DNA of 64,000 nt from positions 2,407 through 66,406 of the IMG/VR virus record IMGVR_UViG_3300028888_000124. One strand, given 5' to 3'. The notes beneath the pieces are model-generated. The model was not told where the DNA came from. It was given only the letters and a program-made list of their open reading frames with translations, and searched no databases. Positions 1 to 64,000 of this stretch are shown in pieces (positions within the stretch are counted from its first letter, which is position 1; every line of letters starts with the position of its first letter). Source of the DNA: a virus. A program made the translations under genes and the position numbers.

Positions 1-22
1 GCTTTGCGCACTGGCCCTGATC

Positions 23-241
23 ATGCTGGGCTTGTCACTGACGGCACTGATCGCCGTGCACTTCTTCCGACTGGGTATGGAGAGCGCGGAAAGGCGGGAG
101 CAAGTGCAAGTGCAGTATGTTCCCGTTTCTGTTCCTCAGCCTGTCTCCCCCGGCTTTACTCAGCGTCTTCCGGGACAGGAACCCGGTTATGTGGAAGAGC
201 TTCCCGATAATGTGATCTATGTGAAAGGATGGATTGAATGA
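23..241 (+). CDS. hypothetical protein, hydrophobic N-terminus; the reading frame is open back to base 2, so the 5-prime end may be truncated by the window edge
   Basis: ORF track. The in-frame upstream codons are open to the window start. Confidence 0.3.
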   Translation: MLGLSLTALIAVHFFRLGMESAERREQVQVQYVPVSVPQPVSPGFTQRLPGQEPGYVEELPDNVIYVKGWIE

Positions 242-735
242 AAAAGAATGATTTGAAAACCGGCATGATGGTGGAATGCCGCAATGGAAATGTGTATACC
301 GTGATGCTCGGTGTAGAAGTTTCTTCGAGTGATGTGCTTGTTCGCCCGGAGGGCTGGATGGGCCTCAACGGTTACGATGATAACATGAAATGTCGTGGAG
401 CCAGGGAATGGGACATTATGAAAGTTTATCAGCCAAAGCTTGAAGCGCACATCGGACACAAGGATTCTTGTAACCTCATTTGGGAGCGGGATGAAGAGTT
501 CACAAAGGAAGATTTGCAGGTCGGAATGAGTGTAATCACCAGGGGAGGCAAACGGTATGATGTCTGCTCGAAAGTCGATGAACAAAAAATTACACATATT
601 CTATTCTGCAATGATGGAACCTGGAGACCTCTGTCTTGTTACGAGGATAATTTGATGTGGTGCGATTTCGCTACCGACGCCGACATCATGAAAGTATACA
701 GCGACCTCCAGCTTGTGTACGAACGTGAAAAATAA
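238..735 (+). CDS. hypothetical protein (165 aa)
   Basis: ORF track. The ATG is preceded by AAAGGATGG. Part of a tightly packed run of co-oriented early genes. Confidence 0.5.
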   Translation: MKKNDLKTGMMVECRNGNVYTVMLGVEVSSSDVLVRPEGWMGLNGYDDNMKCRGAREWDIMKVYQPKLEAHIGHKDSCNLIWERDEEFTKEDLQVGMSVITRGGKRYDVCSKVDEQKITHILFCNDGTWRPLSCYEDNLMWCDFATDADIMKVYSDLQLVYEREK

Positions 736-747
736 GGAGGTGAGAGC

Positions 748-918
748 ATGAGCGAACAATGGAAAACGGACGGCAAGTGCCTGGAGTGCCGCCGTCATGG
801 TTACTGCAAAACCCAGTGCAGCAAAAACAAGCAGGCTGTGCGGGCGTTTATTCTGCAATCGCTGAGAAACAAACTGCAGGGAACCGGCAAAGAAAAGGAG
901 GCCGAACCTGCCCAGTAA
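748..918 (+). CDS. small Cys-rich protein (56 aa, CxxC...C)
   Basis: RBS AAGGAGGTG 5 nt before the ATG; TAA stop. Not in the track because it is under 60 aa. Confidence 0.4.
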   Translation: MSEQWKTDGKCLECRRHGYCKTQCSKNKQAVRAFILQSLRNKLQGTGKEKEAEPAQ

Positions 919-926
919 TAACAAAA

Positions 927-956
927 GTCCCGGAAAAGCAGCAACTCTTCCGGGAC
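927..956 (+). terminator. hairpin gtcccggaa..ttccgggac after the small Cys-rich gene; the U-tract is weak
   Basis: Inverted repeat read directly from the sequence. Confidence 0.3.
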
Positions 957-1060
957 TGCCTTTGAAATCCCCTCTACTACAAGCGGATTCCACGGTAATT
1001 ATACCACATAGCCGTGTGATTCCGCAAGCATCTTGAAAACAGAATACGGAGGAATCACGC

Positions 1061-1711
1061 ATGGCTAAGACGTTCATGTCTATTCACGTCACAAATCACT
1101 CCGAAAACACGAAGATGGCGGGCATCCAGTCCATCGGCACAACATCACTTTGCAATCCCATCTGCCAGAAAAGAAAGGAACAATGCGACGGCGTCTGCGC
1201 TCATTGCTATGCGGATTCCCTGTGCAAGATGCGGAAGAACCTGAATGAGCATTTGATTCAGAATTATGAAAAGCTGACTTCCCGCCTGCTCTCCCCCACG
1301 GAAGCCGCCGCTGTTCCGGTCACCAGCCTGATCGCCCGCATCGAATCCTTCGGCGACGTGGCCAACGTGACGCAGGCGCGGAATTACCTGAGAATCATCC
1401 GCGCACACAAATGGATTCAGTTCGGCATCTGGAGCAAAAACTGGGGCATCTGGCTGGCGGCGTTCAAAAAGGAGGGAAAGCCCAGGAATTGTACTTATGT
1501 GCACAGCAGTATGCACCTGAACTTTGCGGACGGTGTGTATCCCGGCATGCAGAAATATGTGGACCATGTGTTCACCGTGTGGACGAAGGACGTTTATGAG
1601 GAAGTGATCAAGAAGAATCCTTCGTCTGAATGCGCGGGGCTGTGCTGTGCGAAGTGCCAGAAGTGCTACCACAAGGGCGGTAGCTTTTATATTAACGAAC
1701 GGCTCAGGTGA
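1061..1711 (+). CDS. hypothetical Cys-rich protein (216 aa)
   Basis: ORF track. RBS ACGGAGGAA upstream of the ATG. Confidence 0.5.
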   Translation: MAKTFMSIHVTNHSENTKMAGIQSIGTTSLCNPICQKRKEQCDGVCAHCYADSLCKMRKNLNEHLIQNYEKLTSRLLSPTEAAAVPVTSLIARIESFGDVANVTQARNYLRIIRAHKWIQFGIWSKNWGIWLAAFKKEGKPRNCTYVHSSMHLNFADGVYPGMQKYVDHVFTVWTKDVYEEVIKKNPSSECAGLCCAKCQKCYHKGGSFYINERLR

Positions 1712-1754
1712 GCAGGAGTTCCCACATTCACAAGAACACAAAAGGGAGGAACAG

Positions 1755-2342
1755 ATGATGAACGCACCCCGCTACATAGTCACCAATGGCTTTCAGTACA
1801 TGACCAAGTGTTCCGGTAACAGTTTGGGGCCGAAAGAACAGGCGTATTGCTGGAAAACACAGCGAGCAGCGGAGACCCAGGTGACGGTGAAGAACCGGTG
1901 TCATCCCGAATTTTCCTGGATGGTAGAAGAGGTGAAATCAGAGGACGCAACGCTTCAAGTGTTTGATACGGAGGATCGTGCCTTCAAAAATTCTCCTGAG
2001 TTTGTGAAAATGACCGAAGTTTTGTACGATTGTGTCCATAGTATAGGGCGCATCAAAGAAATGATCGAGCAATGCTCCCGTGGATTGTCCGAACAGGATA
2101 AAATTCAGGAAGATTTGCTCCACAAGATTGAGTTTGAATCAACTGGCCGTGGACAAGCCGGTCATTTGTGCGTTCTGCTTCGTGAATGCAGAAAAAAGAG
2201 ACGAGGCTACAAAGATATGCTGACCATGCTGCAGGGTGTCAGCACTGTGGCAATCAACAATGTGTCCACTGAATCACTGAACAATATCCAGGAGAGGATG
2301 AACGGACGGATGTACTCAACCCGTTCAAAGGAGGTGTTCTGA
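1755..2342 (+). CDS. hypothetical protein
   Basis: Internal ATG of track ORF 1647..2342, preceded by AAAGGGAGGAACAG. Confidence 0.5.
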   Translation: MMNAPRYIVTNGFQYMTKCSGNSLGPKEQAYCWKTQRAAETQVTVKNRCHPEFSWMVEEVKSEDATLQVFDTEDRAFKNSPEFVKMTEVLYDCVHSIGRIKEMIEQCSRGLSEQDKIQEDLLHKIEFESTGRGQAGHLCVLLRECRKKRRGYKDMLTMLQGVSTVAINNVSTESLNNIQERMNGRMYSTRSKEVF

Positions 2343-2719
2343 TGACTTATGACGATATCGTAAACAAAGTTGTGGAGCGTTATCGCAACGGAGAATTTCC
2401 CGGCTGGACGATGACGGACCCAGACAGTGCCCAGATGAGGAAGAATTGCGAGGATAGGCGCTATGAATTTGTTGAGCTGACCGAAAACTGGGATGGCGGT
2501 GTTGTAATTCACCATGACACCGTTAGCCTGGATGATTTTTCAGAAGGCGAATTGTGGTTTTTCGGGTCTGTATATTACGAAACCAAGGAGCAGTTTGAAT
2601 CTCAGGGCGCAGACGTTATGGCTGAGTGTATCTTCGAGCAAAATTTTTGGAACGTGGAGAGCTATGGCAACCCTCAAAAAATGCTGAACAAATACTTGAA
2701 GATTGTCAAGGAGGGCTAA
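2342..2719 (+). CDS. hypothetical protein (125 aa)
   Basis: ORF track; start overlaps the upstream stop. Confidence 0.5.
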   Translation: MTYDDIVNKVVERYRNGEFPGWTMTDPDSAQMRKNCEDRRYEFVELTENWDGGVVIHHDTVSLDDFSEGELWFFGSVYYETKEQFESQGADVMAECIFEQNFWNVESYGNPQKMLNKYLKIVKEG

Positions 2720-2722
2720 GAA

Positions 2723-3103
2723 ATGAACCAGCACGAAGTCAAGGTTTCCGAAAGTTTCTTTTTCACGGATCAGGACATGGAAGATATCATGGTCACCGCT
2801 TTGGAGGGCGGCATTGGCTACTGGGCCTGCCTGGATAACACCCTGCCTGAATGGGACGGCCAGCCCAGCGACACACCCACAGCGGTATGGGCCTGGAAGA
2901 TCCTAAGCGAAGGCGGCATCCTCCATTTTCAGGATGCTGAGGATGACGAAGAAAAGTGGGAGTTGACCCTGCAAAAGCTGTACTGCGGCATTGCCAAAAC
3001 CATTCAGGAAACCTACTGGGACGGTGATATGGACTGCATCGACGCGGAGGTGGCAGATATGATCATTCAGTACGCTCTGTTCGGAGAGCTGGTGTATGGC
3101 TGA
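2723..3103 (+). CDS. hypothetical protein (126 aa)
   Basis: ORF track; RBS AAGGAGGGC. Confidence 0.5.
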   Translation: MNQHEVKVSESFFFTDQDMEDIMVTALEGGIGYWACLDNTLPEWDGQPSDTPTAVWAWKILSEGGILHFQDAEDDEEKWELTLQKLYCGIAKTIQETYWDGDMDCIDAEVADMIIQYALFGELVYG

Positions 3104-3273
3104 TGGAAAGCATTTATCAGAAGAACGGCTACAAAAACCGGCGGGATTATCTGATGAACCTATCCGAAGAATACGGCGTGCCTTATGACGCTGTGGTTGC
3201 CGCCGCTCAAGCCCTGGGACCTGATGAAGATTTCGACGGGCTGCCCGCAATGCTGGAAGATTGGGAGGATTGA
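3103..3273 (+). CDS. small hypothetical protein (56 aa)
   Basis: ATG overlaps the upstream stop; the ORF fills the gap before 3277. Confidence 0.35.
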   Translation: MESIYQKNGYKNRRDYLMNLSEEYGVPYDAVVAAAQALGPDEDFDGLPAMLEDWED

Positions 3274-3276
3274 AGC

Positions 3277-3678
3277 ATGAAAACACGTTATCGAGTGCTG
3301 GTGGAAGAAAAGTATTCCAAGTGGGTGGAAGTAACTGTGGAGGACCCGGACTTAATTGATGAAGAGATCGCCGCCATGCAGGAATGCGGCGAAATCGAAT
3401 GGGATCGCGGTGAAGATTTCGATGAATGGAACGTCATCGAGTATGAGCAGAACAGCTACTCTCCCTGTGAGATTGAAATGGTTCGTACCTGGTGCCGGGA
3501 TATGGTTTCCGCTGCGGAAATCTTTGATCCCCAGTGGGTGATGGACAGCATGGATGAATACCAGTGCCAGGACTGGCTGGAGCAGATGCGGGACCGTGGC
3601 ATTACGATTCCAGACCCCGTTACTTCCTCTGATTTGTGGGACGCGGTGGAAAGCCGCAGAAAGGAGAAGAAACAGTGA
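3277..3678 (+). CDS. hypothetical acidic protein (133 aa)
   Basis: ORF track; RBS GGGAGGATTGAAGC before the ATG. Confidence 0.5.
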   Translation: MKTRYRVLVEEKYSKWVEVTVEDPDLIDEEIAAMQECGEIEWDRGEDFDEWNVIEYEQNSYSPCEIEMVRTWCRDMVSAAEIFDPQWVMDSMDEYQCQDWLEQMRDRGITIPDPVTSSDLWDAVESRRKEKKQ

Positions 3679-3806
3679 CAAAATATCGCATTACCCTGGA
3701 AACCGTGCTGGATATCGAAGCGGAAAGCGAGGAAGAAGCGCTGGATAAGCTGCCTGAAACCGTTTCTTTGAATGAAATGTATATCCTGGATGTTGTGGAG
3801 GGTTGA
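3675..3806 (+). CDS. small hypothetical protein (43 aa, GTG start)
   Basis: RBS AAGGAGAAGAAACA then GTG; the ORF fills the gap to 3810. Confidence 0.3.
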   Translation: MTKYRITLETVLDIEAESEEEALDKLPETVSLNEMYILDVVEG

Positions 3807-3809
3807 ACC

Positions 3810-4088
3810 ATGGAAATTGCCACCAGTTTGGGCACTATCACCGCCACCGTCAACAATGATCCCTATTATCCCGGCATTTATCTCTCACTCAAACGGGACG
3901 GTCGCACCTTTCCCATCGTATGGCTGGAAGCAGATCAGGTAGATGAGAAAAATCCAGAGCTGAAAGCCCATGTGTATGCCCCGGAAGAAATTTGGGACGA
4001 ACCGGTATTTTCCATGACCTCTCAGAAAGAAACAGTGGACGCGATGTTTGAGGAGGCGGCGGATGAGTATGCAAAAGATCACCCATGA
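3810..4088 (+). CDS. hypothetical protein (92 aa)
   Basis: ORF track; RBS GGAGGGTTGAACC. Confidence 0.5.
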   Translation: MEIATSLGTITATVNNDPYYPGIYLSLKRDGRTFPIVWLEADQVDEKNPELKAHVYAPEEIWDEPVFSMTSQKETVDAMFEEAADEYAKDHP

Positions 4089-4395
4089 AATGATCCTGCA
4101 TGGCATTCAAAATGGCGTGATTAAAATCACTGACGAAGGAACACACTTTGGCAATCCAGAACACGGCGGTTGTGTGATTTGCGTCATTGGAGACAGTTGG
4201 TTCTACGCTTTCGGATTAACCGGAGAAACCACACCTTTGAACGAATTCCTAAGGGCTGTTCCGATGGAAGATATTGTCCAGGAAATCTTTGATGTGCTGG
4301 ATGGCGACGGTGGGTTTGAAACCGAACTGCCGGACGAATACCTTTACTACTATTTTCTTCTCAAGGAGGCCGAGGATGGAAGAAAAAGCTTATAA
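4063..4395 (+). CDS. hypothetical protein (start ambiguous, 4048 or 4063)
   Basis: ORF track 4048..4395. Confidence 0.4.
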   Translation: MSMQKITHEMILHGIQNGVIKITDEGTHFGNPEHGGCVICVIGDSWFYAFGLTGETTPLNEFLRAVPMEDIVQEIFDVLDGDGGFETELPDEYLYYYFLLKEAEDGRKSL

Positions 4396-4582
4396 AGCCC
4401 GTGTTGAAATAAGTTTTATTGTGGAATTTGATATACAAGCCGCTTATGATGACGATGCGGAGAATGCCGCAGTGGAATGCGCATTGAAGAATGCTGAAAA
4501 AATAGCTGATGACATTCGTTCTTACGGGCGTGTGCGAGTTCCGAATTATGATGCACGAGTTATTGAAATGGAGGAGATATGA
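4376..4582 (+). CDS. hypothetical protein (68 aa)
   Basis: Internal ATG of track ORF 4274..4582, preceded by AAGGAGGCCGAGG. Confidence 0.4.
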   Translation: MEEKAYKARVEISFIVEFDIQAAYDDDAENAAVECALKNAEKIADDIRSYGRVRVPNYDARVIEMEEI

Positions 4583-4854
4583 AAAAAGAAATCGTTACCT
4601 ACCCCGACAAAATTCTCCCCACTGTCCGCTCAGATATGATGAGCTACCACAAGCACGGCTACACATTCGAGGAATACTGCGACCGCAATACCCATGGCAG
4701 AAATTATGGAAAGGAGCTTTACCCCATCTGGCTGGAAACCAAAGCGAAATTTGATAAGGAGCATGATCAGGATGATCGCGTATCAGAAAATCACCGTGAT
4801 GAAGGACGAGAAGAAAGACAAGATCGTCGTAGAACACGAAAGCAACACCTTTGA
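4579..4854 (+). CDS. hypothetical protein; the C-terminal third overlaps the next gene in another frame
   Basis: ORF track. Confidence 0.35.
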   Translation: MKKEIVTYPDKILPTVRSDMMSYHKHGYTFEEYCDRNTHGRNYGKELYPIWLETKAKFDKEHDQDDRVSENHRDEGREERQDRRRTRKQHL

Positions 4855-4921
4855 ATTCTTCGACTGCACCATGGAGGAAGCCGCCGCCTTCTTCAAAAAG
4901 ATGATCGATGAGGAATATTGA
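4763..4921 (+). CDS. small hypothetical protein (52 aa)
   Basis: ATG after TAAGGAGC, in the frame of track ORF 4694..4921. Confidence 0.3.
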   Translation: MIRMIAYQKITVMKDEKKDKIVVEHESNTFEFFDCTMEEAAAFFKKMIDEEY

Positions 4922-4922
4922 C

Positions 4923-5177
4923 ATGAATAAATTCTATTTCACCTTCGGTTCCGACCCCGCTTATCCCTATGGTATCAACGACTATGTGATTGTGGAGGCA
5001 AACGGAGTGAACGAAGCCTGCATCCTGTTCAATCTGGTGCATCCGCCGAGAAAGGGAAGCGATCTTGTCAACTGTGCCTTCTTTTACAGCGAAGAACAAT
5101 TCAATAAGAACTGCGCCCAATATTATCCCGGTGTCCAGCCCAGGGAAATCATCCGCTTGCAGGTTTATCAAAACTAA
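4923..5177 (+). CDS. hypothetical protein
   Basis: Internal ATG of track ORF 4908..5177, after GAGGAA. Confidence 0.45.
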   Translation: MNKFYFTFGSDPAYPYGINDYVIVEANGVNEACILFNLVHPPRKGSDLVNCAFFYSEEQFNKNCAQYYPGVQPREIIRLQVYQN

Positions 5178-5190
5178 AGGAGCGTGCTGC

Positions 5191-5580
5191 ATGGACGAAC
5201 TCTACTTCTTTATGATGAAAACTTGTCCTGAAACTGTGCCGCCTGAACTGAAACGGATGTACCGTTCCAAGTATCGGAAAAAGGAGGATCGTCTCGCCCG
5301 TTCTATCCGGGACTGCCGCTGGAGCGATCTGTTCGACGCGAACAAATATCCCTGGCGTGCTGTCGCAAAGAAAGGCGACTGGGAATCTTATTATGAATAC
5401 CTGATTGTTCCTGACGCGGATGGCTGGGATGATCAGGACATCAGCGAAACGGTGAAGGAGCTGGAAATCCATATCAACAGCGCTTACGATTGTACGGGAA
5501 AGTTTTTTACGCCCTGGGTCATCTGGTCCCGCACAAAAGCAGGCATCGTGATCATCCGCTGTATGAGCATAGATGTGTGA
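5191..5580 (+). CDS. hypothetical protein
   Basis: Internal ATG of track ORF 5065..5580, preceded by AAAGGAGCG. Confidence 0.5.
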   Translation: MDELYFFMMKTCPETVPPELKRMYRSKYRKKEDRLARSIRDCRWSDLFDANKYPWRAVAKKGDWESYYEYLIVPDADGWDDQDISETVKELEIHINSAYDCTGKFFTPWVIWSRTKAGIVIIRCMSIDV

Positions 5581-5594
5581 AAGGAGGAAAAAAC

Positions 5595-5795
5595 TTGGTC
5601 GTTGATAGTCAACTTAGGAGATATGCCCGGCGCGGCATCCTGGCGGAAATGGAGGAATGGACGGCGAAACGCCAGGCGGTCGCTGCTCTGACCGGCGTTC
5701 TTTCGGAGGCTGAATTGGAAAGAATGCTGGCTGGAATCGACCTGGAAATCGAAGCGCTGAAAATTGATCTTGACGAATTGGATGGGAGGATGTAA
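5595..5795 (+). CDS. small coiled-coil protein (TTG start)
   Basis: AAAGGAGGAAAAAAC then TTG, in the frame of track ORF 5490..5795. Confidence 0.4.
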   Translation: MVVDSQLRRYARRGILAEMEEWTAKRQAVAALTGVLSEAELERMLAGIDLEIEALKIDLDELDGRM

Positions 5796-5824
5796 AATAA
5801 GAACATACATTCGCATTTTTCCTC

Positions 5825-5853
5825 TTGACAAACGCCCGGAAATGTGATAAGTT
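5825..5853 (+). promoter_or_regulatory. candidate sigma70-like promoter (TTGACA, 17 nt spacer, TAAGTT) with an adjacent CAAAC..GTTTG palindrome
   Basis: Hexamers read from the sequence, in the intergenic gap before the 5903 gene and the integrase-like gene. Confidence 0.3.
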
Positions 5854-5902
5854 TAATAAGCAAACAATAAAGTTTGTAATTTAAATTGAAAGGAACAAAG
5901 CC

Positions 5903-6136
5903 ATGATGAATAAGATCACCGCCACTTCTTCCCACAATTTTGAAACGAACTCCCGCAAGCTGGAACAGTTCCTTTTCATGCACGATATCCAGCATAAGCG
6001 CTTCTATAAGAACGAGGACAACATGACCGTGTGGGTCTACCCCGATAATGCGGAAGTGCGTGAAGTGGTGAGTGAGTACCGGCGCATTGTCGCCCGCCGT
6101 CAGGCCCGGATGAACAGCAGCACCTACACCGCGTAA
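5903..6136 (+). CDS. hypothetical protein (77 aa)
   Basis: ORF track; RBS GAAAGGAACAAAGCC. Confidence 0.5.
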   Translation: MMNKITATSSHNFETNSRKLEQFLFMHDIQHKRFYKNEDNMTVWVYPDNAEVREVVSEYRRIVARRQARMNSSTYTA

Positions 6137-6150
6137 AGGAGGAACAAAAG

Positions 6151-7074
6151 ATGCGCCCCATGATTCAGTTCTATGTGCAGTCCATGCGTGTGAAGGGCAG
6201 AAAACCCATGCCCTCCACCGCAGCCCATGTGTCCGAAATGCTGGACCGTGTGTTCAATACCCTGGAAAGCAGCTACGGCGTCGTGATGCGGGATAATAAA
6301 ATCACGGGGCTGAACACCGAAGTTCTCCAGCGCTGGATCAATGACGCTTCGGAAAGCTGGAAGCCCGCCACGTTCAACAACTACATCAGCATTCTCAATC
6401 CCTTTCTCCGCTGGGCGCACAAAATGAAGGGAAGCGATGGCGAATATATCGAGGATGATCTTTCCATCCTCCTGCGCACCCAATCTTTGCCGAACCCGGA
6501 GGATCTGCCGGAAGAAGATCGCCCCAAGAGCAAGTATTATTCCGTGGATCAAGTGGAAAATCTTCTGCATGGCGGCTATGGGCGCAACAATATCCGGGAC
6601 ACAGCCATTGTCGCCATGATTCTTTGGTCCTCCCTTCGTGTGTCGGAGCTGTGCCAGATCACGGTGGGCAATTTCCGCCAAGGCAAAGCGGCGCACACCG
6701 TTCGGGTGCAGCGGAAGGGCAGCGTGGCCATGAAGGATGTTGAAATCGCAGACCCCGCGTATTCCTATGTGGAAGCGTACCTGAAAACCAGAAAGGAGCT
6801 GCGGGACGATCAGCCCTTGTTCATGACCACACATGGGCAGCCCTGCAACAGGACACAGATTTACAAATGCCTGTCATTCAAGCAGAAGCAATTGGGCCTT
6901 GCCACTGGCCCCCACGCTCTGCGCCACACCTCCCTCTCCGCCCAGGAAAAGGAAGCGCCGCTCAGTGTGGTGCGCGATATCGCCAACCACAAGGACTTCC
7001 GTGTCACCAACCGCTACACTCACTCCACCCACGAAGAACGGCTTGCCGCCCTGAACGCGCTGCCGTGGAAGTAA
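6151..7074 (+). CDS. tyrosine site-specific recombinase (XerC/D-like integrase)
   Basis: Catalytic motifs R..., HALRHT (HxxR) and NRYTH with the catalytic Tyr; RBS AAGGAGG. Confidence 0.85.
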   Translation: MRPMIQFYVQSMRVKGRKPMPSTAAHVSEMLDRVFNTLESSYGVVMRDNKITGLNTEVLQRWINDASESWKPATFNNYISILNPFLRWAHKMKGSDGEYIEDDLSILLRTQSLPNPEDLPEEDRPKSKYYSVDQVENLLHGGYGRNNIRDTAIVAMILWSSLRVSELCQITVGNFRQGKAAHTVRVQRKGSVAMKDVEIADPAYSYVEAYLKTRKELRDDQPLFMTTHGQPCNRTQIYKCLSFKQKQLGLATGPHALRHTSLSAQEKEAPLSVVRDIANHKDFRVTNRYTHSTHEERLAALNALPWK

Positions 7075-7092
7075 GACGAAGGAGATGATTTT

Positions 7093-7674
7093 ATGCCCCT
7101 GTTTCTCGCCAAGTACACAGACCGGAAGAAAAAAGAGAAAAAGTATCTGATCCTGGAAGAAAACGAACGGGCGGCGTTCGATCAAGCCTGTCCCATGCGA
7201 AGCTTCCTTGGGGATGATTGGGAATTGAGCGATCTTTTTCCCGTGGAAGACAACACAGAGGCGGAGGCGCTGCCCAAAATCCCCAAAGAATACGGGAAGC
7301 TGTATTATCCCACCAAATATTATTACAAAGTCATGATCGTGGAAGGTACAAGGCTGCTGAATATCCGGGACGATGGCAAATCCTCCAGTTATGGCGCGCT
7401 TCTTCGGAACCAGGACACCGGAGAAATGACTTATGCCTGCGCAAACGGGGAATTCTTCACGCACGAAGATATTCTGAAGCATAAACGCCTGTACTTTGAC
7501 CATACGGCGTTCCCATGGAAGCCCGTTTTGTTTCCTTTTGCGGAAAAAGACACGGTGGATCTTTGTTACTATGTTACGAGCCGCTTCCTGCTCACTTATC
7601 CCATCCAGTTCTGGGGCCACAAGGCTTACGACCGGCAAATCGAATGGCTGGCCAGGCAGGAAGGGCTGCTATGA
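7093..7674 (+). CDS. hypothetical protein (193 aa)
   Basis: ORF track; RBS GAAGGAGATG. Confidence 0.5.
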   Translation: MPLFLAKYTDRKKKEKKYLILEENERAAFDQACPMRSFLGDDWELSDLFPVEDNTEAEALPKIPKEYGKLYYPTKYYYKVMIVEGTRLLNIRDDGKSSSYGALLRNQDTGEMTYACANGEFFTHEDILKHKRLYFDHTAFPWKPVLFPFAEKDTVDLCYYVTSRFLLTYPIQFWGHKAYDRQIEWLARQEGLL

Positions 7675-7757
7675 TCACACACACATTTCCCCATCACAAA
7701 ATCAGGAGGAAAAAATCTTCCTGATTTTTTTATTTTGCCTGAAAAATCCTTTGGATT

Positions 7758-7798
7758 CTGTTTCCATTATGGATGAGTAAGGAAAATTACTCATCCAT
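7758..7798 (+). promoter_or_regulatory. conserved intergenic motif CTGTTTCCATTAT followed by a perfect 12-bp palindrome ATGGATGAGTAA-ggaaaa-TTACTCATCCAT
   Basis: The motif recurs at least 8 times in intergenic regions (see findings); palindrome read directly. Confidence 0.5.
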
Positions 7799-7834
7799 GT
7801 TTCGATGATTAAGGAAGAAAAGGAGAAAAGGTAC

Positions 7835-8830
7835 ATGATTCAGTTACAGAAAGCAAAACGCAGTTAGGCGCGTATCAAATAGGCTTTGGGCGGTCCTTCC
7901 GGCAGCGGAAAAACGCTCAGTTCTCTTTTGATGGCGTATGGCCTGGTAAAAGGAGAGCATCCCGAGTGGCCGGATGATAAAATCTGGGAAAACATCTGCA
8001 TCATTGATACGGAAAACGGTTCTGCCAGCCTGTATGCCAACAGTTCTGTAGGTCAGTATAAAACAGGCTCGTATTTCACCATTCCGATGGAACCGCCTTA
8101 TACATTCGAGAGCTATGAAGCTGCGATTCATGCTGCGGAGGACGCCAATATCAAGGTAATCATCATCGACAGCCTGACGCACCTGTGGCAAGGCGAAGGC
8201 GGCGCTTTGGATATGCAGAGCAAGGTTGCTTCCGCCCGGTATCAGGGCAATAGCTACATGGCTTGGCGTGATATTACCCCCAAGCTGAATCATCTGATGG
8301 ATGTGATCCTGCAAAGCCCCTGCCACATCATTGGCAATATCCGCGCCAAGACAGACTATGTGCAGGAGAAAAACGCGGCAGGAAAAACCGTTGTAAAAAA
8401 TGTTGGTATGGGCCTGCAGATGAGAGACGGCGTGGAATTTGAATTCTCCACCGTGTTCATGTTGGATCAGGATCATATCGCAAACGCCACCAAGGATCGT
8501 ACCGGCTTGTTTGACGGAAAGTATTTCACCATCACGCCCGAAACCGGCAAGGAAATCTATCGTTGGCTGGCTTCCAGCGACAGTGCCAGCGTTCCCGAAA
8601 AGAAAACTGCGCCCGCTCCTGTGAAAACGGAGCCTGAACCTGCGGAAACCACCGACGCCGTTACCGTGGAACAGGTGGACGCATTGATCAAGAGCCGCGT
8701 GGCTGGCGTCACCCCAGAAGAGAAGAAGCAAATCATTGCGGAGCTCAAGGAAATCGCTGGAACGGCAAACTATATGAAGATTACCGACCCCGGCGTCCTG
8801 AAAGCGATCTATGATCACTTCAACGGATAA
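7835..8830 (+). CDS. RecA-like / Sak4-like ATPase (Walker A GGPSGSGKT); contains 2 in-frame TAG codons (7865, 7880) read as sense
   Basis: Strong RBS AAGGAGAAAAGG then ATG at 7835, in frame with track ORF 7886..8830; P-loop immediately after the TAGs; TAA stop. Confidence 0.75.
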
Positions 8831-8847
8831 AAGAAAGGAAAACAAGC

Positions 8848-9258
8848 ATGAATAAAGTTATGATTATTGGCAGGTAGACCGGTGATCCAACCCAGGGTCA
8901 GGGCGCTACACCCTGCGCCAACTTTTCCGTCGCGTCCGACACGCGAGTCAAAGGAAAAGACGGCGAATTCATCACCAATTTTTACCGCTGCACCGCATGG
9001 CGCGGCCAGGGCGAAAACTGCATGAAATATCTCCATAAAGGAGATCGGGTTTCCATCATTGGTGATCTGGTGCTGCAGTCCTATGTGGACATCAAGGGCC
9101 AGGAGCGCTACAGCATGCAGGTAAGCATTACCGATATCGAATTTCTGAGCGCCAAACGCTCAAAAGACGAACCGCAGCAATCACAAGCATCACGAGCAAG
9201 TTCACAGCCAACGGCAGCGGCAGTCACCGATGATAACGAGGATGACCTGCCGTTCTAA
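8848..9258 (+). CDS. ssb: single-stranded DNA-binding protein (SSB); in-frame TAG at 8875
   Basis: N-terminus MNKVMIIGR(TAG)TGDP matches the canonical SSB start MNKVILIGRLTKDP; acidic C-terminal tail DDLPF; RBS AAAGGAAAACAAGC. Confidence 0.85.
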
Positions 9259-9326
9259 ATCATGAATTCACGGCCAGGTTGCACGCGCTTCGATTCGCAA
9301 ACACGAATTGAAGGGAGACGCGCAAC

Positions 9327-9875
9327 ATGAAACTCACCTCTTATCAGGAAGAACAATTGATTCAGCAGTATGACAGGCTCCTGTGGAGCGTTGTGCATCG
9401 TTTCAAGCGCAGGAACCACGGAGGATATGACAACAAGGAAGATCTTCACAGCGAATGTACGCTTGTGTTTCTTCGCCATATCCGTTCCTGCGAAACGATG
9501 GATGAAGTGCGGAAAGTCCCCATCCGTGACATGATCAATGCCATGTGCCGTTTCGTACTGGAAGAACAGGCGCTTACCTATCCTCAGCGCACCACCAACT
9601 TTTCCCATGTAATAAAAAATGCGGCGCATAAAACAGACTATACCGCCGTTGACCGCGATGAGGATCGGCGCTCCGACCCCATGAACGACACGCTGGACGA
9701 GATCGCTTTCAGCAATTTTTACCATGGCTTATCGGCGGAAGATCGTATAATCGTGAAAATGAAGCTGGATGGAAGGCGAAATTGTGATGTCGCCCACGAT
9801 CTTGGTGTCACGGATGTTATCATTACGCGGGCCTTGAAAAGACTGCGTAAAATTTACACGGCTCAGGCGGCGTAA
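9327..9875 (+). CDS. sigma-70 family / ECF-like sigma factor (region 2 and region 4 HTH)
   Basis: C-terminal HTH DVAHDLGVTDVIITRALKRLRKIY with region-2-like N-terminus; RBS GAAGGGAG. Confidence 0.65.
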   Translation: MKLTSYQEEQLIQQYDRLLWSVVHRFKRRNHGGYDNKEDLHSECTLVFLRHIRSCETMDEVRKVPIRDMINAMCRFVLEEQALTYPQRTTNFSHVIKNAAHKTDYTAVDRDEDRRSDPMNDTLDEIAFSNFYHGLSAEDRIIVKMKLDGRRNCDVAHDLGVTDVIITRALKRLRKIYTAQAA

Positions 9876-9917
9876 TGCAAAATAATATTTACATAAAAGA
9901 AGTTAAAGGAAGTAAAT

Positions 9918-10091
9918 ATGGATATCAGCGTAACGATGACAAAAGAAATGTACAGGATTTTGCTGAACGGACGAAAAGCCACGGAAGATCATCCTGGCGT
10001 GAACGGATGCGGAACACCTGAAAAGGTGGCGGAATACGTGGATGAGACGTTTGGCCTGTTGGGCCATGTTGTGGAGGTCGTAACACAGTGA
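9918..10091 (+). CDS. small hypothetical protein (57 aa)
   Basis: RBS AAAGGAAGTAAAT then ATG. Confidence 0.35.
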   Translation: MDISVTMTKEMYRILLNGRKATEDHPGVNGCGTPEKVAEYVDETFGLLGHVVEVVTQ

Positions 10092-10366
10092 CTACGCAAG
10101 AATTTGAAATCGCGGCAAAGAACGCGGTCATCGGAATCATGAAACAGAACCATGGCGTCACGGTTGAGTTCAAGAACCTGCAGTTTGTGTGGTTCGCTCA
10201 TGAATTGGGGTATAAAAAGTGTACGCTGTATGCCCGTGAGCTTGGGCACTATTACCCTGAAGTGACTTATAACCTGGAGAAAAACGAAATGTATGTGGAT
10301 ATCTATTTGAAGCAAAGCAACACATGCATTCCGGGAGATCGGATGGATTTTCATACCCGCAATTAA
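10088..10366 (+). CDS. hypothetical protein (92 aa)
   Basis: ORF track. Confidence 0.45.
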   Translation: MTTQEFEIAAKNAVIGIMKQNHGVTVEFKNLQFVWFAHELGYKKCTLYARELGHYYPEVTYNLEKNEMYVDIYLKQSNTCIPGDRMDFHTRN

Positions 10367-10437
10367 AGGAAAACGTTGACAGCAATATCTTTTGCAGCCA
10401 TTTATGCAAAAACACGTTTTGAAAAGGAGAAATCAAT

Positions 10438-11991
10438 ATGAACTTTTATGATCAGCTTCAAAAGACCATCACCAACAGTGATTCCAATCGTTCTGTAACG
10501 GAAAACGGCGCTGTCGGATTCAAAACCACCGGCAGAAAGCTGCTGGATCTGAACTTTGCCGTGTCCTCTCTTCGCTCCAAGACCGACAGCGAAGTGGAGC
10601 GCATGTTTGCCGACGCTTTGGCGGACGATTTCAACACCGCCATCGTGTGGTTGTTCTTTGCCCGTGATGTGCGCGGCGGACTGGGCGAACGCCGTCTGTT
10701 CCGGGTGGCCATGAAGTATCTCGCCCGGGAATTTCCCGATACGGTGCGGAAGCTGCTGCCTCTGATCGCCGAATACGGGCGGTGGGACGATCTGCTGTGT
10801 CTGATGGGCTCCGACAAGGTAAAGAACGATGTGATTTCCATCGTGAAGGCGCAGCTCACCAGCGATATGGCGAGCATGAAAGCTGGAAAGAGCGTTTCCC
10901 TGCTCGCCAAGTGGATGTATTCGCTCAACACCTCCAGCGAAAACACCCGCAAGAAAGCGGAAATTTTTAGACGTGCCTTGGGCGTCACTCCCCGCCAGTA
11001 CCGCCTGATGCTGTCCAACCTGCGCCGCTACATTGATGTGACAGAACGGAAGATGAGCGCCAACCAGTGGGAGCAGATCAAGTATGAGGCTGTTCCCTCC
11101 CGCGCCAATTTGAATTATAACTCCGCGTTCCTCCGGCACGACGAGGCTCGCCGCCGTGCGTTCCTGGGCAAAGTGGAAAATGGAGAAGCCAAGATCAACG
11201 CTTCCGTGCTCTTCCCCCACGACATCGTGCATAAGTACAAGCAAGGGTCCTATGGTCTTACATTTGCAAACACCTCCGATCAGGCGCTGGAAGCCATGTG
11301 GAAAGCGCTGCCCAATACGGTCAAGGATGGGGAGGGCACCATCGTGGTGGCCGACGGTTCCGGCAGCATGTCTTCTCATGTGGGAAATACGGATGTTTCC
11401 GCCTGGGAAGTTGCGCATGCCCTGGCCATCTACTTTGCGGAACGGTTGCCCGGAGCGTACAAGGATCAGTACATCACCTTCTCCGAGCATCCCCAGTTGG
11501 TAAGGCTGGGCGGCAGCGGCACCTTGCTTGGCAAGATCAAGACCGCCCGTTCTCACAGCGAAGTGGCGAACACCAATATCGAAGCGGTGTTCGAGCTGAT
11601 TCTGGCAACCGCCGTTCAAAACGGCCTGCGTCAGAGCGAATTGCCCAAGAATATCCTGATCATCAGCGACATGGAGTTCGACGCCTGCGCAACTACGAAT
11701 AATGGCTGCAGCCGCTGGGACACTGTTCGCCCCACCAAGACGCTGTTCAATGCTATCGCCCGCCGCTATCACGCTCACGGGTATCAGCTTCCCCGACTGG
11801 TGTTCTGGAATGTGAACAGCCGCACCGGTACTATTCCCGTCAAGGAAAATGACCTGGGGGTGGCGTTGGTGTCCGGTTTCAGCCCCAACGTGGCGAAGAT
11901 GGTGATGTCCGGCAAGCTGGATCCCATGGACGCGCTGCTGGAAACGCTGAACGCGCCTCGGTATAACCCCGTGCGGGAAGCCCTGCGGTAA
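10438..11991 (+). CDS. DUF2828-like protein with a vWA-like MIDAS motif (DGSGSM)
   Basis: 517 aa; N-terminal GAVGFKTTGRKLLDLNF and a central vWA-like motif; RBS GAAAAGGAGAAATCAAT. Confidence 0.55.
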   Translation: MNFYDQLQKTITNSDSNRSVTENGAVGFKTTGRKLLDLNFAVSSLRSKTDSEVERMFADALADDFNTAIVWLFFARDVRGGLGERRLFRVAMKYLAREFPDTVRKLLPLIAEYGRWDDLLCLMGSDKVKNDVISIVKAQLTSDMASMKAGKSVSLLAKWMYSLNTSSENTRKKAEIFRRALGVTPRQYRLMLSNLRRYIDVTERKMSANQWEQIKYEAVPSRANLNYNSAFLRHDEARRRAFLGKVENGEAKINASVLFPHDIVHKYKQGSYGLTFANTSDQALEAMWKALPNTVKDGEGTIVVADGSGSMSSHVGNTDVSAWEVAHALAIYFAERLPGAYKDQYITFSEHPQLVRLGGSGTLLGKIKTARSHSEVANTNIEAVFELILATAVQNGLRQSELPKNILIISDMEFDACATTNNGCSRWDTVRPTKTLFNAIARRYHAHGYQLPRLVFWNVNSRTGTIPVKENDLGVALVSGFSPNVAKMVMSGKLDPMDALLETLNAPRYNPVREALR

Positions 11992-12002
11992 AAGATGTTT
12001 TT

Positions 12003-12048
12003 ACGGCGGAGAAGCGGAAATGCAGCCGCTCTCCGCTCTTTTTATAGA
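12003..12048 (+). terminator. Rho-independent terminator (GC hairpin plus TTTTTAT)
   Basis: ggcggagaagcgg..ccgctctccgctc followed by ttttta. Confidence 0.5.
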
Positions 12049-12070
12049 AGAAAAAAGAGAAGGAGAAAAC

Positions 12071-12598
12071 ATGAGCAGACAATTAAAAGCCCGTCCGCTT
12101 TCCAAGGCGAAAATTCATAGTATCTTATCACAAAATCTCAGCGAGAAAATTTCCCCTTCCAATCCCTCGCCTGTGATCATGAAGCCCGCCGCTCCTAAGT
12201 TCATTACCTTGAAAAGACAGGAAGAATTTGATTCTCTGCAGCCGGAAGAGAATCTGAAAACGTTTTTGACCTTCGCCCGGAATGTGATTGCCCGCTATGA
12301 GGACGATCAACGGCTGCAAACGGATCTGGAAACGGAAACGCAGGATCTTCTGCATCTGATTGAGCTCTCCCCTAACATGAACGCCTGTGAGTACACCAAG
12401 AAGTGCATTCAGCTGCGGGATGTGCGCCGTCAGCGCCGCGCCTGCAAGAATGAAATTGATTTACTCAAGCCTCTCTATGATTATCTGTCAGATAAGACGC
12501 TGATCAATCAGCTTTCGCAGCTTCAGGGCAAATGCAAGACCTCTAAAGAAGTGATCAGCCAGCGGCAGTATACTTTACGAACGGACGTGATGGAATGA
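12071..12598 (+). CDS. hypothetical coiled-coil protein
   Basis: ATG after GAAGGAGAAAAC, in the frame of track ORF 12020..12598. Confidence 0.5.
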   Translation: MSRQLKARPLSKAKIHSILSQNLSEKISPSNPSPVIMKPAAPKFITLKRQEEFDSLQPEENLKTFLTFARNVIARYEDDQRLQTDLETETQDLLHLIELSPNMNACEYTKKCIQLRDVRRQRRACKNEIDLLKPLYDYLSDKTLINQLSQLQGKCKTSKEVISQRQYTLRTDVME

Positions 12599-14430
12599 GC
12601 GAGGAAATCCGCTCCGCCGTCATCAAATTGGCGGATGAACACCTTTCCCCTTACGAAATCAAGCGCAAGCCCCACGGCGACGAGCTGATCCCGGAATTTT
12701 GCCCCTTCTGCATGGGCGGAAGCCACGGACAGGACAAAAAAACCTTCGCGGTCTCGCTGGATCGCGGCGTTTATGTGTGTAAACGCGGTTCCTGCGGAAA
12801 ACGCGGCACTTTGCAGATGCTGGCGGAGTTTTTTCATGAAACTGTGCAAGTGAGCGGCCAAAAAGCTGACCGTTCCAGCGCCGGAAGCCGGAATTTTGTG
12901 CTTCCCAGCGTAAAAATGCTGCCACCCACGGAAAAAATCTATCAATACTTTGAAACGAGGAAAATTTCCCGGAAAACGGTGGACTTTTTTAAGCTTGGCT
13001 CTGATGAAAAGGGAAATATCGTGTTCCCTTTTTATGTAAACGGCGAAAATGTGTTCGTTAAGTTCCGCAAGCCGGAAAAACACCGCCCGGAAGATAAATC
13101 TCCCAAGGAATGGCGCGAACCAGGCACAAAACCCGTGCTCTTTGGCATGGATATGTGCGTTTTCAGCCGCCCGTTGGTCATTACAGAAGGTCAATGCGAC
13201 GCTATGGCGCTCTACGAAGCGGGAATTGACAATGTGGTGTCGGTTCCTTCGGGGTGCGAAGACTTTTCCTGGATCGAAAACTGCTACGACTGGCTGGAGA
13301 AGTTCAAAACCATCATCCTCTTTGGCGATAACGACGAGCCGGGACAGAAAATGGTGAAAACCCTGTGCAAAAGGCTGGATGAAAGCCGCTGCCGAATCGT
13401 GGAGGATTATCCAGAGTACAGTCCGGGGAAGTTTTGCAAGGATGCCAACGAAATTCTTGCCCGCTGCGGTGAATTTACGCTCATTGACATGGTGGAAAAC
13501 GCCAAAGAGATTCCCGTTCGCGGGCTGTTGGACCTCGCTTCCGTCGCGCCCGAGGATCCCACGCTGGTGCCACGCATTAAAACCAATATTCCCAAGCTGG
13601 ACGCGCTGACGGGCGGCCTTCACGAGGGCGGCGTTACGGTGATCATGGGTCAGGCGGGGTCTGGCAAGAGCTGCCTGAGCAATATGATCATGCTCAATGC
13701 CGTGGAACAAGGGCATACCGTGGCTTTGTATACCGGCGAGTTCAACGCGCCCCGCGCTCAATATTGGATCAATCTTCAGGCGGCTGGCAGCGATTATCTC
13801 ACCACCAAATTTGATCCCATCAAAGGAAAAATGGTTCCTGTGCTCCCTTATGCGGTTCAGGAAAGGATTATGAACTGGTACAGAGGAAAACTGCTGGTGT
13901 TTGATAACGAAGAGATGTTCGATATCGACCAGGCAGACGCCGTGCTCAATGTGTTTACTGGCGCTGTGCGGCGCTATGGGGTGAGCCTGATCGTGATCGA
14001 CAACCTGATGACCCTGACATCCGATAAGGAAGATGAAACTACAGCCCAGCGCATCTTTGCCAATAAGGCCAAGCGTTTTGCCAACCGTTATGGCGTGGCG
14101 ATTCTGCTGGTAGCCCACGCCCGCAAAACAAAGGCGGGTGAAAAGCTTCGGGCGGATGATCTTTCCGGCGCTTCCGCCACGAATAATCTGGCAGAGACTA
14201 CCATGTCTGTGGAGCCTGGGCATATCACGATCCTCAAGAATCGGGACGAAGGAGTGAAGCAGGTAATTGATTTCTGCTACTGCCCGGATTCCAAACGGAT
14301 TTATCAGGCGGATGCCGGGGATCAAATGCAACTTTCCTGGGATAAGTCCGGCATTGCCCCGCCCGCTCACCTGGCCTGTTCCCTGCCGGAATATCAGGTG
14401 GTTCCACCGCCACCGTCTCAGCCTTTTTAA
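12595..14430 (+). CDS. primase-helicase (zinc finger, TOPRIM and DnaB-like helicase with Walker A GQAGSGKS)
   Basis: CPFC..C..C zinc motif, TOPRIM motifs EGQCD and DNDEPG, then a helicase domain; 611 aa. Confidence 0.85.
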   Translation: MSEEIRSAVIKLADEHLSPYEIKRKPHGDELIPEFCPFCMGGSHGQDKKTFAVSLDRGVYVCKRGSCGKRGTLQMLAEFFHETVQVSGQKADRSSAGSRNFVLPSVKMLPPTEKIYQYFETRKISRKTVDFFKLGSDEKGNIVFPFYVNGENVFVKFRKPEKHRPEDKSPKEWREPGTKPVLFGMDMCVFSRPLVITEGQCDAMALYEAGIDNVVSVPSGCEDFSWIENCYDWLEKFKTIILFGDNDEPGQKMVKTLCKRLDESRCRIVEDYPEYSPGKFCKDANEILARCGEFTLIDMVENAKEIPVRGLLDLASVAPEDPTLVPRIKTNIPKLDALTGGLHEGGVTVIMGQAGSGKSCLSNMIMLNAVEQGHTVALYTGEFNAPRAQYWINLQAAGSDYLTTKFDPIKGKMVPVLPYAVQERIMNWYRGKLLVFDNEEMFDIDQADAVLNVFTGAVRRYGVSLIVIDNLMTLTSDKEDETTAQRIFANKAKRFANRYGVAILLVAHARKTKAGEKLRADDLSGASATNNLAETTMSVEPGHITILKNRDEGVKQVIDFCYCPDSKRIYQADAGDQMQLSWDKSGIAPPAHLACSLPEYQVVPPPPSQPF

Positions 14431-14439
14431 TATTTGCTT

Positions 14440-14465
14440 CGCTTTGAAAAAGCGCTCGTCTTTTG
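14440..14465 (+). terminator. hairpin cgctttgaaaaagcg plus CTTTTG, immediately followed by the TTTGTTTCCATTAT motif and the GTTTCCA..TGGAAAC palindrome (14462..14485)
   Basis: Read directly from the sequence. Confidence 0.45.
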
Positions 14466-14513
14466 TTTCCATTATCTGTGGAAACCCAATAAACGATAAG
14501 GAGTTTTAAAACA

Positions 14514-15113
14514 ATGGAATTTATGTATGACTGGGAAGATCGTTCCAATAATTCTTGGAGCAAAATCTTTGGTTTCAACGCAAGTCCTGTCTATCAGAAA
14601 ATCATCCAGAAGCCGGATGAAATTGAAATCAAGGTAAGTATGCCCTACGTTCTCCCCCGTGTTGAACAGGTGATTTTCAATGAAGAATCCGCCACCACCG
14701 TGATCATCTGGGCGGACGGCAAAAAGACCATCGTCCATTGTGGCGAGGGTGAAACCTTTGACCGCTACACTGGTTTCATGGCCGCTGTGTGCAAGCGTCT
14801 GTTTGGCGGCACCACGACAGCAAAGAAGCTGATGAACTCTCTGGACAAACAGTATCAGGCCAAGCTCAAAGCCGAAGCAGAAGCGAAGGAGAAAGCCAAG
14901 CGGATGGCCGAGCAGGAAGAAGCCCGGAAGAAGGCCGAAGCCCGCCATGCCAAGGAAAATGATATGCTGCTGGAAGCAATGGTGGAGCATTACCTGCTGG
15001 AAGCGGAAGCCAAGCAGCGTGCCGCTGAGATCCTGGCTGCCCGCGATACCTCCGCGCTGACCGTTCCTTTTGAGGCTGCCGCCGAAGCAGAAGGAGAAAA
15101 AAATGAAAACTAA
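14514..15113 (+). CDS. hypothetical protein with an Ala/Glu/Lys-rich C-terminus
   Basis: ORF track. Confidence 0.5.
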   Translation: MEFMYDWEDRSNNSWSKIFGFNASPVYQKIIQKPDEIEIKVSMPYVLPRVEQVIFNEESATTVIIWADGKKTIVHCGEGETFDRYTGFMAAVCKRLFGGTTTAKKLMNSLDKQYQAKLKAEAEAKEKAKRMAEQEEARKKAEARHAKENDMLLEAMVEHYLLEAEAKQRAAEILAARDTSALTVPFEAAAEAEGEKNEN

Positions 15114-15666
15114 GTTTCTGATTGTCGTAGACATGCAGAATGATTTTGTCACCGGTTCCCTGGGCTCTCAAGAAGCCCAGGGGATCGTTTCCAATGTGGT
15201 AAAGCGGATTGAAAATGCCAGAGAAAACGGCTGGTCTATCTACGCCACGCAGGATACCCATTACGACGATTACCTTGAAACGCAGGAAGGAAAGAAGCTT
15301 CCCGTCCCGCATTGCGTGATCGGAACGGAGGGCTGGGAGCTGGCTCCCGCTGTAGCGGATTGCCTGGAAAAGGAGCCCTTCATGTGCTATGAAAAGAATA
15401 CGTTTGGCAGCGTGAATCTGGCCGAGGATCTTGCCGAGATCATTCACACCGGAGATTTTGACGAGCCTGAATGCGAGATCGAATTGATCGGCCTGTGCAC
15501 GGATATCTGCGTGGTGTCCAACGCTTTGCTTTTGAAAGCCTATCTGCCTGAAGCAAACATTTCCGTCAATGCTTCCTGCTGTGCTGGGGTCACACTGGAA
15601 AAGCACAAGGCCGCACTGGAAGTAATGAGGTCCTGCCACATTAAAGTAATTGAAGGAGAAGAATAA
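15103..15666 (+). CDS. pncA: nicotinamidase / isochorismatase-family cysteine hydrolase (PncA-like)
   Basis: VVDMQNDF, conserved Lys and LCTDICV catalytic Cys motifs. Sits in an operon with nadE, nadD and pncB. Confidence 0.7.
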   Translation: MKTKFLIVVDMQNDFVTGSLGSQEAQGIVSNVVKRIENARENGWSIYATQDTHYDDYLETQEGKKLPVPHCVIGTEGWELAPAVADCLEKEPFMCYEKNTFGSVNLAEDLAEIIHTGDFDEPECEIELIGLCTDICVVSNALLLKAYLPEANISVNASCCAGVTLEKHKAALEVMRSCHIKVIEGEE

Positions 15667-16454
15667 TGTACGATTTTGACCCCGTGGAAACTCGTGATAT
15701 GTTGGTGGCGGGCATCCACCGTATTGCCCGTCAAGGCGGATTTAACAAAGTAGTTATCGGTATTTCTGGCGGAAAGGATTCTACTGTGGCTGCTGCTCTG
15801 TGCGTTCGCGCTCTTGGCAAACAAAATGTGTATGGGGTGCTGTTGCCGGATGGTGTACAAGATGACATTGATGACAGCTATAAAGTTTGTGAAACTCTTG
15901 GCATTCCTTACACAATCATCAATATTGATGAAATGCATGACTCCTTAAAAAATGGAATCATTCTTTCTCTTGACCACAATCACAATATGTCGATTCCATT
16001 TTCCGAAGAAGCTGACATCAACGTGGCTCCCCGCCTTCGTATGACGGTGCTTCGATATATCACGCAAGCATTGGGCGCTCGATTAGCCGGCACTGGAAAT
16101 CTTTCCGAAATGACCGTCGGGTATTGCACAAAAGACGGCGATACCTCCTGCGATTTCTCTGTATTGGGCGGATTAACCAGCATTGAAGTTGTTCAGGTTG
16201 GCTTGACCATGCCTGAGATTCCCCGTGAATTGGTGCTCAAAACGCCCTCCGACGGTTTGTCTGGTATGAGTGATGAAGAAAAGCTGGGTGTTTCCTACGA
16301 GGATATTCATAAGTATATTCGCGGCCTCAAAGGCGTTCCTGAAGATGTGAAGGAAAAGATTTGCAAGCTTCAGGATAGAAGTTCGCACAAGCGCCGTTGG
16401 CCTCCTATTGCTTCTTATACGGTTCACGGGAATAATCTTTGGGAGCCATTTTAA
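15666..16454 (+). CDS. nadE: NH3-dependent NAD+ synthetase
   Basis: PP-loop GISGGKDST; 262 aa. Confidence 0.85.
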   Translation: MYDFDPVETRDMLVAGIHRIARQGGFNKVVIGISGGKDSTVAAALCVRALGKQNVYGVLLPDGVQDDIDDSYKVCETLGIPYTIINIDEMHDSLKNGIILSLDHNHNMSIPFSEEADINVAPRLRMTVLRYITQALGARLAGTGNLSEMTVGYCTKDGDTSCDFSVLGGLTSIEVVQVGLTMPEIPRELVLKTPSDGLSGMSDEEKLGVSYEDIHKYIRGLKGVPEDVKEKICKLQDRSSHKRRWPPIASYTVHGNNLWEPF

Positions 16455-16463
16455 GGAGGCCGT

Positions 16464-17111
16464 ATGAAAAAAGTTTTGGCGTATTGCGGCGCGTTTAATC
16501 CGCCAACAAATGCCCATGTCAATCTTGCGGAATTGGCTTTGAAAGAAACGGGACGGGAACAGGTGGTTTTCGTCCCATCTAAAGCTGAATATATTGTGGA
16601 TGAACAAAAAAAAGAGTATGCGTATGAAGATGCTTTGCGGCTGAATATGCTGGAAGACTTGGCGCTTACTCGCCCATGGATGCATATATGCCGTCATGAT
16701 ATGGAAGGCGAAACACAGCCTCGCACTTACGAAACTTTGTGTTGGCTGAAAGAGCAGGGATATGATCCCGCTTTGCTGATTGGTTCGGATGTGCTTGAAA
16801 GCATGGAAAGAGAATGGAAGAACGCTGATAAGATCGCGCAGGAGTTTGGCATTGTTTGCCTGACAAGAAGTACCCTTCAGTTACCAGATGCCTATCAAGA
16901 TGACGCTTTTCTTGCTCCGCTGCTTCCGCGCATCACTTTTGTCCATTCGCCGGAAGAATATTTGTTGAAGTCATCCACTGGTGCACGCTACCAATATGAT
17001 CAATCCATTCGCTATTGGGAAGGGCTTTGCGATATTGTTCCGCCAGAAGTGGCTGCTTATTTGCTAAAAGATTTTGTGGATATTTTATTAGGAGGTTCTC
17101 ATGAAGCTTGA
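16464..17111 (+). CDS. nadD: nicotinate-nucleotide adenylyltransferase (NadD / NMNAT family)
   Basis: CGAFNPPTNAH nucleotidyltransferase motif; 215 aa. Confidence 0.75.
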   Translation: MKKVLAYCGAFNPPTNAHVNLAELALKETGREQVVFVPSKAEYIVDEQKKEYAYEDALRLNMLEDLALTRPWMHICRHDMEGETQPRTYETLCWLKEQGYDPALLIGSDVLESMEREWKNADKIAQEFGIVCLTRSTLQLPDAYQDDAFLAPLLPRITFVHSPEEYLLKSSTGARYQYDQSIRYWEGLCDIVPPEVAAYLLKDFVDILLGGSHEA

Positions 17112-18318
17112 GCCTATTATTATTTCTTTGCTGGATACTGACCTATATAAATTTAACATGAATCAGGTCATGTTTCATCACCACACGGATTTGTGCGGTA
17201 CTTATGTATTTAAATGCCGAAACAAGGGCGTTCGATTTACACCTGAAATGCTGGATGAGATCAATACACAGATCGATCATTTGTGCACGCTGACATTCCA
17301 GGAAGATGAATTGAATTATCTACGTTCCATCCGTTTTATCAAGCCTGATTATGTTGAGTTTTTGCGCCTGTGGCGTCCCATCCGTGATTATGTGTTTACC
17401 GCTTTGAAGGAGGATACGGGCGAACTGATTGTTCAAGTGAAAGGTCCGCTGTTCTCCGCCATGCAGTTTGAAATCTATCTATTGGAAATCATTAACGAGG
17501 TTTATTTTGCTTTCCAATACAAGGATTATTATGTTGGCATGACAATGGAAGCTGTCAATCGGTTGGATAAAAAGATCGGCGGTTTCATTACCGGACAATA
17601 CACTTTTAAATTTGCCGAATTTGGATGCCGCCGCCGTTGGAACCGAAACTGGGAAGACCGTGTGGTGGAACGCTTTGCCACAGAAACAAATAACATGGTT
17701 GGCACCAGCAACGTGTACCTTGCCAAGAAATATGGACTTACGCCTATTGGCACTTACGCCCATGAATATGTTCAAATGTATCAGGGTATTGACAAAATTC
17801 CTTTGGCATATACCAATTACTATGCGCTAAAGGATTGGTACAATGAATACAAGGGCGATAACGGCACCGCGCTGACCGATACTATCACCACCGATTTGTT
17901 CCTATTGGATTTTGACCGTTCTATGTGCAACAACTTTACCGGCGTTCGTCATGACAGCGGCGATCCCTATGTATGGGGAGAAAAGATCATTGCCCATTAT
18001 CAGAAGTACGGCATCGACCCCAAGACCAAGACGCTGTTATTCTCCGACTCTCTGAATTTCGATAAAGCCCAGGCTTTGTACGATCATTTCAAAGACAGGG
18101 CGCGGGTATCCTTTGGTATCGGCACGTTTGTTTCCAATGATACCGGTGTTGAGCCGCTGAATATTGTGATCAAGCTGCAGGAGGTCAATGGAAAACCTGT
18201 TGCTAAGCTGAGTGATTCCTTGGGCAAAACCATGTGTCAAGACGAAGAATATGTAAAGTATCTTCGCAGCGCGGTGCAATTCAGATTAGATAGAGAAGGA
18301 GCTGGCTATGGAACCTAA
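17101..18318 (+). CDS. pncB: nicotinate phosphoribosyltransferase
   Basis: N-terminal signature LLDTDLYKFNM typical of NAPRTase; 405 aa. Confidence 0.8.
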   Translation: MKLEPIIISLLDTDLYKFNMNQVMFHHHTDLCGTYVFKCRNKGVRFTPEMLDEINTQIDHLCTLTFQEDELNYLRSIRFIKPDYVEFLRLWRPIRDYVFTALKEDTGELIVQVKGPLFSAMQFEIYLLEIINEVYFAFQYKDYYVGMTMEAVNRLDKKIGGFITGQYTFKFAEFGCRRRWNRNWEDRVVERFATETNNMVGTSNVYLAKKYGLTPIGTYAHEYVQMYQGIDKIPLAYTNYYALKDWYNEYKGDNGTALTDTITTDLFLLDFDRSMCNNFTGVRHDSGDPYVWGEKIIAHYQKYGIDPKTKTLLFSDSLNFDKAQALYDHFKDRARVSFGIGTFVSNDTGVEPLNIVIKLQEVNGKPVAKLSDSLGKTMCQDEEYVKYLRSAVQFRLDREGAGYGT

Positions 18319-18676
18319 ATGGCTGTATCGTTTAGAGAGCACCGATCCGTCCATGGGGCTTTGGTATAACGCTAACGGCGAATATGTGTGGACGATTGGT
18401 ACACTGCCGGATTGCCAAACCAGAGATCTTCCCATGGGCTATGATGAACGGTATCGGAAGGACGGGCGTTCCTGGAATTCTTCCTGCTCCAACCCGGAGG
18501 ACTTGGCGCATTGGTTCTCCTTGGATGATGCGCTGACGTTGATGAAAAAGGGTTTCCGGTTTATGAGGTATTTGGCAACGGAATATACGGAATATCCTTT
18601 GGAAACTGTGTTTATTAAAGATACCTGCCTTGCCAGTGAACCTGTAGACCCGCGTACATTATACAAGGAGATATAA
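18308..18676 (+). CDS. hypothetical protein (122 aa)
   Basis: ORF track. Confidence 0.45.
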   Translation: MEPKWLYRLESTDPSMGLWYNANGEYVWTIGTLPDCQTRDLPMGYDERYRKDGRSWNSSCSNPEDLAHWFSLDDALTLMKKGFRFMRYLATEYTEYPLETVFIKDTCLASEPVDPRTLYKEI

Positions 18677-18677
18677 A

Positions 18678-19472
18678 ATGTGCACGATTCCTGCCAATTT
18701 TAAATGGAGCTTTTCAAAATAGGAAAGCTATTCTCACTGTCCCATGATGTTCAAGCTGCATTATTTGGACGGGATCAAGGGAGATAACAATGCTTTTGCG
18801 CTGTACGGTTCGCTGTGCCATTCCCTCCTGGAGGATTATGAGAAAGGCAATATCCCCTCCTTTGCTTTGGCTGAGGAATATGAATCCCGCTATGATGGCA
18901 GCATTACTGCTCCGTGGCCGCCATTTCCCAAAGGCATGGCGCAAAAGTATTACGAGCAAGGGCTTCAGTATTTTGAATCCTTTGATGGGTTCGGCGATCA
19001 ATATGAAATCATTTCCGTAGAAGAAAAGTTTGAGCTGAACATTGAAGGATATCCTTTGGTTGGGCTGGCCGACCTGGTGCTCAGGGACAAAGAAACGGGT
19101 GAGATCACCGTCATCGATCATAAGTCCAAGTCCTCCTCCACCATGCAGAAGGATCTTCCCACTTACCGAAGGCAGCTTTATATCTATGCCGCTTACGTGA
19201 AAGAAAAGTTCGGCGTGTACCCCAAGTATTTGAAATTCAATTTGTTCCGGGAGAACGAATGGGTCACAGAAGAATTTGACCTGAACATGCTCAACGAAAC
19301 GATGAAGTGGGTGGTGGAAACGATTGAAAACATTTTGTTTGAAACGGATTGGAAGGTGTCGTGCTCGTCCTACTTCTGCCGCTTTGTCTGTTCAGTTTTC
19401 GATCATTGTCCCGCCAAGGAAGCGGTGCTGAATCCTCCGCCGAAAGAAAAGAAAGAGAAAAAGAATGAATAA
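18678..19472 (+). CDS. PD-(D/E)xK Cas4/RecB-like exonuclease with a Cys cluster; in-frame TAG at 18720
   Basis: RBS AAGGAG then ATG at 18678, in frame with track ORF 18744. N-terminus SFSK(TAG)ESYSHCP fits the S.S.L..Y..CP motif; QhxxY (YRRQLY) and C-terminal CxxxCxxxxxC. Confidence 0.7.
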
Positions 19473-20763
19473 AATAAAACAAGAACTCGAAGAAATCAGA
19501 GATTATTTTCTTCCTATCATGCAGTCCTCCGGTAAGGCAAAAGAACCGTTCATCATCGATTGCGTAAGCCATCGTCTCCCCCATCTTGCGCTGTATTTTC
19601 TTCTGAATCCTTCTTATGTCACGCATGTCGGGCCCAAGTCCTTTGAGAAAAAAAAAGACATCGAGCCGAATAAGTTTTATGAGTCGATCTTTGATATCAT
19701 CGATGACTTAAAATCTGTTCCCGCTGTGAATGACCAAATGATCGCCAATATTCACAATGCGTTCTGGGATCTCGGAGATATTAAACTATTTGCTTATCAG
19801 TTTATCTGCAAAGATATTTCCCTCGGCATCACGGCAAAGACAGTCAATAAAGTGATGGATGTGGAAGTGATTCCTGAATTCCGGTGCATGCTTGCCAATA
19901 AATACTTCGAGCATCCAGAGAAGGTGGAAGGAAAGCATTTCTATTTGACGGAAAAACTGGACGGTATTCGATGCATTGCCAAAGTGACACCCGAAGAAGT
20001 GAAATTATTTTCCCGACAAGGCCAGCCGATTGAAGGTTTATTGGATATCGAAGCCGAGCTGTTGGAAACAGCTTACCGTCTGGATAAATCCTTTGCTGTG
20101 GACGGCGAACTGCTGATAATTGACCGTGACAAGATCCCGTCCAAGGAACAGTATAAACGCACCACCATGATCGTGCGGAAGGATGGCGTGAAGCAGGGCG
20201 TTGCTTATAACGTTTTTGACATCCTGGATCTGGACGCTTTCGAGAACCGCCATTGCGAGATGCCGTATTATCAGCGCCGCCAAAGATTGGAAACCTATTT
20301 CCTTGACAAGACTTATGTAAAGGTTCTTCCTGTTTTGTACCACGGCAAAGATACTTCCAAGATCATGGAGCATTTGAATATCCAGCGCAAACTGGAGCAC
20401 GAAGGTGTTATGATCAATCTGGCGGATGAGTATTATCAGTTCAGCCGCACCAACGCCTTGCTCAAAGTAAAGGTGATGCAGGACTGCGACCTTGAAATCA
20501 CGGGCGTACAGGAAGGACAAGGCAAATTTGCCGGGACGCTTGGCGCATTGATCGTTGATTACAAGGGTACTCCCGTAGGCGTAGGCTCCGGCATCAGCGA
20601 TGAGATTCGCCGTATGATTTGGGCCGACCCTGACCAATACATTGGCCGCGTTGCTACCATTCAATACTTTGAAGAAACTAACGACGCGGATGGAAAACCA
20701 TCCATTCGTTTCCCCGTGTTCAAAGAACTGCGGGAAGAAGGAAAGGAAGTAAGCTATGAGTGA
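19465..20763 (+). CDS. ATP-dependent DNA ligase
   Basis: Motif I EKLDGIR (KxDGxR), motif III DGELL, motif IV EGVMI, motif V LLKVK. Confidence 0.8.
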   Translation: MNKIKQELEEIRDYFLPIMQSSGKAKEPFIIDCVSHRLPHLALYFLLNPSYVTHVGPKSFEKKKDIEPNKFYESIFDIIDDLKSVPAVNDQMIANIHNAFWDLGDIKLFAYQFICKDISLGITAKTVNKVMDVEVIPEFRCMLANKYFEHPEKVEGKHFYLTEKLDGIRCIAKVTPEEVKLFSRQGQPIEGLLDIEAELLETAYRLDKSFAVDGELLIIDRDKIPSKEQYKRTTMIVRKDGVKQGVAYNVFDILDLDAFENRHCEMPYYQRRQRLETYFLDKTYVKVLPVLYHGKDTSKIMEHLNIQRKLEHEGVMINLADEYYQFSRTNALLKVKVMQDCDLEITGVQEGQGKFAGTLGALIVDYKGTPVGVGSGISDEIRRMIWADPDQYIGRVATIQYFEETNDADGKPSIRFPVFKELREEGKEVSYE

Positions 20764-21295
20764 TTCGGAAAAGAAATACTACATTGATGGGCCGGTAACC
20801 ATCGAGCTCATAAAGTCTACACCCCAGAAAGCGTTTTCCAATCCATATTACACCGTCGAGCCTATCATGAAACGTGTTACGAGGGCTGAGTTTGAAGCGT
20901 GGATTAAAGCGTATCCTCGTGACCTTGATGTTGATGTATATGGCGCGTGTGATCCACCCGCAGTTTCATATAACGACTTTTCTCTGGCGGATCGTTGGCC
21001 TCACAGCATTGTTGCAAGAACGTATGCCTACGATGAAAAGCCGGGAAGCTATTATTATTTCCCCGAAGAACAGCGCCATTATTACGTGATGGTGAACTAC
21101 GAAGAAGTATTCGCCAGCAAGACAGGATATATGGCTGATCATTCGGGAGGCGATCCATTTATTGTTGGAACGTTGACAATCAGTGTTCCGAGCAATGAGA
21201 AAGGCGAGATTGTTGCAGAGTTTCATGATGTGAAGACTTGTACATTTGACGTGTTTGCGAATTCGCAGGCTGATGGAGGTGAACGAGATGCCTGA
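20756..21295 (+). CDS. hypothetical protein (179 aa)
   Basis: ORF track. Confidence 0.45.
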   Translation: MSDSEKKYYIDGPVTIELIKSTPQKAFSNPYYTVEPIMKRVTRAEFEAWIKAYPRDLDVDVYGACDPPAVSYNDFSLADRWPHSIVARTYAYDEKPGSYYYFPEEQRHYYVMVNYEEVFASKTGYMADHSGGDPFIVGTLTISVPSNEKGEIVAEFHDVKTCTFDVFANSQADGGERDA

Positions 21296-22067
21296 TTCTC
21301 TCGGCGACCGTATGAAGGGCTACGAAAATGTATCCCGTATTTATTTGCCGCGCCGCCTGCCCGTTATCATCCGGGTGGACGGCAGGGCATTTCATACTTT
21401 TACAAAGGGCTTTCAAAGGCCGTTTGATGAGGTGCTTGCCCAAGCAATGCGTGAAACCGCAATCGCGCTGTGCAAGGAAATCAGCGGCGCGAAGCTGGCG
21501 TACACGCAAAGCGATGAGATTTCTATTCTGGTAACCAATAACGACACGTTAGAAACTCAGCCTTGGTTTAATAATAACTTACAAAAATTAGTTTCTTTAT
21601 CTGCGTCTACTGCGACATTGGCTTTTGACAAGGCGTTTTATTGGGCCACAGTAACGTATAAGGGTGACGGACAAATGTTTCAAGTTTATGCAAAGGCATC
21701 CAAAACCGCCACATTTGATTCCCGTGCATTTGTTTTGCCTCCAGACGAAGTTACCAATTATTTTATCTGGCGGCAGCAGGACGCTGTCCGTAATTCTATC
21801 CAGATGGTTGCACAAAGCCTATATTCTCACAAGGAACTGCAAAACAAAAACTGCGATGACCTTCAGGAAATGATATTCCAAAAAGGCATCAACTGGAATC
21901 ATTATGAGCCCTGGAAAAAGCGTGGCATTTGTGTAAGAAAAAACGATATGGCGCTCATTGCGGGTGGTAAAGAAATATTACGTGGCACTTGGGAGCCGGA
22001 TTTCAACACACCTGTTTTTACCCAGGATCGTAACTATATCAACAACTTACTTCCAAAAGGAGATTAA
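21288..22067 (+). CDS. Thg1-like protein (tRNA-His guanylyltransferase family, 3-prime to 5-prime polymerase)
   Basis: IIRVDGRAFHTF and SDEIS motifs; ATG after GGAGGTGAACGAG, in the frame of track ORF 21246..22067. Confidence 0.7.
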   Translation: MPDSLGDRMKGYENVSRIYLPRRLPVIIRVDGRAFHTFTKGFQRPFDEVLAQAMRETAIALCKEISGAKLAYTQSDEISILVTNNDTLETQPWFNNNLQKLVSLSASTATLAFDKAFYWATVTYKGDGQMFQVYAKASKTATFDSRAFVLPPDEVTNYFIWRQQDAVRNSIQMVAQSLYSHKELQNKNCDDLQEMIFQKGINWNHYEPWKKRGICVRKNDMALIAGGKEILRGTWEPDFNTPVFTQDRNYINNLLPKGD

Positions 22068-22070
22068 CGA

Positions 22071-23090
22071 ATGACGCTTGATGAAATCAAAACTTAGGTC
22101 GCTTCACCGACCTACGACTTCCTGCGTACCGATCCCCATTTGCAGGGCCGCATGGCGATGCTGTGTCTTGGCGGTTCTCATGCCTATGGCACGAATACCG
22201 AAACGAGTGATCTGGATCTTCGGGGCTGCGCCTTGAACCGTCCTGAAGAACTGCTTGGCCTTTCCCATTTTGAACAAGTTCGCAACGACGAGCTGGACGT
22301 ATGTATCTATTCCTTCAATAAAATGGTGCCGCTCCTGTATGGCTGCAACCCTAACATCATTGAGATCCTGGGCTGTAAACCGGAGCACTATTTGTTCCTG
22401 TCGGATGTTGGGAAAGAGTTGATCAGCAACCGTCATATGTTCCTGTCTCAGCGGGCATCGTATACGTTTGGGGGCTATGCCTTTTCCCAGCTTCGCCGCC
22501 TGGAGAACGCTATTGCGCGGGACAAACTGCCGCAAGCGCAAAAGGAAGGCCACATCTGCAACAGTATCGAAAAGGTGATCCGTAACTTCAACACGGAAAG
22601 CCGCGCCAAACCCGTTTCCTATATGCTTTTCCTGGCCGATGCCGTACACGATGATCTTGAAAAGGAAACGTTCATCACCACCACATTGGATATGTATCCT
22701 GTTCGTGATCTCAAGGCTTTTGTGAATGACATCAACAATGTGATTAGGGATTATGAAAACGATTTGCACGGGCGCAACAAAAAGAAGGATGACCTCCATC
22801 TGAACAAGCACGCCATGCACCTTGTCCGATTGTATCTGATGGCGATTGATATCCTGGAAAAGGAAGAGATCATCACGTACCGCGAAGCTGACCACGATCT
22901 GCTGATGGATATCCGGCATGGGAAATATCAGCTTGAAGACGGCACGTTCGATTCTGCTTTCTTCGATATGGTCAACGACTTATCCAAGAAAATGGATTAC
23001 GCAAAGGCCAATACCTCCCTTCCCCGTTCGCCCGATATGAGACGCATTGAGGAATTTATGATTGAGGTCAATAAAAAATCAATTGTTTAA
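22071..23090 (+). CDS. nucleotidyltransferase (Pol-beta-like NTase fold, GS..DLDL); in-frame TAG at 22095
   Basis: RBS AAAAGGAG then ATG at 22071, in frame with track ORF 22140; GGSHAYGTNTETSDLDL motif. Confidence 0.65.
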
Positions 23091-23101
23091 GGAGAGCTTG
23101 A

Positions 23102-23941
23102 ATGAACTATACAGGCTATAAAACTGTTCGGTAGGACGATTCTTTGATTCCGACCCTCTACACAGAGAAGGATAAAAACTGGTTTGACTTATTGGAAAAT
23201 CAATATCTTTTGATTGTGGATGAAAATGGTGCGCCGGTTGACCGCTATAAGTGGCAGGATGGAAAGCATAAGGCGGTATATAAAAAGCCCGTTGAATCCA
23301 TGGCGATGGACAAGGTGAAGCCAAAAAACCCGGAGCAGGCATTTGCCCTGGATATGTTGCTTGATCCAACGATCACCGTGAAGGTTATGACTGGATCATT
23401 TGGTTCTGGCAAAACTATGCTGGCCTGCTGCGCCGCTTTCCAAATGATGCAGGCAACGCTGTATGATAAAATCGTTTGGATCAGAAACAACATCGAGGTA
23501 AAGGACACCAACTCCATCGGCGCTTTGCCCGGAACATATGCCGATAAAATGTCGGTTTGGGCCATGCCCCTGGCGGATCACCTGGGCGGCGTAGAGGAAC
23601 TGAACAAACAAATCATGTTCGGCAAGGTCGAGGTGGAGCACCTGGGTTTTCTTCGCGGACGCGATATCAAGAACAGCATTATCATTTGTTCGGAAGCCGA
23701 GCATTTGACCCGCGAGCATGTGCAGCTTCTGCTTGGCCGTGTGGCGGAAGGGTCTGTGCTGATTCTTGAGGGAGACTGGAAGCAGATCGATAAAAAGGCA
23801 TTTGAAAAGGACAACGGCCTGCACGCCGCCATTGACTGCCTGACGGGAAACCGCCTTTTTGGTTATGTTCATTTGAATGAATCCGTTCGCAGCGAGACCG
23901 CGAAGCTGGCTGACTTGCTGGATAAAAAAGAAGGAGATTAA
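23102..23941 (+). CDS. phoH: PhoH-like ATPase; in-frame TAG at 23132
   Basis: Walker A GSFGSGKT and ICSEAEHLT; RBS AAGGAG then ATG at 23102, in frame with track ORF 23144. Confidence 0.8.
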
Positions 23942-23945
23942 ACGA

Positions 23946-24560
23946 ATGTATATTGAAACGCCAAATCTGATTATTGATACACCGGAAAACAAACTCGCCC
24001 AGCCTGATGAAATCAGTTATTACGAATAGGAAAAGAAGCGAAAGCTGTTTCTGGATTATGATGTGAACGCGGATGTGATGGCCATTGTGCGGATGATTCT
24101 GCGCTGGAATATGGAAGACGCCGGAACCCCCCCCGAATCCCGCAAACCCATCTGGCTCTACATTGAATCCATTGGCGGCAACGCGATTTATATGTGGACT
24201 TTGATCGACGCGATCTTCGCCTCCGTTACGCCTGTGTATACTGTGAATATGGGGTTGGCTGCGTCCGCTGCTGGGCTCATCTTTATGGCGGGTTCCAAAC
24301 GATTCATGATGCCGCGTGCCAAGGTGATGATTCATGAAGGCTCCGCTTCCTTTGAAGGCGACGCGGGCAAGGTGCTGGATTTTTCCGATGCCTACAAAAA
24401 AGATTTGAAAGCAACCCGCGATTTTATCCTGGATCATACTTCCATTCCCAAGGCACAGCTCACCAAAAAACGAAGCAACGATTGGGAATTGGATTCTGCG
24501 CTTTGTTTGCAGTATCATGTGTGCGATCAGATCGTGCAAAGCCTGGAAGATATTCTATAA
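23946..24560 (+). CDS. ClpP-like serine protease subunit; in-frame TAG at 24027
   Basis: IESIGGNAIY..MGLAASAAG..MIHEGS is ClpP-like; RBS AAGGAG then ATG at 23946, in frame with track ORF 24063. Confidence 0.7.
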
Positions 24561-24570
24561 AAATTCTTGG

Positions 24571-24597
24571 CCCGGTGAAATCCGGGTCTTTTTTTGT
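24571..24597 (+). terminator. Rho-independent terminator (cccgg-tgaaat-ccggg plus T-run), merging into the TTTGTTTCCATTAT motif at 24593..24606
   Basis: Read directly from the sequence. Confidence 0.55.
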
Positions 24598-24650
24598 TTC
24601 CATTATAAGCGGATATCAATTTTTCAAATAACGATAAAGGAGCTTGAACG

Positions 24651-25091
24651 ATGATTTACCGTGAAGAAAAGATGAATCTGTTTTCTGTTCCCCAGGGTTA
24701 TATGCTGGCTCACTGCATCAGCGGTGACTTTGCTTTGGGCGCTGGCGTTGCCAAAGAAATGGACAGGGTATTCAATATGAAGGAGATGCTGAATCTTCTG
24801 TGGGGACCCATCAGCCCGATGAAGGATAAGTGGTCCGCCCCCTGCTGTCTCCCCTGTGCCAACGTGTTTAACCTGGTAACCAAAGAAAAATACTGGCATA
24901 AGCCTACGCTGGCCTCCCTTCGCACTGCGCTGGAAGAAATGTGTTCCCTCGCTGTGGAAATGGGCGTCACCAAAATTGCCATGCCCAAGATCGGCTGCGG
25001 CCTGGATCGCCTGGACTGGGAAAAAGTAAGCCCTATGATCCAGGAGATTTTCGCTGATACGGATATCGAAATTCTGGTGTGCGTATTATGA
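24651..25091 (+). CDS. macrodomain protein (ADP-ribose binding / processing)
   Basis: 146 aa with a macro-domain-like pattern (NLFSVPQGYMLAHCISGDFALGAGVA ... GVTKIAMPKIGCGLDRLDW). Confidence 0.6.
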   Translation: MIYREEKMNLFSVPQGYMLAHCISGDFALGAGVAKEMDRVFNMKEMLNLLWGPISPMKDKWSAPCCLPCANVFNLVTKEKYWHKPTLASLRTALEEMCSLAVEMGVTKIAMPKIGCGLDRLDWEKVSPMIQEIFADTDIEILVCVL

Positions 25092-25321
25092 GTGAAGACA
25101 AGTATGAAGGTTTGACCGTTGATTTCATTGACCGCCCGCTGCCTGAATCGCATCCCGATTTCGTGATGAGGATTAGCTGGTCCTGTCCGGGGCTTGGGTT
25201 TGGCACAGTGGATTTTATCTGGAGAGGCAACGATCTTCACGCTGATACGGAACATATGAGTAAAGCTTTCTTGGAGCGTCTGATGGCATTGGTGCTGCAG
25301 CGTGTGGTCATTGATGGTTGA
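25088..25321 (+). CDS. small hypothetical protein
   Basis: ORF track frame 25079..25321. Confidence 0.35.
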   Translation: MSEDKYEGLTVDFIDRPLPESHPDFVMRISWSCPGLGFGTVDFIWRGNDLHADTEHMSKAFLERLMALVLQRVVIDG

Positions 25322-25333
25322 GAGGAATACAAC

Positions 25334-26548
25334 ATGAAAGAACAAAGCGTTGTTTATCTGGTGAAGGTCGAGCCAGGAGCCAATAATAACAAATACTGGA
25401 AAGCAATGGCTCAAGGCGATCATTTCAACGTTGAGTATGGAAGGGTCGGCGGAACACCGCAGAAGTATTCCTATCCTATTTCCCAATGGAATAAAAAGTA
25501 CAACGAGAAGATAAAAAAAGGTTACGTTGACCGAACGGAATTGGTAGAGGATCTGATTGAAAAAGAAAAGCCCGCTACGCCGGATGGCTATCGTGCTATT
25601 GAAAACAAGGTGATCGCGGATATCGTGTCACGCTTGCAGGCCATGGCAAAGAAAGCGGTCAGCGAAAACTACACCATATCCTCCAGCAAGGTCACCATGG
25701 CAATGGTGTCTGCCGCTCAGGATCAATTAGCAAAGATGGCGGGCATGGCCGCCGCTTCCGTGGAAGAATTCAACCGCGCCTTGATTGAGCTGTTCGGTAT
25801 CATTCCCCGCAAGATGGGCCATGTATCATCCTATATTGCCACCAGCCAAAAGGAGTTTGGCCGTATTCTTGAACGCGAACAGGATCTGCTGGATGTGATG
25901 CGCGGTCAGGTGTATGTGCCGTCCAAGGAAAGCGAAATTGCCCCTCCTCCAAACGGTGAAGCCCACACGATCCTGGAAGAAAAGGGCCTTGTGTTTGAAG
26001 AAGTAACGGACGATGATATCGCCGTGATCAAATCCGCGCTTGGATCCTGTGCCGATAAATTCTGCCGCGCATGGCGAGTTACCAACCTGGCCACACAAAA
26101 ACGCTTTGATGAATATGTGCAGGGCGGCGTGAAGACAAAGCTTCTCTGGCACGGCTCCCGGAATGAAAACTGGTGGAGCATTGTGGGCAGCGGGCTGGTG
26201 TTGCGTCCCACCAATGCGGTCATCACCGGCAAGATGTTTGGCTATGGTATTTACTTTGCCACGAAAGCGCGAAAGTCTCTTGGGTACACCTCTCTTTCCG
26301 GCTCCTATTGGGCGCATGGTTCTTCCCCATCCGCGTTCATGGGGCTGTATGAAGTTGCCTACGGCAAGCCTTACGATGTGCATTCCTTTGATTCCAAATA
26401 TTATTCCCTGAATTATGAAGGGCTGCAGAAGATGTGTCCTGGGGCGAACTGCCTGCACGCGCACGAGGGCCAGATGCTTCGCAATGATGAAATCATTGTG
26501 TATCAGGAATGCCAAACGACAATCAAATATCTGGTGGAGCTCAAATAA
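25334..26548 (+). CDS. WGR-domain plus PARP catalytic-domain protein (H-Y-E triad present)
   Basis: N-terminal WGR-like YLVKVEPGANNNKYWKAMAQG..YGRVG; catalytic LLWHGSRNENWWSIVGSGL, GYGIYFATKA and NDEIIVYQ. Confidence 0.75.
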   Translation: MKEQSVVYLVKVEPGANNNKYWKAMAQGDHFNVEYGRVGGTPQKYSYPISQWNKKYNEKIKKGYVDRTELVEDLIEKEKPATPDGYRAIENKVIADIVSRLQAMAKKAVSENYTISSSKVTMAMVSAAQDQLAKMAGMAAASVEEFNRALIELFGIIPRKMGHVSSYIATSQKEFGRILEREQDLLDVMRGQVYVPSKESEIAPPPNGEAHTILEEKGLVFEEVTDDDIAVIKSALGSCADKFCRAWRVTNLATQKRFDEYVQGGVKTKLLWHGSRNENWWSIVGSGLVLRPTNAVITGKMFGYGIYFATKARKSLGYTSLSGSYWAHGSSPSAFMGLYEVAYGKPYDVHSFDSKYYSLNYEGLQKMCPGANCLHAHEGQMLRNDEIIVYQECQTTIKYLVELK

Positions 26549-26554
26549 TAAAAA

Positions 26555-26575
26555 GCCCGCGTTTTGCGGGCTTCA
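26555..26575. terminator. bidirectional hairpin agcccgc-gttt-tgcgggct
   Basis: Inverted repeat between convergent genes. Confidence 0.5.
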
Positions 26576-26577
26576 TT

Positions 26578-26952
26578 TTATGGATTCTGGCAAATATTTT
26601 TTATTTCCTCAACATCGCGTTTGATGTCGTAAGAAAGCTCGTTGGCTCTCATGAGGAGGCTGGCTTTGCCGTATGAAAAAGCCGAAAGAAACAGCAGCAG
26701 CATTCCTCCTGCAAAAACGATTGCTTTCATAGCAAGAACACCTGCGAGATATCCTGCTTTCAAACTTGCCTCTACCTGATAATTATATGCATCCCCTCCT
26801 ACATATGCTGCGCCCCTGTTTTTCATCCAATCATAGTCGTAGGCGTCGATACCGCTGTCTACACGCACGTATTTTTCCGGTACAGGATAAAGGATTCCAA
26901 ACCCAATCATTACCAACGCAACAATGATTCCCAGGACGGCCATGCCTTTCAT
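26578..26952 (-). CDS. small membrane protein (two TM segments)
   Basis: ATG after GAGGTGATACGA on the minus strand; same frame as track ORF 26578..27198. Confidence 0.5.
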   Translation of the reverse strand: MKGMAVLGIIVALVMIGFGILYPVPEKYVRVDSGIDAYDYDWMKNRGAAYVGGDAYNYQVEASLKAGYLAGVLAMKAIVFAGGMLLLFLSAFSYGKASLLMRANELSYDIKRDVEEIKNICQNP

Positions 26953-27066
26953 TCGTATCACCTCGTCATTTTTTATATCTTTTCTTTCGTCACTTTTTTC
27001 AATAATCCTGCCTTTGAAAACAATTATTGTTTTTGTTCCCATTTCTTTTAGAAAGGAAGTGGTTTT

Positions 27067-30000
27067 ATCTCTTATGTAAATTATCACCGCCATTCCCACT
27101 ATTCCAACATCATGCTGACTGATTCTGTTGCTACCAACGAGGACTATTGCAAGCGTGCAGTAGAGTTGGGCCACACCATTGTTTCCTCCTGCGAGCATGG
27201 AACACCCGGCGCGTACAGAGAAGTGTACGACCTTGCCAAGAAATACGGTTTACGCTGGCGGTATGTTGCCGAGGCTTATTTTGTGAAAGACCGCCTGACT
27301 GAGGATGAGAATGGCCGTCGTGACCGCAAGAATTGCCATTTGATTCTGGCAGCGAAAACCGCAAAGGGTATCGGTGATTTGAACGAAGTCCTCAGCGAGG
27401 CCAATATCTCCGGCTATTATTTCCGTCCCCGTGTGGATATGGAATTGCTGCTGCGCCTGGACCCCAGGGACGTATTTGTTACTACGGCCTGCATCGGCGG
27501 TATCTGGGTATATGGCTATAACAGCGACAAAGAAACGGGCGAATGGTCCTATGACTTTACCGAGCCCGACGCGCTTGTCCGTCAGCTTCACGCCCACTTT
27601 GGCGATAGCTTCATGCTCGAAGTCCAGTCTCACAATGTTGAAAAACAGAAAGCGGTCAACGCCCATATCCTTGATCTTTACCGCAAAGAAGGCATCAAGA
27701 TCATCGCGGGCATGGACAGCCATTTCATTTACCCGGAGGACAAAGCGCTGCGGGATATGCGGCTTGAAGCCAATGGTCTGCATTACGAGGATGAAGAAGG
27801 ATGGGCATTGGATTATCCTTCCGATGAAGAAGCTTACCTCCGCTTTGAGGAACAGGGCGTCTTGTCTCCCGCGCAGATTCAGGAAGCGATGGAGAACACA
27901 AACATCTTCCTTGACTTTGAGGACGTTGAATTTGACAAAGGCAAAAAGCTGCCGACCATTTATCCCGATCTGACCCAAGAAGAACGGAATGAAAAATACC
28001 GTCAGCTCGTGCTGTCCAAGTGGGATGAATACAAGAAGACAGTTCCGCAGGAAAGGTGGCCGGAGTACGAAGCTGGAATCAAATATGAAATGGACACCAT
28101 CACCTCCACGAACACCAGCGACTATTTCCTCCTGGATTACGAGTGGATTCGCAAAGCCAAAGAAATGGGCGGGCAATTGACAAAAACCGGAAGAGGTTCG
28201 GCTCCGTCCTATTTCACCAACACACTGCTTGGCTTCTCTTCCATTGACCGCTTTGCCTTGCCCATCACCATGTATCCTGACCGTTTCATTTCCGCTGACC
28301 GCCTAAAGGCAGGGTCGTTGCCAGATATAGATATGAACGTTTCCGATCAGGCTTTGTTTGGCGAAGCGATGACCGAAGTCATGGGGGAATGGCATTGCGC
28401 TCCCATGGTTGCTTATGGCACCTTGAAGAGACTGGCTGCGTGGAAGATGTATTGCCGCGCTGCCAACGTGCCATTTGATGTAGCCAATGAACTTTCGGAT
28501 AAGCTGAAAGCTTATGAACTGGATTATAAACATGCCGATGAAGATGAAAAGGATGAGATCAACGTCGAGGATTATGTGCCGGAAAAGTACCGCGAGTATT
28601 TGAAGGCTTCTGAAAAATACCTTGGGATGGTTGATTCCATTTCTCCTCACCCTTGTGCTTATCTGATTTGCAATCAGGATATTCGGCGCGAGGTTGGTAT
28701 CTTTCGCATCAACTCCAAGACGAGCAAAAAGAAGGTTGTCTATGCCGCGTTTATTGACGGCGCTACTGCCGATGCGTATGGCTATCTAAAGAACGACGAT
28801 CTCCAGGTCACGGTTGTGAAGCTGAACGATGAAATCTATAAGCGCATTGGGATTCCCCAACCTTCCGTGCCTGAGCTTTTGAAGATGACGGATGGGGATC
28901 AGCAGACGTGGGATATGTACGCGCAAGGATGGACGCTGGGCTTGAACCAGGCCGAGAAAGAAAAGTCCACCGAAAAAGTGATGCGCTATAAGCCCAAGAA
29001 TATTTCTGAACTTTCTGCTTTTGTGGCTGGTATCCGTCCCGCTTTTCAAAGCATGCTTCCCAAGCTGCTGAATCGTGGAAGCTTTTCCTATGATATTCCG
29101 GCTTTGGATAAACTGCTTCAAACCAAAGAACTCCCTCAATCATTTATTCTATACCAGGAGCAGATGATGAAGGTTCTCCAGTGGGGTGGATTCTCAGCTC
29201 CTGAGTCCTATGCGGCCATTAAAGCCATTGCAAAAAAACATCCTGAAAAAGTTCTTCCGCTGAAAGAAAGATTCATGGAGGGTTTTGCAAAGCGTCTGAT
29301 CGAAGAAGAAAATACGGAAGCAAGCGTTGCCAAAGAAACGACGGATAAAGTTTGGACGATCATTGCAGATGCTTGCGGCTATGGGTTCAATAGCAGCCAC
29401 TCCACCGCAGTTGCTCTGGACTCCCTCTATACTGCCTGGGCAAAGGCACACCACCCTTATGAGACTTACGTGTCGCTCCTTTCCCTTTACGCAGAGAAAA
29501 AAGATAAGGACCGCATCGCCAAAGCCAAGGTGGAAATGAAGAAAGCCTTTGGCATCAGTATCGCCCCCTGCCGCTTCCGTCAGGATAACCGCAGCTACTT
29601 TGTGGATAAAGACGCGCACACCATATCTGACGCGCTCACATCCGTCAAAGGCATTTCATTTGCCGTGGCCGGGAAGCTGTACCAGATGCGGAACAACCAA
29701 TACGATTCCGCCGTGGATCTGTTCTATGATCTTGAGGTGAACACCTCCATCAATTCCGCTGTGGTAAAAACTCTGATCCAGATGGGTTACTTTGAAGAGT
29801 TCGGCAAGGCCGGAAAGCTGCTCAAGCTCTATCAGGAATTCCGTGAAGGCGAAAGTAAGTTTTCCAAGACTCATGTGAAAACTACACAGGAAAAGCGGCT
29901 GGATACACTTCGGCAAATTGAAAAGAAATTGCCGGATGAAGATATTCCCATGCAGGATCAAATGGCGTTTGAGGTAGAGTTTTACGGTACACCACTGTCC

Positions 30001-30291
30001 GTCTATCCAGAGCATCTTGGCTGCTTTGCCATTCTGGAAGTGGACGACAAGTACAGTCCCAAGGTAAAGATGTACAATGTTGCCAAGGGTACGGTGGGCG
30101 TGATGAAGATGCGCAAGTCGCTGTATAAGTTGCATCCCCTTGCGGAAGGAAATGTGATCCGTCTGATTGATTGGAAACGGAAACCGGCTTACCAATACAT
30201 TGACGGGAAGCAAACGGTAAAAGCGGGGGTTTTTGATTTGTGGATCGAGGATTACGAAATTCTTTCCGGCAGTCCTGAAAAAGCGGCGTGA
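27067..30291 (+). CDS. dnaE: DNA polymerase III alpha-like replicative polymerase (PHP domain plus polymerase core); probable non-canonical ATC start
   Basis: Track ORF 27112..30291 (PDIDMN catalytic motif). In-frame upstream codons ISYVNYHRHSHYS match the DnaE N-terminus MSFVHLHVHSEYS. The only start 7 nt after SD AAGGAAG is ATC at 27067. Confidence 0.75.
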   Translation: MSYVNYHRHSHYSNIMLTDSVATNEDYCKRAVELGHTIVSSCEHGTPGAYREVYDLAKKYGLRWRYVAEAYFVKDRLTEDENGRRDRKNCHLILAAKTAKGIGDLNEVLSEANISGYYFRPRVDMELLLRLDPRDVFVTTACIGGIWVYGYNSDKETGEWSYDFTEPDALVRQLHAHFGDSFMLEVQSHNVEKQKAVNAHILDLYRKEGIKIIAGMDSHFIYPEDKALRDMRLEANGLHYEDEEGWALDYPSDEEAYLRFEEQGVLSPAQIQEAMENTNIFLDFEDVEFDKGKKLPTIYPDLTQEERNEKYRQLVLSKWDEYKKTVPQERWPEYEAGIKYEMDTITSTNTSDYFLLDYEWIRKAKEMGGQLTKTGRGSAPSYFTNTLLGFSSIDRFALPITMYPDRFISADRLKAGSLPDIDMNVSDQALFGEAMTEVMGEWHCAPMVAYGTLKRLAAWKMYCRAANVPFDVANELSDKLKAYELDYKHADEDEKDEINVEDYVPEKYREYLKASEKYLGMVDSISPHPCAYLICNQDIRREVGIFRINSKTSKKKVVYAAFIDGATADAYGYLKNDDLQVTVVKLNDEIYKRIGIPQPSVPELLKMTDGDQQTWDMYAQGWTLGLNQAEKEKSTEKVMRYKPKNISELSAFVAGIRPAFQSMLPKLLNRGSFSYDIPALDKLLQTKELPQSFILYQEQMMKVLQWGGFSAPESYAAIKAIAKKHPEKVLPLKERFMEGFAKRLIEEENTEASVAKETTDKVWTIIADACGYGFNSSHSTAVALDSLYTAWAKAHHPYETYVSLLSLYAEKKDKDRIAKAKVEMKKAFGISIAPCRFRQDNRSYFVDKDAHTISDALTSVKGISFAVAGKLYQMRNNQYDSAVDLFYDLEVNTSINSAVVKTLIQMGYFEEFGKAGKLLKLYQEFREGESKFSKTHVKTTQEKRLDTLRQIEKKLPDEDIPMQDQMAFEVEFYGTPLSVYPEHLGCFAILEVDDKYSPKVKMYNVAKGTVGVMKMRKSLYKLHPLAEGNVIRLIDWKRKPAYQYIDGKQTVKAGVFDLWIEDYEILSGSPEKAA

Positions 30292-30293
30292 CT

Positions 30294-30345
30294 TTGTTTC
30301 CATTATGTGTGAAGAGGAGCGATTCTTCTTCACACAATTTTTTAT
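30294..30345 (+). promoter_or_regulatory. TTTGTTTCCATTAT motif followed by the palindrome TGTGTGAAGA..TCTTCACACA
   Basis: Read directly from the sequence. Confidence 0.45.
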
Positions 30346-30359
30346 GAAAGGATAAACAT

Positions 30360-31451
30360 ATGAGAAAATAGGCGAGCATTAAAACCATTACCAGCATTGC
30401 CCCGATTGAAGGAAAAGATTTGATCGGGCTGGCTGCCGTGGATGGCTGGGGTGTGATCGTGCAGAAGAGTCAGTTCAAGCCAGGCGATAAATGCGTGTAC
30501 GTTGAAATTGATTCCGTCATGCCTGAGAAGCCGGAGTTTGAATTTCTGCGCAAGAGAGATTTTCGCATTCGCACCATGAAGATGGCTGGCGTGATCAGTC
30601 AGGGCATCTGCTTCACGTTGGACATTCTTCCGCCCAAGAAAAACGGAAAAGAATATGCTCTGGACGAAGATGTGACGGAGGTCATCGGTGTTACCCAGTA
30701 CGAGCCTACAATGGATAAGGAACAGAACACCGAGAAAAAAGAACAGACAAAGAAATACCCCAAATGGCTGATGCGGTTTGCCTGGTTCCGGCGATTGGTA
30801 CTGGGGCCTCAAAAGAAAAAGGGCGGCTTCCCATCTTTCATTTCAAAAACAGACGAAGTGCGTATTCAGAATATCCCTCATATTCTGCAGGATAAGCGGG
30901 AATGGATCGCCACTGAAAAGGTGGATGGACAGAGCGGTACGTTTGCGCTGGTTCGCCATAAGCGCCGCATTCCCTTTATGAAGGACAAGTTTGAATACAT
31001 CGTCTGCTCCCGGAACTTGCGTTTGGCAAAGCCGGACAGTTCTTCTTACTGGCGTGTGTCCGAACGGTACAAGATCGAAAACGTTCTTGAGAATATGATT
31101 GGAGATCGTGAGTGGATCGCTATTCAGGGCGAGTGCGTTGCCCCCAACGTGCAGGGCAACAAATACAAAGTTACCGAGCCCGACCTGTATGTGTTCAATT
31201 TGATCTATCCCACCGGAAGGCTGGGAAGCAAGGTCGCCAAGTCAATCATCGAAAACCACGGCATGAAGTTTGTTCCCATCGTGGCTGAGGATTATGTGCT
31301 GCCGGATACCGTACAGGAAGTATTGGATTATGCTCATGGCCAGAGTGTATTGGGTGACACGCTGCGAGAAGGCATTGTTTTTCGCAGTAAAGACGGCGTG
31401 CATTCATTCAAAGCTGTCGATCCATTATTCCTGATCAAATACAACGAATAA
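30360..31451 (+). CDS. ATP-dependent RNA ligase (KxDG nucleotidyltransferase; N-terminal domain of the MRKLASI-type); in-frame TAG at 30369
   Basis: ATG at 30360 after GAAAGGA, in frame with track ORF 30420. N-terminus MRK(TAG)ASIKTI..PIEGKD; EKVDGQSGT motif. Confidence 0.7.
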
Positions 31452-31466
31452 AGAAAGGATATCATT

Positions 31467-32552
31467 ATGTCCAGAAGCTACGAGGAAGATCGTATCAAAC
31501 TGCAAAAGCTGATCAAGAGGATCATCATTGCTGTTGTTTCTCTGATTGCTGCTTTGGTTCTGGTCACCCAGACCATTGGTATTGTGCCTGTCAACCATAC
31601 GGGCGTATGGAAACGAGCTGGGGTTGTGCAGGATGCGGCAGTCAAAGAAGGTTGGCATTTGAAGATTCCTTTTGTGGATTCTATCGAAACCATTTCCAAC
31701 TTGGTGCAGACCACTACTGTTTCCTTTGCTCAGACAAAAGAAACGGCAGAAACCAAGGATCAGCAACTGATTATGGATTACGCTTTTGAAATTCAGCATC
31801 AGTTAGTGCCCGAGCAAAGCTTTGTCGTCTATAAGAATTATGGCAAAAACTATGAGCAAATGCTCATCACCTCTAATGTTCTTCCTGTGATCAAGCAAGC
31901 CTTCGCCAATTATGAAAGCGAGGAAATCACCACGCACAAAGAAGATATTGCGCTGTATATTCAAGGCAAATTGCAGTCATTCACTAAGGAATTCGGTATC
32001 AAAATCCTTCGTGTCAATTTCCAAAGCTATGATTTCACGAAGGAGTACGACGCGATTCTGGAAGAACGCGCCACCCTGAAAGCAAGAGTCACCAATGAAG
32101 AACTGCGCCAGAATCAGGAGCGGGTAGCGGCACAGACCGCCTATGATGTGGCGGTAAAACGCGCCGAGCAAGAAGCCGAAACAGCGAGGATTGCGGCAGA
32201 CAACGCCAAAGAAGTAGCGCTCGTAAAGGCCGAACAGGATAAGCAGACTGCATTGATCCAGGCGAACGCAAAAGCGGAGGCGGCGAAGATCGAGGCTGAC
32301 AACAAAGCATATGTAACTGTTACTTTGGCGGACGCGGATCGTGACGCCCGGCTTGCGGCAGCGGAAGCAACCAAAGCAGAATTGGAAGCGCAGGCCGCAG
32401 GGCTGACCGACCTTGTGATTCAGCGTGAATGGATCAACCGCTGGAATGGTAAGCTGATTCCCAGTTTTGGAACAGGCAGCGGATTGAGTTTTACTAATAT
32501 GACCGATATCATGAAATACTTTTTTGAGGAGACGGTAAAGGATGCAGAATAA
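31467..32552 (+). CDS. SPFH / band-7 domain membrane protein
   Basis: N-terminal TM then GVWKRAGVVQDAAVKEGWHLKIPFVDSI and an Ala/Glu coiled coil. Confidence 0.65.
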   Translation: MSRSYEEDRIKLQKLIKRIIIAVVSLIAALVLVTQTIGIVPVNHTGVWKRAGVVQDAAVKEGWHLKIPFVDSIETISNLVQTTTVSFAQTKETAETKDQQLIMDYAFEIQHQLVPEQSFVVYKNYGKNYEQMLITSNVLPVIKQAFANYESEEITTHKEDIALYIQGKLQSFTKEFGIKILRVNFQSYDFTKEYDAILEERATLKARVTNEELRQNQERVAAQTAYDVAVKRAEQEAETARIAADNAKEVALVKAEQDKQTALIQANAKAEAAKIEADNKAYVTVTLADADRDARLAAAEATKAELEAQAAGLTDLVIQREWINRWNGKLIPSFGTGSGLSFTNMTDIMKYFFEETVKDAE

Positions 32553-32844
32553 ATTCGCCCATATCGGAATGGGCACAGTGGTTCAGGTCAGCCGCATTGT
32601 ATTTATTACTTCCCTTGGCACCACCACAGCTAACCGCTATGTGGAGAACGCGAAGGCAGCCGGGAAGCTACACAATGCCACATTGGGGCATAAATACAGA
32701 AGCCTGATTGTTATGGACGATGGCACTGTACTGATTTCCTGCATTAAACCCATGACGCTGATGAAAAGAATGAACGGTATCATGGGGCTTGAAAACGAAA
32801 CCGAAGAAGACGAGGGCGAGGAAAGCGAGGAACCTGAAGCATGA
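32542..32844 (+). CDS. DUF370 / RemA-like protein
   Basis: HIGMGTVVQVSRIVFITS..GKLHNATLGHKYRSLIVMDDGTVLIS pattern. Confidence 0.45.
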   Translation: MQNKFAHIGMGTVVQVSRIVFITSLGTTTANRYVENAKAAGKLHNATLGHKYRSLIVMDDGTVLISCIKPMTLMKRMNGIMGLENETEEDEGEESEEPEA

Positions 32845-33503
32845 GGATCATCAACCAATCCGCTGTCGCCCTGGACCCGCTCTGCATGGATGAAGGCATT
32901 CGCGCACTGAAGCTGTGTGAGCGGGCGGGGCGTACCTGCTATAATTCCATTGACAAAATTACTGATGACAGCTACGAACGTTTCCTGCGCAGTATCATCA
33001 AGCGCGGCCATACCTCCGTGCTGGAGCATGGCAAGGTTACGCTGGAAGTGGTAACGGGGCGTGACGTGCTGGCTGAGATCACGCGGCATCGTCTCTGCTC
33101 TTTCAGTGTACAGAGCCAGCGCTATGTGCAGGCGGATAAGGAAGGCGGTATCGCGTTCATCAAGCCGCACTTCTATGTTCCCAAAGATGGCAGTCTGTTG
33201 GACGCTAAAGCCTACGTTGCCTCCCGTGCCTGGGAAACGGATATGCAATACACCGAAGCGGCCTATGCCCGCAACATCAACGAATACGGTCTGCCTCCAG
33301 AGGATGCCAGGAAGGTACTGCCTAATTCAGCGGCCACCCAGTTTGTGATCACAACGAATTTCCGTGAGCTTCTGCACATCATTGAGCTTCGCACTTCCGT
33401 CCGTGCGTATCCTGAAATGCGCCAAATGATGGATTGCGTGATTGACGCCTTAGAGCGTGTTATCCCGCCTATCTGGACCTGGGGAAAGGATGAAACCGTA
33501 TGA
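32841..33503 (+). CDS. thyX: flavin-dependent thymidylate synthase
   Basis: ThyX signature RHRLCSFSVQSQRY (RHRx7S..R). Confidence 0.85.
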   Translation: MRIINQSAVALDPLCMDEGIRALKLCERAGRTCYNSIDKITDDSYERFLRSIIKRGHTSVLEHGKVTLEVVTGRDVLAEITRHRLCSFSVQSQRYVQADKEGGIAFIKPHFYVPKDGSLLDAKAYVASRAWETDMQYTEAAYARNINEYGLPPEDARKVLPNSAATQFVITTNFRELLHIIELRTSVRAYPEMRQMMDCVIDALERVIPPIWTWGKDETV

Positions 33504-33703
33504 TCAAGCTGTATTCCCTGAAAGGCTGCCCCATGTGCAGTCACGCCAAAGAAGTGCTGTCGAAAAAGAATATTCCGTTCGAGCAAATAATGGACGCGGA
33601 TATCATGTCCGCGAAAGGGATCACCCATGTGCCCGTCCTTGAAACAGAAAATGGGAACCTCCTCACTGGGAAAGCTCTTGTCCAATATTTGAATACATTA
33701 TAA
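33500..33703 (+). CDS. nrdH: glutaredoxin-like NrdH redoxin
   Basis: CPMC active site; 67 aa; lies upstream of nrdD. Confidence 0.65.
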   Translation: MIKLYSLKGCPMCSHAKEVLSKKNIPFEQIMDADIMSAKGITHVPVLETENGNLLTGKALVQYLNTL

Positions 33704-33718
33704 AGGAGCTTTAGCTTT

Positions 33719-35611
33719 ATGTCGATGTAGATTGACAAATATGAACCTTTCCGAAAAGACTTGAACTTTATCAAGCGATATGCCAAATCAGTCAATGCCG
33801 CGTCCGCCTCTGAGGTGGACGCTAATTCCAACGTATCCAATAAGAACATCGCAACCATGGCCCCGGAGATTCACAAGAAGGATAATATTTATTGCAATCG
33901 ACTGGCTATGCACGATAAAATCACAGAGCTGTACGGACGGGAGTTGGCTGACGAATATATTCGCCAGCTGGAAGCGCACGAGATTTACCGCCACGATGAA
34001 TCTGGTATGCCGGTGGGGACTCCTTACTGTGCCAGCATTACCCTGTATCCCTTCCTGTTTGACGGGATGAAAAAGATTGGCGGTACAACGTCGGCCCCCA
34101 AGCATCTGAAGTCGTTTATCGGCGGCTTTATCAATCTGGTGTTCGCCGTATCCGCTCAGTTATGCGGGGCCGTTGCCACCCCGGAGTTCCTGGCTTACAT
34201 GGATTACTTTGTAAGAAAAGAATATGGCGATGATTACTATCTGAAATCTGAAACGGTGGTGGATGTTCAGGGCAATACCATCAAGGATATCATCGAAGGG
34301 TACTTCAATCAGGTTGTGTATTCTTTGAATCAGCCAGCGGCAGCAAGAGGAAGCCAATCAGTATTTTGGAACCTGGCCTATTTTGACCATCCTTATTTTG
34401 AACAACTCTTTGAGGGATTTGTATTCCCGGATGGAACGGGTATGCAGTGGGAAAGCGTAAGCTGGCTGCAGAAGGTATTTATGAAGTGGTTCAATGCCGA
34501 ACGGCTGAAGAACGTTTTGACATTCCCTGTTGAAACCATGTCACTTCTCAACGACGGAGAAGATTTTGTGGACAAGGAATGGGCAGACTTCGCTGCAGAA
34601 ATGTACGCTGAGGGACACAGCTTCTTTACTTATACCTCGGACAGCGTAGACAGCTTGGCGTCCTGCTGCCGCCTCCGCAATGGCATTCAGGACAATCAGT
34701 TCTCTTATACTCTGGGTGCTGGCGGTGTAAGCACAGGAAGCAAATGTGTGATGACCATCAACATCAACCGTTTGGTCCAGAATACAACTAAGAAATATGG
34801 ATGGGATCTCTTCGGCGTCAATCTTTCTGAACTGTCTGACGAAGTAACTGAGCAAGTTGAAAAGATTCATAAGTATCTCACAGCCTTCAATGCCATTATC
34901 AAAGACATGGAAGCCGCCCATATGATTCCAATTTATGACGCTGGATTTATCTCGCCGGAAAAACAATATCTGACAGTGGGTATAAATGGATTGGTTGAAG
35001 GCGCTGAGTATCTTGCTATCAGCATCTCCAACAATGAAACATATCAGGCTTATGTGAACGCCATTATGCGTCCCATCTATGATCTGAATAAGCGTGATAA
35101 AACACAGGCAATTATGTTCAATTGTGAAATGGTCCCGGCAGAAAATCTTGGTGTTAAGTTTTGTGGTTGGGATAAGAAGGATGGCTACGCTGTTCCCCGC
35201 GACTGCTACAACAGCTACTTCTATGTCGTGGAGGATGAGGGAACCAATATCCTTGATAAGTTCCAGCTCCATGGCAAACGGTTTACCCAGTATCTCGACG
35301 GAGGTTCCGCTCTGCACATGAATTTGGAAGAGCACCTGACGAAGGATCAGTATGCCCGCCTGCTCCGTTATGCGGTCAAGACCGGATGCAATTATTTCAC
35401 CTTCAACATTCCCAACACCGTTTGCAATGATTGCGGGCACATCAGCAAACACAAGCTGGCGAAGTGTCCCAAGTGCGGCGGCGAGAATTTGGATTATGCC
35501 ACAAGGATCATCGGTTATCTCACCTTGATCTCCAAGTGGTCGGAAGAGCGAAAGAAAGAATCCGCACGGAGATACTATGATAACCGAGGTCTGAACAAAC
35601 ATGAAGTATAA
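33719..35611 (+). CDS. nrdD: anaerobic ribonucleoside-triphosphate reductase; in-frame TAG at 33728
   Basis: C-terminal zinc ribbon CNDCGH..CPKCGG and glycyl-radical motif RIIGY. ATG at 33719, in frame with track ORF 33761. Confidence 0.85.
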
Positions 35612-35801
35612 AACAATCAAAAATCCCGATAAAGAATTTCTGAAGCAATTCAAAAAAGAACTGAAGGATAACTCCGGCTACTGCCCTTGCCGCCCCATCA
35701 AAACGCCGGACACAAAATGTCCATGCAAACCTTTCCGGGATACAGGAGAATGCATTTGCGGCCTGTATATCCAGGTTCCCACTTATGATGATGAGGAATA
35801 A
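35601..35801 (+). CDS. small CPC/CxC Cys-rich protein (ferredoxin-thioredoxin-reductase-like motif)
   Basis: CPCRP..CPCKP..CIC pattern. Confidence 0.35.
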   Translation: MKYKTIKNPDKEFLKQFKKELKDNSGYCPCRPIKTPDTKCPCKPFRDTGECICGLYIQVPTYDDEE

Positions 35802-35804
35802 GCG

Positions 35805-36047
35805 ATGTATTACTGCGATTCCTGCGGTGCTGAATTTGAAACGCCGCATTTGTAGAAAGAAAACTATGGCATGGCGGGACCTTATTATGATGAGGTTCCC
35901 GTCTGCCCTCGCTGCAGAGAGCCGATGATCATTCAAATGGTTCAATGTTCCTGCTGTAACGAATGGACACCGCTGCGTTATATCAGAACAGATGACGGGC
36001 GCGTCTACTGCGAAAATTGTTTTCACTGGGAGGATCCTTCATGGTAA
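35805..36047 (+). CDS. zinc-ribbon protein; in-frame TAG at 35853
   Basis: RBS GAGGAATAAGCG then ATG; CxxC..CxxC..CxxC..CxxC. Confidence 0.4.
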
Positions 36048-36532
36048 AGTATTGCGGCCATTATATCACCGTGCAAGAAGTGCCAAACGAGATTAGTCTT
36101 GTCCTAAGCATTACCAACTGTCCCCATCGTTGCGAAGGCTGCCATTCCCCTTGGCTGCAAAAAGACTTTGGCGACGAGCTGACACCGGATGTATTGAGCG
36201 ATCTCATAAAGAAATATCAGGATGGGATTACCTGTGTGTGTTTCATGGGAGAGGGTGAGGATCAGGAGGCATTGGATCTCCTGATTGGTTTTGCCCATGA
36301 ATTCGGTTTAAAAACATGTCTATATTCCGGCCAGGACATTGGGCATGATTTGGGAAACTTCCGTGCCCGTCCCCTGGTTGACTACATCAAAACCGGAAGC
36401 TACAAAAAAGAACTGGGCGGTTTGGATCACCCCACCACCAACCAAAGGATGTGGAAGCTGAGTGGGTTTACCGATGATGGCGTTGCGGTGTACGAAGATA
36501 TTACTTCATGGTTCTGGAGGAAGAAAGAATGA
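36041..36532 (+). CDS. nrdG: anaerobic RNR activating enzyme (radical SAM)
   Basis: CPHRCEGC cluster motif. ATG after GGGAGGATCCTTC, in the frame of track ORF 36017..36532. Confidence 0.75.
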   Translation: MVKYCGHYITVQEVPNEISLVLSITNCPHRCEGCHSPWLQKDFGDELTPDVLSDLIKKYQDGITCVCFMGEGEDQEALDLLIGFAHEFGLKTCLYSGQDIGHDLGNFRARPLVDYIKTGSYKKELGGLDHPTTNQRMWKLSGFTDDGVAVYEDITSWFWRKKE

Positions 36533-36714
36533 AACAGCATGAGTATATGGTGCGGTGTGATAAGGATGTTTTTGAGGACACTCGTTCGCACTATTTGTTA
36601 GAAGTATCGACCAATAACTTTGAGTGCTATCGTGAAATAAAGAATGCCGTTTTTCAAATTATCACAAGATACGAAGCTCAAGAGAATCGAGAGAACAAAG
36701 AGGAGAAAGAGTAA
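36529..36714 (+). CDS. small hypothetical protein
   Basis: ATG after GGAGGAAGAAAGA. Confidence 0.35.
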   Translation: MKQHEYMVRCDKDVFEDTRSHYLLEVSTNNFECYREIKNAVFQIITRYEAQENRENKEEKE

Positions 36715-36716
36715 AC

Positions 36717-37217
36717 ATGGAAAAAATTGCTACATTTGAAAAGGTATCCTTTGAACAATATCTGGAAGACCGGCGGAAATGCGACGGGGAAGATATTGAA
36801 GCCAGCGCTATCCATAAAGAATGGGAAGATATTCGTTTGCCCGAACGGGCGACGGTCGGTTCTGCCGGTTACGATTTCTTTTTGCCGATGGCCTGCTGCT
36901 TTGATAAGAAGCCTTTGCTTTTCCCAACAGGTGTTCGGTGCAAGATGGAGCCCGGATGGGTGCTGATGCTGTTTCCCAAGTCCGGGCTTGGATTCAAGAA
37001 CCGCATGGCTCTGGCAAATACGGTCGGGATTGTTGATGCCGATTATTATTCCAGTACAAATGAAGGCCACATCATGGCAAAGTTCAACTCCAAAAAGCCT
37101 TTCCACCTGGAAGCCGGAGATAAATATATGCAGGGCATTTTTGTTCCGTTCGGTGTAACAACGGATGACGTAGCCGTGGGTGTCCGTGATGGAGGCTTTG
37201 GCTCAACTGGAGCATAA
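36717..37217 (+). CDS. dut: dUTP diphosphatase
   Basis: GSAGYDF motif and C-terminal RDGGFGSTG. Confidence 0.8.
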   Translation: MEKIATFEKVSFEQYLEDRRKCDGEDIEASAIHKEWEDIRLPERATVGSAGYDFFLPMACCFDKKPLLFPTGVRCKMEPGWVLMLFPKSGLGFKNRMALANTVGIVDADYYSSTNEGHIMAKFNSKKPFHLEAGDKYMQGIFVPFGVTTDDVAVGVRDGGFGSTGA

Positions 37218-37220
37218 TGT

Positions 37221-37481
37221 ATGAAAAAGAAAAGAGATCCATGGGATGATCCTGAGTTTGAGGAATTTTATCAGAGCGTAGAAGAAAACAACGCATGGTA
37301 TATTCCACTTTTTATGATCGTATTTATTCTCCTTCTGTCGCTTGGCATTACGGAATTGATTGTCTGGTTTCTTTGCACAATCACAAGTGTTCCTTTCTCA
37401 TTACTCTTAGGGTTTGCCGGTTGGCTGTTGTTTCTGGTTGTCCGATACAACATCGTTATTCGCATGAAAAACGAAGAATAA
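37221..37481 (+). CDS. small membrane protein
   Basis: ORF track; two hydrophobic segments. Confidence 0.4.
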   Translation: MKKKRDPWDDPEFEEFYQSVEENNAWYIPLFMIVFILLLSLGITELIVWFLCTITSVPFSLLLGFAGWLLFLVVRYNIVIRMKNEE

Positions 37482-37509
37482 TTTTGGCCAACTGTAAAAA
37501 ACGCTGATA

Positions 37510-37545
37510 TTTGTTTCCATTACAGTCGGAGGGAAACCTCCGGCT
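37510..37545 (+). promoter_or_regulatory. TTTGTTTCCATTAC motif followed by the hairpin cggagg-gaaa-cctccg
   Basis: Read directly from the sequence. Confidence 0.45.
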
Positions 37546-37572
37546 TATTTGATTTGAATAGAGGTGTTGTAA

Positions 37573-37779
37573 ATGATTAGTCATCGATGTTATTGTGACC
37601 GATGCGGCAGTCTTGCTCCGCTCTCAATTTTTCATGTTGATGGTAATACAACGGCACAGTATACTCTCCTCCTTGAAGATACTGGTGACGAAAACTGGGC
37701 CTTAAATCGGATAAAATGTCATCTTTGCGAAAACTGTTATGCACAGATTCGTCGATTTATTAAAGGAGACAGCGAATAA
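37573..37779 (+). CDS. small zinc-finger protein
   Basis: ORF track; CxxC pairs. Confidence 0.4.
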   Translation: MISHRCYCDRCGSLAPLSIFHVDGNTTAQYTLLLEDTGDENWALNRIKCHLCENCYAQIRRFIKGDSE

Positions 37780-37789
37780 TATGCCTCAT

Positions 37790-38515
37790 GTTTTTGTTAC
37801 CGGGGATAAACATGGTGATTACAAGGATGTAGAACGCTGGTGCCTCAAATGGAATACTTCAAAGGATGATCTATTGGTCGTTCTTGGCGATAACGGTGTG
37901 AACTACTGGGGCCCACATCGGGATAAGAAGCTCAAGAACTATCTCTCCGCTCTGCCAATCACCTTCTTTATGATCAAAGGCAATCATGACCAGCGTCCGT
38001 CCACAAAACTGTATCACATTTCCGACGAAGTTCACCCGCTTGTAAAAGGGCCCTGCTATGTGGAACCGGATTATCCGTCGCTCCTGTTCTCCGCTATGTA
38101 TGGCGGCTATGAATTCCTGTGCAGCGATCTATGGAAGAAAGCTTTTGTTCTTGGCGGCGCATACAGCGCGGATAAGTGGTATCGCCTGGAAATGCAAGCG
38201 CTGGGTCACAGCGGGTATCGCTGGTTTGCGGACGAACAGATGAACAATTGGGAAATGAAGGAAGCCTCCTCCATGATCCATGCTTTCGAGCCGGACTTTG
38301 TTTTGTCCCACACCTGCCCGTTCCGCTACATACCGAGAGATATGTTTTTGCCTATGGTAGATCAGTCCACCGTAGACGATACCATGGAGCATTGGATGGA
38401 CATCGTTGAAGATGAGGTGCCTTATCAGAAATGGTACTGCGGCCACTGGCACACAGACAGAACGGTGGATCAAATGCGGTATATGTATCATGATATTATT
38501 TTGTTAGGAGAATAA
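37790..38515 (+). CDS. calcineurin-like metallophosphoesterase
   Basis: GDKHGD, GDNGVNYWG and GNHD motifs. Confidence 0.65.
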   Translation, partial: VFVTGDKHGDYKDVERWCLKWNTSKDDLLVVLGDNGVNYWGPHRDKKLKNYLSALPITFFMIKGNHDQRPSTKLYHISDEVHPLVKGPCYVEPDYPSLLFSAMYGGYEFLCSDLWKKAFVLGGAYSADKWYRLEMQALGHSGYRWFADEQMNNWEMKEASSMIHAFEPDFVLSHTCPFRYIPRDMFLPMVDQSTVDDTMEHWMDIVEDEVPYQKWYCGHWHTDRTVDQMRYMYHDIILLGE

Positions 38516-38519
38516 ATCT

Positions 38520-38762
38520 ATGCTGCGTAATCTCATTGACAAGATGCACGAAAAAAAATTCCGTGAATGGAAGTTTGAGTATTTTCTTGTTTTTGTTGTA
38601 ATTAACGTGATGGCTTGGGGTGGATGTATTGCTACCATGGCTACGCTTATACTTTTCTTTGCTCAAAAGTGTACCTTTCAGTATGTCGTTTATGCTGTTG
38701 GTTCCGCCATTCTTGGCATATCAGCTTTTGCTTATATTACCTCAGGGAAAGATGAATGGTGA
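38520..38762 (+). CDS. small membrane protein
   Basis: ORF track. Confidence 0.4.
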   Translation: MLRNLIDKMHEKKFREWKFEYFLVFVVINVMAWGGCIATMATLILFFAQKCTFQYVVYAVGSAILGISAFAYITSGKDEW

Positions 38763-38958
38763 TTCAGCTATGTTGTCCACGGAAGAACAAAAGAGAATCT
38801 GTGCTCAATACAGTAAGAAAGTAAACGGAAAGGTTCGATGTCCAGACTGCCCGCTCGTTATATCAATCAACGATTTGATGTGCCACGCCAATTCGCATTA
38901 TGACCCAGCCTTATGTGACTTTGTTGCGGATGAATATGCGGAACCAGAGGATGGATAA
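38752..38958 (+). CDS. small Cys-rich protein
   Basis: Internal ATG of track ORF 38620..38958. Confidence 0.3.
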   Translation: MNGDSAMLSTEEQKRICAQYSKKVNGKVRCPDCPLVISINDLMCHANSHYDPALCDFVADEYAEPEDG

Positions 38959-38960
38959 CA

Positions 38961-39275
38961 ATGGCTACGCTATATTGTAATGATGAAAAAAGACGGCAAT
39001 GGAACTTTGGCCCAAGCTTTCACTGTGACGGAGACTCTGCAAAGTGCAGATACCTTGTGAAGTTTGGCAAGCAAGAGTATTGCGGCTACTGTCCTCCCCG
39101 CTGCACGCTGCATCAAGTGATACGCAGTCAGGCTGGATGTCTGTTTTGTTTGTTCGCCACAAAAGATTTAAGCTGCGCAAAGTGCTTGCCATGTCTTAGT
39201 GCGGAAACAAGAATCAACTTCGCAGATCAAAGAGAACTGGAGAAACGAATAGAGATAAAACACAGGAAGGGATAA
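38961..39275 (+). CDS. Cys-rich hypothetical protein
   Basis: ORF track. Confidence 0.4.
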   Translation: MATLYCNDEKRRQWNFGPSFHCDGDSAKCRYLVKFGKQEYCGYCPPRCTLHQVIRSQAGCLFCLFATKDLSCAKCLPCLSAETRINFADQRELEKRIEIKHRKG

Positions 39276-39281
39276 CTTATT

Positions 39282-39899
39282 ATGTTGGTTAGTATGAGCG
39301 AATTACGGGAAAAGGTGATACGCGGCTTGGAATGCGTTATATGCCCGAATAAGTTCTGCGGAGATTGTTCGTACTTTATCCGCAACGAAAACGATCCCGA
39401 TACTGGATGGTGCAATCGTGACGCTATTTATAAAGACGCCATCACCCTGCTGAAAGTGCAGGAGCTGCCAGACGTAAAGCCAGAAAAGCTGGAAGAAAGA
39501 ACGACCAAGTGGCTCGACCAAATGACAGCCGAAGAACGTCTCGAGGAAATCGCAGCTATACTTGATGACTGGGACGGGTACAGGACGGCGAAGGGGCTTG
39601 GCGGGCTTATCAATGAAGTATGGGCGTATGCGCTATATCCTGTGAAAGCGCAGGAACCCAGGGTGATGACGTGGGAAGAATTATCCGCATTACCATTTGA
39701 TACTCCTGTTTTCATTGAAGAAAACAATGGCGAATGCGGATGGAATGTTTTTTGCGGTATTGAGGAAGAAAATGATGTTTGCTTCTGTGGATTTAAAGCG
39801 TCGGCAGACTATTACGATTTAGAAGAATACGGCGAATCATGGCGCTGCTGGACTTCCCGGCCCACGGACGAACAGAGGGAGAACACACCATGGATATAA
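39282..39899 (+). CDS. hypothetical protein (205 aa)
   Basis: ORF track. Confidence 0.45.
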   Translation: MLVSMSELREKVIRGLECVICPNKFCGDCSYFIRNENDPDTGWCNRDAIYKDAITLLKVQELPDVKPEKLEERTTKWLDQMTAEERLEEIAAILDDWDGYRTAKGLGGLINEVWAYALYPVKAQEPRVMTWEELSALPFDTPVFIEENNGECGWNVFCGIEEENDVCFCGFKASADYYDLEEYGESWRCWTSRPTDEQRENTPWI

Positions 39900-39996
39900 T
39901 TAAAATATTATTGGTTCTAATGTTGATTTATTGGTTTGGTTTTATCGTTTATACAATAATTAAGTATGGATGAACAGAGGGAGAAGGTGAAGTGGA

Positions 39997-40218
39997 ATGG
40001 CTGAATACCACGTCGGATGCGGTGCATTTGGCATTTACGCTGGAACACTGAACAGCAAAAATAAGTCACTTTGGCAAAACAAATCAGATGTAACAAACGA
40101 GGCTATTTCGGCTGTCGCACAATACCTACTTCAAGAGGATAAAAGTTTGCTGTTTAACTATCATGGTTGCCGTTACAGGTTAAGCGTAACGCCTGAACCG
40201 CCGAAGGAGGAAACATGA
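39997..40218 (+). CDS. hypothetical protein
   Basis: ORF track. Confidence 0.35.
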   Translation: MAEYHVGCGAFGIYAGTLNSKNKSLWQNKSDVTNEAISAVAQYLLQEDKSLLFNYHGCRYRLSVTPEPPKEET

Positions 40219-40397
40219 AGTGCAAGCACTGTAAATTCTGGAAGTTGGAAGATGAACTGCCGTACATATCCGAATTTATGGAATGTACACGGGTTGACAA
40301 AAACGACCCTGATTGGTGGAAGAAATATCACTTTAGAGGGCCGGAAGATTCGTGTGAATATGGGGTGTTGAAAATAACCGATAGAGAAGAGGTTTAG
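40215..40397 (+). CDS. small Cys-containing protein
   Basis: ORF track. Confidence 0.35.
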   Translation: MKCKHCKFWKLEDELPYISEFMECTRVDKNDPDWWKKYHFRGPEDSCEYGVLKITDREEV

Positions 40398-40486
40398 TAT
40401 ATGTCGCCTGAATTGTTGTTTGGTTTAAAGATTGCTGGTGTTGTTCTTCTTGTCATTTTTTGGATCACAATGGAGGTGTTTAAGAA

Positions 40487-40807
40487 ATGAAAAAAGGTAT
40501 TGCGTTAGTGATTCTTCTTGTGATGCTGGTGCTCTGTCTGTGCGGCTGCGAAGTAAAAAGCGGCAACCGTATTATCGAAGGAAAGGACGTGCAAACATTT
40601 ACTTATGCCTATGTCCGCTTGGGCGACAGGGACATTGCTGAAGGATACGTCACCCAATGGCGGGACTACAACAACAGCGATGAGGTTCAAGTGTTGGTAA
40701 ACGGTAAATATTATCTGACCCATTATAGCTGTGTTGTCCTTGTGGCAGATCCTGCTCAAGGCGCATTGCAGTATTCCAACCCAACCACATTTGGAGGGGA
40801 GAATTAA
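40487..40807 (+). CDS. putative lipoprotein (signal peptide plus LCGC lipobox)
   Basis: ORF track. Confidence 0.45.
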   Translation: MKKGIALVILLVMLVLCLCGCEVKSGNRIIEGKDVQTFTYAYVRLGDRDIAEGYVTQWRDYNNSDEVQVLVNGKYYLTHYSCVVLVADPAQGALQYSNPTTFGGEN

Positions 40808-41101
40808 ATGCTGGGACATATAAGAATGATAACACCGGATAAAATAGAATTTCCGAATCTCCCCACATATGATATTCCTTTGCGAGATCATGCGGTTCCC
40901 ATGGTGCGTGTCATAGATTTAAAGAGATTCGCGTCAGCAGCGTTAGATAACTTATGTGAGTATCTGTCACAAAATGCCACCTTGGTGTGTCATGTATGTG
41001 CGAAATACAGAGACACTTGTGACAATGGATGCGGGTTGACTTCCGATGAATGGAAGACATTGATATTAGAATGGGCGGAGAAACAGAATGAGACCAATTG
41101 A
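40808..41101 (+). CDS. hypothetical protein
   Basis: ORF track. Confidence 0.35.
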   Translation: MLGHIRMITPDKIEFPNLPTYDIPLRDHAVPMVRVIDLKRFASAALDNLCEYLSQNATLVCHVCAKYRDTCDNGCGLTSDEWKTLILEWAEKQNETN

Positions 41102-41402
41102 CGCTGATAAATTGTCCGAACAATATGAGACGTCGATGTGTGAACTTTTGAAAAGCACAAATTGTGAGAACATCAGCATAGAAGCTTTAAGTCTACTTTG
41201 CGGGGCGAAGCTCATTGCGGATGCGCCCACCGTTTGCGCTGTGCCCGTGAAGCATGGGCGGTGGCTGAACATGAGAAACGGAAACGCCGATTGTTCCGTT
41301 TGCGGACGGCATGTAATAGGCGTTTACGATGACGATAACGCCGATAGATTTTGCCGATGCTGCGGCGCAAAAATGGATTTGGAGGCACAAGGTAATGGAT
41401 GA
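41088..41402 (+). CDS. hypothetical Cys-rich protein
   Basis: ORF track. Confidence 0.35.
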   Translation: MRPIDADKLSEQYETSMCELLKSTNCENISIEALSLLCGAKLIADAPTVCAVPVKHGRWLNMRNGNADCSVCGRHVIGVYDDDNADRFCRCCGAKMDLEAQGNG

Positions 41403-41685
41403 TCTGATAAGCCGGGAAAGGGCAATTGAAGCCGTAAAAATTCCTGATGATGGATGCAACAATCCATCAGAACGGCATGGAATCATTTTTGCGCGAGTTG
41501 AAGCCAGAAGAGCAATCCAATCTATTCCATCCGTCCCCGCCGTGCCGCTGGATAAGCTGTGCGAATGGCTGGCGAAGAATGCTTCATGGTATGCAGCTGA
41601 AATTGATGGTGATTCAGAAGAATGGAAATCAATATTAACAGAGTGGATGGAGGAACAAGATAATGGCAATTATAATGGACGGTAA
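41395..41685 (+). CDS. hypothetical protein
   Basis: Internal ATG of track ORF 41329..41685. Confidence 0.35.
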   Translation: MDDLISRERAIEAVKIPDDGCNNPSERHGIIFARVEARRAIQSIPSVPAVPLDKLCEWLAKNASWYAAEIDGDSEEWKSILTEWMEEQDNGNYNGR

Positions 41686-42490
41686 AGCTCTTGCCGAAAA
41701 AATAAAAAACGCATGTAAATACACAAACGAAAAAGTTCGTCGTCCTGTTCTGACAGTGTGTCAGGTTGGAAATGATCCAGCCAGCGATATCTATGTGCGG
41801 AACAAAGAAAAGGCGTGTCGGGAAGCGGGCATCATTTTTTTACATGAGAGAGTCCCGGAATACGTGGAACAGCCGATGCTTGAAGCGCAGCTCCGCAGAG
41901 GTTCAAAAGAAGCCTGCATGCTGCAATTGCCCATCCCGAAGCATTTGGACGCTAACAAAGCCATTGACGCTATTGAGCCATTTTCAGATGTGGATGGCCT
42001 ACACCCCAGAAACATGGGCCTCCTGATGCAGGGAAGACCATTCATGATTCCTTGTACAGCCAAAGGAATCCTGCGTCTGCTCAAAGAGTATCAAGTTCCT
42101 CTTGACGGAAAGCACGCCGTTATCGTTGGCAGAAGCAATATCGTTGGAAAGCCTACGGCTATGCTTCTTCTGAATGAAAATTGCACAGTCACGATCTGCC
42201 ATTCCCACACAGAGAACCTGGCAAGCATAACCAAGCAAGCCGATATTCTTGTTGTCGCCGTCGGCAAAGCCAAACTCATTACAGCAGACATGGTAAAGCC
42301 CGGAGCAGCCGTCATCGACGTAGGGATCAACCGAGTGGACGGGAGAGTCGTTGGGGATGTGGACTTTGAAAACGTAGAGAAGGTCGCCGGATGGATCACG
42401 CCTGTCCCTGGCGGTGTGGGACCGATGACTGTTGCCATGCTGTTGGAGAATACAGTTCAGGCCGCAGAACAGGATCATTGGCCCTGGTAA
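41663..42490 (+). CDS. folD: bifunctional methylenetetrahydrofolate dehydrogenase / cyclohydrolase
   Basis: GRSNIVGKP and PVPGGVGPMT motifs; 275 aa. Confidence 0.85.
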   Translation: MAIIMDGKALAEKIKNACKYTNEKVRRPVLTVCQVGNDPASDIYVRNKEKACREAGIIFLHERVPEYVEQPMLEAQLRRGSKEACMLQLPIPKHLDANKAIDAIEPFSDVDGLHPRNMGLLMQGRPFMIPCTAKGILRLLKEYQVPLDGKHAVIVGRSNIVGKPTAMLLLNENCTVTICHSHTENLASITKQADILVVAVGKAKLITADMVKPGAAVIDVGINRVDGRVVGDVDFENVEKVAGWITPVPGGVGPMTVAMLLENTVQAAEQDHWPW

Positions 42491-42503
42491 AGGAGAGAAA
42501 ATT

Positions 42504-42707
42504 TTGAATTCGTTAGTGGTTGTTGTTATTACTCTGTTTTCTTATTGGGGATTGGGCTGGATCATCTATTTTCTCACGGATCAGAATGAACAGTTCATGC
42601 TTTATTGGGGAGCAGGGCTTTGGTATTGGATATTTTATATCATCTTTTGGCCTGTACGGCAAGTGCGTACAGGGCGATGGAAATTGAAATGGAGGAAAAG
42701 AAAATGA
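42504..42707 (+). CDS. small membrane protein (TTG start after AAAGGAG)
   Basis: In the frame of track ORF 42432..42707. Confidence 0.35.
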   Translation: MNSLVVVVITLFSYWGLGWIIYFLTDQNEQFMLYWGAGLWYWIFYIIFWPVRQVRTGRWKLKWRKRK

Positions 42708-42991
42708 CAAAGACTGAACGGCACATGGAAATCTGTGAGGAATAGAACCATCTTTATGATCAAAAGAATCACGATTACGGCGACAGCTTCCACACCACTT
42801 ATCTGGAAGAAGGCATGGCGATGCCAAGAATCCGCTTGGGGGATAAGCTGAACCGTTTTAAAACACTGACCAAAGGAATGGAAATCGCTTTGGTGAATGA
42901 TGAATCTGTTCGTGACACACTTGTTGATCTGGCGAACTATGCCATTATGACGATCATGGAGATCGACGAGGAAAGAGGAAGAAATGTGTGA
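42704..42991 (+). CDS. DUF1599-like protein (KNHDYGDSF); in-frame TAG at 42743
   Basis: ATG overlaps the upstream TGA; coding-like continuation after the TAG through to a TGA at 42989. Confidence 0.4.
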
Positions 42992-43400
42992 GTTTGAAGA
43001 AAAAACAAATGTATGGTTCCGTGGGAAACGATGCGATAATGGCGAATGGGTCGTTGGCCGTCTCCTCGCTGACGATGTAATCGTCCCGCTAAATCAACCG
43101 TTTGAAATAATCAACGGAAAAATCAACGGACATTTAATCGCTTATGAAGTTCGTCCTACTACCGTGGGACAGTTTACGGGATTGCGCGATAAGCATGACG
43201 TTCCCATTTATGAGGGGGACATTGTGATGAAGCGCACATATCACGGGAAGAAACCAATGAAAGTTGTGTTCAGCTCCGGCTGTTTCCATTGCGGCTGGGG
43301 CGGCGGCAGTTCAACCGCAACGCATCCTTACACGCTGGAAGATAAGCAAATCGAAGTAATTGGAAACGCTTACGATCATCCCGAATTATTGGAGGAATAA
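42984..43400 (+). CDS. YopX-like phage protein
   Basis: C-terminal IGNAYDHPELL is a YopX hallmark. Confidence 0.6.
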   Translation: MCEFEEKTNVWFRGKRCDNGEWVVGRLLADDVIVPLNQPFEIINGKINGHLIAYEVRPTTVGQFTGLRDKHDVPIYEGDIVMKRTYHGKKPMKVVFSSGCFHCGWGGGSSTATHPYTLEDKQIEVIGNAYDHPELLEE

Positions 43401-43401
43401 T

Positions 43402-43734
43402 ATGGAAATTCTTTATGAACATGTTGCTGGTTCCGCGCCATGTATGCCGCTTGCAATTGTGGCGTGGAGTATCGCTGGGCTGATTTCTCTCTGGACTATC
43501 TATGAAGCAATTAAAGATGAAGATTCTTCATACTTGCTTATTCTTTTCCTCACGGGCATTATAGCGCTTCTTGGGTTCAAATCTACAGCTGATACCCGCT
43601 ACAACGAAGTAGTCGCTACAATCAATGAAAACGTTTCCTGGACTGAAGTGAACGATAGGTATGAACTGCTAAAACAAGAGGGTCAGCTTTATACCTTCAA
43701 AGTCAAAGAGGCACCCGATGAAGCAGAAGAATGA
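43402..43734 (+). CDS. small membrane protein
   Basis: ATG after GGAGGAATAAT, in the frame of track ORF 43360..43734. Confidence 0.4.
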   Translation: MEILYEHVAGSAPCMPLAIVAWSIAGLISLWTIYEAIKDEDSSYLLILFLTGIIALLGFKSTADTRYNEVVATINENVSWTEVNDRYELLKQEGQLYTFKVKEAPDEAEE

Positions 43735-44230
43735 TCTTGATTTAATCTGCGCCGATTAGTCGATGCGCTGTCCCGGCTTCGCGTAGATTCATTACAGCGC
43801 CAAAGAGCGTAAAGCGGCAGTAGTTCGCATGAGCTACGTGGATAACCACTATTCCAAAAAGCCACACGGCCAAATGCTTTCCGAGATCGCCCATGAATTC
43901 CGCACCTATCTCAAGGAAAAGCCAGACGCTATCCTCGTTCGGGAGCGTGGCTTCTTTCGGTTCGCAGCGGAAACAGAAGTGTAGTGCCGGGTCATTGGGG
44001 TGTCCGACCTGTATGCTTGGGCAACGGGGGAAAAGGTGTTTCAGGAAATCTCCCCAAAGGAAATCAAAAAATAGGTTGCAGGTTCCGGCAAAGCCGACAA
44101 ACAAGCGGTAGCGGATGCTTTGGAAAAATATGTGGGCAAATTGGAATATGAGCGTGACGACTGCAGTGATGCTGTGGCTGTAGGAATCGCCTGGCTGATT
44201 CAAAATAAATAGATCGATACCAAAGATTAA
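43718..44230 (+). CDS. RuvC-family Holliday-junction resolvase with 5 in-frame TAG codons (43757, 43784, 43982, 44072, 44210)
   Basis: RBS AAAGAGG then ATG. Translation LICAD(TAG)SMRCPGFA(TAG)IHY ... DCSDAVAVGIAWLIQNK resembles RuvC N- and C-terminal motifs; TAA stop. Not in the track because TAG splits it. Confidence 0.65.
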
Positions 44231-44254
44231 ATTGTCAAGAAACATGTGCAGCAA

Positions 44255-44290
44255 AACAAACAAAGAGGCTTGCGCCTCTCCGCTCACGGT
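44255..44290 (-). terminator. minus-strand hairpin agaggc-gcaa-gcctct plus TTGTTTGTTTTG
   Basis: Read directly from the sequence. Confidence 0.4.
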
Positions 44291-44321
44291 GTGCACGTAT
44301 TCCAGGTATGCGATGAGGAGA

Positions 44322-44528
44322 GCGACCTACCCCGTCGCCGGATTCACCAGGGATACGAACGCCACGATTACATCAAACATAGATTCGAGTGTTGGATCGC
44401 TCAGGCATATGCTCAAGGAAAATAGGACGCCCAACAATCCGAATTGAAGTCCCGCCATTCCAAGAACCGCCTAAGCAAGAGCCACCGCCGTCTTCCAGAT
44501 TTGGATATTTTTGTTCTTAATCACACCA
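44322..44528 (-). CDS. putative small two-TM membrane protein (GTG start after AAGGAG); contains a TAG, and a second TAG just before the terminator may act as its stop
   Basis: Sigma70-like promoter TTGCGA, 17 nt spacer, TATAGT upstream on the minus strand; hydrophobic translation. The end point is uncertain. Confidence 0.3.
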
Positions 44529-44623
44529 ACCACTCCTTATGAGGTGAACACAAAAATTGAAGGAGTAATCGGCATGGAGAACAGTATAACTATATCACGA
44601 GTAGGCATGTTTCGCAAATAGTT

Positions 44624-44658
44624 TTTTAAGGGCGGGTGAAAATCCGCCCCGTTTTTGT
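44624..44658 (+). terminator. Rho-independent terminator (gggcggg-tgaaaat-ccgcccc plus GTTTTTG), followed by the TTTGTTTCCATTAT motif at 44654..44667
   Basis: Read directly from the sequence. Confidence 0.5.
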
Positions 44659-44686
44659 TTCCATTATGGGTGTAGGAGGGCAACGA

Positions 44687-45628
44687 ATGAATTCAGTACA
44701 TGAGCTCATTGAGCAATTAAGGAAGTCTGATTATGTGCGCGAAAAGAGATTTGGAGACATATCGTCTTTCAACTTCACGCGCTCCGCTTTCTATGAGGGA
44801 CATTGGAACGCAGTAACGACGAAAGCACGAGGTCTGTTCATCAACACCCGCACAGAAAAAATCGTAGCCAGAGGATACGATAAGTTTTTCAATGTTGACG
44901 AAAATTCCCAAACCACCATGGACGCAATCCGGCAAAAGATTCTCTTTCCAATAAAAGTGTACAAGAAAGAAAACGGCTTCCTGGGACTCATCTCCTGGGA
45001 CCATGAGAAAGATGATTTCTTTTTTGCCACCAAGTCTATGATGGAGGGACCCTACGTTGACACCTTGAAGCATCTCTTCTTCACCACGGGTATCAACACA
45101 GAAGAAGTAAAAGCGTTTCTGCGCGAAGACAATTCTACTATGATTGTTGAGGTCATCGATCCTGTGTTTGACCCGCACATCATCGAATACGAAACAGCGC
45201 ATCTGGTTCTTCTGGATATAGTAGCCAATGCTCTGAGCACTGCCTATATGCCCTACTGGCGTCTTACTATACAAGCTTCCAATTTTCATATGGAAATAAA
45301 GAAGCTTCAAAGCACCCTCATGAAATTTCCATCTTTGGAAATTATTAAGCTGCTTTGCGATAAGCCCTATTTCGTTGACGAGAGCGGCAAGCCTTTTGAA
45401 GGCTATGTGTTCCGGGACGCCCGCAACTTTATGTTCAAAATGAAAACCGCCTACTATCTCAAGTGGAAACGGTATCGGAGATATGCCGATATGCTTCTTA
45501 ACGGCAAACAGCCTCAGGTTAAAGGGGATCTATTTCTTGCCTGGGTTGAAAAGAACAAGGACAAGCTGGGCTGTAAAAGCATTATTGAAATGAGGAATCT
45601 GTATGAGGCTGACAGCACGGAATTGTAA
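44687..45628 (+). CDS. T4 Rnl1-like RNA ligase
   Basis: KARGLFINTRTEKIVARGYDKFFNVDE parallels T4 Rnl1 ECRGIMFE..KPVRIASRPMEKFFNLNE, and a KKENG lysine motif follows. ATG after GTAGGAGGGCAACGA, in the frame of track ORF 44636..45628. Confidence 0.65.
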   Translation: MNSVHELIEQLRKSDYVREKRFGDISSFNFTRSAFYEGHWNAVTTKARGLFINTRTEKIVARGYDKFFNVDENSQTTMDAIRQKILFPIKVYKKENGFLGLISWDHEKDDFFFATKSMMEGPYVDTLKHLFFTTGINTEEVKAFLREDNSTMIVEVIDPVFDPHIIEYETAHLVLLDIVANALSTAYMPYWRLTIQASNFHMEIKKLQSTLMKFPSLEIIKLLCDKPYFVDESGKPFEGYVFRDARNFMFKMKTAYYLKWKRYRRYADMLLNGKQPQVKGDLFLAWVEKNKDKLGCKSIIEMRNLYEADSTEL

Positions 45629-45809
45629 CGGCATGGTGTATATCCCCGGATATGCTCCCAAATGTGATGACCCCGCTACGTGCGAAATGATCGTAAAGGC
45701 AGTCACCTGGCTGGCGGCGTTGGAGGATCTGCTGGAATATCCCGGCATTTTTGACTCTATGCCGCAGGAAGCAATTGATAATCTTAAAAAGGAAGGAATA
45801 CTCGAATGA
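45603..45809 (+). CDS. hypothetical protein
   Basis: ORF track. Confidence 0.35.
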   Translation: MRLTARNCNGMVYIPGYAPKCDDPATCEMIVKAVTWLAALEDLLEYPGIFDSMPQEAIDNLKKEGILE

Positions 45810-46468
45810 AAGATAACCTCACTGAAATTGTTTTTATTCTGGATCAAAGCGGTTCTATGGAAAGCCTGCGTGACGACACCATTGGCGGCTACAACAGCTA
45901 CATAGAAGATCAAAAAAAGGAAGAGGGAGAAGCGTATCTCACCACCGTCCTATTTGATCATCGGTACGAATTGCTTCACGACCATGTGAACATTCAGAAT
46001 GTTGCTCCGATCACGACAAAGGAATATCGTCCTGGTGGAACCACCGCTCTGATGGATGCCGTTGGCCGCACGATCAACAGCGTCGGACAGCGGTTGGCTG
46101 ACACGCCGGAAGAGGAACGTCCCGCCCATGTCATCTTCGTGATCACCACGGATGGCTATGAGAACGACAGCCAGGAGTTTACGCGGGAACAGGTCAAACG
46201 GATGATCGAACATCAGCAGGACAAGTATTCATGGCAATTCATTTTTATCGGCGCAGGGATTGACGCTTACGCCGAGGCCGAATCCATCGGGCTGGGCGGC
46301 TATCACACCATGTCTGTTTCCAAGAGCAGTGCCGGTGCGCAGTCCATGTTTAATTCCGTCACCTTCGCATCCAAAGCTATTCGATCCGCCAACACCTCCT
46401 ATGCTACGCTGGATAGCCTGGGTGATAGCTGGAAGACAGGAGATTTGGGAAATGACCTGCAGCAGTGA
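45806..46468 (+). CDS. von Willebrand factor A domain protein (MIDAS DQSGSM)
   Basis: ILDQSGSMESL motif. Confidence 0.6.
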   Translation: MKDNLTEIVFILDQSGSMESLRDDTIGGYNSYIEDQKKEEGEAYLTTVLFDHRYELLHDHVNIQNVAPITTKEYRPGGTTALMDAVGRTINSVGQRLADTPEEERPAHVIFVITTDGYENDSQEFTREQVKRMIEHQQDKYSWQFIFIGAGIDAYAEAESIGLGGYHTMSVSKSSAGAQSMFNSVTFASKAIRSANTSYATLDSLGDSWKTGDLGNDLQQ

Positions 46469-46604
46469 TTGTCAAAGGTGTGTTTACGGCGTACCGCAGC
46501 TAAAAGTAAAGTGCGGGAATAAGAATGCCACATGCAATGGCGAATGCACCAAATGTATATATAGACAGGAAATAGCCGTAAGATACATTTGCACATCTCA
46601 TTAA
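46452..46604 (+). CDS. small Cys-rich protein
   Basis: Internal ATG of track ORF 46260..46604. Confidence 0.3.
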   Translation: MTCSSDCQRCVYGVPQLKVKCGNKNATCNGECTKCIYRQEIAVRYICTSH

Positions 46605-46613
46605 GTAAGAGGA

Positions 46614-46838
46614 GTGTATATAATGAAGGAAGTCACTCAATATCAGTGTGAACATTGCGGCACCTTTTATAAAGAAGCCGCTAAAGCCAGAGAGTGTGAA
46701 GAGTTTCACATCCTGTCTGACACCGATTCTCCCATAGTATATAAATACAGGGCAAAGAACGAAGGTCATGAATCCAAATATCCTTACGCTGTAGTCATTA
46801 CTATGGCTAACGGCGAAAAGCTTACATTCAAGAGGTGA
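46614..46838 (+). CDS. small zinc-ribbon protein
   Basis: ORF track. Confidence 0.4.
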   Translation: MYIMKEVTQYQCEHCGTFYKEAAKARECEEFHILSDTDSPIVYKYRAKNEGHESKYPYAVVITMANGEKLTFKR

Positions 46839-46847
46839 GCCGCACCG

Positions 46848-47420
46848 ATGAACGATTTGATGATCAACCTGTTTATCCCCCGTACTTAGGATGGTTCCGC
46901 AGCCGCGATTGCCGCCCACATCTTTGCCAAAGAAAACAGCGGCGCTGTATCGATTGTGCGGTACGAAGACGAAGATGAGCTAAACAAAACCGTGGGAGAA
47001 TTGATGCGTCATATTACCGTTGCCGATGGATATGACGCGCCGCAGCCAAGCCGCCGTCTTGTATGGATCGTAGGCGAAGGCGTCAATGAAGATATCCACG
47101 ATGAACTGATATGGTTCGCCACCAACAAACCTGGGAGATCATATGCTCAAGCCTTTGACGGAAGTTTTCTCTATATAACGGAAGTGTGGAAACCAGACCA
47201 TCTTTTCAGCCTGCACCGATTCTTTTATCATCTGCGCTTATAGGATGACATAGGGAAAAACATTGAAGACCTCTACAATATGCTGGACGCTGACGAGTTT
47301 GAACACCTGATGGCTTATCTTCTGCAGGAACATCCGATGGCAGAAGACGTGACCAAAGAAGATTATGTGCTTAACCTGTTCGTTGAGCACGAGAAGAAAC
47401 GGAGAGAATCTTACATTTAA
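46848..47420 (+). CDS. hypothetical protein with 2 in-frame TAG codons (46887, 47241)
   Basis: RBS AGAGGTGA then ATG at 46848, in frame with track ORF 46956..47243. A coding-like continuation after the TAG at 47241 runs to a TAA at 47418. Confidence 0.45.
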
Positions 47421-47553
47421 ACCACCGTGAGGAAACGCTGCGCCGCGCAGTCGATTGGAAGCAGGGTCTACGTGGGCAAAGTAAGTGTGTTCATCCCCCT
47501 CGTCGTGGAGGAAAATTGTGTTGCCTCGTGACGGCTTTATGGTGTGTCCGTCC

Positions 47554-47658
47554 TTATTCGAAGATAAGTTTGAACAGGATGCTGATCTACTGCTTCACAG
47601 CTTCGATCAGCAGAGCCCATCCAAGATCAGACAGAAACTTGCGAATCTTATCTTTCAC
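47554..47658 (-). CDS. small hydrophobic peptide (34 aa, GTG start; TAG at 47587 read as sense)
   Basis: RBS GGGGCGGAGGTGATTCAA then GTG; consensus promoter immediately upstream. Confidence 0.35.
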
Positions 47659-47753
47659 TTGAATCACCTCCGCCCCAGGGCTTGCGTTTCAATTGCAGCC
47701 AATATGTAAACAATCGAATTCACCCCTGGCTGGTTTCCTCACGGCTTATCTGT

Positions 47754-47782
47754 ATTTTATCATATATCACCAATATTTTCAA
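47754..47782 (-). promoter_or_regulatory. near-consensus sigma70 promoter TTGAAA, 17 nt spacer, TAAAAT (leftward)
   Basis: Hexamers and spacing read on the minus strand. Confidence 0.5.
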
Positions 47783-47891
47783 CCACCGCAGAGAAGCAAG
47801 CAGATTCTCGTTCAGCCAGAAGATCTCTGCACTTTATCCTCAAGACACGTAAATGCCAGGTTATTGCTGCGAAGTGTCTTTTGTCTTGGGC

Positions 47892-47999
47892 TTATCCGAA
47901 GATTAGCTTACCAACAAACTATACGATCAAGCCGGTTATTACGCCGATCACAATCGCACGGGTGTCTCTTTGAAGTTTTTTCTTGGTTTTTTTCTTCAT
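47892..47999 (-). CDS. small hydrophobic peptide (35 aa; TAG at 47919 read as sense)
   Basis: RBS GAAGCGGAGGTGGTATCT then ATG; Lys-rich N-terminus and a single TM. Confidence 0.35.
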
Positions 48000-48072
48000 A
48001 GATACCACCTCCGCTTCAACATTATCAATCTATTTATAAATGGCTGATCGGGCTTCTCTGCGGCTTATCCAT

Positions 48073-48101
48073 ATAATATCATACTTTATCCAATGTTTCA
48101 A
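48073..48101 (-). promoter_or_regulatory. near-consensus sigma70 promoter TTGAAA, 17 nt spacer, TATTAT (leftward)
   Basis: Read on the minus strand. Confidence 0.5.
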
Positions 48102-48209
48102 TTACCGCCGGGTGTGTGTCTGTGCCGAACAGCCGACTGGCTTGTACTGCCCGACATGAGTTGTGCTTTGTGTTTCGTGGATTTGTGCTGTGTTAAGTGA
48201 AGTGTGTTA

Positions 48210-48296
48210 TCACTTTAGGATAGCAACAATCTACCTGGCAACCGATACCAGGAGTGTGGCTACTTTGATGATCCGGTCAAAGACTTTCTCGCTCAT
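48210..48296 (-). CDS. small hydrophobic peptide (28 aa; TAG at 48231 read as sense)
   Basis: RBS AAGAGGAGGCGGGCAAA then ATG. Confidence 0.35.
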
Positions 48297-48413
48297 TTTG
48301 CCCGCCTCCTCTTACGCAAAACACTGCCGCTGCGTTCACAGCGGGTTCTATGTCAACAGCCGTCCACCCGGCGGCTTACAAATATTATAGAAAATAAAAA
48401 GGAATATTGCAAG

Positions 48414-48935
48414 ATGAAAGAAACTTTTGTTTGCGCCGATCTTCACTTCTGCCACGAAAATATCATCAAGTATGAGAACCGCCCCTGGCTCAACGCAGAC
48501 GCCATGAACTGGGGCTTGATCCATAGCTGGAACCAGGTTGTTTCCAAGGATGATAAGGTATTCGTTCTGGGCGATGTTGGCTTCTGCGGCAAAGAAAAGA
48601 TGAGCGAGCTGGTTCATAAGCTGAACGGCTACAAGATTCTCATAATGGGCAATCATGATAGAGGACGGCCCACCCACTGGTGGAGAGAGGTCGGCTTCGA
48701 GGATGTTTCCAAGTATCCCGTGATCTATCACGAGCATATTGTTCTCATGCATGAGCCGCCCACGTATTTCAATGACGCCACGCCGTACTTCTATGTGTAC
48801 GGCCATGTTCATGGATGCCCTGATTATCAGGATCACACCGAGCATTCCGCCTGCGTCAGTATTGAGCGGCTGAATTATGCGCCCGCCAAACTGGATGACG
48901 TGATCAGTGGTTCGGCTTATACACATCAAAAATAA
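48414..48935 (+). CDS. calcineurin-like metallophosphoesterase
   Basis: CADLHF, GDVGFCG and GNHD motifs. Confidence 0.7.
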   Translation: MKETFVCADLHFCHENIIKYENRPWLNADAMNWGLIHSWNQVVSKDDKVFVLGDVGFCGKEKMSELVHKLNGYKILIMGNHDRGRPTHWWREVGFEDVSKYPVIYHEHIVLMHEPPTYFNDATPYFYVYGHVHGCPDYQDHTEHSACVSIERLNYAPAKLDDVISGSAYTHQK

Positions 48936-49039
48936 AACCGCCACGGAGCGACAAGCAGATGTTCGTTCGGCTGGAAAATCTCTGCAAGCTTATACCCAGT
49001 GTTCGTGAGATTGTGAATTGTGGAACGTGTAGTAAGGAA

Positions 49040-49147
49040 TTACTTCCTCATAAAACGGTCATACAACCAAGCAGCTATCTATCCGCCAAGGATACCCACC
49101 GCGAGGTCGTAGCCCAGCTTCAGAATTGCGTTTACAATAATCAGCAT
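49040..49147 (-). CDS. small hydrophobic peptide (35 aa; TAG at 49079 read as sense)
   Basis: RBS GAAAGGAAGGGAGG then ATG; single TM and a basic C-terminus. Confidence 0.35.
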
Positions 49148-49229
49148 GAGTAGCGACCTCCCTTCCTTTCACTTCCGGTTGCCCGGTTTCTATATCAACA
49201 GTCGAGCGGCCTCCCCGTGGCTTATCCAT

Positions 49230-49258
49230 ATTATATAATAAACTCCTTGGTTTTTCAA
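49230..49258 (-). promoter_or_regulatory. consensus sigma70 promoter TTGAAA, 17 nt spacer, TATAAT (leftward)
   Basis: Read on the minus strand. Confidence 0.55.
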
Positions 49259-49354
49259 CGCCCTGTCTCTGGATAACCTGTTTGTCGTCCAAGACAGGGT
49301 ACTTCATTTTTTTCTTGATAATTATCTAAGAAAAAATGAAAAAGTTGCCCTTCT

Positions 49355-49368
49355 GTGTCCCCATTATC
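49355..49368 (+). promoter_or_regulatory. variant of the recurring motif (TGTGTCCCCATTAT) upstream of the 49387 gene
   Basis: Read directly from the sequence. Confidence 0.3.
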
Positions 49369-49386
49369 AGTGTAAGGAGGAACGAA

Positions 49387-49701
49387 ATGAAAAAGATTGA
49401 GAAACAAAGCATCCAGTAGATCGAACAAGAAACGGATATCGTTCTTGATCCTTTGACAAAGCGGGCTACGGTATACTCCTGTATCCCGTCTATGGTGAAG
49501 AGGCTGTATGCCATGGCTGAGGAGCATGGGGATGAAGTAAAAGTCGAACTGGACAATTCTTATGGGTTCATGATCTCTGTTCCGCAAAGCTGGATCAAGG
49601 TTCGTCCGTCTGTGAAACGTCAATTGACTGATGAGCAAAAGGCGGCGCTGGCAGAAAGAATGAATAAGGTCCGAAAGGAAAAGAGAAAGGAAACAAAATG
49701 A
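49387..49701 (+). CDS. hypothetical protein (104 aa); in-frame TAG at 49417
   Basis: RBS AAGGAGGAACGAA then ATG at 49387, in frame with track ORF 49453..49701. Confidence 0.45.
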
Positions 49702-49865
49702 ACATCACAATTTTAGGAATACTTGACATCCTGATTGGCATAAGCGATTTAGCAATGGCCGTTGTCGATATCATGACAGGCGAATATGTCATGGCGGTCA
49801 TGTTATTCTTGTTCGGAATTTCTGTGCTTTGCTTCGGCATTTATTTTTTGGTGCACGAAAAATGA
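49698..49865 (+). CDS. small two-TM membrane protein (55 aa)
   Basis: ATG overlaps the upstream TGA. Confidence 0.4.
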   Translation: MNITILGILDILIGISDLAMAVVDIMTGEYVMAVMLFLFGISVLCFGIYFLVHEK

Positions 49866-50452
49866 AAATCAAAAATGTGCTTGCCCATCTGAAAAAGATC
49901 ATGACACATCGGCGCTGGGTTCGTTACTACTGCTTCAAAGCTGGGTTATACTGGCAGGGGCTGACGCATGATCTATCCAAATATTCCCCTACTGAGTTCT
50001 GGGAGTCGGTCAAGTATTATCAGGGCACATCATCTCCAATCATCGCATGCAAAAAAGATAAAGGCTATTCCATGGCCTGGTTCCATCACCGTGGCAGAAA
50101 CAAGCACCACTGGGAATACTGGGTAGATGACTTTGATCATGGCATGATCCCAAAGCTGATGCCTGAGCGGTATGCCATCGAAATGTTCTGCGATTTCCTG
50201 GCTGCTGGCCGCGCCTACATGGGCGAAGATTATTCCCGTCAAAAGGAGTACGCCTGGTGGACAGAAAAACGAAAGATCTATGTGATGCACCCTGCTGTCA
50301 GGGATTTCATCGACAGCTGCTTTGCCGGGTACTTAGCCTTCGGCGAACGCTATGCCTTAGATCGTGCACGGCTTCACAGGATCTATCAAACATGCGTAGC
50401 AGGTTATCAAACATGTGCAGAGGAAAACGGGAATGGCAAAAGCAAAACGTAA
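49862..50452 (+). CDS. hypothetical His/Trp-rich protein
   Basis: ATG in the frame of track ORF 49829..50452. Confidence 0.45.
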   Translation: MKIKNVLAHLKKIMTHRRWVRYYCFKAGLYWQGLTHDLSKYSPTEFWESVKYYQGTSSPIIACKKDKGYSMAWFHHRGRNKHHWEYWVDDFDHGMIPKLMPERYAIEMFCDFLAAGRAYMGEDYSRQKEYAWWTEKRKIYVMHPAVRDFIDSCFAGYLAFGERYALDRARLHRIYQTCVAGYQTCAEENGNGKSKT

Positions 50453-50612
50453 ACCTCGCCCCTCTATGCCGCGCTGGTGGTGGTTGGACTCAGATGGTTG
50501 CTGGTGGTGCCATAACCGCCAAAACTGTAATTCCTGTAAAATACTAAAACGGGCAGACTTGCCAAGGAAAAGTGATTTACAGGAACGTGAAAGAAGCAAA
50601 GAAGAAAAATGA
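50433..50612 (+). CDS. small basic Cys/His protein (CWWCHNRQNCNSC, HNH-like)
   Basis: ATG after GAGGAAAACGGGA. Confidence 0.35.
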   Translation: MAKAKRKPRPSMPRWWWLDSDGCWWCHNRQNCNSCKILKRADLPRKSDLQERERSKEEK

Positions 50613-50833
50613 AAGTTGAACTCGGATCGGGAATTACACCATATACCAAACCGCCTGATACACCAGTACCATTGAAACCGCGAAAGATCCCTTTAATCCA
50701 AAAATGCCCATTGTTTTCTATCTGTAACTGCAAGAGTGCTGTATGCGCCGTTCTTCCGCCAGACAATTCATGCTACTGGTACAGGTACTTCAAAACGCGG
50801 ATCAAAGAAGTAGAAGAAAACAAGCAGGAGTGA
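50609..50833 (+). CDS. small Cys-rich protein
   Basis: ORF track. Confidence 0.35.
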   Translation: MKVELGSGITPYTKPPDTPVPLKPRKIPLIQKCPLFSICNCKSAVCAVLPPDNSCYWYRYFKTRIKEVEENKQE

Positions 50834-50871
50834 GGTTCAGAGGGACGGCCTCTGGTTGTTGTCCTACTTGT

Positions 50872-50982
50872 TTAACGCTTCATATATTCTACCTTTTCCG
50901 TGCTGGCCGTTTGGCTGCGAACCTCACAAACAACCGCAGGGTATCCCATCAGAACCATCATAAGTGCATAACCAATGCTCAT
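50872..50982 (-). CDS. small hydrophobic peptide (36 aa)
   Basis: RBS GGAGGTAAAGTAATA then ATG; transcript driven by the promoter at 51147..51175. Confidence 0.35.
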   Translation of the reverse strand: MSIGYALMMVLMGYPAVVCEVRSQTASTEKVEYMKR

Positions 50983-51146
50983 TATTACTTTACCTCCATC
51001 AATTGTGATTTTCCAAAGAGTCTGACTTTTGTTATCGGCCTTTCGGCCAAGAGGTATTTCGCAACTTATATTGACGCAGCACAGCAAAATGTACATGAAG
51101 CAAACAAATAGCTTGCGTCAGCAGTTCATGGGATTCTGCCTGTTTG

Positions 51147-51175
51147 CAGTATAGCAGATACGGCCAGCTTTGTAA
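51147..51175 (-). promoter_or_regulatory. near-consensus sigma70 promoter TTTACA, 17 nt spacer, TATACT (leftward)
   Basis: Read on the minus strand. Confidence 0.5.
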
Positions 51176-51354
51176 ATAGCTACACCGCAGAGTGGATGAT
51201 GCGGGATAAAAATATCGACCATCCCTCATGGGTGGGGACACTGAAAGACTGTCAGCCACATGAGGTGAGTCCAATAGCCCATGGTTCTAATGGACGATGC
51301 GTGAACGGCGAAGCGTTAGCGAAGCCTAAAAAGAACCTGAAACGCTTGGCAAAA

Positions 51355-51392
51355 ACAAAACGAGCCCTTTCGGGCCCGCCCGGAAGCTCGGC
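51355..51392 (-). terminator. Rho-independent terminator downstream of hicA (gggccc-GAAA-gggctc plus GTTTTGTTTTTG)
   Basis: Read on the minus strand. Confidence 0.45.
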
Positions 51393-51399
51393 TGACATG

Positions 51400-51600
51400 T
51401 TACCGAAGTCGCACGTCAGTCGTACTCTCTATGCTTTTCTGCGTCCCTATGGGCTACTCTTTCGAGAACGGGATCGTAACGGTTTTCCCATCTAAGGACT
51501 TCATAACCGTGTGGCTGCCCTTGCCACGTTTCGGGATGGCGGTCCATCCCTACTTAACCAGCATAGAGATGACTTCCTTTGAAGAATAGGTTTTCTTCAT
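51400..51600 (-). CDS. hicA: HicA-family mRNA interferase toxin (66 aa) with 2 in-frame TAG codons (51550, 51454)
   Basis: RBS GGAGGTGAGGCCG then ATG. Translation VK(TAG)GWTAIPKRGKGSHTVMKSLDGKTVTIPFSKE(TAG)PIGT matches HicA motifs L.K.GW...KGSH...vT.P.H...lp.Gt. Promoter TTGACT, 17 nt spacer, TATGCT lies upstream. Confidence 0.6.
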
Positions 51601-51664
51601 CGGCCTCACCTCCAAATGAAGCATACACGATGAAGAATTCAAAGTCAAGTCCCGGGCGGGATTT

Positions 51665-51695
51665 ATATAAAAAGCTCCGCTGTGTGGAGCGGAGC
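51665..51695 (-). terminator. hairpin ctccgct-ccacaca-agcggag plus CTTTTTA on the minus strand
   Basis: Read directly from the sequence. Confidence 0.4.
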
Positions 51696-51699
51696 CGTT

Positions 51700-51830
51700 G
51701 GATGATCAGTCTTCTTTTTCTACGATGGTCACGCAGAAATCAATAAAGCCGATGATTCCAGCCGGTGCTACTAACCAGATCGGGAGGATTCCGCAGATAC
51801 CTGCGAAAGAGATCCAGTTAGAGACATACA
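51700..51830 (-). CDS. possible small membrane peptide; start uncertain, tandem TAG TAG near the 5-prime end
   Basis: Hydrophobic minus-strand ORF ..WISFAGICGILPIWLVAPAGIIGFIDFCVTIVEKED. Confidence 0.2.
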
Positions 51831-52025
51831 CCAGCCACCTTAGATATTTCTACTACCTCAATAGACATCACCCGACCTTTCTTTTTAGAGGGCGAGTAAT
51901 GTCATTATAACAGAATCGTTTGGTTAAAACAAGCTTACCAACGCAAGCCAAAACAAAAAAATAGGGGCCCCTTCATTTTAGAAGAGGCCCCAAATAATTA
52001 TATCGGAAGAAAGAGAGGAATCAAT

Positions 52026-53210
52026 TTGACGGTTGACACTTGTAATGAATCTTTATATACTAAAGATGAGTTGGAAGAAGTAGCCAAGATGACTGCCAGC
52101 GCGGTTGTCCAAGAACTGCTTCATTCCAACGTGAACCTTGACAACTCCATATCTGAGATTATAAATGTGCCAGAAAGGACAAATGATATGGCACGTATCA
52201 AACAAAGAGTTGTCCTCCCGAACGGACAGACCGTATGGTGCACAGGAGATACAATTGGAGACGCTATTACAAACCTCATGTCGCATATCGCTATAAACAA
52301 TAACGCGCCAAAACGAACAACCCCAACCTTACAGGAATACGGAGACAAATGGTATCACCTATACCACATCAAAAAAGTAAAGTGGAATACCGCGCAAAAC
52401 ACTCGTATCTATTTGGACAAACATATCTATCCGATAATTGGAGAAAAGCATCTTGATGAAATCACATTTGACGATATTCAATCTGTTTTCAACTCCATGG
52501 ATAGCTTGGCACGATCAACTGTTGAGAAGGTACAAATTGTCCTCAATCAAATTATGAAGAATGCAATAGAAGATGGCTACATCGAGAAAAACGTTATGTC
52601 ATCTTCTCGGTATGTGTTAAGCAAGAAAGTTAAGCAGAGAGAAGCTCTATCTACATCATCCGCACAAGATGTTATCAGACAGCTGGACACCCTGGAACCA
52701 AACGATAAAATTCTTATGGCACTCATTATCTTCACAGGACTTCGGCGTGGAGAAATTCTTGCGCTGACTTGGGACGATATTGATTTTGAAAACAAAGTAA
52801 TCCACGTAAAGCACAGCGTCACATTTAAAAATAACCAACCAATCATCTGCGGGACAAAAAGCAAGTCCGGCGTAAGAGACGTTCCAATAATAAAGGAGCT
52901 AAGGGAAATACTGAGCGCGGAAGAAGATAAGCATGGCTACATCATAAAGAATCATAAGTTCCCGGACATGCCGATTACAGAAAAAACATATCAGCGGGCA
53001 TGGGAGCGAATCAAAAAAACAATTGATCTTCACAATGCTACAGCCCATGTATTCAGACACACTTTTGCCACAATGATGGAGCCACACACAGACATAAAAA
53101 CTCTGCAGACAATAATGGGGCATGCGGATATTCAAACAACAATGAACCGATATACGCATAAAATTGATAAAAATATACAGGCACTTGCAGAAATCGATTC
53201 TTTTGTGTGA
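52026..53210 (+). CDS. int: tyrosine integrase (phage integrase family)
   Basis: AHVFRHTFAT (HxxR) and NRYTH catalytic Tyr motifs. AT-rich and TAG-free, compositionally distinct from its neighbours. Confidence 0.85.
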   Translation: MTVDTCNESLYTKDELEEVAKMTASAVVQELLHSNVNLDNSISEIINVPERTNDMARIKQRVVLPNGQTVWCTGDTIGDAITNLMSHIAINNNAPKRTTPTLQEYGDKWYHLYHIKKVKWNTAQNTRIYLDKHIYPIIGEKHLDEITFDDIQSVFNSMDSLARSTVEKVQIVLNQIMKNAIEDGYIEKNVMSSSRYVLSKKVKQREALSTSSAQDVIRQLDTLEPNDKILMALIIFTGLRRGEILALTWDDIDFENKVIHVKHSVTFKNNQPIICGTKSKSGVRDVPIIKELREILSAEEDKHGYIIKNHKFPDMPITEKTYQRAWERIKKTIDLHNATAHVFRHTFATMMEPHTDIKTLQTIMGHADIQTTMNRYTHKIDKNIQALAEIDSFV

Positions 53211-53300
53211 CATGAGTTGTGACATGAAACTACCCTGAAACCCTTATGCCACAACGGTTTCGAGACTTGTGTTGTGACACGAGATGTGACAAAGTCGGTA
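53209..53300 (+). repeat. four TGTGACA repeats and duplicated AAACCCTTATG near the integrase 3-prime end; candidate arm-type or Xis binding sites
   Basis: Direct repeats read from the sequence. Confidence 0.35.
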
Positions 53301-53384
53301 AAAATGAATATACACCCCATAATTTCCCTGCTCAAAACCACAATAAAAAATCCGCAAACCCTTATGTGGTAAGGATCTGCGGTT

Positions 53385-53425
53385 TGGTACGCCCGGTGCG
53401 ATTCGAACGCATGGCCTTCAGAGTC
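53385..53425 (-). other. attP-like core carrying a tRNA 3-prime fragment (T-arm GCGTTCGAATCGC, acceptor CGGGCGT, discriminator A, CCA)
   Basis: tRNA T-loop and acceptor signature on the minus strand. No matching 5-prime acceptor strand lies within 100 nt, so it is a fragment and not a gene; it is adjacent to int. Confidence 0.45.
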
Positions 53426-53544
53426 GGAGTCTACTATCTTTATGTAAAAGTGCATATTTATAATCTCGGTATGGAGATGTTAAGTTTCTATCAAAGTACC
53501 AATTTTGCTTGATATTTTGATAAGAACTTGAGCCAAAAAACAAA

Positions 53545-53572
53545 AAGAGGGAGGTCTTTCGACCTCCCTTAT
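53545..53572. terminator. bidirectional hairpin gagggaggtc-tttc-gacctccctt
   Basis: Downstream of the minus-strand holin gene. Confidence 0.5.
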
Positions 53573-53575
53573 TTA

Positions 53576-54037
53576 TTACATTTTGTCCCCACGAATCTCG
53601 GGAACGTTTTCATTTTCTTCTTCTGGTGCCTTCTTCTCGTGCGGTAGCACAATGCAAACCGCCTCAATGATCCCGTCGATAATCATAGCGATCTGCGGTG
53701 TAATCTCAATACCAGCATTACCCAATGTCTCCTTCACGAGAGATTTGGCGTAAGGATTCCGTTCTTCTTTTGTTAAGTTTCCAAGCTTCCACGCCTTCTC
53801 TGCAATCTCCGCCCCTTCGATAGCCGCCTTCATTACGGTTGAAACGGTCTTGAGCTCCTTCCGCTCAGGCCAGATATTGTATACAGCATCACAAGCAGCC
53901 TGCAGTCCGGCGATCACAGGGCGTGACAACACAATTCTCTTCAGGATGTCGATTCCCGTAAACCGTTTGACGAAGTACAAGATCGCTACAATCGCCGCAA
54001 AAACAATCTAAGCGATTTGATAAATGTTCAGTTCCAT
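53576..54037 (-). CDS. holin, LL-H family-like (N-terminal TM plus soluble domain); in-frame TAG at 54008 inside the TM segment
   Basis: RBS GAAGGAGGG then ATG at 54037, in frame with track ORF 53576..53980. The soluble domain resembles Holin_LLH proteins. Confidence 0.6.
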
Positions 54038-54039
54038 TA

Positions 54040-54330
54040 TCCATTCCCTCCTTCAGTTTCTTCGAATTCATTCTTTACGAATCCCAGCAGCTTCTTGTGT
54101 TTATCATAGTTTTCAAAACCAGCTTTGCCAAAGTAGCCAATCAGGACAGAGCCGGTCAGCGTGGCTGTGGTTTGAAAAATTTGCTATGAGGTTTCCCCCA
54201 CCCACTCAAACAGGATAGGGAGTGTATAGGAAACAACCATGGCAACACAAAATATACCAAGCACAAAGTAGACAATTCCTTTGGATGTTTCTCTTTTCTT
54301 TTCATTATTTTTTGCTGTTGCCACAGGCAT
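54040..54330 (-). CDS. small membrane protein (96 aa, holin-like accessory); in-frame TAG at 54184
   Basis: The ORF is exactly 97 codons from ATG to TAA, and its stop overlaps the start of the holin. Confidence 0.45.
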
Positions 54331-54334
54331 CACC

Positions 54335-54766
54335 TCAAATCAAAAAATCGTTTTCTATAGTAGACTTATGGTAAAGATTTACAATGTATTTATATTCTTC
54401 CTCGAACACGCCGTTTTTATCGCCCGTTACTTTCAGAAGATTTTCATATTTATCGTTCAGGGAAATGATGTGCTGAAATTCTTCCCGCGTGTGACGAACA
54501 CCATTTCTGCAGGATGTGGAAAAAGACAGCACCTCATATCGAATCCGGTCCTTCTCGTCAGCTAATTGCTGCTCCTTGATTTCCTTCATCTCAGTAGACA
54601 TCTTGTCCAGCTTATCTTCAACTGGCTTCACGATAATCCTGCCGATCCATGAAAACTACGCGCTGATCGGATTCCATTTGATTGCCGGTGTAAACTGAAT
54701 AACGATTCCAAGGAGAAAAGCGCACAGTCCCCAGTGATCCTATATCCACTTCAATACATCGTCCAT
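54335..54766 (-). CDS. membrane-anchored coiled-coil protein of the lysis cassette; 2 in-frame TAG codons (54740, 54656)
   Basis: ATG after GGGGGTG. The C-terminal part equals track ORF 54335..54631. Confidence 0.45.
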
Positions 54767-54769
54767 TGA

Positions 54770-55558
54770 TCACACCCCCAGAGAAGTGCCCAATGCTGCG
54801 AACAATTCTCTGGCAGCCTGCGTGGAAAGAATCACAACCACCGTGTCATCTGTGGCCGGAGTGGTTTGTCCTCCATCTACCTTTTGAAGGAACTTGCTCA
54901 TCATATAGCCATCCTTGTTTTTCGTATGAATTTTTGACCAACCGCTGTCCTATTCACCGAGTACCTGTACGATTGTGCCAATGCGGATGGGCTCCAGGAT
55001 TGTCGCGTTTGTGTTGGGATTCGCCCGCATGTTCACAGTAGCGCCGCTTTGCGCCACCACCTTTGCCGAATAATTGAGCTCGCTCATTTCACGATCATCT
55101 CCCCCATTTTGTTTAATCAAATCCAATGTTCCAGTATAGTGCCACGCACCAAGTTTACTGTCTCGCTGAATACCGCCCACCACGCTGGTGCAGTGTGTAA
55201 TACACAGCGGAGAAACAGATGTGACAACGCCGACATGGTAATAGTCTCTTTGGTCTGGATGATTTCTGTAAGCATCCGGCTACGACCATTTTGCGTCGCC
55301 TGGTTCCCGCGCCTTGAAGACAAGATCACCCAAAGACAATTCAGAGGCGGAGGATACATAATGGAAATTCACCACCCTGTTTCTGGCCGTGTAATTGCTT
55401 CCGTGTGTTCCAGTCCATTTAGCGCCGCAAAGACGGACAGCCCCGATGATCTATCCGATACAATCGCATTTGCCGCCGGTTCCGTCACAAGCGTTTTGAT
55501 ATTGATTCACACGGGAAACATTTTTTTGAACTCCGTCTAAAAATTCATTCAGGGTCAT
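54770..55558 (-). CDS. endolysin: CHAP-like amidase/peptidase domain plus a C-terminal SH3b cell-wall-binding domain; 3 in-frame TAG codons (55451, 55280, 54950)
   Basis: RBS AGGTGATAGTG then ATG. Catalytic Cys/His-region motifs KCDC.., PGDLVF, DYYHVGVVTSV; SH3b-like ATVNMRANPN..GWSKI..GYMMSKFL. Contains track ORF 54950..55183, whose stop is a TAG. Confidence 0.7.
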
Positions 55559-55781
55559 CACTATCACCTGATTCCGCGTCTTCGTTTTCTGTCTCTTCCT
55601 CTGGAAGGTCTGCCAACGGGATCATTTCGTTTGTTTCCTCATATTCCCGATCCTCATCGGCTGGATCAATTGCGTCCTCATATTTGACGCCGTCCCGCGT
55701 AATATATACCCCAATGTCTGAATACGTGCGGTACAGCGTCACACCGTCACTGCGAACCACATAAAGCTCTTTCACGATCAT
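55545..55781 (-). CDS. small acidic protein
   Basis: ORF track. Confidence 0.3.
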   Translation of the reverse strand: MIVKELYVVRSDGVTLYRTYSDIGVYITRDGVKYEDAIDPADEDREYEETNEMIPLADLPEEETENEDAESGDSDDPE

Positions 55782-56952
55782 GCTGATTCCTCCTTCTTAT
55801 TTCTCTCTTCGAAAACCATGGAAAATCTCTTTGCTCCTTCGGAAACAATTCCCTCACTAACTGTTCCATTTTACAAATCGTTCTGAACGCCATAAAATTT
55901 CTTGCGTATGCCCGCCAGGAAATGAAGGATTGAAAAACTTCAAGCGGTGTCATCTTTCCATTTTCCACCCGTGTCTTTAACCGTTTCAACTTCCGCCTTT
56001 CTACCACAACGCTGTGCTTATATATTTTTTTGATTACCTTGCCGCTGTTCGTCAGGTAGAATCGCGCTTTAAGAAAAGTGAATCCATGGGTCAGCTTCAC
56101 AATCTGCGTTTTCTTTGTATTCATCACAATGCCAAGCTCGTCGCAAATCCTGCGAATCTCTTTGAGGCAATGCCGCAAGTATTCCTTGGATGGGTGAATC
56201 AGGTATCCGTCATCCATATATCTTCCGTACCATTTGATCCTGAGCACTTCCTTCACGTAATGATCCAAACGGTTGGCGGAGGCAAGCGCCTATATCTGAC
56301 TTACCTGGCTGCCCAGTCCCAAACCTTTATCGCCAAACATGTGAACCATTTGCATAGCGACACTCTTTATTTCATTGTCCGAAACTGCCCGGTCGATCAC
56401 CTGTTCTATGACGGCGTGTGACACATTATCAAAGAATTTGCTGAAATCAAAAAGCAGCACATATCCATCATTTCCGTATTTCCGGTAATACTGGCGCAGG
56501 TGCGTTTCCATTCGCCTGATCGCAAATGCGTATCCCTTGTTCTCCATTGACGCGCCGTTATCATATATAAAAGAGCGTTTGACGGCGGGAACCAGGGCGT
56601 AATCGCAAAGACAGCGCTGTACACCACGCTCTCGAACTGTCACGCTTTTGATGTGGCGGTCATGGCCGCGTTCCCTGATATCAAACTCATAGAATTTATC
56701 TGGCTTGAATTTGCGTTTCTTCATTCTCCGGTAGCATTTTTCCACTTCCGTCGGAGCAAAGACGATTTGCTTTTGAATGCTGGCCTTCCATCTTACGCCA
56801 CGAGTGCATAGCTGAAAAGCCCGATAAAGGTGAGGATAGCTGAAAACCTGATCGTATGTGCCGATCTGGTTTTTGTTATATTCTTTCTATTTCTGTTTTC
56901 TCTTTTGAATACGGCGCTGGTATCTCGCCTCATGCCTTTCTTTGCTGTTCAT
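55747..56952 (-). CDS. DGR reverse transcriptase (motif 4 LGSQVSQ of the SQ type, YMDD); 2 in-frame TAG codons (56887, 56290)
   Basis: Fuses track ORFs 56290..56745 and 55747..56268 across the TAG at 56290, which sits in the S(P/Q)LLAN motif, and extends to the ATG at 56952 after GGAGGAAGA. RT motifs 1 to 7 are recognisable. Confidence 0.85.
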
Positions 56953-57180
56953 TCTTCCTCCAAAAATGGGCAGTCGCCCACGTCTGATAGATGGCTTTCC
57001 GCGATAGACGCATAGAACCACTGGGCATGAAACAAAGGGTTCGCCATCGACCTTTGCCATGCAAGAAGCGTCCGCCCAGGTTCGTCACGACTGATATTTA
57101 CGCTGAATGCGAAGGTTATTTCCTCCTTCTCTCCACCCGCGCTGATTTCGCAAAGCCTACTTTGTCTGACGGAGAGGATC

Positions 57181-57301
57181 CGAAGACCACGCCATTCGTG
57201 TTGGTCGGACCGTTATTGTTGTTGTTGCCGTTGTTGTTCACATTCACGAAGTTCGAAGTCGAATTCGCAGAACGGGTCCACCAGTTGTTCGTAGAGCCGG
57301 T
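57181..57301 (-). repeat. DGR template repeat (TR); AAC/AAT-rich, about 120 bp
   Basis: Aligns to VR1 and VR2 with all mismatches at TR adenines. Confidence 0.8.
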
Positions 57302-57336
57302 CTCATACAGGAAATAACCTCAATTAAAATGATAAA

Positions 57337-57750
57337 TTAAAATGGTTCGTTCAAAAACGACCAACGCTTTTTATCTGTTTCCATTACGCCTTGAATCAGG
57401 CGCATCTCTTCATTGATTTTTTCACTCCATTGCTGTATAATATTTTTGTCAATACCGAATCTGCCGTCTGCGAGGCCGATGAAACAGTCCAGCTTTTTCA
57501 GTTCACCAATGGCTTTCATGAAATAATCTTTTCTGGTCTGCAGCTCTCCTGCGTTCGTCGGCCAGATGTTATTGGCTTCGATCACATGACCGCAGGTATC
57601 AAGCGCTGCGTCGATGATTCTTTGCCCCAGGCCGAAGCGCTGTCCCTTTGGAAAATGCCCATACTGCACAAGCGTGAAGGCTGCCTATTCGCGGGCTTGA
57701 TAAATAAATTGCGTTGATGGTTCTGATCGTAGACTTTTAGGGACTGACAT
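57337..57750 (-). CDS. avd: Avd-like DGR accessory protein (four-helix-bundle protein family); in-frame TAG at 57685
   Basis: QRFGLGQRIIDAALDT..IEANN pattern of the four-helix-bundle family. ATG at 57750 after AGGAGG, in frame with track ORF 57337..57669. Sits between the target gene and TR-RT. Confidence 0.7.
57373..57405 (+). promoter_or_regulatory. plus-strand copy of the TCTGTTTCCATTAC motif followed by the hairpin cgcct-tgaatc-aggcg, inside the minus-strand avd gene
   Basis: Read directly from the sequence. Confidence 0.3.
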
Positions 57751-57769
57751 TTCCTTTTATCCTCCTGCG

Positions 57770-57800
57770 AAGAGTGGGGAGGGACGGAGCCCTCCCCGAT
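57770..57800 (-). other. GC-rich stem-loop ggggaggg-acggag-ccctcccc immediately 3-prime of VR1 (DGR homing-associated hairpin)
   Basis: Inverted repeat. An analogous hairpin, ggggcggcg..cgccgcccc, follows VR2 at about 58960..58990. Confidence 0.5.
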
Positions 57801-57817
57801 TTTAAGATTTTAGATTA

Positions 57818-58936
57818 TCAAATGCAGAAGCCGAAGACCACGCCATACGTGCCGGTCGGACCGTAATTGCCGCTGCCGCCGCCGCCGTACACACTCACGA
57901 AGTACGAAGTCGAAAACGCAGAACGGGTCCACCAGGAGTTCGTAGAGCCGGTTGATGTAAACCTGACCCTGCTTGAGCTATCATCAAAAATGCCGGTATA
58001 CTGCACGCCGCTTGTTTCTTTCAAATAGTTGCCCGTAAAACATACTTCGCGGGATGACGGGATCCACAGCTTGTCGCTGCTTGTTTTCTATTCCCCAGCG
58101 TTGCTGTTGGCGGTTGCGTCCCAATAGGTTTTGTTGACCGCCTTGATAACGCCTTCCGCCTGCAGTTCGGAAGGAAGCTGACTGAACACTGTATCGTTCA
58201 GCCAATACCGCATAGTGTTGGTTCCGCTTGCGCCCCAGCCATCGGTCATGCTGCTTCCCATTGCGTGGGTGCCATATTGCTGGGCAAGGAGCCACGTCAT
58301 TTTTGCGTTTCCGCCGCTGGTCAGTTCGTCCGCGTTTTTGGCTGCCAGCGTAATAATATAATTCGTTCCATTCAGGTTGATGTACGCCGTGTCCCCCACG
58401 TTGTATTTGGAATCAAACGTCCCATCCTCTCCGGCGGCAATGATTTGTGCCCAGGTATCGGTAATTGTTACGAAGCTTGTTTTCGGATAGGAGCTGATGG
58501 GAAAAATCACATTGCGGTATGCTTTCCAGTTGCTGGCAGCTTTATAGGTATCGACAAGATTGTCGGTCACATAAATACCCGCCTGGCCTTTTGCAATAGG
58601 AGTGCTGGCAAATGCGTCATAATTGTTCAACGTGCAAGCTTGGGCATTTTCCAGAATCACGCCCTTTAAAGCGGAGCACCCTGAAAAGGCAGACTGGATT
58701 GCACACTTGCCGCCAATTCTTACCGTTTCCTATGCGGTGCAGTCACTAAAAGCAGAAGAACCCAAAGAGGTCAGAGTGGGAAAATTCACGTCCTTCTACG
58801 TGGTCTGCTTATACATTGCGTATTGACCGAGCGTAGATATGCCGTCGTCCACAAACTCTGTCAGCGTATGGGCGATCAAAGCATCCAATGTTCCTTGGTC
58901 TCCCAGCGTTGCTTTGGTGTTGGTATATGTTGCCAC
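57818..58936 (-). CDS. DGR target protein 1: LRR (BspA-type) plus a C-terminal variable domain ending GVVFGFCI; 3 in-frame TAG codons (58796, 58730, 58088)
   Basis: Fuses track ORFs 57818..58024 and 58088..58660 and extends to the GTG at 58936. It is a paralogue of the C-terminus of the giant gene. VR1 lies at 57832..57952. Confidence 0.7.
57832..57952 (-). repeat. DGR variable repeat 1 (VR1)
   Basis: Matches TR except at TR adenine positions. Confidence 0.8.
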
Positions 58937-59003
58937 AAAAACACCTTCTTTCAAAGAGTGAGGGGCGGCAGGGACGCCGCCCCGATTTTAAGATTTCAGA
59001 TTA

Positions 59004-62000
59004 TCAAATGCAGAAGCCGAAGACCACGCCAAGCGTGCCGGTCGGACCGTTACTGCCGATGCTGCCGTAGTAGAGCACACTCACGAAGCCCGAAGTCGAA
59101 TACGCAGAACGGGTCCACCAGTTGCTCGTAGAGCCGGTAGTCAAATCGTATTTCTTCCTATTATTATTGCTTGTGAATTTGCTGGAATAAATAACGCCGC
59201 TCGTCTCCTGCGCGTATTGCCCAGTGAAGCCAACCTCCCGTCCAGATGCCAGCCAAACCTTCATTGCCGCAGTTTGAGTTGTGTTTGCTGAAGCGTCCCA
59301 GTATGTCTTATCAACAGACTTGATACCAGTTGACGCTTTCAACGCAGCGGGCAGACTGTTGTATACATCATTTTCCAGGTATGTGCACATTTCTGTCTGG
59401 ACATAAGGGACCATTGAACCGTGCATGCGTTTCGTTTCCGCAAAGTCCTTGACCATCCATGCAGTCTTCGCCGTTCCTTCTTCACCGATATTGACCAGCT
59501 CCATCATAACCAGCTTGCCGTCTCCGTAAGTAACGGACTTGGTTGCGCCCACCGTGTATGAGAATGTACCGGAGTTAATATTACTTACGATGGTAGCCCA
59601 GTCATCGGTAATAGAACCAAAGTCTGTTACAGGGTAATCTCCGATTGGATGGATTCTGCTGGCATATGCGCTCCAATTGGTTGCGGACTTGTACTGTGCC
59701 ACCAATGAGGCGGGCACATAAATTACTCCGAAACCGGAAGTGAACGGGTTAGAAGGCAAAGCGTTAGATGAAGCCAACGTAGCCACGCCAGATGTGGAAC
59801 GAATAAACAGAGCAGTCAGCGCATTACAGCTTGAGAATGCGTTTGCCGCAATACTCACTTGCCCGCTTGTCGCGGTCAAGTCAACGGTGTTCAGTTTGGA
59901 ACAGCCAGAGAAGGCATATTGCTCAATCGTGGTAGCGGATGTTGTTGCTGTTTCCAGCGTGCTCATATTATAGAACGCATATTGTCCAACCGTTGTAGCC
60001 GTGTCGCTCTCGTACTCCGTCATGGTTCTCGCCAGATACTTCACAATCGGAGAACTCATATCCCGGAACACAGCATAGCATGTGGTGTTGCCCTGAATAT
60101 TCGTAGGAGCAGGAGACCATCCGTCAAACACAAACGCGCTGCCGCGAGATGAGGTAGGCGTTGATCCGGTATAGCTTGCGCTTCCGCCATAAGGCACATT
60201 GTTCACTGTCTGCAATGTTCCGCCGCCGTCAGTAGAATTCTTGGCGAAAGTTACGGTGTAAACCTGTCCGGTCAGGCGGTAAGCCGCATAGACGTTTCTA
60301 TCCGCCGTCACGTTTTGCGTGGCCGTGCTGTCCACTGTGGTGGAATTTGTGTTCCTGCTCCATCCAATGAATGTAAAGGTATTCGCTGCCGTAGCCGCGT
60401 GTGTTGGTTGGCCGCTCCAAGTTCCATTACCACCGTCAACAATCGTATCGGTGTGGAGAAGCGTATCACCCTCGTAGTTATAGTAATGCAGATAACTGGT
60501 GATATGATCAAACAATACAGTAATATCGGGATATCGTTCCTGCAGGCTGGCCATTTGTGCGCCTGTCAAAGAAGGAATATGGATCACGCCGCGCACCTGC
60601 GCTCTGTCCACATTGCCGCCGTTTTCGTCCAGGCCCCGCATGGTATCCTACTTGTTATACAGCGCGTTTGCCGCCGCGTAGTCCACCATATTCCAGGTAA
60701 ATCCAATCAGCCGCAGACGGGAATTGGCCGCCAGGGAATTGACGATAGAAGCAGAATCAATTGTATTGCTCACGTTTTCCAGTCTCAAGGTGGTAATGTT
60801 CGCCCCAGAAGGAAGCGTGAATTCCGTAATGCCTGTCTGGTTCAGGATCGTCAGGTTGGTGATCGTAGAAGGAAGATGCAGTTTTTTCAGCACACCGCCG
60901 TTAGGCAGGGCCACGCCTGTAATCTGCGTTCCGTCAAAGTAGACTTCTTCAATGGCTATGCAGCCGGAAAGGTCAACCGATTTCTGGTCGCCCGTTCCAA
61001 GCGCTGTGCAGTTCCGAGCGTCCAATGTCTTGAGCAGCTTGTTGCTTCCCAGCGTCAGGTTGTTCAGGTTGGGGTTTTCATAGTTTGCGTCCGAATCGCC
61101 CACCTTGATGTGCTGCAGGTTGACGCCCATGGAGAAGTCGGCAAAGCCCACCTTCAACCCGGACAAGTCGCCGCAGGATGCAATCTGGGGCGCGGAATAG
61201 ATATAGATTTCTGTATCGTTCACGTTGTCCAGCGGGCAGGCCAGGGTTGTCGCCTGTCCATGCGTGCCGCGCTGCTGCACCAGGTAAGAGGCGTATTTCA
61301 CGGTTGGGTAAATGTCAGTGTAAGGAGTAAGGGTGATGTCCGCTTTTGCGTAACCGCGCAGCTGGATCACCTGGCTCAATGCCTCACCCGCATTCCATTT
61401 GGAATCCAGATACTTGAAGCGGTTATACAGCCACCATTTTCTTTGTTCCGTCTTTGATCCCTGCAGCATTGGCAGATATACGGCTGTTGGCTGCTTGCCG
61501 GGGTCGGGAGAAATCAGCGGCATAATGTATTTGAACCATGCGTCTTCGTTCCACACGGCTTCCGGCCATTTCTCCTGGTGCGTTTCAAAGCGCCGCTCCA
61601 CTTCCGCGTAAGACAGCGTTCCGTTTGAGCGCAGGGTTTGGTACATTTGCCGGATCTCGTTGGAGAATGCGTCGCGCACATTGCACCACAGCACGGAATC
61701 CTGTCCGTTGAACACGTTCGCGCCTCCGGCAAGATGGTCGGTGTCTTCCAAAGAATATCCAAACACCAGCGAGCCTTCGTTGTTCGTGCCAAGGCCGGTA
61801 TCCATGTCGTAAGGTTCCGCCACCGCTTTACGGTCAATATGCTGAATCTTTGTGGGGTCGGTGTCTGAGCCGGAGAAACCAATAAACAGGTTCTTGGCTC
61901 GGCTGTCCACCATCAGGAAGAATTCCGTAAAGATATAATAGAAGATAAAGGACTGCACTTCGGCGTAATTGCCAAACTCCGCCTTGAACTTCGCCAATCT

Positions 62001-64000
62001 GTAATTTGCGGAGTCGGTCGTATAGGTCACGCCGTCATAGGTCACGGAATCCGCCTAAGCGTCGCCCGTTGCCTCTGTTCTGTCGGTAGACACAATGAAG
62101 GATTGCAGTTCCTGAAGCTTCGTGTAATCCACCCATTCGTCAGATGGGAAGCGGGCTTCAAAGTCATAGCGCCACAGTTCTTTTGTTTCGCCGGTGTCAG
62201 GGTCGGTATACATGGTTTCGTCGAAATAGTCAGATTTGTAAACCATCAGGTCAGAAGTGTTGTTCTGGAATTCCCAGCTTTCCATGTTACCCGAATAGCC
62301 ATAAGGTTCCGGTGCTCTCTTGGGCAGGTTGAAGTTATATTTTCCAAGGAAAGAAGTGGTTCCGCTGTCCGTATTGTTCCAGAACACCACCATCGGGAAT
62401 CCGAAAATACCCTGGCGCACTTTGGGGTTGGCGATCATTTCCCGCGTCTTGAAAGGAGAAATGTCACAGTACAGCTTCACCAACTCCACGTTGTTCGCGC
62501 CTTCGCTGGAAGCCACGTCCGCCTTATACACAAAACGGTTGAAAGGAATAACGGAAGAATCCAGAGCATAATTGTCAATGTGTCCATAATTGGTTTCAAA
62601 TCCGCTCTTGTATTGCGTGTCGTAGTTTTTCCGGGCATAAGGAGCAGATGAAGTACCCTGCACGTTGATTTGCACGCCGGTCGCCACAAAGCTCTTTTCC
62701 GCATGAACAGGGTCAATGTAGCGGATAGTACATGTTTTTTTATCCCCTTTGTACTGGGGCAGCTCAGGCACCTCAATGATGACGTATGGCAGGTCGCCCG
62801 GCAAGCTGGAAATCACGATGTTTCCATACTCGTCATACACCTTGTTGCGGTTATACCGCGCCACCATATCTTCGATCACCTGGGTATCCGCAATCCAGTT
62901 GTCCAGAATCTGATTTCTGTTCAGGTCGTTGTCATACACGCGGATGCAATAGATGTCCACCGCGCAATCGTTTGAGCCGATGGAAATGTTCGCGGGTGTC
63001 GCTTGCGCAAAGTCGTCGTCGCTCGGATATTGCACCACGCCGCTCATGATGCCGTTCACGTAGCAGAAAACCAGCCGGTTTTCCGATCTCTTTTCCACCA
63101 CGAATGACAGCCGCACATGCTCGTTTTCTTTGTACTGCATGGAGATTTCGCTCTGCTCGGATTTCAGCGTCGCTTTCTGGGATGTCATCGAAAATCCCCG
63201 TCCGCCGTTCATGCTGGAAATAATTGTCGCGTCGTAGTCCAGCACGGAACGGGTGGCAAACTCAACCTCAATCGTCTTGCCTGTGCCGCGGAAGTCCGTC
63301 TCAAAAATCTTGTAAGGAATGGTCACTCTCGCGTCGCCAGCCACGCGCAGAACGGGCGTACCCTCCTCGTCGTGCTGCCATCCGTCAGAGGTCCAGTTAA
63401 AGTCGCTCATGGTCGCGGAGATATTGCCGGAAGTCCATGTCGCCCTTGCCACGGCGGATTCGTCGTTGCTTCGTCCGGCGCTGGTCAGGTACAGCGCAAG
63501 GTCTTCCGTTTCGGCAGCCACGTCGATCTCGCTTTCAGTCACGGTGATCGTGAACGCACGCACCTCTTCCCCGCTTGCAATGGTGACGGTCATCGTTCCG
63601 GTATTCACAGGCCGATAGTCAAACACATGGCTTGTGCGGTCCACGTTGGTCAGCGTGGAGACCACTTCATTGTTGATCGCAATGGTCACGTCGGACACCA
63701 TGCTCAAAGGATTATAAACAGTGTAATCAATATGAATAGGCGTATACTGCGTAACAGATGTTGTGGTGAAGTTTGATGTGATAATTGGTTCTGAGCTCAG
63801 AGGATCAATGCAGATGATTTCGTAATACAGCTCGTTGCTGCGAACGGTTTGGCCGTTGATCTCTGCTTCAAAATAACACCGCAGCGTATGCGCCCCGTGA
63901 GATTGCTGCAAAATTGTGTAAGATTGCTGGCGGTTGGAAACGGATGTAGTCGCTGTTCCAATAAATTCATTGGCGGTTCCTTCGTCCAGAATAAAATAAA
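59004..64000 (-). CDS. giant DGR target protein 2 (over 1650 aa, N-terminus beyond the window): lectin-like domain, LRR arrays and a C-terminal variable domain; at least 2 in-frame TAG codons (62055, 60648)
   Basis: Track ORFs 62055..63911, 60648..62045 and 59004..60641 share one frame and are separated only by TAG. The frame stays open upstream to the window end. VR2 lies at 59018..59138. Confidence 0.7.
59018..59138 (-). repeat. DGR variable repeat 2 (VR2)
   Basis: Matches TR except at TR adenine positions. Confidence 0.8.

Follow-up and report, generated by a model that had tools for sequence, protein, structure and literature searches.

A two-target phage diversity-generating retroelement whose genes carry in-frame TAG codons that probably encode leucine

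Introduction

Bordetella phage BPP-1, with its mtd-avd-TR-brt cassette, is the paradigm of diversity-generating retroelements (DGRs). The phage locus described here shares with it the order target-avd-TR-RT, differences between the template repeat (TR) and the variable repeats (VRs) that fall on adenines only, a VR at the C-terminal end of a receptor-binding-type protein with a predicted C-type-lectin fold, a structured RNA between the TR and the reverse transcriptase (RT), and a GC hairpin downstream of the VR. Unlike BPP-1, it has two targets for one TR, these targets are LRR + DUF6273 proteins instead of Mtd, the hairpin lies ~35 nt past the end of the TR/VR homology, farther than in BPP-1, and all genes contain in-frame TAG codons. 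The VR domain can also be compared with Treponema denticola TvpA and further DGR variable proteins, and with a Thomasclavelia ramosa IgA peptidase domain (PDB 2y3c and 9qa6; identity only 12-16%), but in the present phage fibre it follows LRRs of the BspA type.

The RT clade of our locus also takes in DGRs of gut Firmicutes phages, among them Roseburia phage Shimadzu and Faecalibacterium phages Taranis, Toutatis, and Pioen, and of ~600 IMG/VR contigs, with RTs 46-60% identical. They have an Avd, an RT-2 RNA adjoining the RT, and a TR ending 1-6 nt ahead of that RNA, as here. In contrast to our locus, these relatives use the standard code and their RT and Avd genes are TAG-free; the only in-frame stops in the related RT/Avd loci are the natural gene ends, none of which is TAG.

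Amber codons in DGR RT genes have been published earlier for Zeta crAss-like phages, which are likewise TAG-recoded, with a GxxxSQ RT broken by ambers and a tail-fibre target carrying a C-terminal CLec domain. Those phages are Crassvirales and are recoded alongside a phage-encoded tRNA(CUA), whereas in our locus Avd and both targets are recoded as well, TAG stands opposite leucine, and no tRNA was seen. Code-15 phages (Lak, crAss-like, Jade, Sapphire, and Agate clades) have an excess of in-frame TAGs in their structural and lysis genes (bioRxiv 10.1101/2021.08.26.457843). The phage studied here resembles them in this excess and in its TAG-free integrases and large replication genes, a pattern that fits a late-gene gate, but differs in that TAG is found opposite leucine and not glutamine, that some early genes (SSB, RuvC-like) need decoding, and that neither a suppressor tRNA nor, in an unsystematic look, an RF2 was found on 70 kb.

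Escherichia coli supP is a tRNA-Leu with a CUA anticodon, and TAG is leucine in the green-algal mitochondrial codes 16 and 22. These cases share with the reading proposed below that TAG is decoded by a tRNA-Leu, for which the anticodon is no identity element; however, the first is a laboratory or host suppressor and the others are codes of organelles, and none is genome-wide in a phage. A literature search for TAG read as leucine in phages returned nothing. As DGR RTs with ambers have already been published, the DGR reported here belongs to known kinds and is in itself an ordinary, textbook element; the apparent TAG-to-leucine code is the interesting part.

Results and discussion

A complete DGR with two target genes

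We analyzed a window of 64,000 nucleotides, the whole stretch of virus DNA under study. On its minus strand, target gene 2 (with VR2), target gene 1 (with VR1), avd, TR, RT-2 RNA, RT, and lysis genes follow one another in this order:

59004..64000 in the window, minus strand: target gene 2, 2070 codons; the gene begins outside the window (position 65216 in its numbering), and its in-frame TAGs lie at 65150, likewise outside, and at 62057 and 60650
59018..59138, minus strand: VR2, at the C-terminal end of target 2
58962-58983, minus strand: hairpin after VR2, past the target 2 stop; GGGGCGGCG/CGCCGCCCC, 9-bp stem, 4-nt loop
57818..58936, minus strand: target gene 1, 372 codons from the GTG at 58936, LRR_5 and DUF6273/C-type-lectin-fold domain; in-frame TAGs at 58798, 58732, and 58090
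57832..57952, minus strand: VR1, the last 40 codons but four of target 1
57776-57797, minus strand: hairpin after VR1, 22 nt past the target 1 stop; GGGGAGGG/CCCTCCCC, 8-bp stem, 6-nt loop
57337..57750, minus strand: Avd accessory protein, 137 codons and a TAA stop; TAG at codon 22 (57687-57685)
57181..57301, minus strand: TR, non-coding, 121 nt; it contains 36 adenines and, read in the VR frame, 15 AAY codons
56951..57174, minus strand: RT-2 structured RNA (Rfam RF03077), between TR and RT start
55747..56952, minus strand: DGR reverse transcriptase, 401 codons and a TGA stop; TAGs at codon 22 (56889-56887) and at codon 221 (56292-56290), the latter inside LGSQVSQI-TAG-ALASAN

The component parts, the order in which they stand, and the restriction of mismatches to adenines are directly visible, and it is virtually certain that this is a complete, real phage DGR with two targets.

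TR, VR1, and VR2 align without gaps across 121 nt. An earlier note on this DNA had placed every TR/VR difference on a TR adenine, and re-alignment bore this out for 38/38 changes, 20/20 mismatches with VR1 and 18/18 with VR2 (A>G 22, A>T 13, A>C 3; chance P ~1e-20 given 36 adenines in 121 nt); the codon changes listed in that note were also correct. All 15 AAY codons of the TR are changed in at least one VR, the third codon positions are free of adenine, and none of the codons can mutate to TAA, TGA, or TAG. A search of the contig for a third VR found none.

The GC-rich stem-loops previously described after both VRs were located at the positions given above. As DNA, the VR1 hairpin folds at -9.5 kcal/mol (z -2.6) and the VR2 hairpin at -12.3 kcal/mol (z -3.1), and the changes from one copy to the other are compensatory. 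The GC hairpin is also kept, with compensatory changes, after both VRs of a sister contig, L087. No T-run stands behind the VR1 hairpin, which is therefore not a typical terminator. The TR and VR sequences part ways after GTGGTCTTCGG, and the hairpin spacing beyond this point differs from that of BPP-1.

The RT-2 RNA, which had been overlooked in the earlier note, scores 127.1 bits (gathering score, 40), covers the whole model (1-222), and ends at the RT start codon. The motif adjoins the RT start in 9/9 related loci scanned, and the TR ends 1-6 nt ahead of it in the 8/8 of these loci that were tested. Most likely, this RNA forms the spacer within the template RNA of the DGR.

By analogy with BPP-1, from which priming, Avd dependence, and homing are extrapolated, TR and the adjacent RT-2 RNA would most likely form one transcript, which the RT, aided by Avd, would copy into cDNA with misincorporation opposite adenines. 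This cDNA would then replace VR1 or VR2 and so recode 15 AAY codons in the tips of the two LRR receptor-binding-type proteins, which have the predicted C-type-lectin fold, and the GC hairpin behind each VR probably marks the target.

Reverse transcriptase, Avd, and targets

The RT matches Pfam RVT_1 (1.3e-13) and, over residues 10-389, PHROG 1423 (phrog_1423, 2.4e-75), while every score against the NCBIfam RT models is below cut-off. Profile matches and motif thus uphold the earlier assignment to the DGR type, and the motif had been misspelled: it reads LGxxxSQ, not LGxxSQ (LGSQVSQ, residues 212-219, which fits [LIV]GxxxSQ). Thousands of uninterrupted RTs are ~60% identical to this one; the nearest in a named phage is that of Roseburia phage Shimadzu (46%). 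The alignments with 120 uninterrupted homologues (56-74% identity), all with GLGSQ[IV]SQ, span both of the TAGs that the earlier note had counted, at 56889 and 56292. An RT start at 57060 was rejected in favour of the ATG at 56952, since the 36 open-frame codons upstream overlap the structured RNA.

The gene previously called Avd-like, with one TAG, matches phrog_3206 'Avd protein of DGR' (6.7e-10) and NCBIfam DivGenRetAVD (3.3e-5; its 24 bits fall short of the cut-off, 80). By tblastn it aligns over residues 1-133, at 30-39% identity, with 77 Avd genes that stand beside related RTs in related DGR loci. A start at the GTG past the TAG was rejected, as the homologues align from residue 1.

Target 1 matches DUF6273 (1.3e-12) and LRR_5 (1.1e-7), and target 2 consists of a weak CotH-like middle region, LRRs, and a DUF6273/C-type-lectin-fold tip. 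Modelling of the C-terminal domain, suggested earlier as a check, predicted a C-type-lectin fold for the VR domain of both proteins. The LRRs and C-terminal VRs reported before were thus found again; 'tail-fibre-like' has no direct match, and gene position and PHROG families of unknown function suggest this designation. The TAGs in the two target genes, three in each, add to what had been noted.

TAG is very likely used as a sense codon

There are two TAGs in the RT gene, one in avd, and three in each target gene. Homology continues past every TAG in RT, Avd, both targets, p143, and SSB, and the homologues of RT and Avd align from residue 1 through each TAG. Because homology runs through these codons, read-through is required, as had been claimed for RT and Avd, and we consider it very likely from these alignments that TAG must be decoded to make RT, Avd, and both targets. 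In the public gene calls for this contig, made with the standard code, RT, Avd, and target 1 are each broken up; surveys for DGRs will therefore overlook such cassettes.

Among 67 ORFs with a codon-usage score >20, none has an in-frame TAG close to the C-terminus, which speaks against TAG serving as a terminator; the ORFs were called with TAG allowed as sense, so that their TAA/TGA ends follow from the method. In-frame TAGs are present in nearly all late genes (lysin, holin-like genes, and both fibres among them) and also in SSB, and a RuvC-like ORF has five. Per leucine position, TAG makes up 6.5% in late genes versus 1.8% in early genes (3.6x), and the largest early genes and both integrases are TAG-free.

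TAG stands mostly at leucine positions

The amino acid encoded by TAG had been left unstated. Leucine is the majority homologue residue at seven of nine TAG sites and glutamine at none. Opposite Avd-22 and p143-37, all homologues have leucine (76/76 and 15/15), followed by T1-47 and T1-69 (39/45 each), T2-1054 (35/41), RT-221 (88/120, the remainder F or M), and T2-1523 (26/46); the PDB SSBs shown also have leucine opposite SSB-10. RT-22 is opposite K/R and not leucine, and T1-283 is variable, with methionine in the closest relative. Summed over the nine sites, the log-odds are +15.3 bits for leucine, -11.0 for methionine, and -22.2 for glutamine. Several of the sites are buried LRR or helix-bundle leucines.

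Comparison with L087 (84% nucleotide identity) showed four conserved TAGs, while six of the seven variable TAG sites are exchanged with TTA, TTG, TTG, TTG, CTG, and CTG, in both directions, and never with CAA or CAG. From these alignments, TAG in this lineage appears to be leucine, a reading in which we place considerable confidence. We infer both the inserted residue and any current DGR activity from such patterns; taken jointly, a real two-target DGR, the need to decode TAG, and its reading as leucine make up an account that we regard as likely.

If this holds, phage stop-codon recoding extends beyond Gln and Trp, and translation with table 15 misplaces a residue at conserved hydrophobic positions.

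Alternative explanations

It is scarcely credible that RT and Avd are nonsense-inactivated pseudogenes in a dead DGR whose VR pattern is a fossil: the sister contig did drop most of avd, TR, and RT, and AAG>TAG and TTG>TAG need only one base change each, but TAGs occur in nearly every late gene and in SSB, RT and Avd contain no TAA, TGA, or frameshift, TAG sites are conserved in L087 despite its divergence, and the TR/VR mismatches are undecayed. TAG could instead be an inefficient read-through stop that keeps RT and Avd at very low levels without full reassignment. Host RF1 would be a competitor for TAG, the window showed neither a phage RF2 nor an anti-RF1 factor, and low RT levels suffice for DGR homing; yet high-copy structural proteins with three TAGs each, the RuvC-like ORF with five, and the lack of C-terminal TAGs among the 67 ORFs make such a leaky stop improbable. 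Glutamine inserted by a tRNA-Gln(CUA)-type suppressor, as in the standard recoded-phage code 15, would be in line with the phage TAG reassignments in the literature searched, all assigned to Gln, and would be tolerated at the K/R site of the RT. The leucine pattern would then be a coincidence, which is very improbable given the absence of a Gln majority at any site, the log-odds of -22 against +15 bits, the L087 exchanges with leucine codons only, and the buried positions.

With leucine as the preferred reading, the decoder could still be the host's, either a Leu amber suppressor or a reassignment of its own, and the DGR would run without a phage-controlled switch. The lack of a tRNA across 70 kb of phage would fit, as would TAGs in early genes such as SSB, which are translated before much phage expression, and ~half of the published code-15 phages also have no Sup-CTA tRNA. 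On the other hand, the genome is incomplete and a phage tRNA could sit in the missing part, the late-gene enrichment of TAG and the TAG-free integrases are the pattern of phage-driven recoding, and we know of no bacterium in which TAG is leucine. We therefore see a host decoder as a plausible but rather unlikely source. We lean, with little more than even confidence, towards a TAG-to-leucine code, reported for no phage or bacterium in the literature searched, in a rumen/gut-type lineage comprising the window and L087, whose DGR, lysis, tail, and some replication genes would be expressed only with a Leu-type amber decoder.

Search for the decoder

ARAGORN and Rfam (E up to 1) detected no tRNA in the window, suppressor included; in the flanks making up the rest of the 69.96-kb contig, ARAGORN detected none; and the related loci fetched, including those of relatives of the end protein p361, had no tRNA either. 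A 'tRNA' that a permissive ARAGORN run called within the FolD gene, with an anticodon of four bases, was judged a false positive. An unsystematic look for RF2 on the 70 kb saw none. Since no tRNA was found in window or contig, the dependence of the DGR on a suppressor, stated as such in the earlier note, is deduced from the TAGs, and the suppressor could be host-encoded. If the phage encodes the decoder, a tRNA-Leu carrying the anticodon CUA would be expected, located off the recovered 70 kb. LeuRS does not read the anticodon; hence, a one-base anticodon change is enough, and leucine may be an easy, overlooked recoding route.

Genome context and relatives

Downstream of the retroelement, genes with PHROG amidase and holin matches (53576..55781) form a context outside the DGR:

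55545-55781, minus strand: p78, no TAG
54770-55558, minus strand: SH3 lysin, three TAGs; SH3_3 5.8e-9
54335-54766, minus strand: p143, two TAGs
54037-54333, minus strand: p98, one TAG
53576-54037, minus strand: holin-like gene, one TAG

Both ends of the source contig are repeat-induced breaks, and head/packaging genes are absent from the recovered sequence. The contig flanks L001 and L003 add 3.5 and 2.4 kb, and a 70,172-bp homologous contig merely has one extra 44-residue repeat unit. Megablast of the 53.5-64 kb region against GenBank phages gave zero matches, an exact 51-mer of the window end was absent from IMG/VR, and p361 had only distant relatives in IMG/VR and JGI metagenomes. For a host or prophage, the DnaE-like polymerase gave a single 38% match in GTDB genomes, in a MAG and uninformative.

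VR1 and VR2 are identical across the independent assemblies that carry them, which possibly come from one sample, and so give no sign of ongoing diversification. The related loci L007 and L008 have the same TR and different VRs, so that activity is evident for the clade only. In L087, both VR-bearing genes are retained while most of avd, TR, and RT is deleted; the mutagenesis core is thus dispensable, and it comes and goes over short time scales.

Anatomy of the retroelement cassette

An earlier note had described a diversity-generating retroelement (DGR) with two target genes on the minus strand. A repeat search between 53 and 64 kb recovered its template repeat (TR) and two variable repeats (VR1 and VR2) where that note had placed them, as the only three-copy family in the region, and no third VR was found on the contig. 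By every criterion that can be tested on sequence, the cassette is a member of the DGR family.

Features of the DGR cassette (window coordinates)
55747-56952, minus: reverse transcriptase (RT), ATG 56952 to TGA 55747; RVT_1, PHROG 1423
56951-57174, minus: RT-2 RNA, Rfam RF03077, full model, 127 bits (gathering score 40)
57181-57301, minus: TR, 121 nt, aligned without gaps with VR1 and VR2
57337-57750, minus: Avd, PHROG 3206 'Avd protein of DGR', 6.7e-10
57776-57797: GC-rich hairpin, 22 nt past the T1 stop codon, z -2.6
57818-58936, minus: target gene T1, 372 codons
57832-57952, minus: VR1, 20 differences from TR
58962-58983: GC-rich hairpin, 22 nt past the T2 stop codon, z -3.1
59018-59138, minus: VR2, 18 differences from TR
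start beyond the window, minus: target gene T2, 2070 codons

Realignment confirmed that mismatches are confined to TR adenines: all 38 differences fall there (A>G 22, A>T 13, A>C 3), spread over 25 adenine sites, a pattern with a chance probability of ~1e-20 given 36 adenines in the 121-nt TR. In the VR reading frame, TR holds 15 AAY codons, each changed in at least one VR, so that ~15^15 sequences can be open to each target. No third codon position of TR is an adenine and no TR codon is able to mutate into a stop or TAG, which is the usual DGR design. The 3′ limit of homology is GTGGTCTTCGG, beyond which TR and VR diverge.

The RT matched Pfam RVT_1 (1.3e-13) and PHROG 1423 'reverse transcriptase' (2.4e-75, residues 10-389), in line with the DGR-type enzyme proposed from the sequence, but its motif reads LGSQVSQ and is thus LGxxxSQ rather than LGxxSQ. 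It is 56-74% identical to 120 uninterrupted metagenomic RTs (the matches listed, 120 of 4,830 at E <= 1e-10), and the nearest named phage RT, from Roseburia phage Shimadzu, shares 46%. The 36 open-frame codons 5′ of its ATG are not coding. The Avd-like gene was likewise borne out by its PHROG match and by the alignment of residues 1-133 to 77 Avd genes adjoining related RTs; it also matched NCBIfam DivGenRetAVD, although under the cut-off.

T1 and T2 each carry BspA-type LRR_5 and DUF6273 domains. T2 is a member of large phage families of unknown function, and its last 260 residues gave an AlphaFold model with a pLDDT of 92.6. Stem-loops do follow both VRs, as had been noted; compensatory changes separate the two hairpins of the window and the two of a relative, the contig L087, and no T-run lies 3′ of either window hairpin. 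T2 also has a weak CotH-like region, and its direct upstream neighbour, beyond the window at 65227-66213 in window numbering (1311-2300 of the contig flank L001), is a family 2 glycosyltransferase gene, odd company for a tail fibre.

RT-2 RNA adjoins the RT start in all nine related loci, and in the eight loci tested TR, with its adenine mismatches, stops 1-6 nt before it, as likewise in the window (TR boundary at 57181, RT-2 RNA boundary at 57174). The motifs RT-1 to RT-19 had been described merely as lying near RT genes and as possible parts of retroelements (PMC5737381). Because of its position, we infer that RT-2 RNA may correspond to the spacer segment in the DGR RNA of BPP-1.

Evidence that TAG is read as a sense codon

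Homologues align across every TAG in the cassette genes, from which we conclude that these codons are most likely read through. Two RT codons are TAG, 22 and 221 (the latter lies between SQ and ALASAN), and the 120 listed homologues are unbroken there. Avd has one at codon 22, within FIYQARE-TAG-AAFTLVQ, and the alignments of 76 out of 76 homologues begin at residue 1 and run through it; the need of both genes for read-through, claimed from the sequence alone, therefore holds. Further in-frame TAGs occur in T1 (3), T2 (3), the lysin (3), the small downstream ORFs p143 (2) and p98 (1), the holin-like gene (1) and the upstream glycosyltransferase (1). In the public gene calls made for the source contig with the standard code, T1, Avd and RT are broken into pieces of 190, 110, 144 and 169 residues.

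ORFs were called with TAG allowed as sense and so end at TAA or TGA; in the 67 with a codon-usage score above 20 (TAA 37, TGA 30), no in-frame TAG lies close to the C-terminus, where a real stop would place it. Of all Leu+TAG codons, TAG accounts for 1.8% in the plus-strand (early) genes versus 6.5% in late genes; it is absent from the two integrases, the primase-helicase and the large polymerase. Because early genes also hold internal TAGs, recoding extends beyond the late genes: the single-stranded DNA-binding protein (SSB) reads MNKVMIIGR-TAG-TGDP and aligns with solved SSBs from residue 1. The early TAG genes at 8848-9258, 43718-44230 and 18630-19472 comprise this SSB, whose TAG at codon 10 faces the Leu of VGRLTKDPE, a RuvC-like ORF with five TAGs and a Cas4-like nuclease with a TAG within SFSK-TAG-ESYSHCP.

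TAG very probably encodes leucine

Residues found in homologues at TAG sites (gene and codon number)
Avd-22: L in 76/76
p143-37: L in 15/15
T1-47: L in 39/45
T1-69: L in 39/45
T2-1054: L in 35/41
T2-1523: L 26, K 10
RT-221: L 88, F 26, M 5 (among the matches listed)
SSB-10: L in the PDB SSBs shown
RT-22: K/R (among the matches listed)
T1-283: variable

Summed over nine TAG sites (down-weighted), the log-odds were +15.3 bits for Leu, -11.0 for Met and -22.2 for Gln. The strongest test of the meaning of TAG among these sequence comparisons is that with L087, a 10.5-kb contig with 84% DNA identity across 8.7 kb. The two genomes have four TAGs in common; at seven sites only one of them has TAG, and the partner codon is TTA (once), TTG (three times), CTG (twice) or ATG (once), with exchange between TAG and Leu codons running both ways. 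It takes two mutations to get from TAG to TTA or CTG, so this exchange is of a synonymous type and not a fresh nonsense mutation. We consider it very probable that TAG encodes leucine, and it is not glutamine, to which phage TAG is assigned in the published work examined. No report of TAG as Leu in phages was found in the literature searched, a scope that two key papers fall outside.

Source of the TAG decoder

That DGR activity depends on a suppressor, as the earlier note stated, is a sound inference, since all four proteins need TAG decoding, but no tRNA decoder was seen in the window or contig. ARAGORN found no tRNA in the window and contig flanks, Rfam gave no tRNA-like match in the window at E <= 1, and no tRNA(CUA) was found in the related loci scanned. 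A decoder supplied by the host rather than by the phage would agree with these searches; we nevertheless hold it unlikely, and the genome searched is incomplete, because repeats bound both contig ends and head and packaging genes are absent from the ~70-kb contig. The source contig measures ~69.96 kb in the ENA, JGI and Logan assemblies (the window is its positions 2439-66438), and its ends are assembly breaks. Both repeats lie outside the window: a tandem repeat with the 30-nt unit CACCGGGCACCGCAACACCGGGGACGGCAA on the left, and a 44-residue repeat within a Gp58-like tail gene on the right.

Proposed mechanism and comparison with known systems

The sequence shows the layout of the cassette, its adenine-only mismatches and its need for TAG decoding. 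On the model of BPP-1, TR and RT-2 RNA would form the template and primer RNA, from which the RT with Avd would make adenine-mutagenised cDNA to replace VR1 or VR2, and the hairpins may aid target recognition. As RT, Avd, T1 and T2 all need TAG decoding, diversification would take place only in cells reading TAG, a state expected during the phage's own expression programme.

The RT clade that includes the window RT is common in gut Firmicutes phages, where those relatives use the standard code. Amber codons were reported in 2025 within the DGR RT genes of seven Zeta crAss-like phages with CLec-tipped fibre targets (PMC12386605). Given this precedent, a TAG-bearing DGR, the headline of the earlier note, is not new in kind. 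Like these phages, the window has an amber-bearing RT and fibre-like targets with a modelled CLec tip; in contrast, its Avd and both targets are recoded as well, its TAG is apparently Leu, and a suppressor was not found on 70 kb.

Among related contigs from IMG/VR, L007 and L008 have an identical TR, from which their VRs depart at 13 and 18 adenine sites. At the population level, the DGRs of this clade thus appear to be active. Among other related DGR phage contigs, L009 has a group I intron at 2583-2910 (89 bits), and L011 has at 15770-15834 a type II hammerhead ribozyme whose score of 37.6 bits is barely over threshold.

Core loss in L087 and genomic surroundings

At L087:10000-10200 the DGR core, the equivalent of window 55861-57712, is deleted. 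Most of avd, TR, RT-2 RNA and RT codons 1 to ~361 are lost, and Avd codons 1-13 are fused straight to the last ~40 RT codons. Both VR-bearing targets and their hairpins are kept, as orphan VRs.

The early region of the window holds an RNA/tRNA-repair set (21285-23087, 30372-31448, 37739-38512, 44690-45625 and 10438-11988) with a Thg1-like guanylyltransferase (PF04446, 1.9e-32), an RlaP nucleotidyltransferase, one Rnl2-like and one T4 Rnl1-like RNA ligase, a metallophosphoesterase and a DUF2828/DUF7788 protein; the set may bear on how a recoded phage maintains its tRNAs. Also in the early region, an NAD-related module with NAD-salvage genes (25334-26545, 15666-16451 and 17074-18318) comprises a PARP-like protein (WGR and PARP catalytic domain), an NAD synthase and, judged from the sequence by eye, a putative nicotinate phosphoribosyltransferase-like gene.

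Tyrosine recombinase/integrase genes lie at 6151-7074 and 52026-53210, both without TAG. The second is convergent with the lysis cassette, suggesting a temperate phage whose integrase is written in the standard code. In the gap between convergent blocks, where the plus-strand genes end at 53512 and the holin-like gene at 53576, each strand gives weak matches to the unrelated sRNA model MicX (53490-53613, E 0.3-0.7), which probably mark a bidirectional terminator hairpin.
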